A DNA stretch of 32,000 bases from Methylorubrum extorquens (GTDB lineage Bacteria > Pseudomonadota > Alphaproteobacteria > Rhizobiales > Beijerinckiaceae). The stretch is taken from contig LT962688.1 in assembly GCA_900234795.1 (NCBI GenBank), forward strand, positions 1,500,001-1,532,000, read 5' to 3'. Each line of letters opens with the position of its first letter. Within the stretch, counting starts at the first letter, position 1. Both the position numbers and the translations under genes were made by a program. The notes beneath the pieces are model-generated. The model was not told where the DNA came from. It saw nothing but the letters and a program-made list of their open reading frames with translations, and did no database searches. Of this stretch, positions 1-32,000 are shown one piece after another.

Positions 1-321
1 GCGCAGGCGGTTGTCGTTGGCGGCACCGGCTTGGTCCGGCCGGGGGGCGGGATCATCAGCGGCGGTGCCGCGCTCCCTCTCTTGAGCGATCTCTCGGGCG
101 ATCTCCTGCCAGATATGGGCCGGCGGCTCGATTGCGGGCACGGCGCGCGCGAGCGGAGCGAGACGCCGCTCCCAGGCGCTCACGGCCGCCTCGGTGGCCG
201 GATCGACCGCCCGCTCCAATTCGAACGCGGCGCGCTCCCCCGCATCGAGGGTGCCGAGCACGTACTCGGCCGCCCGCAGGTCGCGTTCCGCCGGTTCCGG
301 TCTGCCGCTCCCGCCGCTCAC
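1..321 (-). CDS. anti-sigma factor, N-terminal part (gene continues past base 1)
   Basis: Absent from the ORF track because it is truncated by the window edge. Hand translation of the minus strand from GTG at 321 gives VSGGSGRPEPAERDLRAAEYVLGTLDAGERAAFELERAVDPATEAAVSAWERRLAPLARAVPAIEPPAHIWQEIAREI..., open to base 1. The GTG overlaps the sigma gene stop (GTGA, 318-321). The AAEYVLG..L...ER..FE...W...L.PL pattern is typical of RskA-type anti-sigma N-terminal domains. Confidence 0.7.
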   Translation of the reverse strand, partial: MSGGSGRPEPAERDLRAAEYVLGTLDAGERAAFELERAVDPATEAAVSAWERRLAPLARAVPAIEPPAHIWQEIAREIAQERERGTAADDPAPRPDQAGAANDNRLR

Positions 322-872
322 GCGATATGCTCCAGGCAGGATTTCAGGGCGGCCAGCGTCCGGTGCAGCCAGGTCTTCACGGTGTTGACGGGCCGCTCGA
401 AGCGTTCGGCGAGTTCCTCGCGGGACCAGCCCTCGCAATAGGCCAGCACGACGCAGTCGCGCTGGGTCGGATCGAGCCGGGACAGGCAGGCGACGAGCGC
501 CTCGCGGTCGAGGAAGGCGCCTTCCTCGTCGGTCGGGGCGACGAGGCGCTCCATCCAGGCCTCCCCGCTGTCACCAGACGGCATCGGAACCTCGCTCCGG
601 CGGCGCAGGCCGTCGATGGCCCGGTTGCGCGCGATCGTACACAGCCACGGAAGCGGGGCCCCGGCCGAGGGCGCGTAGGAACCCGCCGATTGCCAGAGCT
701 TCAGGTAGACATCCTGAAGCACGTCCTCGGCGAGGCTCCGGTCTCGTTGGATACGCAGGATGATCCCGAAAAGTTTCGGCGCGGTCCGGTCGTAGAGCGC
801 CCGCAGGGCCGCCACGTCCCGGCGGGCGACGCGGTCCAGCAGCCCGGCCAGTTCTCCGTCGTGCGGCGTCAC
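318..872 (-). CDS. ECF-family RNA polymerase sigma factor (sigma-70 regions 2 and 4)
   Basis: 184-aa ORF. Region 2 is visible as DVLQDVYLKLWQSAGSY...PLPWLCTIARNRAIDGLRRR. Region 4 HTH is visible as LDPTQRDCVVLAYCEGWSREELAERFERPVNTVKTWLHRTLAALK. It is translationally coupled to the downstream anti-sigma gene. Confidence 0.9.
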   Translation of the reverse strand: MTPHDGELAGLLDRVARRDVAALRALYDRTAPKLFGIILRIQRDRSLAEDVLQDVYLKLWQSAGSYAPSAGAPLPWLCTIARNRAIDGLRRRSEVPMPSGDSGEAWMERLVAPTDEEGAFLDREALVACLSRLDPTQRDCVVLAYCEGWSREELAERFERPVNTVKTWLHRTLAALKSCLEHIA

Positions 873-1311
873 GGCCCGCTCCCGGCGGACGCGGCGCGGA
901 GGGAGGTCGTCGGAGGACGCGGCATGGTTCCGGGGCGTCTGGATGGGAGGCGCCCGCCGGGCGCTCAGCGCGGCGGGACAGGGAGCGGCACCCTATCGGA
1001 GGCTTTGCCGACGCACCACAGGCCGTGACGGCCTCGGCAGGGCAATCGCGAAGCCGTTCGGCGGTTTCGCGGCGCGAAGAAGCGCGGTGCGGAGCGAAAG
1101 GAGGAGGGCGCAGTGCCCGGCCCCGGCGCCGGTGCCTTTCGACGCGGCGGCGGGCGGGTGTCGGCGCGAGATGCGCCGCCTATCTGTGTCGGAAGCGCAG
1201 CCCGGCGAACCTTGCGGACGGGAGACGGATGCGGCCGCCCCGGCGGCCGCCGTTTCCGCACAAGTCGGTCCACGGGCGGCGGCGGAGTGGGGCGCAGGGA
1301 AATCGCAGAAC

Positions 1312-2288
1312 ATGTCCGCGCACGGCGAATTCAGGATTCCGGCCGCCCTGCAGCCGAAGGCCGGCGACTACGCCTACGATCTGGAGCGGGCGCTGACTTC
1401 GGTCGTGTCCCTCTCCTCGCGGGTGCCGGCGGAGGCCTTCACGGCGGAGACGCTCGGCACCGAGCGGGCGGGCAACGGCGTGGTGATCCGCGAGGACGGG
1501 CTGGTGCTCACCATCGGCTACCTCGTGCTGGAGGCCGAGAGCGTCTGGCTCACCACTCATGACGGGCGCTCGGTGCCGGCCCACGTCGTCGGCTATGACG
1601 GGGAGACCGGCTTCGGCCTCGTCCAGGCGCTCGGCCGCCTCGGCCTGCCCGCTCTGAGGCTCGGGCGCTCGGATACGCTGAAGGTCGGCGAGCGGGCGGT
1701 GATCGCGGGGGGCGGGCGGACGCTCGCACAGCCTCGCGGTCGAACTCGTCGCCCGGCAGGAATTCGCCGGCTACTGGGAGTACGTCCTCGACGACGCCCT
1801 GTTCACCACCCCTGCCCATCCCCACTGGGGCGGCACCGCCCTGATCGGGCCCGACGGCGCGCTGGTCGGCATCGGCTCGCTTCAGCTCCAGCAGGGCGGC
1901 ACGGGGGCGGGTCGGGCGATCAACATGGTCGTGCCGATCGAACTCCTGCCGCCGATCCTGACCGATCTCGAGACCCGCGGCCGGGCCGACCGCCCGCCCC
2001 GCCCCTGGCTCGGCCTCTACGCCACGGAGACCGAGGACGGCGTCGTGGTGATGGGGACCGCCGACAGGGGCCCGGCCGAGGCCGCCGACCTGCGCGCGGG
2101 CGACGTGCTGACCGAGGTGGCGGGTGAGCCGGTCGCCGACCTCGCCGGCTTCTTCCGGCAGGTCTGGGCCCTTGGGGAGGCGGGGGTGCGCGTCCCCCCT
2201 CACGGTCAACCGGGACGGGCGCCTGACCCGGCTCGCGCTGACCTCGGTCGATCGCGAGCGGTTCCTGATCGGACCGAAGCTGCACTGA
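1312..2288 (+). pseudogene. S1C (DegP/trypsin-like) serine protease with C-terminal PDZ, reading frame broken twice
   Basis: Frame 1 from ATG 1312 reads MSAHGEF...GNGVVIREDGLVLTIGYLV...VVGYDGETGFGLVQA...ERAVIAGGG. Homology then continues in frame 2 (RSHSLAVELVARQEFAGYWEYVLDDALFTTPAHPHWGGTALIGPDGALVGIGSLQL...PWLGLY...GDVLTEVAGEPV). It finishes in frame 3 (VPLTVNRDGRLTRLALTSVDRERFLIGPKLH, stop 2286-2288). The two shifts fall at G6 (1707-1712) and C6 (2194-2199). Confidence 0.7.
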
Positions 2289-2326
2289 CCCGTGCTTCGT
2301 GCCCGGCAGACGGGATCACCCTTGGA

Positions 2327-3949
2327 TCACACGATGAGGAAATCCGTGTGGTCGAGGGCAGCGTGGTTATCCAGCACCGCGACCAGGACGGCCTCTTTCC
2401 GCCCGCTGCCGTCGGCGTCGTAGAACAGCTCGCCCGTCTTCTGCTTGTAGAGAATGCGGTCGTCGGCATCCGCCTTGATCGCCTTGGCCGGACCGAGGTT
2501 CTTGAACTGCTCAGGCGCCAGCGCCCCGGTGTCGAGGCCCGAGAACACCGCGTGGTCGAGGTGGAACACGTCGTCCTGTGACGTGAAGTCCCTGACGTGA
2601 TCGACGTTGCCGCGGCCGAGCCGGGCATCGAACACGAAGGTGTCGGCGCCGGCTCCGCCCGTGAGCCGGTCGGCGCCGAGGCTGCCCGCGAGGCTGTCGT
2701 CACCGCCGCCGCCGTCGAGCCCGTTGTCGCCGGCATTGCCGATCAGCCGCTGGCCGAAGGCGTTTCCGGTGAGGGAGAGCGGCGCGCATCCGGTACTCTT
2801 GGCGAGCTGCAGGATCTCGATCTCCTGGCCGGCAGCCAGCGTGTAGGCGCTCGTCGCGACGAGCCGGTCGGTGCCCTGCCCCCTGCCCTCGAACACTTGG
2901 TCGCCGGGCGTGTCGACGAAGTAGGTGTCGTCGCCGGCCCCGCCCACGAGCTGATCGCGGCCGCCTCCGCCGCGCAGGACGTCGTCGCCCGCATCGCCGA
3001 ACAGCCGGTCGGCGCCGGCCGTGCCGATGAGCGTATCGTCGCCGGCAAAGCCCAGGACCGGATTGCCGCTCCCGTCCGCCTCGAGCCGGTCGTCGCCCCG
3101 GCCGCCGACCATGTAGGCGACGCCCTCGGGCTTGTTCAGGAAGCCGTAATCGATCCCGGTGGCTTGGCTCGCGGCGGCGACCAGATTGCCGAAAACCGCT
3201 TCCGGCGTGCCCGCGGCGGGACGGCCGGCGAGTTCCTGATAGAAGCGCGCATAGGCATCAAAGCCGAGATCCTCGTAGACTTGGGTGAGCAGGGCGGCGG
3301 CGAGGTCCGCAGCCCCCCAATTGTTGGGGTTCGGAACGCCGGTCGCCGCGCCGAGGGTGTTGGCGAGCGTGGTGCCCGCCTCCCCGAAGAAAGTCTGCGC
3401 AAGGTCTTCGAGGATGGACTGCTTGAATTCGTCGAAGGGCAGGGCACCGAACGCGCTGCCGGGGATGCCGGCCTCCTGCATCGACACGAACCGGTTGGCG
3501 ATCGCGAACCCCGTGACGAAGGCATCCACGGTCCCGAGTTGCGGGCCGTAGAACCAGAAGTTCCGCCCGAGTTCGTAGAAGACCGTCTGATCGAAGGTGC
3601 CGCCTTCGGCCGCGCCGGCGTAGAGCTGATCGAACGCGCCGGTCGTGAGCTCGATGCCGGTGGCTCCGAGAAAGCCGATCGCGCTCGCCGCGCCTCCGAG
3701 CGCCGTGGGCACCTCGGCGATCGTGAGCAGGCCGTTATAGGCTCTGTACGTGGCCGGAGCCTGCCCGGTGATGGCGAGGTAGACCTCGTAGGCGGCGTCG
3801 ATCCTGTTCAGGATGTCCTGCATGACATCGCCGTCGAGATCGTTGGCCGATGTCAGGAGCGCGACGTGCTGGCCCTGCCACGGATAGAGCGAGACGAGGT
3901 AGCCATCGTACACGAAGTAGGGCAGCGCCCCGTCGGGAGAGATCGCCAT
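2327..3949 (-). CDS. RTX-type calcium-binding repeat exoprotein (probable type I secretion substrate) with an unknown N-terminal domain
   Basis: 540-aa ORF. It has several GGxGxD nonapeptide-like repeats (GGRGDDRLEA, GFAGDDTLIG, GDAGDDVLRG, GGAGDDTYFV, GNAGDNGLDGGGGDDSLAGSLGADRLTGGAGADTFVF). The C-terminal tail reads ILYKQKTGELFYDADGSG...HTDFLIV. No N-terminal signal peptide is obvious. Confidence 0.85.
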   Translation of the reverse strand: MAISPDGALPYFVYDGYLVSLYPWQGQHVALLTSANDLDGDVMQDILNRIDAAYEVYLAITGQAPATYRAYNGLLTIAEVPTALGGAASAIGFLGATGIELTTGAFDQLYAGAAEGGTFDQTVFYELGRNFWFYGPQLGTVDAFVTGFAIANRFVSMQEAGIPGSAFGALPFDEFKQSILEDLAQTFFGEAGTTLANTLGAATGVPNPNNWGAADLAAALLTQVYEDLGFDAYARFYQELAGRPAAGTPEAVFGNLVAAASQATGIDYGFLNKPEGVAYMVGGRGDDRLEADGSGNPVLGFAGDDTLIGTAGADRLFGDAGDDVLRGGGGRDQLVGGAGDDTYFVDTPGDQVFEGRGQGTDRLVATSAYTLAAGQEIEILQLAKSTGCAPLSLTGNAFGQRLIGNAGDNGLDGGGGDDSLAGSLGADRLTGGAGADTFVFDARLGRGNVDHVRDFTSQDDVFHLDHAVFSGLDTGALAPEQFKNLGPAKAIKADADDRILYKQKTGELFYDADGSGRKEAVLVAVLDNHAALDHTDFLIV

Positions 3950-4242
3950 TGCCGTCCGCTCCGCTTGTCCGGCCCGGATATCGGGGAGGGGGGGCTCACG
4001 GTACCGCCGGCGCGGTTTGCCTGTCTCGGCCGCGATGTGGCACCCGCGAGCAATTGCGGCTTAAGTCTTCCGGAGCGGTTGCGCCGGTTCGCGAGAAGGG
4101 CGTGCTTCACTGAGCGCGTCCGCTGCGCGCTTCGCCGACGCGGCGAGGGAGCGCATCCTGTCCTTCGCGCTGGCCGCGCCCCGCCTCGCCTGCGGTGCCC
4201 GCCCGCATTGATCGCGCGGCCGCGTGGTTCTATTCCGTTGCG

Positions 4243-5667
4243 ATGACGAACCCGATCCATATCGTCGGCGGTGGCCTCGCCGGTTCCGAAGCGGCCTGGC
4301 AGGTCGCGCAGGGTGGCCGCACGGTCGTGCTGCACGAGATGCGGCCCGTTCGCGCCACCGATGCCCACCACACCGACGGGCTGGCCGAACTGGTCTGCTC
4401 CAATTCCTTCCGCTCGGACGACGCGAACGGCAACGCCGTCGGCCTGCTGCATCAGGAGATGCGCAGCCTCGACTCGCTGATCATGCGCACGGCCGACGCC
4501 CACCAAGTGCCCGCGGGCGGGGCGCTCGCCGTCGATCGCGAGGGGTTTTCGCGGGCCGTCACCGCGGCGCTGGAGGATCACCCCAACATCACCATCCTCC
4601 GCGAGGAGGTCGCCGGCCTTCCCCCCGAGGACTGGGGTTCGACCATCCTCGCCACCGGCCCCCTCACCTCCCCGGCGCTGGCCGAGGCCGTCGGCGCGCT
4701 GACGGGCCGGGAATCGCTCGCCTTCTTCGACGCCATCGCCCCGATCGTCCACCGCGACTCGATCGACATGGGCAAGGCGTGGTTCCAGTCCCGCTACGAC
4801 AAGGCCGGCCCCGGCGGCACGGGGGCGGACTACCTCAACTGCCCGATGGACCGGGAGCAGTACGAGGCCTTCGTCGCCGCGCTGATCGCGGGCGAGAAGA
4901 CGGCGTTCAAGGAATGGGAGGCCTCGACCCCCTATTTCGACGGCTGCCTGCCGATCGAGGTGATGGCCGAGCGCGGGCCCGAGACCCTGCGCCACGGGCC
5001 GATGAAGCCGGTCGGGCTCACCAATCCGCACAACCCGACGGTCAAGGCCTACGCCATCGTCCAACTGCGCCAGGACAATGCGCTGGGCACCCTGTTCAAC
5101 ATGGTCGGCTTCCAGACCAAGCTGCGCCACGCCGAGCAGGTCCGGGTCTTCCGCACGATTCCGGGGCTGGAGAATGCCGAGTTCGCCCGGCTCGGCGGCC
5201 TGCACCGCAACACCTATCTCGACAGCCCGCGCCTGCTCGACGCGACCCTGCGGCTGAAGGCACGGCCCCAGCTTCGCTTCGCCGGCCAGATCACCGGATG
5301 CGAGGGGTACGTCGAGAGCGCCGCGGTCGGGCTGATGGCCGGCCGCTACGCGCTCGCCGAAGCGGAGGGGCAGACGCTCGCCCCCCTGCCCCCGACGACC
5401 GCGCTCGGGGCGCTCATCGGCCACATCACCGGCGGCCACGTCGAGGCGCCCGAGGAGGCGGAGCGCAACGCACCGCGCTCGTTCCAGCCGATGAACGTGA
5501 ATTTCGGGCTGTTTCCGCCGCTGGCGCAGATGCCGCGCAACGAGACCGGCAAGCGCCTGCGCGGGCCCGAGAAGGCGGCGCTCAAGAAGCGCGCGCTCAC
5601 CGACCGGGCCCGGGAAGACCTCGCCGCCTGGATGACGGGTGAGCGACTTCCGCACGCGGCGGAGTAG
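4243..5667 (+). CDS. trmFO: methylenetetrahydrofolate--tRNA-(uracil54-C5)-methyltransferase, FAD-dependent
   Basis: [23 protein letters not shown] (FAD fold), [18 protein letters not shown] and [20 protein letters not shown] are characteristic of TrmFO/Gid. I place the start at ATG 4243 rather than the track start 4195, so that the protein begins just before the GGGLAGSE motif. Confidence 0.95.
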
Positions 5668-5690
5668 AGAGCGGCCCCGCCGGCGCCGGC

Positions 5691-5739
5691 TTCAGGGCGC
5701 GGCCCTGAACACCCGCCAAAGGGCCGTGAGGCCCTTTGG
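5691..5739. terminator. two tandem GC-rich hairpins between convergent trmFO and the epimerase gene (putative bidirectional terminator)
   Basis: Hairpin 1 is TTCAGGGC-gcg-GCCCTGAA (5691-5709). Hairpin 2 is CCAAAGGGCC-gtga-GGCCCTTTGG (5716-5739). There is no clear U-tract, which is common in high-GC genomes. Confidence 0.5.
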
Positions 5740-5751
5740 AAACTTGGGATG

Positions 5752-6939
5752 TCAGAAGGGGCCGGGCTTCGACCAGACGGTGTGGTTGACCTGATCGATG
5801 TAGGACAGGACGATCCGCACGACCTTGGTCGAAACCGCGCCGCCCTGGTAATCCGGCACGGCCCCGGCGAAGCGGCGGCCCTCACCATAACCGTCGCGCA
5901 CGGCCCGCACCGCCTCGACCAGATCGACCTTGCCGAGCGGCGCCACGATCAGCGTGCCGGCATCCATGCCCTCCGGCCGCTCATGCGCGTCGCGGAAGGT
6001 GACCGCCGGCAGGTCGAGCAAGGCCGCCTCCTCGGCGATGGTGCCGCTGTCGGACAGGACGCAATGGGCGCTCGTCTGAAGCTTCACGTAGTCGATGAAG
6101 CCGAAGGGCGGCAGGAAGCGAACGCTGTCGGGCAGCGACAGATCGCCCACGGCTTCGAGCCGGGCGCGGGTGCGCGGATGGGTCGAGACGACGATGGGCA
6201 GGCCGAACGCAGCGTGCAGCCGGCCGAGCTCTTCCAGGAAGACTCGCAGCCGGGCCGGCGAATCGACGTTCTCCTCGCGGTGGGCCGAGACGATGAAGAA
6301 CCGGTCCGGTTCGAGCCCGAGCCGGGCCAGCACGTCGGAGGCCTCGATCTTCGGGCGGAACTCGTCCAGCACCTCTTCCATGTGCGAGCCGACCTTGAAG
6401 ATGCGCTGCGCCGGCAGCCCCTCGGCCAGGAGGTAGCGGCGGGCATGCTCGGTCAGCACGAGGTTCACATCGCTGAGGTGGTCGATGACCTTACGGTTGA
6501 TCTCCTCCGGCACCCGCGGGTCGAAGCAGCGGTTGCCCGCCTCCATGTGGAAGATCGGGATCTTGCGCCGCTTGGCCGGGATCACGGCGAGCCCCGAATT
6601 GGTGTCGCCGTAGATCAGCACCGCGTCGGGCTGTTCCAGTTCGAGCACGGCGTCGGCGCGCTCGATCACCCGAGCGATCGTCGCCGCCGCATTCGGTCCG
6701 GCCGCTTCGAGGAAGTGGTCGGGCTTGCGGATGCCGAGGTCGTCGAAGAAGACCTGATTCAGCTCGTAGTCGTAGTTCTGGCCGGTATGGACGAGAACGT
6801 GGTTCGTCAGCCGGTCCAGCGCCCGGATCACGAGCGACATCTTGACGAGTTCGGGCCGCGTTCCGACCAGGGTGAGGATTTTTTTCAAAGGTCTCGGTCC
6901 CGGATCGGAGGCTGGAGCGCATTCCGACGAAGTGCTCAC
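5752..6939 (-). CDS. non-hydrolysing UDP-N-acetyl-hexosamine 2-epimerase, FnlC/WbvD/Cap5G-like
   Basis: 395-aa ORF with KILTLVGTRPELVKMS, HTGQNYDYELNQVFF, IYGDTNS and IFHMEAGNRCFDPRVPEEINRKVIDHLSD. This is the signature of the FnlC-type branch of the WecB family. It is the last gene of the L-hexosamine operon. Confidence 0.85.
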   Translation of the reverse strand: MSTSSECAPASDPGPRPLKKILTLVGTRPELVKMSLVIRALDRLTNHVLVHTGQNYDYELNQVFFDDLGIRKPDHFLEAAGPNAAATIARVIERADAVLELEQPDAVLIYGDTNSGLAVIPAKRRKIPIFHMEAGNRCFDPRVPEEINRKVIDHLSDVNLVLTEHARRYLLAEGLPAQRIFKVGSHMEEVLDEFRPKIEASDVLARLGLEPDRFFIVSAHREENVDSPARLRVFLEELGRLHAAFGLPIVVSTHPRTRARLEAVGDLSLPDSVRFLPPFGFIDYVKLQTSAHCVLSDSGTIAEEAALLDLPAVTFRDAHERPEGMDAGTLIVAPLGKVDLVEAVRAVRDGYGEGRRFAGAVPDYQGGAVSTKVVRIVLSYIDQVNHTVWSKPGPF

Positions 6940-7014
6940 CGGTTCATCGAAAGAATGCGCGTCAAAACAAGAACCTAGAGACGCTGACCTGATGCAATCA
7001 GGTCGGATACGGCT

Positions 7015-8049
7015 CTAGGAGGCGGCCCTGGTCCGCGAGGCGGGCTTCAGGGCTTGCTGGATGTAGTCGAGCTTGAGCAACAGATCGATGACCTGCTGCT
7101 GGTTCATCCGCTGCGTGTTGTGCGAGGTATAATCCTCGGCGGCCGAAATCGCCGTCTCGCCGGAGGTGAAGAACTTCGAGTAGTTTAGGTCACGGTCGTC
7201 GGCGGGGATGCGGTAGAACCCGTCCATGTCCTCGGCCCGCGCCATCTCCTCGCGCGAGACCAGGGACTCGTACAGCTTTTCGCCGTGGCGCGTGCCGATA
7301 ATCTTGATCTCGTTCTTGGCTTCAAAAATCGTCCGCAGGGCTTCGGCCAGATCCTGGACCGTGCAGGCGGGCGCCTTCTGCACGAAGATGTCGCCCTGCT
7401 GTCCGCGCTGGTAGGCGAACAGCACCAGATCGACCGAATCCTCCAGCGACATCAGGAAGCGGGTCATCGTCGGATCGGTGATGGTGAGGTCGCGCCCCTC
7501 TTTGATTTGGTTCACGAAAAGCGGAATCACCGAGCCGCGCGAGGCCATGACGTTGCCGTAGCGCGTGGCGCACAGGATCGTGTCGTCCTTGGCCAACATG
7601 CGCGACTTGGCGATCGTCAGCTTCTCCATCATCGCCTTGGACAGACCCATGGCGTTGATCGGATAGACCGCCTTGTCGGTCGAGAGTACGACCATCCGCT
7701 CGACGCCCGACGCGACCGCGGCGTTCAGCACGTTCTCGGCCCCGAGGATGTTCGTGCGCACCGCCTCCATCGGATAGAACTCGCAGGACGGCACCTGCTT
7801 CAACGCCGCCGCGTGGAAGATGTAATCGACGCCCTTCACCGCCGGCGCGATCGAGTTGTACTCACGCACGTCGCCGATGAAGAAACGGACCCGCGGATCG
7901 CGCAGCAGGAGGCGCATGTCCTCCTGCTTCTTCTCGTCGCGGCTGAAGACGCGGATCTGGCCGATATCGGTGGCGAGGAAGCGCTGGATCACCGCGTTAC
8001 CGAAGGAGCCGGTACCGCCGGTGATGAGGAGTGTCTTGCCGGAGAACAT
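7015..8049 (-). CDS. UDP-GlcNAc 4,6-dehydratase/5-epimerase, FnlA/WbvB/CapE-like
   Basis: The real start is ATG at 8049 (MFSGKTLLITGGTGSFGNAVIQRFL...), giving 344 aa. Also present: FSRDEKKQ, FIGDVRE, IFHAAALKQVPSCEFYPMEAVRTNILGAENV, LSTDKAVYPINAMGLSKAMMEK. The track ORF extends upstream to 8400, but that extension overlaps the reductase gene and is Arg/Pro-rich. The start overlaps the upstream stop by 1 nt (TGATG). Confidence 0.9.
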   Translation of the reverse strand: MFSGKTLLITGGTGSFGNAVIQRFLATDIGQIRVFSRDEKKQEDMRLLLRDPRVRFFIGDVREYNSIAPAVKGVDYIFHAAALKQVPSCEFYPMEAVRTNILGAENVLNAAVASGVERMVVLSTDKAVYPINAMGLSKAMMEKLTIAKSRMLAKDDTILCATRYGNVMASRGSVIPLFVNQIKEGRDLTITDPTMTRFLMSLEDSVDLVLFAYQRGQQGDIFVQKAPACTVQDLAEALRTIFEAKNEIKIIGTRHGEKLYESLVSREEMARAEDMDGFYRIPADDRDLNYSKFFTSGETAISAAEDYTSHNTQRMNQQQVIDLLLKLDYIQQALKPASRTRAAS

Positions 8050-8924
8050 CAGCGGATCCGTGAGAAGGCTTCGTCGTCGAAACGACGCATGTTGCGGATG
8101 AGATCCGGCCAGGACGGCGGTGCGTAGCCGACCGCGGCCCGGAACCGGTCCGAGTTGAGGGAGCGGTCGATCGCCACCGCGTCGTCGGGCTCGATCTCGG
8201 TTGCGACGCCGTAGACGTCCTTCACGATCCCGAGCAGGTCGAGCTTGCTGATCGGGTCCACGCTCACATGGTAGACGCCGCGCAGTGACGGGTTCGGCAG
8301 CACATGGTCGGCGATCACCCGCACCAGCTCGTCGGTGGTGAGGCCCGAGAAGATCGCCCGCCGGTAGCCGCGCACCGAACCGCTCTGGGCCAGGAACCAC
8401 TCAACGAGACCGTTGCGGCTGCCAATCTCACGACCGATGATGGAGGTGCGCAGCGTGACCGCGTTCGGGTAATCGACCTCGCCGAGGAGCTTCGAGCGCC
8501 CGTAGAGATCCTCCGCATCCGGGACATCGCTCTCGCGATAGTCGCCTTTGCGGCCGGTGAAGACGCAATCGGTGCTCACATGGATGAGGCGAGCGCCGAC
8601 GAGGTCGGCCAACCGGGCGAGCCGGTGCGGCAGGATGGCGTTGATCGGGATCGCGACCAGCGGGTCCTCGGCGGAGGCGAGCTGCTTGACGACGCCAACG
8701 CAGTTCAAGACCACGTCGGGCCGCACGTCACGCAGGAAGCCGGCCAGCGCGTCGGCATTCTCGACGTCGATTCCGACCGTGATGTTGGCGGCATCTTCCG
8801 GAAAGATCTTTTTTACAGCCGAGGAGCGCGCCGTCGCATAGACCGACCCAGGAAAGCTTTTTGACAAATATCGAAAGGCGGCACTTCCAAGCATGCCGGA
8901 TGAGCCTAAGACTGCAATCTTCAA
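8049..8924 (-). CDS. RmlD-like NDP-4-keto-6-deoxy-hexose 4-reductase (WbvR-like)
   Basis: 291-aa ORF with a TTG start. Rossmann motif MKIAVLGSSGMLGS. Other motifs: DVVLNCVG, IHVSTDCVF, and YGRSKLLGE (YxxxK). Its length and architecture match RmlD-type reductases, not the roughly 370-aa FnlB/WbjC/CapF type. Confidence 0.8.
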   Translation of the reverse strand: MKIAVLGSSGMLGSAAFRYLSKSFPGSVYATARSSAVKKIFPEDAANITVGIDVENADALAGFLRDVRPDVVLNCVGVVKQLASAEDPLVAIPINAILPHRLARLADLVGARLIHVSTDCVFTGRKGDYRESDVPDAEDLYGRSKLLGEVDYPNAVTLRTSIIGREIGSRNGLVEWFLAQSGSVRGYRRAIFSGLTTDELVRVIADHVLPNPSLRGVYHVSVDPISKLDLLGIVKDVYGVATEIEPDDAVAIDRSLNSDRFRAAVGYAPPSWPDLIRNMRRFDDEAFSRIR

Positions 8925-8928
8925 TTTC

Positions 8929-9570
8929 TCAGACCTCTGCCGGCGGATGCGGGATAGTGATGGACTGAAAGGTGCCGATTATCGGATCCGCGGCGATTTT
9001 CATCGATGGCCTCGCACGGAAATCATGGAACCACGCTGCGAGCAAGCATCTTTGTGCATTCCACTCAAGTTCGGGCGAGCGTCCGTCGAGATAATCGAGG
9101 GCGCAGGCAATCGCGAGATGCCCCAGATCGGTGGGGGCTTGCATCCAATCCGGCGCTGCCTCCAGCTGGTCCAGGATTGCAGTGATAGCGGCTTCCTGTC
9201 GCGCCACCACGCGGTCGAGGCGGACATCGGGCGGGCCGAGCCGATCGACAAACCTGCGAATCACCGCCTCTGCCAGGCCGTCCCCTAGCGCCTCGCGCCG
9301 GAGTGCGTCCCAGGTCCGGGGGGCGGGCGGGATCAGCGTGTGCCCGGACAGCCCGTCGAGGTAGCGCGCGATGACGGGTGAGTCGAACAGGGCCGAGCCG
9401 TCGTCCAAGAGTAGTGTCGGAACCTTACAGGACGGATTGTGCTGGCGGAGCGTCTCGTCGGTCCAGGGGTCGGTCCGAACGAGTCTGACACGCGTGGCGA
9501 GATCTAGTTCGACGATCATCGCCAAGATCTTGCGCGAGAAAGGAGAACGCGGCGCGTAGAACAACTGCAT
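8929..9570 (-). CDS. glutathione S-transferase family protein
   Basis: I place the start at ATG 9570 (MQLFYAPRSPFSRKILAMIVEL...), giving 213 aa. The thioredoxin-like N-domain shows NPSCKVPTLLLDDGSALFDSPVIARYL. Its stop lies only 4 nt before the TTG start of the reductase gene. The upstream track extension to 9690 has no homology signal. Confidence 0.8.
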   Translation of the reverse strand: MQLFYAPRSPFSRKILAMIVELDLATRVRLVRTDPWTDETLRQHNPSCKVPTLLLDDGSALFDSPVIARYLDGLSGHTLIPPAPRTWDALRREALGDGLAEAVIRRFVDRLGPPDVRLDRVVARQEAAITAILDQLEAAPDWMQAPTDLGHLAIACALDYLDGRSPELEWNAQRCLLAAWFHDFRARPSMKIAADPIIGTFQSITIPHPPAEV

Positions 9571-10173
9571 AAGCTCGCCCCGCCTCGCTTCGCCGGTCCT
9601 GTTCTCTGTCCGGTTGCTTGCAATCGTTTCCGCAGCAGAGAAACTCTCGGCGGCGCACTCTGTTGTCATCCGGCACGGCCTGCCGGACATAAGGGCATCA
9701 ATTCAGCGCCCCAAAGCACGGATGCCGAGCATCGCACTCGCGTGCGAAAGGCCATGGAGCTGTCTTTTATCGCCGCCAAACGCGAAAGCAATACGAACGC
9801 CGTCAATCAATACGCTGCAACTTATCCAACTTGAGGTATGTAATAGACCATAAATTTCCTTGAGGTTGTGAAAGTGGAGCGTTGTCGTCATCGCGAGTTG
9901 ATAGGGTGGTGTCTCGATCGTGTCGCTTCCCGGCCGGTTCAACCCGATAAAGCTGGAATCCAGGAAGTAGCACGCCGGATCAAAACTTGGCGCTCGCTTG
10001 TCCGGGCGTGGGAACTAGGCTAATGGCCCGGACCGGCCGGCCAGGTCTCGGGTTCCAAGCCTCGCGGTCAGATCCTCGCGCGGGCGACCCGAGGCGTGTC
10101 CGGGGCCGGCGATGGTCGGGCAGTTGGCGTCGAAGGACGAGCCGCCGCACCCGCGAACGAGGGGAATGATCGG
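9571..10173. promoter_or_regulatory. divergent intergenic/promoter region between the GST-led operon (minus) and the SDR-nucleotidyltransferase pair (plus)
   Basis: About 600 bp with no convincing ORF. It contains a visibly AT-richer core (around 9780-9900, for example caatcaatacgctgcaacttatccaacttgaggtatgtaatagaccataaatttcc). No consensus -35/-10 pair could be assigned by eye. Confidence 0.35.
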
Positions 10174-11169
10174 TTGACCCTTTCCGGAAAACGCGTGCTC
10201 GTCACGGGCGCAGGCGGCTTCATCGGGAGCCATCTCACCGAGGAAGCCGTGCGGCAAGGCGCCAAGGTGACGGCGCTGCTACACTACAACGCCATGCGGG
10301 ACCGCGGAAATCTGTCCGGCGTCTCCCCCGAGATCGATCGCGAGATCGAGTATGTCTTTGGCGATATCATCGATCCGGAATACGTCCAGGCGATCACGAA
10401 GGACATCGACATCGTCTTCCATCTCGCCGCGCTGATCGCCATCCCGTACTCGTATCTGGCACCGCGCAACTACGTGAAGGTCAATGTCGAGGGCACGCTC
10501 AACGTGCTCGAAGCGGCGCGCCGACACGGGGTGCAGCGCGTCGTCCATACCAGCACGTCGGAAGTCTACGGGTCGGCGCAATACGTCCCGATCGACGAGG
10601 CGCATCCCCTGCAGGGACAATCGCCCTATTCGGCCTCGAAAATCGGCGCCGACAAAATCGCCGAGTCCTACTACCGGTCCTTCGACGTTCCGGTGGTCAC
10701 CGTGCGGCCGTTCAACACCTACGGTCCGCGCCAGTCGGCCCGTGCTTTCATCCCGACTGTCATCATGCAGGCGCTGGAGCCCGAGCGGACCGTAATCAAG
10801 CTCGGCTCGACCACGCCGGTGCGGGATCTGACCTTCGCCACCGACACCGCCAACGGGTTCCTGACCGCGGCGGTGACCCCGGGGCTCGAGGGCGGCACCT
10901 TCAATCTGGGGGTTGGCTCCGGCCAGACGGTCGGTGAGGTAACAGCCATGATCCTTGAGCTCGTCGGCTCGAAGGCCGTGATCGAGACGGACGAGCAGCG
11001 TATCCGCCCGAGCAAGAGCGAAGTGGAGCGGCTGATCTCCGACAACCGCTTGTTCCAGGCGCAGTCAGGCTGGACGCCGAAGGTCGGCCTGCGTGAGGGG
11101 CTGGAGCGGACGATCGAGCACTTCCGGTCCCAGCGCGACCGGCGGGATGTCGATCGCTACGTCGTTTGA
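10096..11169 (+). CDS. extended-SDR NDP-sugar 4,6-dehydratase/epimerase family protein
   Basis: Motifs: VLVTGAGGFIGSHL, HLAALIAIPYS, HTSTSEVYG, YSASKIGADK (YxxxK), VRPFNTYGPRQ. An alternative and probably better start is TTG 10174, preceded by GAGGGG (331 aa). Confidence 0.85.
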   Translation: MSGAGDGRAVGVEGRAAAPANEGNDRLTLSGKRVLVTGAGGFIGSHLTEEAVRQGAKVTALLHYNAMRDRGNLSGVSPEIDREIEYVFGDIIDPEYVQAITKDIDIVFHLAALIAIPYSYLAPRNYVKVNVEGTLNVLEAARRHGVQRVVHTSTSEVYGSAQYVPIDEAHPLQGQSPYSASKIGADKIAESYYRSFDVPVVTVRPFNTYGPRQSARAFIPTVIMQALEPERTVIKLGSTTPVRDLTFATDTANGFLTAAVTPGLEGGTFNLGVGSGQTVGEVTAMILELVGSKAVIETDEQRIRPSKSEVERLISDNRLFQAQSGWTPKVGLREGLERTIEHFRSQRDRRDVDRYVV

Positions 11170-11179
11170 GAGTAGAGCA

Positions 11180-11896
11180 ATGAAGGCCATCATTCTCGCC
11201 GGCGGCAAGGGCACGCGCCTGATGCCCTATACGGCTGTCATGCCCAAGCCGTTGATGCCGATCGGCGAGATGCCGATCCTCGAACTCCTGCTGCGCCAAC
11301 TGCGCCAGCACGGGGTGACGGACGTCATCCTGGCCGTGAACCATCTCCATCATCTCATCCGGAGTTTCTTCACGGACGGATCGAATCTCGGCCTCAACAT
11401 CACCTACAGGGTGGAGGACAAGCCGCTGGGCACCAGCGGCCCGATCGCCGCCAACCTCGATCAACTGCCCGACCACTTCATCGTCACGAACGGCGACCTT
11501 CTGACGACGCTGAACTTCTCGGCGATGGTGCGCGAGCATCTCGATCGTGGGGCTGCCGCCACGATCGCGACCCACCGCCGGACGCTGCAAGCCGATTTCG
11601 GGGCGCTGACGGTTGGACCTGACTTGAGCGTATCTGAGTACCGCGAGAAGCCGGCGATGCATTTCGAGGCCTCAATGGGCCTCTATGTCCTCTCGAAGAA
11701 GGCCGTCGCGCCGCTCATTCCGGCCGACACCTTCTTCGACATGCCAGACCTTGTGCGCGCGCTTCTCGCGTCGTCACAGAAAGTCGTGAGCTACGTCGAG
11801 GATTGCGACTGGATTGATATTGGTCGTCCCGACGACTATGCCCGCGCCCAGGAGCAGTTCGTGGCCCGACCCGAGCATTTCCTTCCGGCTGCCTGA
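11180..11896 (+). CDS. sugar-1-phosphate nucleotidyltransferase
   Basis: ATG 11180 gives MKAIILAGGKGTRLMPYTAVMPKPLMPIGEMPILE, the G-x-G-T-R-L pyrophosphorylase signature. Length 238 aa. It starts 10 nt after the SDR stop. The track start 11093 overlaps the previous gene. Confidence 0.9.
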   Translation: MKAIILAGGKGTRLMPYTAVMPKPLMPIGEMPILELLLRQLRQHGVTDVILAVNHLHHLIRSFFTDGSNLGLNITYRVEDKPLGTSGPIAANLDQLPDHFIVTNGDLLTTLNFSAMVREHLDRGAAATIATHRRTLQADFGALTVGPDLSVSEYREKPAMHFEASMGLYVLSKKAVAPLIPADTFFDMPDLVRALLASSQKVVSYVEDCDWIDIGRPDDYARAQEQFVARPEHFLPAA

Positions 11897-11904
11897 CTTG
11901 ACCC

Positions 11905-12349
11905 TGACCTGCTAAATTGGTCCGCGCTGAGCGTAAATTGTTCGGGCATCCTGAACCCTGAAGGAGGGTGGATGCCTCGCATACGCTTTACTGAACGAGC
12001 AGTTTGCCTTTGCTCTGTGGCAGGCAGAGAGCGGTACCTCGGTGGACGGGGTCTGCCGGAAGATGGGCGTGTCCGAACCGACGTTTCATCGCTGGAAGAA
12101 GCAGTTCGTCGGCATGGGCGCCCGGAGATCCGGCGGCTCAAGCAGCTGGAGGATGAGAATAGCAAGCTGAAGCGGCTGGTCGCCGACCTGACGTTGGACC
12201 GCTCCATGCGGCAGGACGTTGCTCAAGCGAAAGTAGTGAGGCTCGCCGCTCACCTGTAGGTGGCTTACGACGACAGCGAGCGTCGGGCCTGTCAGGCCAC
12301 CGGCTTCGGCCGTTCGTCCCGGCGCTACCGCAGGCGCTCGCATCCGCAA
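11905..12349 (+). mobile_element. decayed, 3'-truncated IS3-family element (left end, broken orfA, first ~25 codons of orfB)
   Basis: The terminus TGACCTGCTAAATTGG starts at 11905. RBS GAAGGAGGG is followed by ATG 11972 (MPRIRFTE). The orfA HTH continues in another frame (EQFAFALWQAESGTSVDGVCRKMGVSEPTFHRWKKQFVGMG). The leucine-zipper part lies in a third reading (EIRRLKQLEDENSKLKRLVADLTLDRSM). The orfB beginning, ERRACQATGFGRSSRRYRRR, ends abruptly at the stop of the next gene. Confidence 0.8.
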
Positions 12350-13264
12350 TCAGACGTGCATCCCGGCAGAGTTGAGTGCCTTTCGCATTAGGCTTGGAAA
12401 ATCCGTGGGCGGCACCGACAGCCCGAACGCGCGTAGGCGCTCGCCGCTGCCGTAGACGCAATCGGTGCTGCTGATGCCATGAATGCTGCGGTCGGTTTCG
12501 ACGGTGATGGACTTGCCTGAAACCGCGATCAGCATACGGACTACGTCCGAAAGCTGCGTTGGCTCGCCGGTGCAGACATTAACGATCTGCCCGCGCGCCT
12601 CTGCAGTCCGACTCAGCACCTCGAGGACACGGGCGGCCTCCTCGACATCAACGAAATCTCGCCTTGCGTGGAGCGAGCCGGTCACAAGGATCCCGCCCTC
12701 TGGGCCCATCCGCACGATTTGAGCGATAAAACGCCCCAGGGCGAGATGCTCGGGCATGCCGGGGCCGATAACGTTGAACAGTCGCGGCATGACAACTGGA
12801 AGGCCTCTGCCCGCAGCTTCAAGGCCGAGGAGCGTCTGGCGCAGCTTCGTTTGTCCGTAGGCGGTTTGAGGGCGCGCCTCTGCACTCTCCCGGACCGGAA
12901 GCTGGTCTGGACCCAGGGCACCGTACTCAGCAGCGGTCCCGCACAGAATTGTAACGGGTGCAGATTCGAGTGCGGTAACAGCTTCGAAAAGATGCTCCGC
13001 ATAAACGACGTTGATCCGGTGAAGCGCCTCAGGGCTGCCGACCGCCGATCCGGCGAGATGATAGATGACGTCGGGTCGAGTTTCAGCCACGATTCGGCGG
13101 ATGGTGGCGCCATCGTCGCAGTCGCTCAGCGGGAGATGATGGTCTTCCCATCCGGCTGCAGGCCGACGTCCCATCGTCGTCAACCGGTAACCGCAAAGCT
13201 CCAAATGCTGGAGCAAGACCTGGCCCAGAAAACCCGAACTTCCGGTCACTAGGGCTTGTTTCAT
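12350..13264 (-). CDS. extended-SDR NDP-4-keto-6-deoxy-sugar reductase, Rmd-like
   Basis: 304-aa ORF. Motifs: MKQALVTGSSGFLGQ, VIYHLAG, YGQTKLRQT (YxxxK), RLFNVIGPGM, ARRDFVDVEEA, VNVCTGE. These are collinear with GDP-6-deoxy-lyxo-4-hexulose reductase (Rmd)-type enzymes as I remember them. Confidence 0.75.
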   Translation of the reverse strand: MKQALVTGSSGFLGQVLLQHLELCGYRLTTMGRRPAAGWEDHHLPLSDCDDGATIRRIVAETRPDVIYHLAGSAVGSPEALHRINVVYAEHLFEAVTALESAPVTILCGTAAEYGALGPDQLPVRESAEARPQTAYGQTKLRQTLLGLEAAGRGLPVVMPRLFNVIGPGMPEHLALGRFIAQIVRMGPEGGILVTGSLHARRDFVDVEEAARVLEVLSRTAEARGQIVNVCTGEPTQLSDVVRMLIAVSGKSITVETDRSIHGISSTDCVYGSGERLRAFGLSVPPTDFPSLMRKALNSAGMHV

Positions 13265-13353
13265 TGTCCTGCCGAACCTGTCATGCCGAACCCATCAAAT
13301 CGGCCAAGCGATAGGATGGGCGGGATCGAGTTGAGGCTTGTCGTAGTACCCAC

Positions 13354-14001
13354 TCAACGGGACGAAACAAGCAGATAGACCATAATAGACGCTGAGCATA
13401 GCAGGGATAAGGCTGCTGCCGCGAAGGTGGCGATTAGAAGTGCAGGCGTCTTTTGCGGTGATAGCCTCGACAAGGCGCTCAATTGCGGTTCAAGCCAAGC
13501 GAAGCCAGCTTGTGTCTCGGATTTCAGCGTATCGATCCGCTCGCCGATGTTTGCAAACGATCTCGGCAATTCCGACCAGGAGCCTGCGTCATCTCTGGAA
13601 TCGGCTGCCGGAACGGGGGAAGAAGGAGAAGCTGTCGGAGGGGCCGGGGAAGTTACTTCAAGTAGGTCGAGGACGAATGGATCGCCATTGTCGATCGTAT
13701 CGCCCGTGTCGAGAAAGTGGACCGATACTGAAACGCTACCGATTGGACCGAGTTGGCTCACATCAAAGCTGAAGATTCGCGCATTGCTGTAACCCAGCCT
13801 GCGGAAATCCTCGTCGGCCATATAGTGAGAAATCACCGGACCGGGCTGGCCGTCGATCTTGAGGAACACGGCCGGCGGATGGGAGCCGCTCCGGCTCGCC
13901 GTCGTTCCCTGGAGGTATCGCGGGCCCCTTGCTGCCAAATAGCCCCACGTGCCATCAGCTCGCCAGAGCGGATGCTGCCGCTCGCCGGTTTTCTCGGACA
14001 T
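13354..14001 (-). CDS. hypothetical protein, C-terminal single transmembrane anchor
   Basis: 215-aa ORF in the lower-GC block. It has an N-terminal globular part, a Pro/Ser-rich linker (TSPAPPTASPSSPVPAA) and a terminal hydrophobic stretch (PALLIATFAAAALSLLCSASIMVYLLV). It starts 20 nt downstream of the coiled-coil ORF. No family was recognised. Confidence 0.55.
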   Translation of the reverse strand: MSEKTGERQHPLWRADGTWGYLAARGPRYLQGTTASRSGSHPPAVFLKIDGQPGPVISHYMADEDFRRLGYSNARIFSFDVSQLGPIGSVSVSVHFLDTGDTIDNGDPFVLDLLEVTSPAPPTASPSSPVPAADSRDDAGSWSELPRSFANIGERIDTLKSETQAGFAWLEPQLSALSRLSPQKTPALLIATFAAAALSLLCSASIMVYLLVSSR

Positions 14002-14021
14002 TCCGTTGTTACTCCCCCGTG

Positions 14022-14309
14022 TTACTGGGTCGGACGCGCATTCGACTTCGTCGTCTCCAGCTCCGTGAGGCGATCCCGCATCCGTGCCAGAATGTCGATG
14101 GTGCGCTGGTGATCGCTGCGCAGGACATAGATCTCGAGCTTTCTGTCGGAGGCGGTCGCCTCAGCAGACGCCTTCTCAGCTTCGAGGCGGCGATTTTCCT
14201 CGGATAGGCGCTCCACCGCCGCCGCCAGCTCGCCCACTCGCATGCGGAGGCGGTCGCGTTCCTCAGCGAGGGCGCTCAACTGTTCCGCGCTTAGTCTTGC
14301 CGTTGACAT
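14022..14309 (-). CDS. hypothetical small coiled-coil protein
   Basis: 95-aa ORF, rich in heptad-like Leu/Glu/Arg (LSALAEERDRLRMRVGELAAAVERLSEENRRLEAEKASAEA...MRDRLTELE). It is same-strand and closely spaced with 13354..14001. No family was recognised. Confidence 0.5.
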   Translation of the reverse strand: MSTARLSAEQLSALAEERDRLRMRVGELAAAVERLSEENRRLEAEKASAEATASDRKLEIYVLRSDHQRTIDILARMRDRLTELETTKSNARPTQ

Positions 14310-14696
14310 GAACCGTCACTCTTCCTTGGGTTCGCCCTTGGTTGGTGCGAATTTCCAGCCGTCGGCGACGGGAAGCCGGAGGCCCTCCCCTGGTTTAATC
14401 GATTCCGACGAAGTCCCGGCCCGATGAGCGCCGCGGAGGCTCACAGCCGGGGCAAGTCTGATTCGCTGTGAGCGGATCGCGACGTGGTTCGATCGATCAG
14501 CGCGGCTATAGGACATTGTCCTGCAGTGTGCATGCGGATTCGTCAGCCTGTTTGATGACACTCGAGGAATTTTCTCGCAACCCGCGAGGGGGCGGAGCCG
14601 GTCAGCCCCGCTTCCGATATCCAACGCGCAGCACGGCGCCGGCCTGCCGATACGCGCTGCTGCGGTGGAGGTTGCGGACGTGGTCGCGAGAGGCGT

Positions 14697-15284
14697 TCAA
14701 CCGATCTGCTCAGGCGCCGAATCTATGTGCCATAGCCCCCCCTCCCGCCGCATGGCGCGCTGGGTTCCGACGAGTTGCGCCGCCGCAACCAAATCCTCGT
14801 ACTGTATCTCGCACTTCCGATAGGGCCACTGATCGAAGTTATCATTCATTTCGTGGAAAAGCTGATCGAGGCTGCGACCGTACATGCCCGGAGCTCCTTC
14901 GAAGAGTTCGCCGCGATCCTGGTAGCTCTTGGCGACCTGACTTCGGTCACGCGTAATTTTGAGGAGAACAGGCTGCTGGGGGAGGCTGGCGACCGTCTGT
15001 GTCCAGAGCGGTAGCGTGAATGTCAAACGAGGATCCTTCAAGGCAAAGGGCGAGCGCAGTTGCGTGAGGTAATGCTGGGCACGATCGTAGATGTCAGACT
15101 CGAACGTGCCGCTTCGATAGAGGTCGTTCAATTCGCGCATTCCGACGCTCTCGCAGAACACTTCGTCTGCGTCATTTCTTTCCCATCCCAGCTGGAACAT
15201 AACGTTGGCAAGTATTGATGTTCCGCTGTGTCCGACACCGATGATTATGACATCTGGTTTTTGTGCGATGCTTGCTTCCAGCAT
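14697..15284 (-). CDS. sulfotransferase-like P-loop protein (PAPS-dependent family suspected)
   Basis: 195-aa ORF. GVGHSGTS at residues 16-23 resembles the 5'-phosphosulfate-binding loop. KDPRLTFTLPLW and LLKITRDRSQVAKS (107-120) resemble the RDPxDxxxS 3'-phosphate-binding element. A small nucleotide-kinase fold cannot be excluded by eye. Confidence 0.6.
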   Translation of the reverse strand: MLEASIAQKPDVIIIGVGHSGTSILANVMFQLGWERNDADEVFCESVGMRELNDLYRSGTFESDIYDRAQHYLTQLRSPFALKDPRLTFTLPLWTQTVASLPQQPVLLKITRDRSQVAKSYQDRGELFEGAPGMYGRSLDQLFHEMNDNFDQWPYRKCEIQYEDLVAAAQLVGTQRAMRREGGLWHIDSAPEQIG

Positions 15285-15526
15285 TTATCTCTCCAGCCAC
15301 GGTGTTCGCGGAAGATCTTGTTTGTAGTGTTGACCTTCCTTCTACGAGTTGGCACAAGAGCACGCGTTCGGGGTTCGAGAAACGCGAAAGCGATGTGGCC
15401 TCGTCACCATGTCGCTTCAAAGCGACCGGAAATCGTGTGCCAGCCGAACGCTCCACTGGTCAAGGCGATCGTATCAGTCACGAGCCAGTTCCGTCCGCGG
15501 TCGTTGCTGCACCGCAATAAAATGGG

Positions 15527-15988
15527 ATGCTGATGGTCAAGGCGCCGAGAGTGCTGGTCGATGCGCGCGAAACCGACCTCTTGAGAGGCTTCCATGCCCT
15601 CGCTGTCACAGAGTGCCTGCTACGTGCCGGCATGAAGGCAGATTGGCACTTCCTGACAGAAGGGGATCCGGACGAACAGCTAGCGATCGCCTCGCTGCGC
15701 TTCGATTGGTCGATCGCTGTCTCCTCCTGGGATGGGCGCACGGCGACCGAAGACTTCGATCTGTACGTCATCGTCGGAGATGCCTTCCCGGCCGATCCGA
15801 CCACCGAGGCCGCATTGCAGGCCGCTCGCCTCACCCTGGCAGGCCTGACCTCGGCCTCGGAGCTGCCCGTGCGGCCTGCCGTCCTGTGCATGTTGGGGCA
15901 CGACACCGCCGCTTTGGCCGGCATGGCAGCGACCCTACTTCGGGCGGAACACATAACGTCGGGCTCCTCTCTCGGATGGAGACGGTAA
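15527..15988 (+). CDS. hypothetical protein, partner of the downstream glycosyltransferase
   Basis: 153-aa ORF. Its TAA stop overlaps the ATG of the next gene (TAATG at 15986-15990). It shows weak collinear similarity to the 144-aa product of 28351..28785, which holds the same position upstream of the paralogous GT. Confidence 0.55.
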   Translation: MLMVKAPRVLVDARETDLLRGFHALAVTECLLRAGMKADWHFLTEGDPDEQLAIASLRFDWSIAVSSWDGRTATEDFDLYVIVGDAFPADPTTEAALQAARLTLAGLTSASELPVRPAVLCMLGHDTAALAGMAATLLRAEHITSGSSLGWRR

Positions 15989-17214
15989 TGTCGCAGCGTG
16001 CTCGGCTCCGCCTTCTCGTCGTGGGCATGTCCAACAGTCCGCATCTGCATCGCTGGGTGAGCATGGTCGCCCGGCCGGATGTGGCAATCGTCGTGTTTCC
16101 CTCGCTGAGCTTCCCGGTGAACCTGCCGGAAGGCTTTCGGCTGATCGATCTAGCAGATGTGACTGAGGATCTGGAGCCGGGCATCTTCCTTCTGACACAC
16201 ACCGAGAGCCGCAGGGAGGAGGACACGCTTGAGGATCGAGATTGGGGCTATGTGCCGTTCTCGCACAGCTTCGTTCCCCCTCACATGCTCTCGACCCCGG
16301 CTGCACTCCTGCGCTGCATCGACCGGCTTCGCCCTCATCTGCTGCACGGGATGGAGACGCAGATCGCCGGCTATCTCTGTGCGGAAGCTGCGCGGCGAGC
16401 GGCCAACTTCCCGACTTGGATCCAATCGACCTGGGGCAGCGACCTGTTCCTCTTCCGCAAGCTGGAGGGTCATCCGGAGCGATTGAAAAAGGTGTTCGGG
16501 CGGGTTCAGATACATCTGGCCGATTGTGCGCGAGACCGGCCGATCGCGCGGCAGTTCGGTTATCAGGGACCGGACATGCCGATCGTTCCCTCGTCGGGCG
16601 GTGTGAGTATCGATGACATGCGCCGCTTCGGTGGGACCCCACCGTCGAAACGGACGCGGATCCTCGTCAAAGGATATCACAACTGGGCGGGACGAGCTTT
16701 GCTCGGCCTCTCGGCGCTCACCCTGGTGCGGGATGAACTCAAAGGCTTCGGCATCGACATCCTTGCCGCCGGACCACGCGTGAGGGCGTGGGCTCAGCAG
16801 ATGAGCGCGACGCTCGGAATGGAGGTGCGGGCCCTCGATTACATGGCCGATCACACGGATGCGCTCCGTCGCTTGGGCGAGGCGCGCTTAGTGATCGGGC
16901 TCGGCATTTCGGACGGCCTCTCCACCACGGTGCTCGAAGCGATGTCGGTTGGAACCTTTCCGGTCCAGAGTTGCACCAGTTGCTGCGACGAATGGATCCA
17001 GGATGGGCAGACTGGTCTCATCGTGCCGCCGTCGGATACGCGCGCGATCGCGAATGCCATCGTCAGGGCCGCGACCGACGACGAGCTCGTCGACACCGCC
17101 GCCCGCAGGAACCTCGAAACGGTCAGCCGGCGCTGGAGCACTCCAGCTAACCGTGTGATGGCTTGGCGGATCTACGACCAAGCCTTAGGCAAAACGGCTG
17201 CCTCCAGGGTTTGA
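15988..17214 (+). CDS. GT-B fold (GT4-like) glycosyltransferase
   Basis: ATG 15988 (MSQRARLRLLVVGMSNSPHLHRW...), 408 aa. The C-terminal domain reads RILVKGYHNWAGR...ARLVIGLGISDGLSTTVLEAMSVGTFPVQSCTSCCDEWIQDGQTGLIVPPSD...ATDDELV, an EX7E-like region. The track extension back to 15349 is Arg-rich and overlaps the 153-aa gene. Confidence 0.85.
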   Translation: MSQRARLRLLVVGMSNSPHLHRWVSMVARPDVAIVVFPSLSFPVNLPEGFRLIDLADVTEDLEPGIFLLTHTESRREEDTLEDRDWGYVPFSHSFVPPHMLSTPAALLRCIDRLRPHLLHGMETQIAGYLCAEAARRAANFPTWIQSTWGSDLFLFRKLEGHPERLKKVFGRVQIHLADCARDRPIARQFGYQGPDMPIVPSSGGVSIDDMRRFGGTPPSKRTRILVKGYHNWAGRALLGLSALTLVRDELKGFGIDILAAGPRVRAWAQQMSATLGMEVRALDYMADHTDALRRLGEARLVIGLGISDGLSTTVLEAMSVGTFPVQSCTSCCDEWIQDGQTGLIVPPSDTRAIANAIVRAATDDELVDTAARRNLETVSRRWSTPANRVMAWRIYDQALGKTAASRV

Positions 17215-17247
17215 TTGCCGCCCACCCGATTGAGCAAGGTACCTATT

Positions 17248-17271
17248 ACGCCGGAGCCATGGCTCCGGCGT
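17248..17271. terminator. perfect 24-nt palindrome between convergent glycosyltransferase genes (putative bidirectional terminator)
   Basis: The sequence is ACGCCGGAGCC-AT-GGCTCCGGCGT. It lies in the 66-nt gap between the stops at 17214 and 17281. Confidence 0.55.
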
Positions 17272-17280
17272 GATCCGCGA

Positions 17281-20200
17281 TCAGCCTTCCACGAGTGCTT
17301 GAACCCGGTCGATCATGCGCTCGATGTCGAAATGCTCGCGGGCGAAGGCCTGGGCCGCTTGGCGGGCTCGGGCAGTCCGTTCGGGATTGTCGAGATACGA
17401 GAGAACGGCGTCTGCGAGCGCCTGCGGATCCGATCCGGCGACGGACACGCCGGTCTCCCCCGGACGTATCGTTTCATCGATGGCGCCGACCCGCCGCGAC
17501 ACCACGGGCACGCCGCTGGCCTGGGCTTCGATGATCGCGTTCGGCATCCCCTCGCTGAAGGAGGTGAGCAGGAAGACGTCGAGCGCTGGCAAGGCCGCAT
17601 AGGCATCCTCAAGCGCTCCCGTGAACCGGAAGGCGCCACTCAGCCCGAGTTCGGCGGCGGCATTCTTCATTGCCGGGAGCAGCGGTCCGTCGCCGATGAC
17701 GGCAAAGACGGTGTCGGGTCTGCGCGCTGCGACGGACGCAGCCACCTGCACCCAGAGCAGCGGCGCCTTCGGTAAAGCGATGCGCATCACGACACCGACG
17801 ACGGGCCGGTCGGCATCGATGGAAAGGGTTTGGCGCGCCCGCGCACGGGCAGCAGGGTCGAGGGCCGAGTGGAAGCTCCCGATCTCGAACCCGCTCGGCA
17901 CGATGCTTGCGCGGCCCTCGAGATCGACTCCCAGCCAATCGGCGTAATCGTCGACACAGGTCTGAGCCATGCCGGTCAGATGGACTTCGGGGCGGGAAAG
18001 AAGCTGCCGATAACCTTCCCTGTACCAGTGACAGGCATCCGCATCGTCGATGAAGTCCGGCGGCCGCATATTGTAGGTTCCCAGCAGAATCCGGGGAACG
18101 CCGGTCAGCACGGCGGCGAGGCCGCCGACGAGGTTAGGGACTTCGAGATGAGCGTAGAGCACCGCGGGCTTGCGTGCCCGAAACAGCTCGATCAGCCACT
18201 GGTGATAGGACGAGGCTCCTATCCATTTGTAGGGTGCCTCAACCCTCTGTACGTCATCGTAAATGAGTAGCTCTTCGCGGGCATGACCTGTCTCCGACAG
18301 GTAGAAGCTCGTGGCGCGCTCCTGCGCGCAATCGAACAGCAGCAGTTCAACCGGCCGCGACCCGAGCCGCTTGCGCAGACGGGCGAACAGCATCGCGACC
18401 AATCGTTCGGCACCGCCGCGCGCCAGGGTCCAACTGAGGATGAAGATGGGCCCGCCCGGACGGGGCGTGGGTGGTGGTGTGGAGCGCACAACGCGCTCCA
18501 GCACCTTCACTGCCGCCTCCGTATGGGGAGCGCCGGGTACGACATCCATCGCTGCGACGAAGTCGGCGAGGCTCGACAGCGCCTCGCTCAGCGCCGAGTC
18601 GGAACTGAGCGCAGATGCCGATCGCCGCAGAATCACTGCATCTCCGGCGGGAAGCGTGGTGACCGGTTGCACCTCCAGCAACGCGCGAGCGAGGTCGGCA
18701 TTGCCGGGCGCCTCGGCCAAGCCGGCTCGAACGACCTCTGCCGCCTCCGCAAGCCGCCCCGTCCGGCGCAGAAGCCTGAAGTATGACAATGCCCCCTCTA
18801 CCGGATTCAGGGCGATGGTACGCTGCACCAAGTCGGAGACACGCTGCAGCATATCCAGCGATGCGTTGCCGTCGAGCAGGGCCTGAGAAGCGAGGCACGC
18901 CAGGGCCGGTGTGGTGATGCCGGTGCGGACGGCGCGTTCCGCTTCGACCCGGGCCCAATTCCGTTCCCCCATCTCGATCAGCAGGCTCAGGGCTTGGAGC
19001 CGCAGTTCCTCGTTATCGGGATAATGCGCGCGGGCATGGAAGATCGTTTGCAGCGCCTTGTCGAGTGCCCCCCGTCCCTGATGCAGATGCATGCACCGGA
19101 TGAAGGCGTAGGGGGACGGCTCCGATGTCTCGAGGAGCCGCTCGAGCCAGTCGAGCGCCCCGGCAGAGTCACCGGCCTGCTGCGCGAACTGGCTGAGCGC
19201 ATCGAGAGCCTCCGGGTCGTTCGGCTCGTCGGCCAGCCGCAACCCGTAGAGATCTTTCGCCAGTAGGATTTGGCCTTCCGCACCGAGCCGCCGGGCGGTC
19301 GCGTGCAGCGCTGCCACGTCGCGGGTCGTTCGGTAGGCCTGGGTTGCCTGATCGGCCTCGCCGGCGAAGGCAATCGCCCGGCGGCTCTCCGCCAGTCGCT
19401 CGAGCTTCGAAACCTGGCGGGAATGGGCCGGGTCGGCTTCAAGGGCGCTGCACAGGGCATCGATCCGTTCCAGGATCGAGTTCCGGCCAAGTGCGAACAG
19501 CGCATGGGTCCAATGAATGTCCGAGAGGGCACCACTGATACCGAGGACTGCGTGTCGCCGGGCGAGCCAGATCGCCACCAGTGCGTCTTCGGCCGGCCCC
19601 GCGGTCGCTTCGAATCGGAAACCGCCGAGGAAGACCGTACGGTGTATCATCAGGGCCGAGGTGGCCACCGGACAATCCGCGATGATCTCCGGGTAGGTCG
19701 TCTCCCCGAGGCTGCTTCCCGGCCCAGCCGGCTCCGTGCCTCCGCCTCCGACAGAATAGCCGGTATATGAGACGGTGCGGCCCGCCTCCGCCATCGCATC
19801 AAGCTGGCGTAAGATCTTATCTGACAAAAAGGTGTCGCGAGGGTCGAGGAAGGCCAGATAGTGGCCGCGCGCCTGCTCCATTCCCGTGTCGAACGGATCC
19901 GCGCCTGCTTCCGACGGAATGCGCCGTACGCGCGGGTCACCCGCGATCGCCGCCTCCAGATCGGCTGGAAGCGGGGCATCGGTGACGAGGATCACCTCGA
20001 GATTGGTGTGGCTCTGCTGCAGGATCGAGCGCAGCGCCCGTACCGGATCGGCGCCCGCCGTGCGGACCGAACGATCGCAGGGAAGAATGACCGAGACCAG
20101 GGTCTTCGCGGCTGACCAAAGCGCAGCCTGCTCATGGCCGTAGGCCGCCACCTCCGCGATTCCGGCAGATCCGTAGTAGGTAGCATTCTCCACAAAGAAG

Positions 20201-21060
20201 CGCTTCTCGCTGCCCTCCATCTGAACCCGCTGCGTCTCAGAGCGTCCGTCCATCAGGCGCTGAAAGAGCCTGTTCCGCTCAATCAGCGATCCGGGCTTGT
20301 GAGAATCCTGGCCGGGATGGGTTCTGTAATGAACGTGTGCTTCCTTCTGTAGAAAGAACTCGTGTTCTTGGGAGATCCTGAGCCAGAGATCATAGTCCTG
20401 CGTGTACCGGAGGGATTCGTCAAATGGATAAAATTCTTTGATGATCCATGCAGGAATATAGAGCGTGCACCCGTTGACAAGGCCGCGATGAAGCGGCAGG
20501 AGCGGCTTTTCTGTAAGCAATCCAAGCTCAATATCGGTGGTATAAAAAAGTTTTCCTTCCGGATCGATCAGGCCGTAATCTGTAAAAAGAATCGCATTTG
20601 GCCTATTTAGGCGCCGATGAAAGGAGACTTGTGACTCGGTTTTATGAGGGAGGTATATGTCGTCGTGGCTAAGCCAAGTGAATACGTCGCCGGTCATGTG
20701 GCGAATCGCCGTGTTCAGCGCGCCAGACACGCCGCGATTTTCTTGGCTAAAATATCGGATCCGATCGGAGTACTTTAGCGCAATCCGCTCCGTCTCTCCG
20801 CCGTCGTTGGACCCGTCGTTGACGACAATAATCTCTATGTTTCCGTAAGTTTGCGCTAGCGCACTACGAAGTGCCAGCTCGAAATATCGGCCACCATTCA
20901 TGACCGGCATCACGATCGTGACCTTCGGATTGGGCATCACAGCTGGCTCGGACTCGCCCGCTGATCCGAACAGCCGACCACTGTCTCGATGGGTCAACGC
21001 TCCCTTGTGCAAGCTGTCGTCTGTCTTGACAGTCCGATCCTGCAGGATTGCTTCGCCCAT
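17281..21060 (-). CDS. 1259-aa multi-domain glycosyltransferase: GT2 + second GT2-like + TPR-like helical array + GT4 (GT-B)
   Basis: GT2-1 (aa ~46-255) has VTIVMPVMNGGRYF...IIVVNDGSNDGGETE...ENRGVSGALNTAI...TWLSHDDIY. GT2-2 (aa ~321-520) has VSVILPC...LEVILVTDAP...YLAFLDPRDTF. The helical repeat region (aa ~570-800) includes NDPEALDALSQFAQQAGDSAGALDWLERLLE and HYPDNEELRLQALSLLIEMGE. The GT4 domain (aa ~870-1259) has FAVIGDGPL...FLLTSFSEGMPNAIIEAQASGVPVVSRRVGAIDETIRPGETG. Confidence 0.9.
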   Translation of the reverse strand: MGEAILQDRTVKTDDSLHKGALTHRDSGRLFGSAGESEPAVMPNPKVTIVMPVMNGGRYFELALRSALAQTYGNIEIIVVNDGSNDGGETERIALKYSDRIRYFSQENRGVSGALNTAIRHMTGDVFTWLSHDDIYLPHKTESQVSFHRRLNRPNAILFTDYGLIDPEGKLFYTTDIELGLLTEKPLLPLHRGLVNGCTLYIPAWIIKEFYPFDESLRYTQDYDLWLRISQEHEFFLQKEAHVHYRTHPGQDSHKPGSLIERNRLFQRLMDGRSETQRVQMEGSEKRFFVENATYYGSAGIAEVAAYGHEQAALWSAAKTLVSVILPCDRSVRTAGADPVRALRSILQQSHTNLEVILVTDAPLPADLEAAIAGDPRVRRIPSEAGADPFDTGMEQARGHYLAFLDPRDTFLSDKILRQLDAMAEAGRTVSYTGYSVGGGGTEPAGPGSSLGETTYPEIIADCPVATSALMIHRTVFLGGFRFEATAGPAEDALVAIWLARRHAVLGISGALSDIHWTHALFALGRNSILERIDALCSALEADPAHSRQVSKLERLAESRRAIAFAGEADQATQAYRTTRDVAALHATARRLGAEGQILLAKDLYGLRLADEPNDPEALDALSQFAQQAGDSAGALDWLERLLETSEPSPYAFIRCMHLHQGRGALDKALQTIFHARAHYPDNEELRLQALSLLIEMGERNWARVEAERAVRTGITTPALACLASQALLDGNASLDMLQRVSDLVQRTIALNPVEGALSYFRLLRRTGRLAEAAEVVRAGLAEAPGNADLARALLEVQPVTTLPAGDAVILRRSASALSSDSALSEALSSLADFVAAMDVVPGAPHTEAAVKVLERVVRSTPPPTPRPGGPIFILSWTLARGGAERLVAMLFARLRKRLGSRPVELLLFDCAQERATSFYLSETGHAREELLIYDDVQRVEAPYKWIGASSYHQWLIELFRARKPAVLYAHLEVPNLVGGLAAVLTGVPRILLGTYNMRPPDFIDDADACHWYREGYRQLLSRPEVHLTGMAQTCVDDYADWLGVDLEGRASIVPSGFEIGSFHSALDPAARARARQTLSIDADRPVVGVVMRIALPKAPLLWVQVAASVAARRPDTVFAVIGDGPLLPAMKNAAAELGLSGAFRFTGALEDAYAALPALDVFLLTSFSEGMPNAIIEAQASGVPVVSRRVGAIDETIRPGETGVSVAGSDPQALADAVLSYLDNPERTARARQAAQAFAREHFDIERMIDRVQALVEG

Positions 21061-21424
21061 CTTAAGCTTCCATTTGGTTCGTACAATCGATTACGACGAG
21101 GGTATCGCTGATAACGGACGGCTGACCCATGCGGCTCAGCTCCGGTCCGTGACAGGTCTTGCCGCATCGTATCGTTTGATGCCGCCAGGACGACACGAGA
21201 GCATATCGACTGGAGGACTCCGAGGCACGCAGCACCGCCGTGTCACAAGGCGCTCGTCTTTACAACGGTTCTGCGACCGGCACGCGGTGCTTCGCTCCCT
21301 CGTCGTCCGTGCGAAGCAGGGCTGTTTTGAAAGCTCGACCGTGCCGAGGCAAGGTCTTTTTGTGACGGATCCTCGCACGGCCCTCGCAACAATCCTGGTG
21401 GGGAGGCGGGCTCGCCGGTCGGGA

Positions 21425-22393
21425 TCAGCGGGTGACAAGCTTGCAAGCGTAGCTTGCCTGCAGGCCGTCGACGAGGTCGATGCGCGGCGCCCAGCCGAGC
21501 GCGGCACGGGCTGCTGCGTTGTTGCAGACGAGATGATCGGGCAGCTGACCATTCCCCTTGTCCGCCGACCGGATCCGGATGGAGCGGACCGGCTCGGCGC
21601 GCTGCACGGCGGCGATTGCGGCCATCACGAGTTGCTCGACCGATTGTCCGTGACCCGAGCTGATGTTCAAGGGCCGGCCAGCCGGCAGGTCCGGCCGGAT
21701 GGCCGCGGCGAGTAGCGCATCCACCACATCTTGAACATGAATATAGTCACGGACTGGGTGCAGGGCCTGAAGTTCGATCTCGTCCTTAGCGCGTAGCTGA
21801 TGCAGGATGGTGGTGACCACCGTTTCGGTGCTCTGGTTGGGCCCATAGATATTGGAGAGCCGGAGCGACACGGCCCACGCGCCGGTCTCGACATAGGCCA
21901 TGACCAGGGCTTCCGCCGCGATTTTCGAGGCAGCATAGATGCTTCGCCCGCGCAGCGGATGGTGCTCTTCGATAGCAGTCCGCGTCTGCGTCCCGTAGAC
22001 AGCGGCGGTGCTGGCGAAGATAAGGCGTGCGACCGCATGCGTCGCACAGGCTGTCAGAACGTTGCAGGTGCCGGTGATGTTCGCGTCTGTAAACGATCGG
22101 AACGAGCCGCCGCCGCCTCCGTTTCCGGCGAGGTGGAAGACAATCTGTGCACCTGCTGCTGCCTGAACGACGGCGGCCTCGTCCAGCAAATCACCGCGCA
22201 GGATGACGACGCGGCTGGCGCATTCCGGCTCGCGGGCCTGGAAGTGTGGCCAGCCTCCGGATTGCGGATTGCGCAGGAGGGCTGCGACCTCGGCTCCGAG
22301 GGCGAGCAGAGATCGCACCAGGTGTTGCCCCAGAAATCCGGAGGCCCCTGTGACAAGAACCCGAACACCGGCGAGCGGCTGCAGCGTAGCCAT
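21425..22393 (-). CDS. extended-SDR NAD-dependent sugar epimerase/dehydratase family protein
   Basis: The start is ATG 22393 (MATLQPLAGVRVLVTGASGFLGQHL), giving 322 aa. Motifs: IVFHLAG, FASTAAVYG, YAASKIAAE (YxxxK), RLSNIYGPNQ. The track extension to 22597 overlaps the upstream gene. Confidence 0.85.
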   Translation of the reverse strand: MATLQPLAGVRVLVTGASGFLGQHLVRSLLALGAEVAALLRNPQSGGWPHFQAREPECASRVVILRGDLLDEAAVVQAAAGAQIVFHLAGNGGGGGSFRSFTDANITGTCNVLTACATHAVARLIFASTAAVYGTQTRTAIEEHHPLRGRSIYAASKIAAEALVMAYVETGAWAVSLRLSNIYGPNQSTETVVTTILHQLRAKDEIELQALHPVRDYIHVQDVVDALLAAAIRPDLPAGRPLNISSGHGQSVEQLVMAAIAAVQRAEPVRSIRIRSADKGNGQLPDHLVCNNAAARAALGWAPRIDLVDGLQASYACKLVTR

Positions 22394-22401
22394 GTCGATC
22401 C

Positions 22402-24447
22402 TCAAGCCGCTGCGTTGATCCAACTGCCGATCCGGGGTGGGTTGAACTGCCATTTCAGGAGCAATGGCGATAGATTGGTCTGGCTGCGCAAGGCCCCGCC
22501 GGCTTCGGCGGCCGGCCAGGACCAACCGATCCGTTCCGTACCGCACACGATCGGGCTGCCGTCTGCAAGGCGGGCGTAGAGGTCGAGAAGGCCACAATCC
22601 CCCATCGACTCATCGATCACGAGTCGCTCGCTCCGGCGCAACAGAATGCCGCCGGTCCGTGGTTCCGGATCGATCAGGCTGTGCAGATTGAACTGGGCGG
22701 CTTTATGATTCCGAAGGACCGCGCCGAATTCGTCGAGTTCCGACCAGAGCCCCAGCGCGAGGTCAGCTTCAGGCGTCGATTGAGATGCCCGCAGAAGGCG
22801 GCGCAAGGCTGCGCCTTCGATGCCATCGCCGGCCTCAAGCAGGAGGATCGCTTCAGCCTGTGATTGCTCGAAGGCACGGTTGATGGCGGCCGCCTCTCCG
22901 ATCGCCGCGGAGAGCATTGTCGCATGAGGATGGAAGCTTCGCAGGCGCTGCGGCAGATCCTCGAACTCCCCGTGTGCCTCGATTAGGATTTTCACGGCAA
23001 GTCCGTCCGACCCCGGCGCGCGCAAGGTGGCCAAGCTCCGTTCGAGCGCTCCGCGATCACGCCCAGCGCGCAGGATGATCTCGATGTCGTTCCTCGCAGG
23101 CGGCGGCGCAACAGAGCGCCAGATCCGGGCAGGGGCATGACTCAACGGATGGGCTGCGAGAGCCCGCTCAAGACGGCCATGATCCGTACGGCCCGAACCT
23201 GCCGGGGCCGATCCGATCACGTCCGCGAAGAAGTCGTTGCGAGGCGGCGGCCAGCCGCCCTCTAGGATGGTTTTGCGCAAATGTCCGGATCGCGCCTCGT
23301 AATCGCCGAGCAGAAGCTCCAGCTTGGCTGCGGCATCGGCCAGATCGTCGGGATCGATGATCGGCGGAGCGATCCCAGCATGGCGCGCTTCGAGAAAGGC
23401 TGCGGCACCCGCCTGTTTCGACAGGAGGATCGGTGCCCCCGACATGGTTGCCTCGACCGCGACGTAGTTGAACGCATCGGAACGGGACGGGATCACGAGC
23501 ACCGAACGGCCGCGAAAGGCGCGCGACCATAACTCTTCGTGGCTGATCTCGCCAAGATACTCGGCAGGGACCTGCCGCTCGCGGGCGAGGTCGAGCACCG
23601 TCTCGGACCAGCGCGGTCCTGATGTGGCCCAGTGGTTGTCCGGACCACAGAGATAACAGTTCCGATAGAGGGAGCGGGGAACCTGGGAGGCAATTTCGAT
23701 GAAGAGGTCCGGTCCCTTGTTCCTGTCAAGGCGTCCGACGAACCAGAGATCGGGCGGGCCTTCCCCTGGCGGAAGGGGCGCCGGGAGCGGTACCGTATCA
23801 AGGGCGTCATGCATGTCGACGATCGCCGATGGCTTCGCTTGGATGTTCTCGGCGGCATGGAGATCCGAGATCGTGTAGCTCACATCCGAGCCCGCGATGC
23901 AGCGCCGCTCCATGTCCTCGATCCGCTGCACGACCGCCTCGGGGACTTCCGACGCATAGGCGTTGCGGTTGCTGACGCTCAGCCAGCCGAGCATACCCAG
24001 CGAGATCGTTCCGACCCCGATGCCGAACGCGGCGAAGATCGGACGGATGAGATGCGCCACGGGGAAGAAGGAGGGCACTTCAACAACGTCGATAAACTGG
24101 CCCTGAAGTGGCACGGCTATCTGGCACACGATCAAGGCATAGGAGCGCTCCTCAACGCCTTCGATCTTCAGCGCGCCGAGGAGATCCCACGGATAGAGAA
24201 AGCGATCGAAGCCGTAGGGATGCGCATTGGCAGGCAGGCCGGAGCGCACTTCGCCCGAGAGATCGCGCCCCCGCGACGGATAGAGGAAGGTCCAATCCGG
24301 ATGCCGCTCGACCACGCGCCGATAGAATGTCTGCCCGCCGCCGAGCGCCGAGTAGAAGTCGAAATCGCAGATCAGGGCGCGGATCGGTCGACGCCCGGCT
24401 GGCAATTCAGTTGCGGCCGGCATCATCATCATCGGAACAGCCGCCAT
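22402..24447 (-). CDS. two-domain glycosyltransferase: N-terminal GT4-like (GT-B) + C-terminal degenerate GT2-like domain
   Basis: The GT-B part reads WFVGRLDRNKGPDLFIE...VLVIPSRSDAFNYVAVEATMSGAPILLSKQAGAAAF. The C-terminal part reads DIEIILRAGRDRGALERSLATL...AAAINRAFEQSQAEAILLLEAGDGI. The likely true start is ATG 24432, which forms an ATGA overlap with the upstream stop at 24429-24431. Confidence 0.8.
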   Translation of the reverse strand: MAAVPMMMMPAATELPAGRRPIRALICDFDFYSALGGGQTFYRRVVERHPDWTFLYPSRGRDLSGEVRSGLPANAHPYGFDRFLYPWDLLGALKIEGVEERSYALIVCQIAVPLQGQFIDVVEVPSFFPVAHLIRPIFAAFGIGVGTISLGMLGWLSVSNRNAYASEVPEAVVQRIEDMERRCIAGSDVSYTISDLHAAENIQAKPSAIVDMHDALDTVPLPAPLPPGEGPPDLWFVGRLDRNKGPDLFIEIASQVPRSLYRNCYLCGPDNHWATSGPRWSETVLDLARERQVPAEYLGEISHEELWSRAFRGRSVLVIPSRSDAFNYVAVEATMSGAPILLSKQAGAAAFLEARHAGIAPPIIDPDDLADAAAKLELLLGDYEARSGHLRKTILEGGWPPPRNDFFADVIGSAPAGSGRTDHGRLERALAAHPLSHAPARIWRSVAPPPARNDIEIILRAGRDRGALERSLATLRAPGSDGLAVKILIEAHGEFEDLPQRLRSFHPHATMLSAAIGEAAAINRAFEQSQAEAILLLEAGDGIEGAALRRLLRASQSTPEADLALGLWSELDEFGAVLRNHKAAQFNLHSLIDPEPRTGGILLRRSERLVIDESMGDCGLLDLYARLADGSPIVCGTERIGWSWPAAEAGGALRSQTNLSPLLLKWQFNPPRIGSWINAAA

Positions 24448-26039
24448 TTTTTCTTCGCTGGCTGCAAGGGAGCTGCCACCTGCGGCTGCGGCTCTGCATA
24501 ATCCGACGCAGTAGGGGCGTCCCAGGTGAGGTAGGCGCCCGGATAGAAGCTCGGCGCCGCCTCGGTCCGCCGCAGGCGACTATATTCTGCCGCCCATCGT
24601 GTCCGGACGGCTGCGAGTTCTGACCGCACAATCACCGCCGTCGCATTCATGGGCAGGATCCAGCTGTAAGGACGACCATCTAAGCGCAGGCCGAGGCCGC
24701 AAGCTGCGCCAGCGAGGATCGGCAAACCTTGCGCCATGGCAGCTGAGACGCGGAAATCGAACACTTCCGGCGCCGGGCTCGGGAACCAGACAAGGTGAGG
24801 TCGCAGGACACAGACCAGCTTATTAAGGTCGAGGCAGTTGGCAGGGCCAAGGTTCCGCAGACCGGCAGGCGCGCGGGCCATGGGCGTCCCGCCGAGACTA
24901 TAGAAACGCACCGCGGCCTGGTCGTCGCGGCAGGCGGCGATGGTCTCCGCTACGAGTCGCTTTTCCGGCTCCAAGGCTCCGTTCCAAATCAGAACACGCA
25001 ACTCCTCGTCGGGATCCAGACGAGCCGGATGCACACGGAACAGGTTTGGCTTTCCGGGCTCGGGATCGAGGCCGATCGTGATTGGCCGCCCCGGAAACCA
25101 AGCGCGTAGCGCGGCTAGCATGATATCGCTGCAGGCGATGGTACGGGCGGCCTGTTGCACAAGCGCCCGGAACTCCCCGATTGCAGCCGCGTCCATGGAG
25201 CTTGGCGCTGGAGGAGCTGCGAGAGGCGTGAGATCGAAGGCGCAGCCGAGGGCCGCGATGACCGCTCGCGCGGCAGGTTTGAATTCGGTCGCGAGCAGGT
25301 CGATCCGGTCGATCCGTAGGGGAAGCGCGGCCGATGCCAAATCCTCGACAGGCAACCGCGTTGTCACAGACCCTGCCGTAGCGGGAGCGGCCGAACTGAT
25401 GACGAGTTGTCCATCCTCGAGCCAGCCGAACAGGATGTTCACACGGCGGCGGACAGTCTCCTGCAGATGGGTAGCGAACTGTTCCGCGAAACGGTTCCGC
25501 TCCTCCAGCAGCAGAAGCAGGGTCGGTCGGTCGGGCTGCAAACCCTCCGCCAGACGCTCAAGGCTGTAGCGCTCGGCCATGGCAAGGGCAGTGGCGAGAG
25601 GCCCGAGCGGCAGGCCAACCGGAATATTGCGCAACGTTTCCGGGGAGATCTCGACGATCTTCTCGGCGTCGAAACCGTAATGTTCGAACTGGGCCTCGTC
25701 GATGACGAGATGGCGCGTCTCCTGCCCGGGATGGGAGCAGACTACGAGGTGAACCGATGTGCTTCCCGATCGGCGGACGAGCCGACTGCCGGGTCCGAGC
25801 ACGCTTCCCTCCGGCAGGCGGGCGCAATCGGTTTCAGTCCGGAACGCGTCGTCGCGGAAGATCGACCGCATGACGTCGATATCGGTGATGTAATGGCGCT
25901 GGTCGCCGAAGACGAACCAGATCTGATGCTCGCCAGGAATCTGGACACGCAGGCCATCGAAGTCAGGCGCGTCGCCGGAAAGATCAGTTTGCGGCGACAT
26001 GGAGCCGGCTCGACATACCGAGTGATTGGAGGAAGTCAC
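24429..26039 (-). CDS. hypothetical protein with unknown N-terminal region and a GT-B-like C-terminal half
   Basis: 536-aa ORF (alternative start ATG 26000). The C-terminal part, RVLIWNG...LVWFPSPAPEVFDFRVSAAMAQGLPILAGAACGLG, looks like the nucleotide-sugar-binding half of a GT-B enzyme. The first ~300 aa match no family I recognise. It overlaps both neighbours, consistent with coupling. Confidence 0.65.
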   Translation of the reverse strand: MTSSNHSVCRAGSMSPQTDLSGDAPDFDGLRVQIPGEHQIWFVFGDQRHYITDIDVMRSIFRDDAFRTETDCARLPEGSVLGPGSRLVRRSGSTSVHLVVCSHPGQETRHLVIDEAQFEHYGFDAEKIVEISPETLRNIPVGLPLGPLATALAMAERYSLERLAEGLQPDRPTLLLLLEERNRFAEQFATHLQETVRRRVNILFGWLEDGQLVISSAAPATAGSVTTRLPVEDLASAALPLRIDRIDLLATEFKPAARAVIAALGCAFDLTPLAAPPAPSSMDAAAIGEFRALVQQAARTIACSDIMLAALRAWFPGRPITIGLDPEPGKPNLFRVHPARLDPDEELRVLIWNGALEPEKRLVAETIAACRDDQAAVRFYSLGGTPMARAPAGLRNLGPANCLDLNKLVCVLRPHLVWFPSPAPEVFDFRVSAAMAQGLPILAGAACGLGLRLDGRPYSWILPMNATAVIVRSELAAVRTRWAAEYSRLRRTEAAPSFYPGAYLTWDAPTASDYAEPQPQVAAPLQPAKKKWRLFR

Positions 26040-27306
26040 CGCGCGTCTCGATGGCGCGGGTCAAGGCAGCGGTGAGGGCGTCGCGGCGTACGATCAAGCC
26101 GGATAAGGCGCCGAGCGGATCCGCATCCGGCCAAGCCTCCTGTGGAATGGCGATGCCGTCGAGAGCCGGATCGCGCAAGAGGCGACTGAACGCTGGCCAG
26201 AAGGCGGAGACGGGGACGTCCTGCCGGAGGAAGGCGAGGATCGGGGCATCGAACTCAGCAAGAGCACGGGTGACCAGATCCTGCGGATCGATCGGTGCGC
26301 CGAGGATGGTGCTGCCCGATAAAGTTTCCGGCAGCGGATCGGCGACGAGCAGGGATTGCTGATCGAGCGAGGCGTCCACTAAGAGGAAGGCGAGGTCCAG
26401 ACCGCTGCTGGCGAGTTCGGCCTTCGCGACCGATGCCGCACGCGGACTGCGGCTGCTCAGGACGATGCCAGCCCGAAGCGTTCGTGCCCGGCGGCGCACC
26501 AGTGCGTCGGCACCCTGTTTGGCGCTGTCATACCCTGTGACCTTAAGGAAGTCGCAGGCGCGAAGGAGGAAGGCCAACTCCGAGCCCGCATGCTCGCGCG
26601 CCTTTTCCTCCGGCACTCGCTCGAGCATCTCCATCCACAGCAGGCTCGCCTCCTCGATATGCCGACGTCCGCGCGACCCCTGTCCCTCATGCACGCGGTG
26701 CCGGACCAGAGCGCCGGGCACGTGGACGAAGGGGTAATGCAGCGCAAGCCGCCACCACAGCTCGTAGTCCTGGGTTGTCGGCAAACCGATATCGAAGCCG
26801 CCATGGCGCTCCAGTAGGGCACGGTCCAGCAGGACGGTGCAGCCGTTGATACGACCTTCGAGGATGGCCCATAGCGGTTGATCGCTGCGATAGCCCGATC
26901 CGGTCTCGATCTCGGCCAGAACAGTGCCATCCTCGCCCATAGTGGCATAGTCGCCAAAGGCGACACACGGCCCTGGCTGGGCGTTGAGAACCTTCATCTG
27001 CACCTCGACCTTGCGCGGATCGTACAGGTCGTCGTGGCTGAGCCAAGTCAGATATCGGCCGCTCATCGCGGCAATGCCGGTATTGAGAGCTGCGCCGACG
27101 CCGCCGTTCTCCCTATGCAGATAGCGGACACGGGTGCCGAAGGAGCGGCAGACCCGTTCGGTATGTCCATTGTCCTCCGAGCCGTCGTCGATGACGAGCA
27201 CCTCGATTGCCGACCACGTTTGCGCCAGCGCGCTCTCGATGGCCTGGGTCAGAAAGGGCCCGCCATTGTAGACGGGGATGATGATCGTGACGGTTTCAGG
27301 GCACAT
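25984..27306 (-). CDS. GT2 family glycosyltransferase with a C-terminal extension
   Basis: 440-aa ORF. Motifs: VTIIIPVYNGGPFLTQAIESALAQTW, IEVLVIDDGSEDNGHTE, ENGGVGAALNTGI, TWLSHDDLY, QDYELWWRL. It is clearly paralogous to GT2-1 of the 1259-aa protein. Confidence 0.9.
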   Translation of the reverse strand: MCPETVTIIIPVYNGGPFLTQAIESALAQTWSAIEVLVIDDGSEDNGHTERVCRSFGTRVRYLHRENGGVGAALNTGIAAMSGRYLTWLSHDDLYDPRKVEVQMKVLNAQPGPCVAFGDYATMGEDGTVLAEIETGSGYRSDQPLWAILEGRINGCTVLLDRALLERHGGFDIGLPTTQDYELWWRLALHYPFVHVPGALVRHRVHEGQGSRGRRHIEEASLLWMEMLERVPEEKAREHAGSELAFLLRACDFLKVTGYDSAKQGADALVRRRARTLRAGIVLSSRSPRAASVAKAELASSGLDLAFLLVDASLDQQSLLVADPLPETLSGSTILGAPIDPQDLVTRALAEFDAPILAFLRQDVPVSAFWPAFSRLLRDPALDGIAIPQEAWPDADPLGALSGLIVRRDALTAALTRAIETRGDFLQSLGMSSRLHVAAN

Positions 27307-27309
27307 GGC

Positions 27310-28354
27310 TCAGACGGTCGGCACGGCGTTGCGGGAGACATGGCCGAGCATGTGGCGATAGATCGATCGCGCTGCCGCACCGTTACGGCCTGCATCCCAC
27401 CGCTCCTCCACACGTGTCCGATTGCGCGTGGCAGCCGCATCGACCAGCCTGTCGTCGGTCGCGGCCTGCACAAGGGCTTCGGCAAGGCCATTGACGTCAT
27501 GCGGATCGACGATGATGCCGTCGCGGCCGCTCTGCACCCATTCGCAGGCACAGGAGGTCATGGCCTTGATCGGGAAGGCACCGTAGCACATTGCTTCGAG
27601 AAGGGTTGTCCCGATCCCGTCCGAAATCCCGATGCCGATGACGATGCGAGCTTCCGCAATCCGGGCGAGCGCTTCCTCGTGGCTCGGGTCATAGAGGACA
27701 GGCGCGATGTCGAGTCTGTCCGCTTCCGCCATCGCTTGCATCATCTCCAGCATCGCTGCGGAGCAGAACTGCACGCGGACGCGATAACCGCGCAGGGCGG
27801 GCGCGGCGAGGTGTAGGGCGGATAGAATATGCATCCCACGACCTGACCAGCCATGATAGCCCTTCACCAGGATCGTATTGCGCCGTGATGGGGGTGTGAG
27901 CTGGTCGAGCGGCGGAACGGTGCTGAAATCGATCCCGCCGGAGGCCGGCAACGGGTCGAAGGCTTGCCCCTTCAGGCCGAGCCGGCGCGCCAGCGGCACG
28001 TCGCGCCGGCACTCTGCCAGATAGCCGTCGATGCTGCGCATCAGTTCGAGCAAGATTGGACGGTGCGCGGGCAAGCGGTGATAGAGATAGATGTCGCTTC
28101 CCCAGTTCGAGAGGAGCCACGTGAGTGATTTGGAAGACACCTACCTCACCGGGACCGAGAGCCTCGACGTCGCTGCGGCTAGTGACGGGCGACCAAGGTT
28201 GCAGTTCGGATGCTGGTTTTCCATCGTGGACAGGGAAGACGACGAAGCGCGCAAGGTCGCCGCGCAGCATGTTAAGCCAGCGTGCCAAGTGCACGCTGTT
28301 CTGCATCCCGACGATCAAGACAGTCGGGCGGGTTCCTGCCGCGCGCTCGGTCAT
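27310..28354 (-). pseudogene. disrupted paralogue of the 15988..17214 GT4-like glycosyltransferase (internal deletion plus frameshift)
   Basis: The N-terminal piece runs from ATG 28354 (MTERAAGTRPTVLIVGMQNSVHLARWLNML...GVFQITHV). The C-terminal piece is in another frame, from GTG 28140, with a TAG immediately upstream (SSKSLTWLLSNWGSDIYLY...ILVKGYHGWSGR...ARIVIGIGISDGIGTTLLEAMCYGAFPIKAMTSCACEWVQSGRDGIIVDPHD). About 70 residues present in the intact paralogue are missing between the two pieces. Confidence 0.7.
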
Positions 28355-28785
28355 CGCATGCGCTCGATAAGATGCTGGGCGAACAGAGCCGGATCGTGTG
28401 CGGCACGCAGGAGTGCTAACTGCTCGCTCGTTGCCGACCTGGGCAGAAATTGAAGTGCGAGAAGGAGCGGAATCCCGAACTGTTTCGCTTCCGCCACATG
28501 CAGACCGTCCGGACTGTCCAAGCGAACGGCAGCGTACAGCTTGGCGCCCTCGAAGACCGAGGCGTCGCCAGGTTCGTCGGCGCAGGACGAAATGCCGACA
28601 TCAAGACCTGTTTCCCAGCGCAGGAGATCGATTGCCCCATGCACAGCCAAGCTGTTCGCGTCTACGAAGTGAATTTCGGTATCGAGCAGTTCGGAACGGC
28701 AATGATAAAGGGCGGATATGACAAGTAGGGAGCGTCCTTGTTTATCTTCCGCCCCATCAATAATGACCCGACTTTTTCTTTTCAT
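28351..28785 (-). CDS. hypothetical protein, first gene of the long minus-strand glycosyltransferase operon
   Basis: 144-aa ORF. It has an ATGA stop/start overlap with the next gene at 28351-28354. It shows weak collinear similarity to the 153-aa product of 15527..15988. Confidence 0.55.
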   Translation of the reverse strand: MKRKSRVIIDGAEDKQGRSLLVISALYHCRSELLDTEIHFVDANSLAVHGAIDLLRWETGLDVGISSCADEPGDASVFEGAKLYAAVRLDSPDGLHVAEAKQFGIPLLLALQFLPRSATSEQLALLRAAHDPALFAQHLIERMR

Positions 28786-29306
28786 GCGCTGAAACTATTT
28801 TTCGTCGGGCGGAAGGACAATTGTTTATGTTTGCATCTAACAGGAAGGTTTAGGCTTGGCAAGTCAACTAGCCCCTGTGGCTTCCGTGAGCCGCAGTTCT
28901 GCCGATTGGTTGCAGCATCGGCGCAAGCATGGGGCGTTGAAACAATGGGCGGACCCATCTTCGGTGAGGTGCCGCAGAGCCGATTTCCTGATCAATGCCA
29001 GGCCTTAGGAGGTGGCCTCGCTGTTGCCCAAGCTCTCGCTGAAAATTCTAGTGCAAGAGCTAGCTGGATCTTCTGCGCATGACAGTTGAAATCCAAGAGC
29101 CTCAGCACTACAGATGGAGATATGCCTAACAAGCCATACGTGTCAGAACGATTGTGCTCATAATAAGCATATCTCGCTAAGCTGATCAAGTATAGACTAT
29201 GTCTATAATTTTACTCGCTCGTCCAGAACTGTGTACTGTTTAAGCCACGGCCTGATGCGAAAAGTTTGACTTAAATTTCAACCACGTATTGACAACAACA
29301 TATGAA
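28786..29306. promoter_or_regulatory. AT-rich non-coding spacer upstream of the glycosyltransferase operon
   Basis: There is no convincing ORF. Hand count gives 20/60 G+C in 29161-29220, against about 41/60 in housekeeping DNA. It contains the palindrome TATAGAC-tat-GTCTATA (29191-29207) and a 9-bp inverted repeat, GAGATATGC (29117-29125) / GCATATCTC (29167-29175). Confidence 0.4.
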
Positions 29307-29383
29307 TGGCGCGCCCGAAAGGATTCGAACCTCTGACCCCCAGATTCGTAGTCTGGTGCTCTATCCAGCTGAGCTACGGGCGC
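29307..29383 (-). tRNA. tRNA-Arg (anticodon ACG)
   Basis: The reverse complement folds as GCGCCCG-TA-GCTC-AGCTGGATA-GAGC-A-CCAGA-CTACGAA-TCTGG-GGGTC-AGAGG-TTCGAAT-CCTTT-CGGGCGC-G-CCA. It is 77 nt with an encoded CCA. Confidence 0.9.
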
Positions 29384-29429
29384 CTTTTTTAACGTCTCAA
29401 TGCCCGTGTAGGGCGTTCCTCTTCTTGTT

Positions 29430-29476
29430 TGGTCGGGGTAGCAGGATTTGAACCTGCGGCCCCCACGCCCCGAACG
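29430..29476 (-). repeat. orphan 3' half of a tRNA-Pro gene (anticodon loop to CCA), att-like direct repeat of 31764..31810
   Basis: 43 of 47 positions are identical to the 3' part of the intact tRNA-Pro, in the same orientation. No matching 5' acceptor strand (CGGGGTA) or D-arm follows it. Confidence 0.75.
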
Positions 29477-29804
29477 GGGGACGTGCGCCGACGCCGCTTC
29501 TACTAGGCGGGTTTTCCCTTGGGAGCAACCCCCTTCGTCGTCTTTCTCCGTGGTTCGTCATCGTCCGCGATCCGTGGCCCGCGAGCCCCAACCTGTGGCC
29601 GGGAATGTGCCGTGAACGCCGTATCCCGTTCCAGATCACGCCCCCGTTGCCGGGCCGGCTTGCCCCCAGGCTGGGCCGGCGCGAGAATCCCTGCATGCCC
29701 GGCGACAGCTACCCGCCCGAGACCGCCTGCGTCCTCGAAGGGATGACCCCACCCCGGCTACCGCCCGGTGCTGCGCTCTCAGGCGGGGCTCGACGACAGT
29801 ATTG

Positions 29805-30401
29805 TTATGTCGCACTCAGGCCGAGTAGCGCATCAATCAATGGGGAAGCCGTTTCGGCAACTGACGCCCCCATCGTTCGGAGCGTCAGGTCGGGCGTCTC
29901 TGGCGCTTCGTACGGAGCAGAGACACCGGTGAAATTAGGAATTTTGCCGGCACGCGCCCGGTCATAGAGGCCTTTGGGGTCACGCGCTTCGCAGATCGAG
30001 AGCGGCGTGTCGACGAAGACTTCGAGGAAGGGAATGTCTCCCGCTATCGTCCGCGCCGCCGCGCGTTCAGCGCGGAAGGGCGATATCAGTGAGACGATCA
30101 CCACAAGCCCCGTCTCCGCCATCAGCCGCGCGGCTTCGGCGGCGCGGCGGATGTTCTCCACCCGGTCGGCTGCCGTGAAGCCGAGGTCGCGGCTTAGGCC
30201 CTGACGCAGGTTGTCGCCATCAAGCACCATGGTGCAGCGGCTGATTTCGGTCAGCGCACGATCGGTTGCGTCGGCGATGGTCGATTTGCCGGCTCCGGAC
30301 AGTCCGGTTAGCCAAGCGATGGCTGGCCGCTGCCCCATCCGGGTCCAGCGTCGCTCCCGTGGCTGAAAAGGCTGCCGAAATACGTCAGTGCCGCTGTTCA
30401 T
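29805..30401 (-). CDS. cysC: adenylyl-sulfate (APS) kinase
   Basis: From ATG 30401 the product reads MNSGTDVFRQPFQPRERRWTRMGQRPAIAWLTGLSGAGKSTIA (P-loop). Further motifs: LDGDNLRQGLSRDLGFT, DRVENIRR, VSLISPFR, FVDTPLSICEARDPKGLY, AGKIPNFTGVSAPYEAP. Length 198 aa. It is monofunctional, with no CysN fusion. Confidence 0.9.
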   Translation of the reverse strand: MNSGTDVFRQPFQPRERRWTRMGQRPAIAWLTGLSGAGKSTIADATDRALTEISRCTMVLDGDNLRQGLSRDLGFTAADRVENIRRAAEAARLMAETGLVVIVSLISPFRAERAAARTIAGDIPFLEVFVDTPLSICEARDPKGLYDRARAGKIPNFTGVSAPYEAPETPDLTLRTMGASVAETASPLIDALLGLSAT

Positions 30402-30562
30402 AGCCGCTCGTAGTCCTCCTAAGCTACCATCGCAACTAGCGCGGATATTTCGCAACCCTCGTGACATCAGCGCCCGCATATTGGCGCAACAGCTTCACTC
30501 CAACGCCCAGGCAGCCCGCAGAGCGTCGATCGCCTCCTGCTTCATGTCTGCGTACCCGCTGT

Positions 30563-30977
30563 TGACCTGACCGGTATTTTGGACCGGGCCAGATGGGAGG
30601 CGACTGCATGGTAGTGGCCATGGGTAGCCGGAAGGTCAGGTCCGGGAAGCTGACAGGCGCGGGCGGCCGGTAGCCCAACGACGAATGCAGCCGGACACGG
30701 TTGTAGGTGTTCTGCCATAGGCCAATCACGACCTGTGCTTCTCTCAGCGAGTAGTAGATTTCCTGGAGTAGGCACTCGTCACGTAGCTTTGCTCGGAGAC
30801 ATCCGCCTCCTTGCACGCGACAGCGACGCTCTTGCCTTGCGCCGTCTGTACCTCGATCTGGCGCAGCATCAGCACGACCTTCTCCGCGCTCGGCCTCTGT
30901 CCTCGCTTCATTCCCAACTCCTCTGATCCAGGCTGATCCTCTCAATCGGTCCGGCCCAAAGCCAGCCGGTCAGGTCA
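30563..30977 (-). mobile_element. 415-bp internally deleted IS3-family element (both ends kept; orfA N-terminus joined to orfB C-terminus)
   Basis: Terminal inverted repeats share 12 perfect terminal bases: TGACCTGACCGGTATTTTGGACCGG (30563, plus) versus TGACCTGACCGGCTGGCTTTGGGCCGG (from 30977, minus). On the minus strand, ATG 30911 gives MKRGQRPSAEKVVLMLRQIEVQTAQGKSVAVACKEADVSEQSY. After a junction near 30782-30790, a different frame gives KLRDECLLQEIYYSLREAQVVIGLWQNTYNRVRLHSSLGYRPPAP. Confidence 0.75.
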
Positions 30978-31023
30978 AGGGCGGACCGCACTAGTCTCAG
31001 GCTCACCTCGCTCGGAAACTGAT

Positions 31024-31644
31024 GTGGCGACGAATGATTGGGCCGTCGCTTGTGTTCAATTGCACGAGGTGACGTGGACTCTTGGGGTTTACGCTTTGGT
31101 GCGGACCGGCACGCGCTCGGGCTTGATCTGCAACGCCTCCTTCGCGCGGGAGGTCGGCAAGGCCTGGAAGGAGCTCAAGACCGAGACCACGGTGGAGGAG
31201 CGCATCGAGACCTGGACGATCGACGGCGAGGTGTTCGAGCGCCGGGTGCAGGTCCCCGTGATCAAGCGGGTGGCGATCTTCCACCGGAAGGCGATCGCGA
31301 AGGAGGCCAAGAAAAACAAGCAGGCCCGGATGCCCGATTGCCTCGTCAACCAACTCTGGCGCTGGCACCACAAGCTCGGTCAGCGCTACGTCGTCGAGTG
31401 GCAGGACAAGCCGGTGGGATCGAAGAAGCGATCCGTCGCAAACCTCTGCTACGACCTCGGCTTCGGCGACGACGTCGTCCGGCACACGGCGGTGACGTGG
31501 GGCATGCAGGCCGGAACCGACATCCGGGAACTGGCTGGCTTTATCGGCATGACGGTCGAGAAGCGGTACGGGCACCACTCGGACGCATACATGAAAGGCG
31601 CGCGGAAGGCTCTCGGCGGACGGCGACTTAAGCAAGCCGCCTGA
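31024..31644 (+). pseudogene. tyrosine recombinase (phage-type integrase), catalytic domain only, 5'-truncated
   Basis: Visible elements: LVRTGTRSG (Arg I region), VVRHTAVTWGMQAG (HxxR) and EKRYGHH (catalytic Tyr region). Only about 206 aa remain, and the N-terminal core-binding domain is missing. The frame stays open upstream into the IS remnant that ends at 30977. The gene sits next to the 3' end of tRNA-Pro. Confidence 0.75.
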
Positions 31645-31763
31645 CGGCCTCGAAATCCCTGGCCGCAACGTGTGGCCGGAAGGTCAGACTGGCGAATCCT
31701 TGCACCAGCCTGTGACCGAACCTGCGGCCGGATTCTCGGGAAGACGCATTCCCTAGGGAGGAA

Positions 31764-31840
31764 TGGTCGGAGTGGCAGGATTTGAACCTGCGACCCCCAC
31801 GTCCCGAACGTGGTGCGCTACCAGACTGCGCTACACTCCG
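31764..31840 (-). tRNA. tRNA-Pro (anticodon CGG)
   Basis: The reverse complement folds as CGGAGTG-TA-GCGC-AGTCTGGTA-GCGC-A-CCACG-TTCGGGA-CGTGG-GGGTC-GCAGG-TTCAAAT-CCTGC-CACTCCG-A-CCA. It is 77 nt. Confidence 0.9.
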
Positions 31841-32000
31841 ATGCCGGCCCCCGAGGGCCGACGAGCGGGCTTATAGCCGGCACTTTTCGTGGTCGCAAGC
31901 GAGTCGGGGCGCTTCATGGCCGTTATTGCGCAGATAGGACGGCTTTTCGCGCTCAAGATTCGGCGCATTTCAGATTAAGCTGCTGACAAAAATAGATATT

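Follow-up and report, generated by a model that had tools for sequence, protein, structure and literature searches.

A probable glycan sulfotransferase of a new compact type in Methylorubrum extorquens TK 0001

Few glycan sulfotransferases are known from bacteria, and their cataloguing is poor. Many of them are missed by the Pfam seeds, and the features that define the class are a catalytic Lys or Arg in the PSB loop, a serine in the helix of the 3'-PB element, a base that is either His or Glu, and a sheet of three to five strands (PMC11625862). The catalytic residues of the tyrosylprotein enzymes are R79, E100, K159 and S286 in TPST1 and R78, E99, K158 and S285 in TPST2 (PMC5562738). In rhizobia, NodH with NodP/NodQ provides an example of a bacterial carbohydrate sulfotransferase that has a dedicated APS kinase, and nodH, nodP and nodQ adjoin in one cluster. 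Campylobacter jejuni HS:19 has a cysDN-cysC-sulfotransferase-glycosyltransferase cluster (PMC8743553), and sulfated capsule clusters occur in Vibrio and Cobetia (PMC11641403, PMC11766843). Because such loci are known (PMC8743553, PMC11641403, PMC11766843, PMC11625862), a sulfated-glycan system is not new in kind. The locus described here resembles those of Campylobacter HS:19, Vibrio and Cobetia in combining surface-glycan genes, a predicted sulfotransferase and a PAPS supply, a likeness of locus type alone, but in those systems the activation genes form one contiguous block with the sulfotransferase gene. A more distant analogy is offered by the WbdD-type chain terminators of ABC-transporter-dependent O-antigens, where WbdD itself is a kinase and methyltransferase (PMC3482155).

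The window, which is the whole 32,000-nucleotide stretch of M. extorquens TK 0001 DNA that was analyzed, carries a sulfotransferase-like gene on its minus strand (14697-15284). The gene encodes 195 amino acids from an ATG that has the Shine-Dalgarno-like sequence GGAGAG immediately on its 5' side. Both the open reading frame and the two motifs named in the original prediction are present at the positions it gave: GVGHSGTS, a 5'-PSB-type loop, spans residues 16-23, and LLKITRDRSQVAKS, which includes the 3'-PB-type R112...S120, spans residues 107-120. KDPR occupies residues 83-86. This is a coding gene and not a chance ORF, because Pendulispora and Pirellulales, which belong to other phyla, and metagenomes have homologues that share 40-61% identity with it across 84-96% of its length, and an exhaustive profile search retrieves 161 cluster representatives at E<1e-30 (3,254 at E<0.001). 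The identical protein SOR28223.1 was deposited from TK 0001 as a 'protein of unknown function', and its UniRef name is already 'Sulfotransferase'. TK 0001, which has a single copy of the gene, is the only place where the protein occurs in NCBI, and a genome scan with a six-sequence alignment found no match in the GTDB representative genome of the species.

The base composition of the gene sets it apart from the core genome. Its GC content (0.558) is the lowest among the genes of the glycan island in which it lies, and its GC3 of 0.648 is below the 0.88-0.92 of the core genes that flank the island on the left side of the window; the other island genes are intermediate. The lower-GC block that had been noted is therefore borne out. 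Because its GC3 is below that of the flanking core genes, the segment is foreign, and the island was acquired horizontally.

The protein escapes every curated model that was searched. Sulfotransfer_3 and Sulfotransfer_1 reach 17.5 and 11.7 bits, below the Pfam cut-offs of 27 and 22, respectively, and NCBIfam has no match. Neither the single protein nor either of two profiles has a significant match among PDB sequences, where TPST1, the best sulfotransferase, has a nonsignificant E-value of about 0.7-1. Weak matches to Sulfotransfer_3 occur in all six of the closest homologues and to Sulfotransfer_1 in three of them; none matches a kinase. A profile of 46 family sequences, searched against 5.8 billion proteins, reached Sulfotransfer_3 and Sulfotransfer_1 proteins (E = 2e-7 to 4e-4) whose own scores, when checked, lie above the Pfam gathering thresholds. 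Across 150 columns, hhalign matches the family to these Pfam-passing sulfotransferases with 99.4% probability (E = 1.3e-21) and pairs GHSGTS with hRSGTS, KDPRF with KDPRF, and R112...S120 with vRxPxxvaxS. The two motifs had been read as 5'-PSB and 3'-PB elements, and they do align with those elements of accepted members. The closest described proteins of this kind (bacterial and uncharacterized, among them P0206, P0207, P0210 and P0214) are collinear in their motifs, which are of the type 'hRSGTS ... KDPRFS ... vRxPxxvaxS', and some of them share a His in the PSB loop. They differ in passing Pfam, whereas the family studied here is subthreshold, and in having about 250-270 amino acids, which makes them 60-80 residues longer.

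Several controls bear on the specificity of this result. An HMM built from the Pfam-passing sulfotransferases matches the product of 14697-15284 (E = 1.9e-15) and no other of the 309 six-frame ORFs in the window, so no second gene of this kind was found there. The family profile aligned with the window's own APS kinase, a negative control, gives 0.16% in hhalign, and aligned with NodH of Rhizobium etli it gives 1.2%. A tblastn search with NodH finds nothing in the window. Membership in the NodH type is thus rejected, as the original prediction had expected. Its suggestion of a profile search led to a split outcome, since the direct Sulfotransfer_3 and Sulfotransfer_1 matches are subthreshold but profile homology to accepted members is strong (99.4%). 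These alignments place the protein in the sulfotransferase superfamily, as a divergent member within an unusually small, uncharacterized branch. The literature searched had no relevant account of a sulfotransferase, an APS kinase, cysH or a sulfated O-antigen in M. extorquens.

The predicted structure is compatible with this placement, and also with a kinase. An AlphaFold model from six sequences has a pLDDT of 81.6, and an AF2 model from 68 sequences has a pLDDT of 91.6 and a pTM of 0.85, with low confidence in the C-terminal 20 residues. The latter is an alpha/beta domain with strands at 12-15, 80-83, 106-111, 131-134 and 157-161. In this model the G16-S23 loop is set between strand 12-15 and helix 22-31, and R112 and S120 are sited on strand 106-111 and helix 114-123. 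Foldseek searches of the PDB list UMP/CMP kinase, the CurM sulfotransferase, shikimate kinase and TPST2 for the first model; for the second they list SULT2A1 at the top (E = 1.3e-4), then adenylate kinase, DHEA-ST, the CurM sulfotransferase and gluconokinase. SULT1E1 is likewise among the matches. All matches of both classes have TM-scores of 0.38-0.50, and kinases are about as good as sulfotransferases. The protein is thus predicted to have the fold that P-loop kinases and sulfotransferases share, and because sulfotransferases and NMP-type kinases have this fold in common, the fold search does not separate the two classes.

One alternative that follows from these matches is a small P-loop kinase of the nucleotide or sugar type, which would phosphorylate a sugar or glycan with ATP. 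UMP/CMP, adenylate and shikimate kinases and gluconokinase rank beside the sulfotransferases in Foldseek, their target-normalized TM-scores are even slightly better because the sizes match, and a domain of 170-195 amino acids is typical for a kinase. However, the Walker-A lysine is absent: among 197 distinct family domains, on which all conservation counts here are based, the corresponding position (T22) is T in 181 and S in 12, giving T or S in 193, and K in none. Furthermore, none of the profile searches brings up a kinase family, and the hhalign value for APS kinase is 0.16% compared with 99.4% for sulfotransferases. We therefore consider a kinase very improbable. It is the sequence and not the structure that separates kinase from sulfotransferase here. 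The outcome that would have spoken against the original prediction, in which kinases without a PAPS-binding geometry are the best matches, did not occur, as all profile matches are sulfotransferases and the top structural match of the better model is SULT2A1, with kinases nearly equal.

The positions expected to be catalytic or to bind PAPS are the most conserved ones in the family, and this holds across phyla. E45 and K83 are each present in all 197 domains. Position 112 is basic throughout (R in 147, K in 50), and position 120 is S or T in 196 (S in 187, T in 9). Position 19 of the PSB loop is H in 179 domains, R in 6 and K in none. His19 thus replaces the catalytic Lys or Arg by which the class is defined (PMC11625862), and it is a genuine departure from the known enzymes. 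In the Pfam-passing relatives the same position is R or H. Because some of these relatives also carry His, it is probably a functional variant and not a sign of decay.

These residues suggest how the enzyme could work. H19, E45 and K83 followed by R112...S120 recall TPST1 and TPST2 in order and approximate spacing, and TPST2 and TPST1 occur among the fold and sequence matches, respectively. The TPSTs differ in being Golgi enzymes of 280 residues with peptide substrates; the sequence match to TPST1 is nonsignificant, and the residues are mapped by spacing alone. By that spacing, invariant Glu45 falls where the Glu base of the TPSTs would be (PMC5562738), and we infer the mapping of E45 and K83 onto TPST catalytic residues from their order and spacing. 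The 5'-phosphosulfate of PAPS could then be held by the strand-loop-helix at 12-31 that contains GVGHSGTS, and the 3'-phosphate by the strand-turn-helix at 106-123 through R112 and S120. His19 would take the role of the usual catalytic Lys or Arg, Glu45 could act as the base, and Lys83 could stabilize the transition state, similar to R78, E99 and K158 of TPST2.

A sulfotransferase fold need not imply sulfate transfer, and the protein might instead be a nucleotide- or glycan-binding accessory subunit of glycosyltransferases. His19 in place of a residue regarded as catalytic (PMC11625862), the short core, and the frequent occurrence of the domain fused to or beside glycosyltransferases would all be compatible with such a role. 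The concentration of conservation at the putative catalytic and PAPS-binding positions argues against it, as does the R or H of the Pfam-passing relatives, which suggests that His is a tolerated functional variant. We regard a noncatalytic protein as unlikely, and an active PAPS-dependent sulfotransferase as likely.

The genes around 14697-15284 point to a glycan. Divergent from it on the plus strand is a gene for a 151-residue protein of unknown function (15533-15988), whose stop overlaps the start of a gene for a 408-residue GT4 glycosyltransferase (15988-17214) with Glyco_trans_4_2 and Glyco_trans_1_4 domains. The two are translationally coupled. A long ORF at 15349-17214 was discarded as an overextension, for which gene calls give the 151-residue protein and the GT4. 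Convergent with the GT4 is a minus-strand gene for a modular glycosyltransferase of 1259 residues (17281-21060) with GT2, GT2, TPR and GT1 regions. The gene had been described as divergent from a glycosyltransferase pair; it is divergent from the 151-residue gene coupled to the GT4, and the second glycosyltransferase lies on the same strand as the sulfotransferase-like gene. Behind the latter, also on the minus strand, are two small genes of unknown function, one of 95 residues (14022-14309) and one of 215 residues (13354-14001) with a C-terminal hydrophobic segment at residues 184-202, and then a 304-residue SDR of the epimerase/reductase type (12350-13264) that ends this gene string. Independent assemblies show the same local order in their gene calls. 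A JGI cluster member of the SDR is named GDP-4-dehydro-6-deoxy-D-mannose reductase.

Part of this arrangement recurs elsewhere. In an unrelated metagenome contig (L002), a 61%-identical homologue is divergent from a string of an SDR, a 149-residue protein and a GT4, which are 46%, 43% and 61% identical to their counterparts in the window, and ordinary metabolic genes surround these four. Because the same four genes recur together in this setting, the sulfotransferase-like gene, the gene for the protein of about 150 residues, the GT4 and the SDR form a portable four-gene module. The 95- and 215-residue genes are conserved in none of the other loci examined. The sulfotransferase-like protein most probably works with the three conserved partners. 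Elsewhere the island encodes sugar-nucleotide enzymes that are FnlA-like, RmlD-like and of the WecB type, a LegB-like 4,6-dehydratase together with a guanylyltransferase-like enzyme, and further SDRs and glycosyltransferases. The island lacks genes for multispan membrane proteins, for an initiating transferase that acts on a lipid carrier, for a flippase or a polymerase, and for an ABC exporter.

Relatives of the protein are strongly associated with glycosyltransferases. The family of the protein forms a tight cluster of its own with a near-invariant GVGHSGT[ST], and the 19 genome loci that were fetched come mostly from Planctomycetota MAGs and in some cases from Alphaproteobacteria. Among the longer family members, 85 of 120 extra regions cluster with GT2, and PF00535 was detected in all ten extra regions sampled (nine above the Pfam cut-off). 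Other fusions are to GT25 plus GT2, to a region with a weak GT1 match, to a DXD sugar-binding domain and to a methyltransferase. A Mu-portal fusion (P0029) is a singleton and was rejected as a family architecture. Wzm/Wzt exporters of the O-antigen type adjoin relatives in five independent loci, which come from an alphaproteobacterial MAG, Nocardioides, Thiorhodococcus, Desulfovibrio and a metagenome contig. A Phaeobacter plasmid has a distant relative amid other annotated sulfotransferases and large glycosyltransferases. The analogy with WbdD lies here, in that a small charged group would be added by an enzyme of P-loop or kinase fold encoded beside wzm/wzt, but the window itself has no wzm/wzt.

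Because GT2 fusions, the recurring GT4/SDR module and wzm/wzt neighbors all point the same way, a glycan is the best-supported class of acceptor, and because its branch is usually fused to glycosyltransferases, the protein probably sulfates a surface glycan. An active enzyme could also have an acceptor outside the island's glycan, such as a small molecule, a lipid or a protein tyrosine. No glycan genes lie close to the 53%-identical homologue of Pendulispora, TPST1 is the sole sulfotransferase in the PDB sequence searches, with its nonsignificant E-value, and genes for export and initiation are missing from the island. Against this stand the predominance of GT2 fusions, the recurrence of the GT4/SDR module and the Wzm/Wzt exporters beside relatives, and we find such an acceptor improbable. 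If the protein is active, its acceptor is likely to be the glycan made with the neighboring GT4 module.

Taken with its activity, the explanation that we favor, with somewhat better than even confidence, is a compact PAPS-dependent O-sulfotransferase with a core of about 170 residues, whose target is a sugar in the glycan that the island assembles. Points that count against it are the failure at all curated thresholds and in the PDB sequence searches; the near-equal standing of UMP/CMP, adenylate, shikimate and gluconate kinases in Foldseek; the His at a position where Lys or Arg is defining (PMC11625862); a core about 100 residues shorter than that of characterized sulfotransferases; the lack of an initiating transferase, flippase, polymerase and ABC exporter in the island; and the rarity of cysC co-localization among relatives. 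What makes the family unusual is that it has no curated model, a core shorter by about 100 residues, a near-invariant His in the PSB loop and a systematic coupling to glycosyltransferases. The protein is a probable glycan sulfotransferase of a new compact type, and its family is a blind spot of the curated models.

A broader proposal, which we advance only tentatively and consider rather doubtful, is that these proteins constitute an unrecognized class of minimal (about 170 residues) His-type sulfotransferases that partner glycosyltransferases, and that TK 0001 makes a sulfated glycan, possibly built on protein. The usual form of such an enzyme would be a GT2 fusion, and the form found here would be a separate subunit of the four-gene module. 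Since genes for a lipid carrier, a flippase or an exporter are missing from the island, the glycan might be assembled straight onto a protein, for instance flagellin. If sulfate transfer needs no more than a PSB loop of the His type and a core of 170 residues, the definition of the enzyme class would widen. If true, this would also provide a compact catalyst for glycan engineering and imply that this plant-associated methylotroph has a sulfated surface structure specific to the strain. In practical terms the value is moderate, as this is a testable annotation and not a new principle.

The source of PAPS is a separate question. The window encodes a monofunctional APS kinase (cysC, 29805-30401, minus strand) of 198 residues with an intact P-loop, GLSGAGKST. 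It matches Pfam APS_kinase (E = 1.7e-60), TIGR00455 (220.5 bits; cut-off 138.7) and NF003013 (228.5; cut-off 163). As had been claimed, it is monofunctional and stands apart from other assimilation genes, and no CysD-, CysN- or CysH-like sequence was found in the window. Among plasmid sequences it is most similar, at 56-67% identity, to the kinase domains of CysN/CysC fusions of the NodQ type that belong to nodH-nodP-nodQ clusters. The kinase domain of R. etli NodQ (residues 454-616) is 65% identical to cysC, and the similarity starts exactly there. cysC might be the remnant of a truncated nodQ; no CysN or CysD remnant lies upstream of it, and the similarity begins at the kinase domain. The assignment of cysC to a decayed mobile element is also upheld. 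It lies in a decayed integrative islet (29430-31840) bounded by a tRNA-Pro gene (31764-31840, minus strand) and an 80%-identical partial copy of the 3' part of this tRNA (29430-29498), and an rve_3 transposase fragment (30436-30945, minus strand) is upstream of cysC. Because it is on its own tRNA-Pro islet, cysC was acquired separately from the glycan island.

The original prediction took cysC to supply the sulfate donor, and this part fares less well. A dedicated pair of transferase and donor enzyme would be in keeping with an intact, monofunctional cysC whose nearest plasmid-borne counterparts serve NodH sulfation. In Desulfovibrio sp. 7SRBS1, moreover, wzm, wzt and a distant relative of the sulfotransferase-like gene form one same-strand string with a CysC gene about 9 kb beyond the relative, and an alphaproteobacterial MAG has cysD 9.4 kb from a 46%-identical homologue. 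However, the two genes in the window are 14.5 kb apart on separately acquired segments, while nodH, nodP and nodQ adjoin. They also differ in their strains, in that the cluster of cysC at 90% or greater identity includes other M. extorquens strains and the sulfotransferase-like protein is found in NCBI in TK 0001 only. Among the relatives, a sulfate-activation gene lies within 10 kb at two independent loci of 62 (770 kb), compared with a chance expectation that we estimate at about 0.15, numbers too small to carry weight. A dedicated pair is consequently possible but on the doubtful side. Rhizobia reduce APS directly. Donor supply by cysC as such is plausible, especially if this alphaproteobacterium also reduces APS directly, and PAPS could come from cysC acting on APS from a sulfurylase encoded elsewhere, although the link between the two genes is weak and circumstantial. 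In the TK 0001 annotation, a 177-residue version of the cysC product is labeled 'fragment'.

The C-terminus of the 195-aa sulfotransferase-like protein carries an R-x-x-G-G-L-W tail (residues 176-195, nucleotides 14697-14756) that is common to its closest homologues and absent from most of the wider family. In cytosolic sulfotransferases, the RKGxxGxW motif binds the 3'-phosphate, and we take the tail to resemble this element. The tail residues are modeled with low confidence.

Genomic neighborhoods elsewhere hint at what some family members may do. Genes for wzm/wzt, the O-antigen-type ABC exporter, directly adjoin sulfotransferase-like relatives at loci L011/L015, L027, L029, L032 and L039, and the Wzt-like protein at a Desulfovibrio locus with such a relative is 1004 aa long. 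Because of this adjacency, some relatives might add a terminal sulfate that is recognized by the exporter, by analogy to WbdD, the chain terminator of ABC-transporter-dependent O-antigens. In P0029, a relative from outside the window, residues 1-377 form an entire portal domain of the phage Mu type (Portal_Mu, E = 7e-41), and the sulfotransferase-like domain follows. This arrangement occurs once in 217 proteins; the gene call may have joined two genes, or the enzyme may be carried by a phage.

The 23-kb island itself lacks membrane-spanning export proteins, flippases and initiating enzymes, and cytoplasmic protein glycosylation is therefore a possibility. One of its glycosyltransferases (17281-21060, minus strand), a single polypeptide of 1259 aa, combines two GT2 domains and TPR repeats with a GT1 domain at the C-terminus. 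A set of FnlA-like, RmlD-like and WecB-type 2-epimerase genes (5752-8924, minus strand) suggests synthesis of a UDP-6-deoxy-L-HexNAc of the L-FucNAc type; the FnlA-like member scores 530 bits, under the cut-off, and the 2-epimerase scores above its own. A LegB-like 4,6-dehydratase and a guanylyltransferase-like gene occupy 10195-11896. Between the nucleotidyltransferase and an SDR gene lies a 95-aa ORF (11972-12259, plus strand; contains …EENSKLKRLVADLTLDRSM…) that, judged by eye, reads like a fragment of an IS3-family OrfA transposase. The SDR gene (12350-13264, minus strand) encodes a full-length 304-aa protein both in the window and in 25 assemblies from the read archive, whereas SOR28219.1 from the deposited TK 0001 annotation, which falls in the same cluster, is a 146-aa 'fragment'. 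The mismatch may lie in the annotation or in the sequence.

The 2.4-kb islet is marked at one edge by a 69-nt partial copy of tRNA-Pro (29430-29498, 80% identical), near tRNA-Arg(ACG) at 29307-29383. Together with tRNA-Pro(CGG) at 31764-31840, this copy resembles a degraded attachment-site duplication. Separately, an ORF at 31024-31644 (plus strand) bears a by-eye likeness to a tyrosine recombinase C-terminus; Pfam gave no match for it.

A second, decayed copy of the window's GT4 gene lies at 27310-28354 (minus strand) without a sulfotransferase-like partner, and it matches GT4 in two frames. GT4 residues 143-408 are 42% identical to 27322-28122 in a single frame, residues 1-71 are matched by 28121-28354 in a different one, and the middle part is absent. 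This copy is a paralogue with a frameshift and an internal deletion.

Follow-up and report, generated by a model that had tools for sequence, protein, structure and literature searches.

An open reading frame for a four-part glycosyltransferase

The DNA analysed here (the window) is a 32,000-nucleotide stretch of Methylorubrum extorquens. An ATG-started open reading frame on its minus strand encodes 1259 amino acids, with a GGAAG Shine-Dalgarno-like sequence 6 nt 5' of the ATG. The corresponding entry in the NCBI record of a 5.7-Mb M. extorquens genome is annotated as 'Glycosyl transferase (modular protein)'. The parts of the protein and the features around it are as follows (P0002 is a metagenomic homolog).

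17281..21060, minus strand: whole open reading frame, 1259 residues plus stop codon, identical to SOR28226.1
20929..21060, minus strand: N-terminal extension, residues 1-44, without a recognised domain; 39% identical to its P0002 counterpart
20296..20928, minus strand: GT2a, residues 45-255, canonical family 2 GT-A domain (PF00535, motif table, AlphaFold2, Foldseek)
20104..20295, minus strand: helical linker between the GT-A domains, residues 256-319, four helices (AlphaFold2 model)
19486..20103, minus strand: GT2b, residues 320-525, GT-A fold with degraded motifs (Pfam, motif table, AlphaFold2)
19318..19485, minus strand: helical connector, residues 526-581 (models and homolog alignment)
18661..19317, minus strand: TPR array, residues 582-800, six 34-35-residue repeats and a cap helix (Pfam, AlphaFold2)
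18451..18660, minus strand: three linker helices and a Pro-rich segment between TPR and GT4, residues 801-870 (pLDDT 64-87)
17284..18450, minus strand: GT4, residues 871-1259, retaining-type GT-B domain (PF00534, invariant columns, Foldseek)
17249..17270, no strand: 22-nt perfect palindrome CGCCGGAGCCATGGCTCCGGCG, read from the sequence, within the 66-nt gap between convergent genes
15988..17214, plus strand: convergent neighbouring gene for a 408-aa GT4, a likely functional partner (homology to didomain-fused GT4)
5752..8924, minus strand: fnlC/wecB-, fnlA- and rmlD-like genes (similarity)

The 1259-residue enzyme and its four parts are real and not an assembly artefact. That sequencing or assembly errors have fused two or three neighbouring genes here is hardly credible, even though the modules occur elsewhere as separate or shorter genes and the GC3 of GT2a (0.60) differs from that of the frame downstream of it (0.71-0.79). 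The same protein, 100% identical, was found on 20 contigs assembled separately from separate read sets, as well as in the 5.7-Mb genome record. The frame is equally uninterrupted in P0002, a 72%-identical homolog out of an unrelated metagenome, and the domain junctions lie within confidently modelled helices. An artefact is thereby effectively refuted. The N-terminal extension is probably translated too, since M42 has no Met counterpart in P0002. No transmembrane segment and no extended coiled coil were detected in the 1259-aa protein.

The initial annotation had described the frame as a GT2-GT2-TPR-GT4 chain, and Pfam, the AlphaFold2 models and the motifs bear this out. Its four segments correspond to residues 46-255, 321-520, 570-800 and 870-1259, in agreement with the domains, and the residues it had singled out are in place (D133/D134 in TWLSHDDIY, D406/D409 in AFLDPRD, and E1170...E1178 of the EX7E motif). 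Glycos_transf_2 (PF00535) was matched in two stretches with an E-value of 1.4e-35, and Glycos_transf_1 (PF00534) at residues 1074-1237 with 2.7e-28. TPR_14 scored 25.0 bits against a cut-off of 23.5, with additional weak TPR matches at 616-701. The protein was modelled as two overlapping halves, residues 40-600 and 559-1259. The first half gave two GT-A folds (pLDDT 88, pTM 0.83), and the second (pLDDT 86) gave TPR helix pairs beginning at 582, 616, 650, 684, 718 and 753, after which come the cap helix and, from about residue 872, a GT-B fold. The central region is thus modelled as helical repeats with a period of 34-35 residues and not as a non-repeat linker.

Catalytic motifs of the transferase domains

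By its motifs, GT2a appears to be a working inverting transferase with all catalytic motifs kept. VVNDGS and WLSHDD were each present in 36 of the 38 aligned homologs and TQDYDLW in 29; the key Asp residues of the latter were found in 37 of 38, and those of all GT2a motifs in at least 36. The codons of D133/D134 lie at nt 20659-20664. GT4 is likewise intact: the GG loop (G882/G883), R1093/K1098 and the EX7E motif (nt 17527-17553) are all kept, and these columns are invariant. In Foldseek, GT4 matched MshA, BshA and HepE with target-normalised TM-scores of at least 0.8.

GT2b is different. It reads VTDAPL where VDDGST is expected, FLDPRD (residues 406-409, nt 19834-19845) in place of FLDSDD, and AEDAL in place of GEDxxxW. 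The atypical acidic motif noticed at the outset is therefore genuine, but of the three catalytic modules proposed with it only GT2a and GT4 have intact motifs, and GT2b lacks the canonical metal-binding Asp. This position is occupied by Arg408 in our protein and by Arg in P0002 and in P0003, a 962-aa GT2b-TPR-GT4 protein from Azospirillum. In P0002, moreover, the ED motif reads AEAAL, so that the putative catalytic-base Asp is gone, and Glu stands at the position of D361. At least seven other lineages also lack the third Asp of GT2b, and several sister lineages have lost the motif completely (e.g. DFGA, EVGG, DKNI, NQNV). Taken together, Arg408, the loss in P0002 and the motif-less lineages suggest that GT2b is probably non-catalytic, leaving two of the three transferase-like domains that are probably still catalytic.

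Could all three domains nevertheless be active, as the initial annotation held? GT2b would then work through a non-canonical D-x-x-D site or with Arg408 standing in for the metal, as happens in metal-independent GT-A enzymes, and the enzyme would add three different sugars. The GT-A fold of GT2b is predicted with high confidence, and in many relatives GT2b is still fully canonical, which indicates that the ancestral domain was an enzyme. D361 and E491-D492 are retained in our protein, and DPRD is identical in three orthologs (ours, P0002 and P0003) whose GT2b domains share just 54-63% identity. The site thus seems to be under selection, and GT2b may have kept ligand binding or even activity. 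However, the third-position Asp is otherwise universal (37 of 38 in GT2a, and also in SpsA and K4CP), and here a residue of opposite charge takes its place. The closest ortholog, P0002, lacks the ED Asp, and GT2b evolves faster than the other two domains (63% identity to P0002, compared with about 86-87% for GT2a and 81-84% for GT4). Given these data, we regard three active domains as rather unlikely, at perhaps one chance in a few.

Modular origin and gene context

Among the 131 other proteins collected in searches, 37 contain the GT2a-GT2b didomain; in most of them GT2a is about 40-60% and GT2b about 30-40% identical to ours. All four modules were found together in our protein and P0002. A TPR-GT4 protein without the didomain exists in Azospirillum sp. 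TSH64 (P0121, 700 aa) and aligns from residue 559 of our protein, and the start of P0003 falls inside the 256-319 linker. As judged from these alignments, the protein joins two units that are also found apart, GT2a-GT2b (45-525) and TPR-GT4 (559-1259), the latter being rare among the sequences. Given the free-standing TPR-GT4 protein of Azospirillum sp. TSH64, the TPR is to be counted with GT4. It is not an insert between GT-A and GT-B modules, as had been supposed, but the N-terminal part of a self-contained unit.

The array consists of six canonical TPRs of 34 residues (AlphaFold2 and repeat register; pLDDT >90), and the region also drew generic TPR matches in an exhaustive search. Compared with the Azospirillum proteins, repeats 3-4 (650-717) show 56-65% identity and the GT4 domain 56-68%; these repeats thus appear about as conserved as the catalytic domain, a comparison of little power because only four sequences carry this TPR. 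Nor is a TPR fusion as unusual as first thought. Unrelated TPRs follow the didomain in other GT2a-GT2b proteins, Cps3D is a TPR-CgoT-CgaT protein whose TPR is required for linker elongation and processive synthesis (PMC11666461), and TviD and VexE carry TPRs, with TviD binding the GT4 TviE through its own (PMC8760489).

The gene sits in a low-GC, strain-specific polysaccharide island of M. extorquens, of O-antigen or capsule type, and the window contains sugar-nucleotide genes and four or five further transferase genes. The fnlC/wecB-, fnlA- and rmlD-like genes would, by similarity, make a UDP-2-acetamido-2,6-dideoxy-L-hexose and are a likely donor-sugar source for the cluster. The same trio adjoins homologs in three other loci (L008, L010, L011). 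The didomain usually has a fused GT4 as its C-terminal partner, of the same type as the product of the neighbouring gene here. That product is 25-41% identical, mostly over most of its length, to the fused GT4 of P0005, P0006, P0007, P0008, P0010, P0012, P0014, P0051 and P0070. The palindrome may form a hairpin that terminates transcription of both convergent genes; it lacks a T-run and was not picked up by a consensus terminator scan.

Within the 32-kb window there was neither an ABC transporter nor Wzx/Wzy nor an initiating phosphoglycosyl transferase, so that the proposed pathway and export route rest on homologous loci. P0121 lies in one same-strand run with fnlABC-like genes, a methyltransferase, RgpF and a Wzt carrying Wzt_C. 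P0015 neighbours ABC-transporter and fnl-like genes, and a cluster of Azospirillum sp. ST 5-10 has several genes in common with that of M. extorquens. These Wzt or Wzm/Wzt-type genes uphold the previously noted likeness to multi-transferase enzymes of ABC-transporter pathways.

Proposed function and comparison with known systems

A quite different function would be that of a protein glycosyltransferase of OGT, SPINDLY or FlmG type, with the TPR superhelix holding a protein acceptor such as a flagellin, S-layer or RTX protein. These enzymes likewise have a TPR superhelix directly N-terminal of a GT-B domain, and SPY, OGT and XcOGT are among the whole-length matches that Foldseek gave for the 559-1259 model. 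With TM-scores of 0.3-0.4 and rmsd values of 14-21 Å, however, the superposition is poor and the domain order alone is shared. The catalytic domain is GT4 and not GT41 as in OGT and SPINDLY, and PF13844 was not matched. An RTX-repeat gene lies at 2327-3949 of the window and another near an Azospirillum homolog, but the former is outside the low-GC island and the two RTX proteins are alike only at the repeat level. Flagellar genes are absent nearby, and close homologs all stand amid sugar-nucleotide or polysaccharide genes, one of them in the run with Wzt. The gene context, polysaccharide synthesis with no candidate protein acceptor, thus gives the idea of a FlmG- or OGT-like acceptor, raised in the initial annotation, no support, and we consider a protein acceptor, like an OGT-type TPR-GT4 unit as a whole, improbable.

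Taken with the observed architecture, kept and lost motifs, modular origin and gene context, the best explanation overall, which we hold with modest confidence, is a soluble cytoplasmic multi-module glycosyltransferase for a surface polysaccharide, in which a didomain is fused to TPR-GT4. GT2a would be the working inverting transferase of the first unit, and GT2b would most likely have a structural or ligand-binding, non-catalytic role with its fold kept. On the cytoplasmic side of the membrane, GT2a and GT4 may extend a lipid-linked glycan by one sugar each, working either one after the other or as an alternating two-site polymerase. At least one of the donors would be a 2-acetamido-2,6-dideoxyhexose, for which the cluster has its own biosynthetic genes. 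Via its conserved repeats 3-4, the TPR could dock a partner protein or the growing chain, and the 408-aa neighbour would cooperate with the didomain. A role of the array as a ruler, raised in the initial annotation, is not supported.

Tandem GT-A domains are also found in the bifunctional E. coli K4 chondroitin polymerase (K4CP/KfoC) and the heparosan synthase PmHS2 of Pasteurella multocida, cytoplasmic enzymes of ABC-transporter-dependent capsules. In Foldseek they were the best structural matches to residues 40-600, K4CP with an E-value of 4e-22 across some 570 aligned columns and PmHS2 with 1e-17, and GT2a matched the A2 domain of K4CP in sequence (E 9.5e-14). Identity is 14-17% and the TM-score about 0.35, indicating a different domain orientation. 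K4CP has a working DXD in both domains, whereas our second domain has Arg at that position, and neither K4CP nor PmHS2 has a TPR or GT4.

In NCBIfam, the GT4 domain was matched best by TviE, the GT4 polymerase of Vi antigen in Salmonella Typhi and Bordetella (PRK15179, 147.7 bits, residues 957-1253, N-terminal region not covered). Identity with TviE was rejected, the family scores being 147.7 against a cut-off of 733 and 87 against 813. In TviE, too, an alpha-helical N-terminal domain precedes GT4. The Vi pathway is ABC-transporter-dependent with enzyme contacts via TPR domains (TviD-TviE), but these are located in the partners TviD and VexE and not in TviE (PMC8760489), whereas ours is on the GT4 chain. 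The TagF-like multi-domain capsule polymerases Cps3D/Cps7D of Actinobacillus pleuropneumoniae combine a TPR with two catalytic modules in one chain, one of the modules being a retaining GT-B, and 8qoy was among both sequence and structure matches, with low overall similarity in structure (TM-score 0.35, rmsd 23 Å). Cps3D has a TagF-like phosphotransferase in place of the GT2 domains, and our protein has no Glyphos_transf match in Pfam; the TPR of Cps3D stands at the very N-terminus, while ours is internal.

Among uncharacterised didomain proteins, P0007, P0010 and P0014 add a GT4 to the didomain, and P0018, P0023 and P0024 a TPR and another domain. In such proteins GT2a is 40-60% and GT2b 30-42% identical to ours, with the same motifs and domain order; the C-terminal modules differ from ours, and P0018-type TPRs are not specifically related to the one described here. 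The context of didomain fusion proteins often includes fnl-like genes.

Architecture of the 1259-aa protein

The ORF at 17281..21060 (minus strand) starts with an ATG, carries GGAAG 6 nt upstream of it, and encodes 1259 aa. The protein is identical to SOR28226.1 from Methylorubrum extorquens, described as 'Glycosyl transferase (modular protein)'. Such a long frame could in principle be produced by sequencing errors that fuse separate genes. Twenty contigs built from separate read sets, as well as a 5.7-Mb record, encode the identical protein, and P0002, a metagenomic homolog with 72% identity and the same neighbouring genes, keeps the whole frame unbroken; an assembly artefact can therefore be dismissed. 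Translation probably includes the 44-residue N-terminal extension, because P0002 lacks a Met where our protein has M42. The search for transmembrane segments in the 1259-aa protein gave none. The ORF is a genuine, correctly delimited multi-module glycosyltransferase.

The initial annotation had described a four-part GT2-GT2-TPR-GT4 protein, and both Pfam and AlphaFold2 bear this out; the four nucleotide segments it had assigned coincide with the modelled domains. Across the whole ORF, Pfam found Glycos_transf_2 in two stretches (E 1.4e-35), Glycos_transf_1 at residues 1074-1237 (E 2.7e-28) and Glyco_trans_1_4 (E 1.8e-28). The cited motif residues were verified as well: TWLSHDDIY with D133/D134, AFLDPRD with D406/D409, and E1170-x7-E1178. 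In the model of residues 40-600 (pLDDT 88, pTM 0.83), two GT-A folds are separated by four helices. In the model of residues 559-1259 (pLDDT 86, pTM 0.64), the TPR array ends in a cap helix, and three linker helices then lead to a GT-B fold that begins at residue ~872.

The first domain, GT2a (residues 45-255), matched PF00535 with 123.2 bits (cut-off 23.3; best stretch 48-153), and its modelled GT-A fold was matched by Foldseek to SpsA, TarP and 6p61. Its motifs are strongly conserved among 38 aligned sequences: 36 have VVNDGS, 36 have WLSHDD, and 37 share the QD-x-[DEA] core of TQDYDLW. Profile, GT-A fold, acidic DxD-type motif and catalytic-base Asp all assign GT2a to family 2, and judged by these motifs it looks catalytically active.

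The same applies to the C-terminal GT4 domain (residues 871-1259), which matched PF00534 and PF13692 with 99.1 bits (cut-off 26.4) and 100.1 bits (cut-off 27), respectively. The two glutamates of its EX7E motif, E1170 and E1178, are invariant in four orthologs, and E1170 also in a broader GT4 alignment; G882/G883 and R1093/K1098 are invariant too. Foldseek returned MshA, BshA and HepE with target-normalised TM-scores of 0.76-0.86, and PimB' and WaaG likewise at ~0.8. Profile, EX7E motif and GT-B fold assign the domain to family 4, and both sequence and model make it look catalytically active.

Between these domains, Pfam gave only a marginal TPR_14 match (25.0 bits, cut-off 23.5) and weaker TPR matches at 616-701. 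The model resolves the region, with pLDDT >90, into helix pairs that begin at residues 582, 616, 650, 684, 718 and 753, a period of 34-35 residues. When aligned in register, the six repeats display the TPR signature (A20, F24, A27, P32): position 20 is small, positions 24 and 27 are hydrophobic, and Pro occupies position ~32. Indeed, an exhaustive search with residues 559-870 matched confirmed TPR proteins (best E 2.5e-17). We also looked in the models for an extended coiled coil like the WbdD/WbbB-type ruler and found none, the longest helix having 30 residues (550-579); the helical region is modelled as a TPR solenoid, not a coiled coil. Repeats 3-4 (650-717) are 56-65% identical to the Azospirillum proteins and the GT4 domain is 56-68% identical, compared with 30-38% for repeats 1 and 5. 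This uneven conservation argues, weakly and from four sequences, that the central repeats form a conserved functional surface. The middle region therefore appears not to be a non-repeat linker lacking a conserved surface, an outcome that had been considered for it.

The second GT-A domain

GT2b (residues 320-525) contains the second PF00535 stretch and the second GT-A fold (pLDDT mostly >85). Its motifs have diverged from those that most relatives keep.

Motifs of GT2b in the ancestral form, in the protein under study and in two orthologs
Ancestral (kept by most relatives): VDDGST; FLD[SA]DD; GEDxxxW
1259-aa protein: VTDAPL; FLDPRD; AEDAL
P0002 (metagenomic): VAEGPL; FLDPRD; AEAAL
P0003 (Azospirillum sp. 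ST 5-10): LVGDPG; FLDPRD; ADDAL

The residue at issue is the third position of the acidic motif (FLD-x-D-D), which we take to be the metal-binding Asp in SpsA and K4CP. It is Asp in the GT2a domain of 37 of the 38 aligned sequences and Arg408 in our GT2b, where the motif reads FLDPRD, as it does in P0002 and P0003. The same Asp has been lost in seven other GT2b lineages, which have DFGA, EVGG, GTED, DAQD, DKNI, NQNV or EAGD instead, and in most of them the ED motif is gone as well. GT2b is also less similar to P0002 than the other two transferase domains are (63%, versus 86-87% for GT2a and 81-84% for GT4). The tandem GT-A family is widespread, its second domain has repeatedly lost catalytic residues, and the conserved site of our clade is D-P-R-D.

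These observations indicate that GT2b is probably a non-catalytic domain. Of the three catalytic modules claimed in the initial annotation, GT2a and GT4 look active, as their motifs are intact, but GT2b has Arg408 where the metal-binding Asp should be. The identical DPRD in three orthologs, together with D361 and E491-D492 in our protein, leaves room for a ligand-binding or non-canonical catalytic role. GT2b might even have been repurposed, with DPRD forming either an active site that works without a metal, Arg408 standing in for the cation, or a pocket that senses nucleotide sugar or acceptor and controls the two working sites. In concert with the conserved TPR repeats 3-4, the domain could determine chain length or the sequence in which sugars are added, by a route different from that of coiled-coil rulers. 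We consider this repurposing unlikely and favour a non-catalytic GT2b.

Modular origin and genomic setting

Shorter homologs reveal how the protein may have been assembled.

Graded series of homologs
P0121 (Azospirillum sp. TSH64): 700 aa, TPR-GT4 only, aligns to residues 559-1259 with 53% identity
P0003 (Azospirillum sp. ST 5-10): 962 aa, GT2b-TPR-GT4, begins within the inter-domain linker
Protein under study and P0002: 1259 and 1315 aa, full-length GT2a-GT2b-TPR-GT4

These alignments show that two separable units have been fused in the protein. The TPR array had been read as an insert between GT-A and GT-B modules; because of the graded series, we regard it instead as the N-terminal part of a TPR-GT4 unit and not as a spacer. 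No decayed GT2a was found upstream of the Azospirillum GT2b-TPR-GT4 gene. GC3 is 0.60 in GT2a, with a trough of 0.45, and 0.71-0.79 in the remaining ORF downstream of it, compared with a uniform 0.91-0.93 in P0002. This pattern is compatible with a mosaic origin of the ORF.

The TPR-GT4 unit is rare. When residues 559-870 were compared with 1.84 billion representative proteins, three clusters fell below E 1e-30, namely the protein's own, P0003 and P0121, and the remaining 248 matches were generic TPR proteins. A scan of 185,579 species, one genome each, yielded two Azospirillum loci only; it used two exact peptide patterns, which distant relatives would escape. Because the M. extorquens representative genome gave no match to these patterns, the gene appears to be strain-specific. 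In all, the gene was traced to a single M. extorquens lineage, a metagenomic relative and two species of Azospirillum.

The GT2a-GT2b didomain, in contrast to this rare unit, occurs in the same order in 37 further sequences of the collected protein set. Most of them share ~40-60% identity with our GT2a and ~30-40% with our GT2b, compared with 86% and 63% for the close ortholog P0002. Its usual fusion partner is a different type of GT4, homologous to the neighbouring 408-aa GT4 (15988-17214) with 25-41% identity, mostly across most of the neighbour's length. By this pattern of fusions, the neighbour is linked in function to the didomain. TPRs also follow the didomain in P0018, P0023, P0024 and, weakly, P0008. 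Our TPR array showed no specific kinship with the P0018-, P0008- and P0012-type TPRs (E 0.5 or worse), so fusion of TPR modules to the didomain has probably happened more than once, or the modules have diverged past detection.

The gene lies in a region with a GC content of 55-66% that extends from ~5.7 kb to the end of the window (5700-32000). The left flank (1-5700; 68-73%) carries core genes, including a sigma factor, a protease and a GidA/TrmFO-like gene. The GC contrast, a transposase fragment at the right end and the absence from the species-representative genome suggest a horizontally acquired, strain-specific island.

Features of the island
10096-11896, plus strand: LegB-like NAD-dependent 4,6-dehydratase (415.6 bits, cut-off 475) and nucleotidyltransferase
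14697-15284 and 29805-30479, both minus strand: 195-aa protein with weak sulfotransferase similarity and APS kinase
15988-17214, convergent neighbour: GT4, 408 aa
22402-24432, minus strand: GT4, 676 aa, with degenerate C-terminal domain
25984-27306, minus strand: GT2a paralog, 440 aa, 36% identical, with WLSHDD and TTQDYELW motifs
30436-30945, right end of the window: rve_3 transposase fragment
Elsewhere in the island: wecB/FnlC homolog (229 bits, above its cut-off); FnlA homolog (529 bits, below the cut-off of 730); RmlD homolog; two more epimerase/dehydratase genes

The LegB-like dehydratase/nucleotidyltransferase pair is also present in the Azospirillum sp. ST 5-10 cluster and suggests a second, possibly GDP-linked, 6-deoxy-HexNAc pathway beside the fnl-like genes. 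No transporter, Wzy-type polymerase or initiating transferase was found in the 32-kb window, and neither ORFs rich in transmembrane segments nor members of the ABC, Wzx or Wzy families turned up there. Wzm/Wzt genes, expected in the locus of a WbdA/WbbB-type O-antigen polymerase of an ABC-transporter-dependent pathway, are absent from the window but are found near homologs in locus L008 (Azospirillum sp. TSH64; Wzt with Wzt_C) and in locus L011. In L008, fnlB/A/C-like genes and those for a 588-aa methyltransferase, RgpF and the Wzt ATPase with Wzt_C form one run with the P0121 gene, all on the same strand. The didomain protein P0015 is encoded between ABC-transporter genes and fnlA/B/C-like genes, P0018 has an fnl-like trio close by, and the ST 5-10 cluster has several genes in common with the window. 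By analogy, these homologous loci likely supply the pathway assignment. A literature search for the M. extorquens O-antigen or ORF 17281-21060 returned nothing relevant.

Degraded extra domains also seem, from the sequences, to be present in two other transferases of the island. In the 676-aa GT4, the C-terminal region has a GT2-like strand pattern without a Pfam match, and in the 440-aa GT2a paralog the GT2 part is followed by ~180 residues of no recognisable family; local BLAST of both tails found nothing. A second, broken copy of the neighbour-type GT4 lies at 27346-28306 (minus strand; ORFs 27310-28140 and 27689-28354). Homolog residues 21-78 are in one frame and 155-412 in another, ~76 N-lobe residues are missing, and the same 276-aa gene call appears in independent assemblies. 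We take this copy for a probable pseudogene or truncated paralog.

The N-terminus of the 195-aa protein is P-loop-like, and its Sulfotransfer_3 match (E 0.005) falls below the cut-off; the APS kinase was identified with E 1.7e-60. In the related ST 5-10 cluster, a 626-aa protein combines a faint Sulfotransfer_2 match with TPR. The island polysaccharide may be sulfated. Four proteins showed no significant family match: 523 aa (24429-26000, minus), 151 aa (15533-15988, plus), 215 aa (13354-14001, minus; one C-terminal hydrophobic segment) and 144 aa (28351-28785, minus; 38% identical to the C-terminus of the 626-aa protein). A 95-aa protein (14022-14309, minus) matched only coiled-coil families, and these weakly. 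Proteins with RTX calcium-binding repeats are encoded at 2327-3949 (minus) in the window and at 4753-5799 in L008. A link between the two was rejected, as their similarity is at the level of the repeats (E 9e-5 over 84 residues); their presence near both clusters may be coincidence, or they may be glycan-associated surface proteins. The gap between the convergent transferase genes holds a perfect 22-nt palindrome, CGCCGGAGCCATGGCTCCGGCG, at 17249-17270. This palindrome lacks a T-run and was not reported by the consensus terminator scan, and a promoter/terminator scan around the gene at 17281-21060 found nothing beyond chance.

Possible mechanism and comparison with known systems

We propose a soluble enzyme that would act at the cytoplasmic face of the membrane with two working sites, an inverting one in GT2a and a retaining-type one in GT4. 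Each would add one sugar to a lipid-linked glycan, either in successive steps or as an alternating polymerase, and the enzyme would cooperate with the neighbouring GT4. GT2b would have a structural or ligand-binding role, and a partner protein or the growing chain would dock on the TPR array. We infer the donors, polymerase versus single addition, the TPR role and the export route, and find the mechanism as a whole reasonably plausible.

Many bacterial O-antigens and capsules are made by large multi-module transferases, which are also useful for enzymatic glycan synthesis. Here, one tandem GT-A unit is combined with various GT4 partners, and the TPR-GT4 unit travels as a whole. With GT2b, a working enzyme retains a transferase domain that is probably non-catalytic and that has kept its fold through repeated loss of catalytic residues, a case open to experimental test. 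The 700-, 962- and 1259-aa versions form a natural construct series for the contributions of the TPR array and GT2b. The practical importance is modest, as the gene is confined to few lineages; the main value lies in this natural series for module exchange and in the probably non-catalytic domain.

Among known enzymes, K4CP and PmHS2 most resemble the N-terminal half (Foldseek E 4e-22 and 1e-17), although identity is 14-17%, the TM-score is 0.35 and the domain orientation differs. In the K4CP type, two GT-A domains each have a working DXD; our protein has the tandem GT-A domains, but Arg in the second site. For OGT, SPY and XcOGT, the common feature is the TPR-then-GT-B order only (TM-score 0.3-0.4), and no GT41 catalytic domain (PF13844) was matched at E up to 1. 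Nor did we find an FlmG-type context: there are no flagellar genes in the window or in the homologous loci L005, L007 and L008.

The best named match of the GT4 domain is TviE, far below the cut-off (PRK15179, 147.7 vs 733; PRK15490, 87.1 vs 813), and the GT4 part alone matches. We rejected a TviE-type architecture with N-terminal TPR, as the NCBIfam match ends at the GT4 domain and TviE has no TPR: its N-terminus is a helical domain without informative motifs, and the TPRs belong to TviD and VexE (PMC8760489). In the Vi system, the TPR in TviD binds this helical N-terminal domain of TviE (PMC8760489). Cps3D, which joins a TPR to two catalytic modules, needs that TPR for both elongation and processivity (PMC11666461). 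One difference is its TagF-like module, which our protein lacks: no TagF-like polyol-phosphate transferase domain was matched by Pfam, 8qoy matches via its GT-B and TPR parts only, and the overall structural match is weak. From the Vi and Cps3D cases, TPRs attached to cytoplasmic polysaccharide transferases (TviD, Cps3D) are therefore already known, and the fused TPR is not as unusual as had been supposed. What is particular to the M. extorquens protein is the combination of modules, the rare TPR-GT4 unit and the degraded GT2b.

Follow-up and report, generated by a model that had tools for sequence, protein, structure and literature searches.

A strain-variable, mosaic island of glycosyltransferase and sugar-nucleotide genes without membrane machinery in Methylorubrum extorquens

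The 32-kb stretch of M. extorquens DNA analyzed here (the window) contains an island of glycosyltransferase (GT) and sugar-nucleotide genes (Table 1) with a GC content of ~62%, compared to 70–73% in the left flank. Alignments showed that the island varies between strains and that some sister genomes do not have it. In two empty-site genomes (L011 and L014), window positions 1–5765 aligned and were followed directly by 29306–29476 and 31764–32000. In the genome L098, a related island lies next to a DUF6538 gene and, as here, to a copy of tRNA-Arg.

Table 1. Features of the island and its borders (window positions).
Feature	Position	Strand	Remarks
Whole glycan island	5766..29305		between trmFO and 3′ end of tRNA-Arg(ACG)
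fnl-type cluster with GST-like gene	5752..9690	-	
WecB/FnlC-type 2-epimerase	5752-6888	-	WecB 229 bits vs 210 cut-off
FnlA-like dehydratase/epimerase	7015-8049	-	530 bits vs 730 cut-off
FnlB-like reductase	8049-8924	-	
GST-like gene	8929-9690	-	
NDP-hexose 4,6-dehydratase (LegB-like, 324 aa) and sugar-1-phosphate nucleotidyltransferase (238 aa)	10195..11896	+	
Module B	11897..21446		9.5-kb insertion into module A, between epimerase and NTP-transferase genes
IS3-family (ISMra1-like) remnant	11888..12348		module B edge
SDR epimerase/reductase, 304 aa	12350..13264	-	Pfam Epimerase, E = 2e-35
u215, tail-anchored	13354-14001	-	island's only strong hydrophobic span, C-terminal; 75% identity in L017
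u95, coiled-coil-like	14022-14309	-	84% identity in L017
u195, P-loop sulfotransferase/kinase-fold protein	14697..15284	-	candidate glycan-modifying enzyme
u151	15533-15988	+	1-nt overlap with GT4_408
GT4_408, paralogue of broken GT4	15988-17214	+	intact
1259-aa fusion, GT2-GT2-TPR-TviE-like GT4	17281..21060	-	Pfam/NCBIfam
SDR nucleotide-sugar epimerase/dehydratase, 322 aa	21425..22393	-	last gene of core module A; Pfam Epimerase, E = 8e-48
676-aa protein	22402..24432	-	GT4 C-terminal Rossmann domain ~220-380; Pfam Glycos_transf_1, E = 1e-13
u523, candidate additional glycosyltransferase	24429..26000	-	523 aa
GT2 glycosyltransferase, 440 aa	25984..27306	-	~200-aa C-terminal extension; Pfam Glycos_transf_2, E = 3e-27
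GT4 glycosyltransferase pseudogene	27310..28354	-	221-bp internal deletion ~28120-28130 and frameshift
u144	28351..28785	-	first gene of coupled operon; 144 aa, cytoplasmic, no Pfam match
tRNA-Arg(ACG)	29307..29383	-	3′ end is right island border

The genes from u144 to the 322-aa SDR are closely packed, and every junction quoted in the initial annotation was present in the sequence: ATGA at 28351–28354, TGA-GCC-ATG at 27307–27309, a 17-nt overlap at 25984–26000 with the ATG at 26000, an ATG run together with TGA at 24429–24432, and gaps of 8 nt (22394–22401) and 364 nt (21061–21424). The proposal that these genes form one coupled operon continued by the 1259-aa fusion needs revising, since the fusion is part of a separately acquired module, described below. 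The count of at least six GT modules and an epimerase was upheld for the GTs with Pfam matches and the SDR, although one GT4 gene proved to be a pseudogene and u523 has to be added.

The first gene product, u144, has 14 homologues, all in Methylobacteriaceae and none with a Pfam match. It is kept ahead of the GT4 gene in five other genomes (L098, L099 and L102–L104), and is 38% identical to residues 478–607, a C-terminal fusion, of a 626-aa TPR/sulfotransferase-like protein from Azospirillum. The 440-aa GT2 shares 77% identity with its L098 orthologue. Searches of Pfam, NCBIfam and PDB sequences returned no match for u523, whose family (15 homologues) is restricted to Methylobacteriaceae. It consists of an N-terminal beta-rich domain (~15–130) followed by a divergent GT-B fold (~155–480), and the top Foldseek PDB matches of its AlphaFold2 model (pLDDT 75) were all GT-B/GT4 enzymes (E ~1e-5). 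On the strength of this model, u523 is a candidate glycosyltransferase and would add a further GT-B-fold module to the operon. The GT4 domain of the 676-aa protein is flanked by conserved N-terminal (1–150) and C-terminal (429–640) domains, and a 404-aa protein of L099 matches it only at residues 17–149 and 429–639. The 322-aa SDR matched the NCBIfam LegB-like model at 190 bits, under the cut-off. No TPR occurs in core module A.

The GT4 gene downstream of u144 is broken, its 1045 nt being divided between two frames (27689–28354 and 27310–28140), the latter with a Pfam match to the GT4 C-terminal half. Intact orthologues measure 421–430 aa; against the 421-aa L098 orthologue, the N part corresponds to residues 1–77 and the C part to residues 153–416, and the window copy is without residues 78–152. 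The 221-bp deletion is visible as a gap in the DNA alignment, and the pseudogene sequence is identical in the independent Illumina assemblies L001, L003 and L004. Because the GT4 of module A is inactivated, the product of this module is probably truncated, altered or absent in this strain. Possibly nothing is made here at all, which weighs against the explanation favored below.

Only ~90 nt separate the counterparts of window positions 21447 and 11896 in L098, L102 and L104, and the module B sequence that lies between these positions in the window is collinear with a metagenome contig, L017 (76–81% nucleotide and 70–84% amino acid identity). Judging from these alignments, module B was acquired separately and inserted into an older operon, and the 364-nt gap, close to its junction, is not a simple intra-operon spacer. 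The IS3 remnant has 84% nucleotide identity to ISMra1 transposase genes of Methylobacterium radiotolerans. A related membrane-free cluster is found in Azospirillum, with an epimerase 34% identical to the 304-aa SDR and a 962-aa GT2-TPR-GT4 protein 53% identical to the 1259-aa fusion. The latter has an exact NCBI match, "Glycosyl transferase (modular protein)" of M. extorquens, and Pfam places its GT2 domains at residues 45–290 and ~318–520, the TPR at ~616–796 and the GT4 at ~950–1255. The best NCBIfam match of this GT4 domain is TviE (E = 4e-43), at 148 bits, far under the 733-bit cut-off. [quoted passage not shown] The P-loop protein u195 combines a GVGHSGTS loop, without the Walker lysine, with an RD...S motif and matches Pfam Sulfotransfer_3 only at E = 0.005. 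Its family has 350 representatives, with an N-terminal GT2 domain in 21 of 34 sampled members, and Foldseek matches of its AlphaFold2 model (pLDDT 92) were a mix of sulfotransferases and NMP-type kinases.

The fnl-type cluster contains the same three enzyme types, adjacent to each other, as the FnlA/FnlB/FnlC pathway to UDP-L-FucNAc, and makes up a pathway to a UDP-2-acetamido-2,6-dideoxy-L-hexose (L-FucNAc-type). It differs in the FnlA score under the equivalog cut-off, the gene order B-A-C and the conserved GST-like neighbor. The product may be L-FucNAc, L-QuiNAc, L-RhaNAc or L-PneNAc, between which sequence does not separate. In Methylobacterium crusticola (L099), GST-like and fnl-type genes likewise accompany the core module. 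The 324-aa dehydratase (NCBIfam TIGR04180, 415 bits vs 475 cut-off) and the 238-aa nucleotidyltransferase (Pfam NTP_transferase, E = 2e-38) are encoded next to module A in L098 and L102–L104 as well.

The impression, formed by eye in the initial annotation, that no product is a multi-span membrane protein was confirmed by a six-frame Kyte-Doolittle scan of the whole 32 kb. None of the stop-to-stop ORFs with a length of 60 aa or more had two or more separate hydrophobic spans, and the single strong span was the C-terminal anchor of u215 (hydropathy peak 2.19). In line with the reported lack of initiation, flipping, polymerization and export genes, no plausible gene of the window matched WecA/WbaP, Wzx/Wzy, Wzm/Wzt, Wzz, Wza or WaaL when scanned with Pfam and NCBIfam. 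Nor does an export locus lie just outside the window, a possibility the annotation had raised: the 10 kb beyond either end is housekeeping DNA, and neither the island nor the 10 kb around it contains wzm/wzt or a priming enzyme. Of 51 neighborhoods (±10 kb) around related GT genes, eight are likewise devoid of ORFs with at least four TM spans, so this absence is a minority state and not unique. Core module A occupies more than one chromosomal site across at least six Methylobacteriaceae genomes (including L098, L099, L102, L103 and L104), never with membrane-protein genes, and therefore must use host functions. Since the island encodes soluble enzymes only, it must depend on membrane machinery encoded elsewhere, which was the better supported of the annotation's two alternatives.

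ABC-transporter-dependent O-antigen and glycan loci with multidomain polymerizing GTs, such as the E. coli O9a WbdA/WbdD and Geobacillus WsaE types, are among the closest known systems. Several GT modules per polypeptide, no Wzy/Wzx and a candidate modifying or terminating enzyme are shared with the island, and its closest tandem-GT2 relatives lie in such surroundings: L018 directly adjoins Wzm, Wzt(Wzt_C) and a TylF methyltransferase, and L021 adjoins Wzm/Wzt. A tandem-GT2-TPR relative (L101) has Wzm/Wzt ~5–6 kb away and a Sulfotransfer_2-Wzt_C protein ~2.5 kb away; another (L100) occurs together with fnl-type genes. Unlike these systems, the island has no wzm/wzt or priming enzyme within 10 kb, and five other genomes with the core module show the same lack. 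Tandem-GT2 relatives are also found beside Wzx/Wzy-like proteins, with only large multi-span ORFs in 28 of 51 loci, a point against the explanation favored below.

Campylobacter and Neisseria LOS loci and the Brucella wboA/wboB island also consist of soluble transferases and sugar-nucleotide genes, with housekeeping or unlinked membrane functions. In an assembly of the LOS type, the GTs could work at the cytoplasmic face and add sugars singly and directly to lipid A-core; housekeeping MsbA would flip the finished lipooligosaccharide, making dedicated genes for initiation, flipping, polymerization or ligation unnecessary. The gene content, a module A that is mobile between chromosomal sites, as fits a universal acceptor, and the large, 6-deoxy-sugar-rich core of the rough-type LPS of strains PA1 and AM1 are consistent with this reading. 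We nevertheless consider it rather unlikely: no Waa-type (GT8/GT9) enzymes were found in the island, the nearest tandem-GT2 relatives are in Wzm/Wzt loci, and the expected L-FucNAc-type sugars are not reported in PA1/AM1 LOS, though those strains may not carry the island. The island is also larger than these loci, with 7–8 GT modules, lineage-restricted u144/u151 and GT-B protein u523, a P-loop modifying enzyme, and a three-module fusion that, with its TPR and TviE-like GT4, resembles polymer machinery, a further point against LOS-type assembly. In Vi capsule synthesis, TviD is bound to the GT4 polymerase TviE by way of cytoplasmic TPRs, which also mediate association with the membrane (PMC8760489). 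The island likewise places a cytoplasmic TPR alongside a TviE-like GT4, here in one polypeptide with three GT modules, and a TPR protein of Azospirillum carries a modifying-enzyme-like domain, like TviD. Assembly of a polymer on a dedicated, non-undecaprenyl glycolipid anchor, with a capsule-type ABC exporter encoded elsewhere, nonetheless seems very improbable, as TviE, the best named match, scores far under its cut-off, VexA-E, a VexE-like acyltransferase and Vex/Kps genes were not found in the window and flanks, and Pfam/NCBIfam identified no uronic-acid pathway genes (TviB/TviC-type) in the window.

The role of TPRs as a scaffold in Vi synthesis, together with the TPR relative in a Wzm/Wzt locus (L101), also speaks against a protein acceptor, which the annotation had proposed as a match for the TPR array. 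Recruitment of flagellin or a secreted surface protein for glycosylation before export would account for an island with a TPR array and no membrane steps, and an RTX-type secreted protein is encoded at 2327–3949. That gene, however, lies outside the island and is also present in island-free genomes, core module A has no TPR, and no flagellar, pilin, Maf, GT41-type or other known protein-glycosyltransferase genes were found in the window, flanks or six related loci, making cytoplasmic protein glycosylation highly doubtful. The island may be decaying cargo, a non-functional remnant without a finished product in this strain. The verified GT4 lesion, the IS3 remnant and sister genomes that lack the island with no obvious consequence would all fit, but the other genes are intact and tightly coupled, module B retains its amino acid identity to the diverged contig L017, and GT4_408 might compensate for the broken paralogue; we regard decay as possible, if unlikely.

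The explanation we favor, at about even probability, sees the region as a mosaic, strain-variable island for glycan biosynthesis that was acquired horizontally and codes for cytoplasmic chemistry only. Two points count against it: the sequence covered, the window with 10 kb on either side, revealed no transporter, initiating transferase or ligase, and strains PA1 and AM1 have rough LPS without O-chain (PMC10052234), so that M. extorquens has no demonstrated host route for exporting O-antigen. Gene content, borders, mosaic structure, the pseudogene and the lack of membrane genes are shown by the sequence; the acceptor, the way of export, polymerization and sulfation are inferred. Module A consists of the L-FucNAc-type UDP-sugar pathway, an NDP-6-deoxyhexose pathway and the operon u144-GT4-GT2-u523 (GT-B)-GT4_676-SDR, and module B the GT2-GT2-TPR-GT4 enzyme, the u151/GT4 pair, the P-loop, coiled-coil and tail-anchored proteins and an SDR. 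Under the favored model, soluble or peripheral GTs would act on the cytoplasmic side of the inner membrane, where they would build up a heteroglycan rich in 6-deoxy sugars on a lipid-linked acceptor. The tandem GT2 domains would extend the chain as a pair, the TPR would scaffold partner enzymes and membrane association, and u195 would modify the glycan, perhaps through sulfation. Unlinked host genes would take over priming, export (of the ABC-transporter type) and final attachment, and the island may act as a plug-in module for a lipid-linked glycan in M. extorquens.

The glycosyltransferase genes lie in a genomic island with defined borders. Two sister genomes with an empty site (L011 and L014) align to positions 1-5765 of the window and then straight to the tRNA-Arg and tRNA-Pro regions, and these alignments delimit the island at 5766-29305, ending at the 3' end of tRNA-Arg. 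G+C content is 68-73% over the first 5.7 kb of the window and about 55-66% over the remainder. The left flank within the window encodes an ECF sigma factor, a trypsin/PDZ protease, an RTX-repeat protein and TrmFO, and an Rfam scan returned two tRNAs and no other RNA families. In another Methylobacteriaceae chromosome (L098), a related island also ends beside a tRNA-Arg copy (20547-21829 of that locus); this copy is 89% identical to window positions 29304-29479 and is adjoined by a DUF6538 gene and transposases. The end of the L098 island suggests that integration may be targeted to tRNA-Arg. Adjoining the tRNA-Arg of the window is a 47-nt partial copy of the tRNA-Pro 3' half (31764-31810, 91% identity), which looks like an att-type repeat left behind by an integrated element. 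The tRNA-Pro partial repeats bracket a 2.3-kb islet, missing from both sister genomes, which holds an APS kinase gene, an rve_3 integrase-core fragment and a 206-aa ORF. A plasmid origin was rejected after a PLSDB megablast gave short matches only (fnl genes, the IS3 fragment and tRNA). On the left flank, the protease gene is broken over three frames, and its fragments are 87-100% identical (the first two 99-100%) to intact 324-aa orthologues in L011 and L013; its two frameshifts may be either real or assembly indels, and the fetched short-read assemblies do not reach this region.

Features of the island and its surroundings, in window coordinates
Feature	Position	Strand	Remark
Trypsin/PDZ protease gene	1312-2285	+	frames 1312-1716, 1709-2197, 2172-2285
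GST-like gene	8929-9690	-	
IS3-family transposase remnant	11888-12348		
u95 and u215 genes	13354-14309	-	u215 at 13354-14001
u195 gene	14697-15284	-	
Intact GT4 paralogue (GT4_408)	15988-17214		
1259-aa fusion	17281-21060	-	
364-nt gap	21061-21424	-	
8-nt gap	22394-22401	-	
676-aa GT4 protein (GT4_676)	22402-24432	-	
ATG run overlapping TGA	24429-24432	-	
17-nt overlap	25984-26000	-	
TGA-GCC-ATG junction	27307-27309	-	
Broken GT4	27310-28354		GT4 C-terminal half at 27310-28140
ATGA overlap	28351-28354	-	
tRNA-Arg(ACG)	29307-29383		right end of window
Partial tRNA-Pro copy	29430-29476		
Islet	29477-31763		
APS kinase gene	29805-30479		just outside island
rve_3 integrase-core fragment	30436-30945		
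tRNA-Pro(CGG)	31764-31840		right end of window

The island is a mosaic of two modules. Module A, the core, runs u144, GT4, GT2, u523, GT4_676 and SDR (proteins without a clear family are named by length in amino acids) and continues with a convergent NTP-transferase and 4,6-dehydratase pair, then a GST-like gene and fnl-type genes. It recurs in four other genomes (L098, L102, L103 and L104), M. crusticola (L099) has a reduced version of it, and the flanks vary by genome: an MFS transporter and transposase, a primase-polymerase and phasin, a chemoreceptor, or tRNA-Arg and a DUF6538 gene. In other genomes with module A, the positions equivalent to 11896 and 21447 are only about 90 nt apart; the 9.5 kb between them is therefore an insertion, module B. 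This module encodes an SDR, a tail-anchored protein, a coiled-coil protein, u195, u151, GT4_408 and the 1259-aa fusion, is collinear with a metagenome contig (L017) at 76-81% nucleotide identity, and has most of its components in common with an Azospirillum cluster (L015). Exactly at one edge of module B sits the remnant of an IS3-family (ISMra1-like) transposase, which shares 84% identity with the copies in Methylobacterium radiotolerans. The GST-like gene of module A, an odd constant partner for a glycan locus, lies between the 4,6-dehydratase and fnl genes, a position kept in five compared genomes (L012, L013, L102, L103 and L104). In module B, the coiled-coil-like u95 is followed by the 215-aa tail-anchored protein, both kept in L017; together with the upstream u195 they may loosely resemble WbdD-type terminators in their order of enzyme, coiled coil and membrane anchor.

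All gene junctions quoted in the initial annotation were found in the minus-strand sequence. The 364-nt gap, across which the operon had been read as continuing into the 1259-aa fusion, is present but lies near one edge of the module B insertion. Scanning 11800-29400 for promoters and terminators yielded no more candidates than expected from shuffled sequence, a result uninformative on operon structure. The 1259-aa product is identical to an NCBI protein of Methylorubrum extorquens named 'Glycosyl transferase (modular protein)'. Pfam and NCBIfam place a GT2 domain at residues 45-290, TPRs at about 616-796 and a GT4 domain at about 950-1255, and a second GT2 at about 318-520 is clear in an alignment of 22 homologues. 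The same databases assign GT4 and GT2 domains to the 676-aa and 440-aa proteins and identify the 322-aa protein as an SDR enzyme. The 676-aa protein has a borderline hydrophobic stretch at residues about 99-150 (Kyte-Doolittle maximum 1.68), located in a conserved N-terminal domain and probably buried or membrane-grazing rather than a transmembrane helix.

The first GT4 of module A, previously taken as a single gene, proved to be 1045 nt lying in two reading frames. Intact orthologues have 421-430 aa, the window copy covers residues 1-77 and 153-416 of the L098 orthologue, and DNA alignments locate a 221-bp deletion at about 28120-28130. A sequencing artefact was ruled out by independent Illumina short-read assemblies of the same strain, in which the region is unchanged. 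Given the split frames, the missing residues, the deletion and the matching assemblies, this GT4 is a genuine pseudogene. Whatever the route, this strain may make a changed module A product or none at all; the intact paralogue GT4_408 might substitute for the broken gene, and we consider it rather unlikely that the island is wholly non-functional here.

The 523-aa protein u523 had no Pfam, NCBIfam or PDB sequence match. In its AlphaFold2 model (pLDDT 75) a GT-B fold comes after a beta-rich domain at the N-terminus, and the top Foldseek PDB matches, at E about 1e-5, were GT-B/GT4 enzymes, among them sucrose-phosphate synthase, GlgM, MshA, BshA and WaaG. From this model, u523 is an additional candidate transferase. 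With its predicted fold and the GT4 pseudogene, the operon has one more candidate and one fewer working transferase than first counted. The N-terminal domain of u523 was also compared with Wzt_C as a possible carbohydrate-binding module, and hhalign found no similarity, a weak negative as the profiles were very shallow. That u144 is a cut-down remnant of a 626-aa Azospirillum protein was rejected, since stand-alone orthologues of 126-144 aa start the operon in five other genomes. Paralogy of u144 and u151 is only suggestive from their profile comparison (hhalign E = 5e-4, probability 32%).

The sugar-nucleotide genes indicate which donors may be used. An FnlA-like enzyme scored 530 bits, under the cut-off of 730, a WecB-type 2-epimerase scored 229 bits, over its cut-off of 210, and the fnl-type reductase matched RmlD-like models only, under their cut-off. 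Further sugar genes encode a GDP-type-like nucleotidyltransferase, a LegB-like 4,6-dehydratase and two more SDRs. This gene set implies 2-acetamido-2,6-dideoxy-L-hexose and NDP-6-deoxyhexose donors. A candidate for modification of the glycan is u195, whose loop reads GVGHSGTS and lacks the Walker lysine, and which also carries an RD...S motif; its sole Pfam match is weak (Sulfotransfer_3, E = 0.005). An exhaustive search gave 350 family representatives at 50% clustering. An N-terminal GT2 domain was present in 21 of 34 sampled members, none of which had a significant Pfam match (E ≤ 0.001) to the u195 domain itself, and this domain is often fused to the C-terminus of GT2, GT32 or GT25 transferases. 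The u195 model, a confident one (pLDDT 92), matches sulfotransferases and small-molecule kinases alike, and the fold search could not separate them. The domain appears to be a hitherto undescribed one that modifies glycans and has a sulfotransferase/kinase fold. Sulfation of the glycan is plausible but unproven; the APS kinase gene is in the neighbouring islet.

The membrane steps are absent from the window, as the initial annotation had claimed. When every stop-to-stop ORF of 60 aa or more in the six frames of the 32 kb was scanned for hydropathy, none had two or more separate spans, and the sole strong span was the C-terminal anchor of the 215-aa protein. Family scans of every plausible gene likewise returned no initiating transferase, flippase, polymerase, ABC exporter, co-polymerase, outer-membrane exporter or ligase. 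Matches to ABC2_membrane or ABC_tran, expected of wzm/wzt, were absent from the 32 kb and none were seen in 10 kb past either end; for a Wzx/Wzy-type locus, too, the window had no multi-span ORFs and no Pfam families matching a Wzx flippase, a Wzy polymerase or an initiating WbaP/WecA-type transferase. Look-ups with terminal genes identified an anti-sigma factor, UvrA, chemoreceptors and an RND pump to the left, and a sigma-70-family factor, CarD, ferredoxin, GreA, PRPP synthase and XseA to the right, with no export locus just outside the window. In the related module A and B loci the glycan module is without membrane-protein genes in every case, and 8 of 51 neighbourhoods (±10 kb) of more distant relatives had no ORF with at least 4 TM spans.

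The relatives of the tandem GT2 point to a probable export route. Among species-representative genomes the closest are in canonical ABC-transporter loci, and the tandem GT2 is 37-44% identical to proteins adjoining Wzm and Wzt(Wzt_C) in L018 and L021. In L018, an ABC-2 permease and a Wzt carrying Wzt_C immediately precede the gene and a TylF O-methyltransferase follows it; in L021 the distance upstream to Wzm and Wzt(Wzt_C) is about 4 kb. L101 has a tandem-GT2-TPR relative at a distance of about 5-6 kb from Wzm and Wzt(Wzt_C), and L100 has another, alongside fnl-type genes, GT4s and a methyltransferase. The island thus has one feature of Wzm/Wzt-type systems, multidomain chain-extending transferases homologous to those of such loci. 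In L101, a single protein (9941-11116, minus strand), about 1 kb from Wzm/Wzt and about 2.5 kb from the tandem-GT2-TPR gene, joins Sulfotransfer_2 to a Wzt_C carbohydrate-binding domain; it is possibly a sulfating chain terminator in an ABC-transporter O-antigen locus.

We favor, at about even odds, a lipid-linked heteroglycan built by the island enzymes, with priming, export and attachment supplied by unlinked host genes. Soluble or peripheral transferases would assemble it on the cytoplasmic side of the inner membrane, using a lipid-linked acceptor, with the tandem GT2 pair as the probable chain extender and the TPR region as a putative scaffold. The analysis demonstrates which genes the island contains, where it ends, that it is a mosaic and that one GT4 is a pseudogene; acceptor, export route, polymerisation and sulfation are inferred. 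The main rival, LOS-type assembly straight onto lipid A-core with MsbA as flippase, is quite unlikely in our estimate. It fits the rough LPS reported as the only form in M. extorquens PA1 and AM1, with a large core rich in 6-deoxy sugars (PMC10052234), and the island does consist of soluble transferases and sugar-nucleotide genes without lipid-carrier machinery, a feature necessary for LOS outer-core loci and not specific to them; the nearest relatives of its tandem GT2 lie in ABC-transporter loci.

The TPR array had been read as a pointer to a protein acceptor, which was not borne out. TviD of the Vi capsule system needs its cytoplasmic TPR domain both to associate with the membrane and to bind the GT4 polymerase TviE (PMC8760489); TPRs beside a TviE-like GT4 are accordingly expected in polysaccharide machinery. 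No island protein matched Maf, GT41/HMW1C, BAHT or similar protein glycosyltransferases in Pfam or NCBIfam, flagellar genes were absent from the window, flanks and related loci, and the neighbouring RTX gene is outside the island borders and present in genomes without the island. We regard protein glycosylation as very improbable. A Vi-like glycolipid has similarly poor prospects: TviE is the best named NCBIfam match of the GT4 domain of the fusion, at 148 bits against a cut-off of 733, and family and hydropathy scans of the window found none of the vexA-E export and anchor set. Literature searches for wzm/wzt and for flagellin glycosylation in Methylobacterium returned nothing relevant. An anti-phage defence or conflict system was also considered and rejected, with no PADLOC matches for ten island proteins; a PF20706 'GT4-conflict' match overlaps an ordinary Glycos_transf_1 match.

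The enzyme families are already known and GT-only accessory loci have precedents, so the island is a variant of a known system type and not a new system. New in detail are its recurrent, mobile, mosaic design without membrane genes, the GT2-associated P-loop domain family without a Pfam model, and the lineage-restricted u144/u151 and u523 families. A bolder reading, which we hold to be improbable, is that modules A and B are mobile 'plug-in' cassettes that have shed their own membrane machinery as a design principle: the small, lineage-specific adaptors u144/u151, the tail-anchored protein and the TPR scaffold would bring soluble transferases to a generic acceptor and export system provided by the host, and the u195-like P-loop family would add sulfate or phosphate to the glycan, perhaps to signal the end of the chain.

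At present the finding mostly clarifies annotation. Three uncharacterised families merit biochemistry: the divergent GT-B u523, the u144/u151 partners of GT4, and the GT2-associated u195 domain. The product of island-positive strains would tell of hidden O-chain or capsule capacity in M. extorquens. If the plug-in reading were true, surface-glycan diversity in Methylobacteriaceae could spread as small soluble-enzyme cassettes using conserved host export, and in these abundant leaf colonisers such spread would bear on strain-specific phage and plant recognition.
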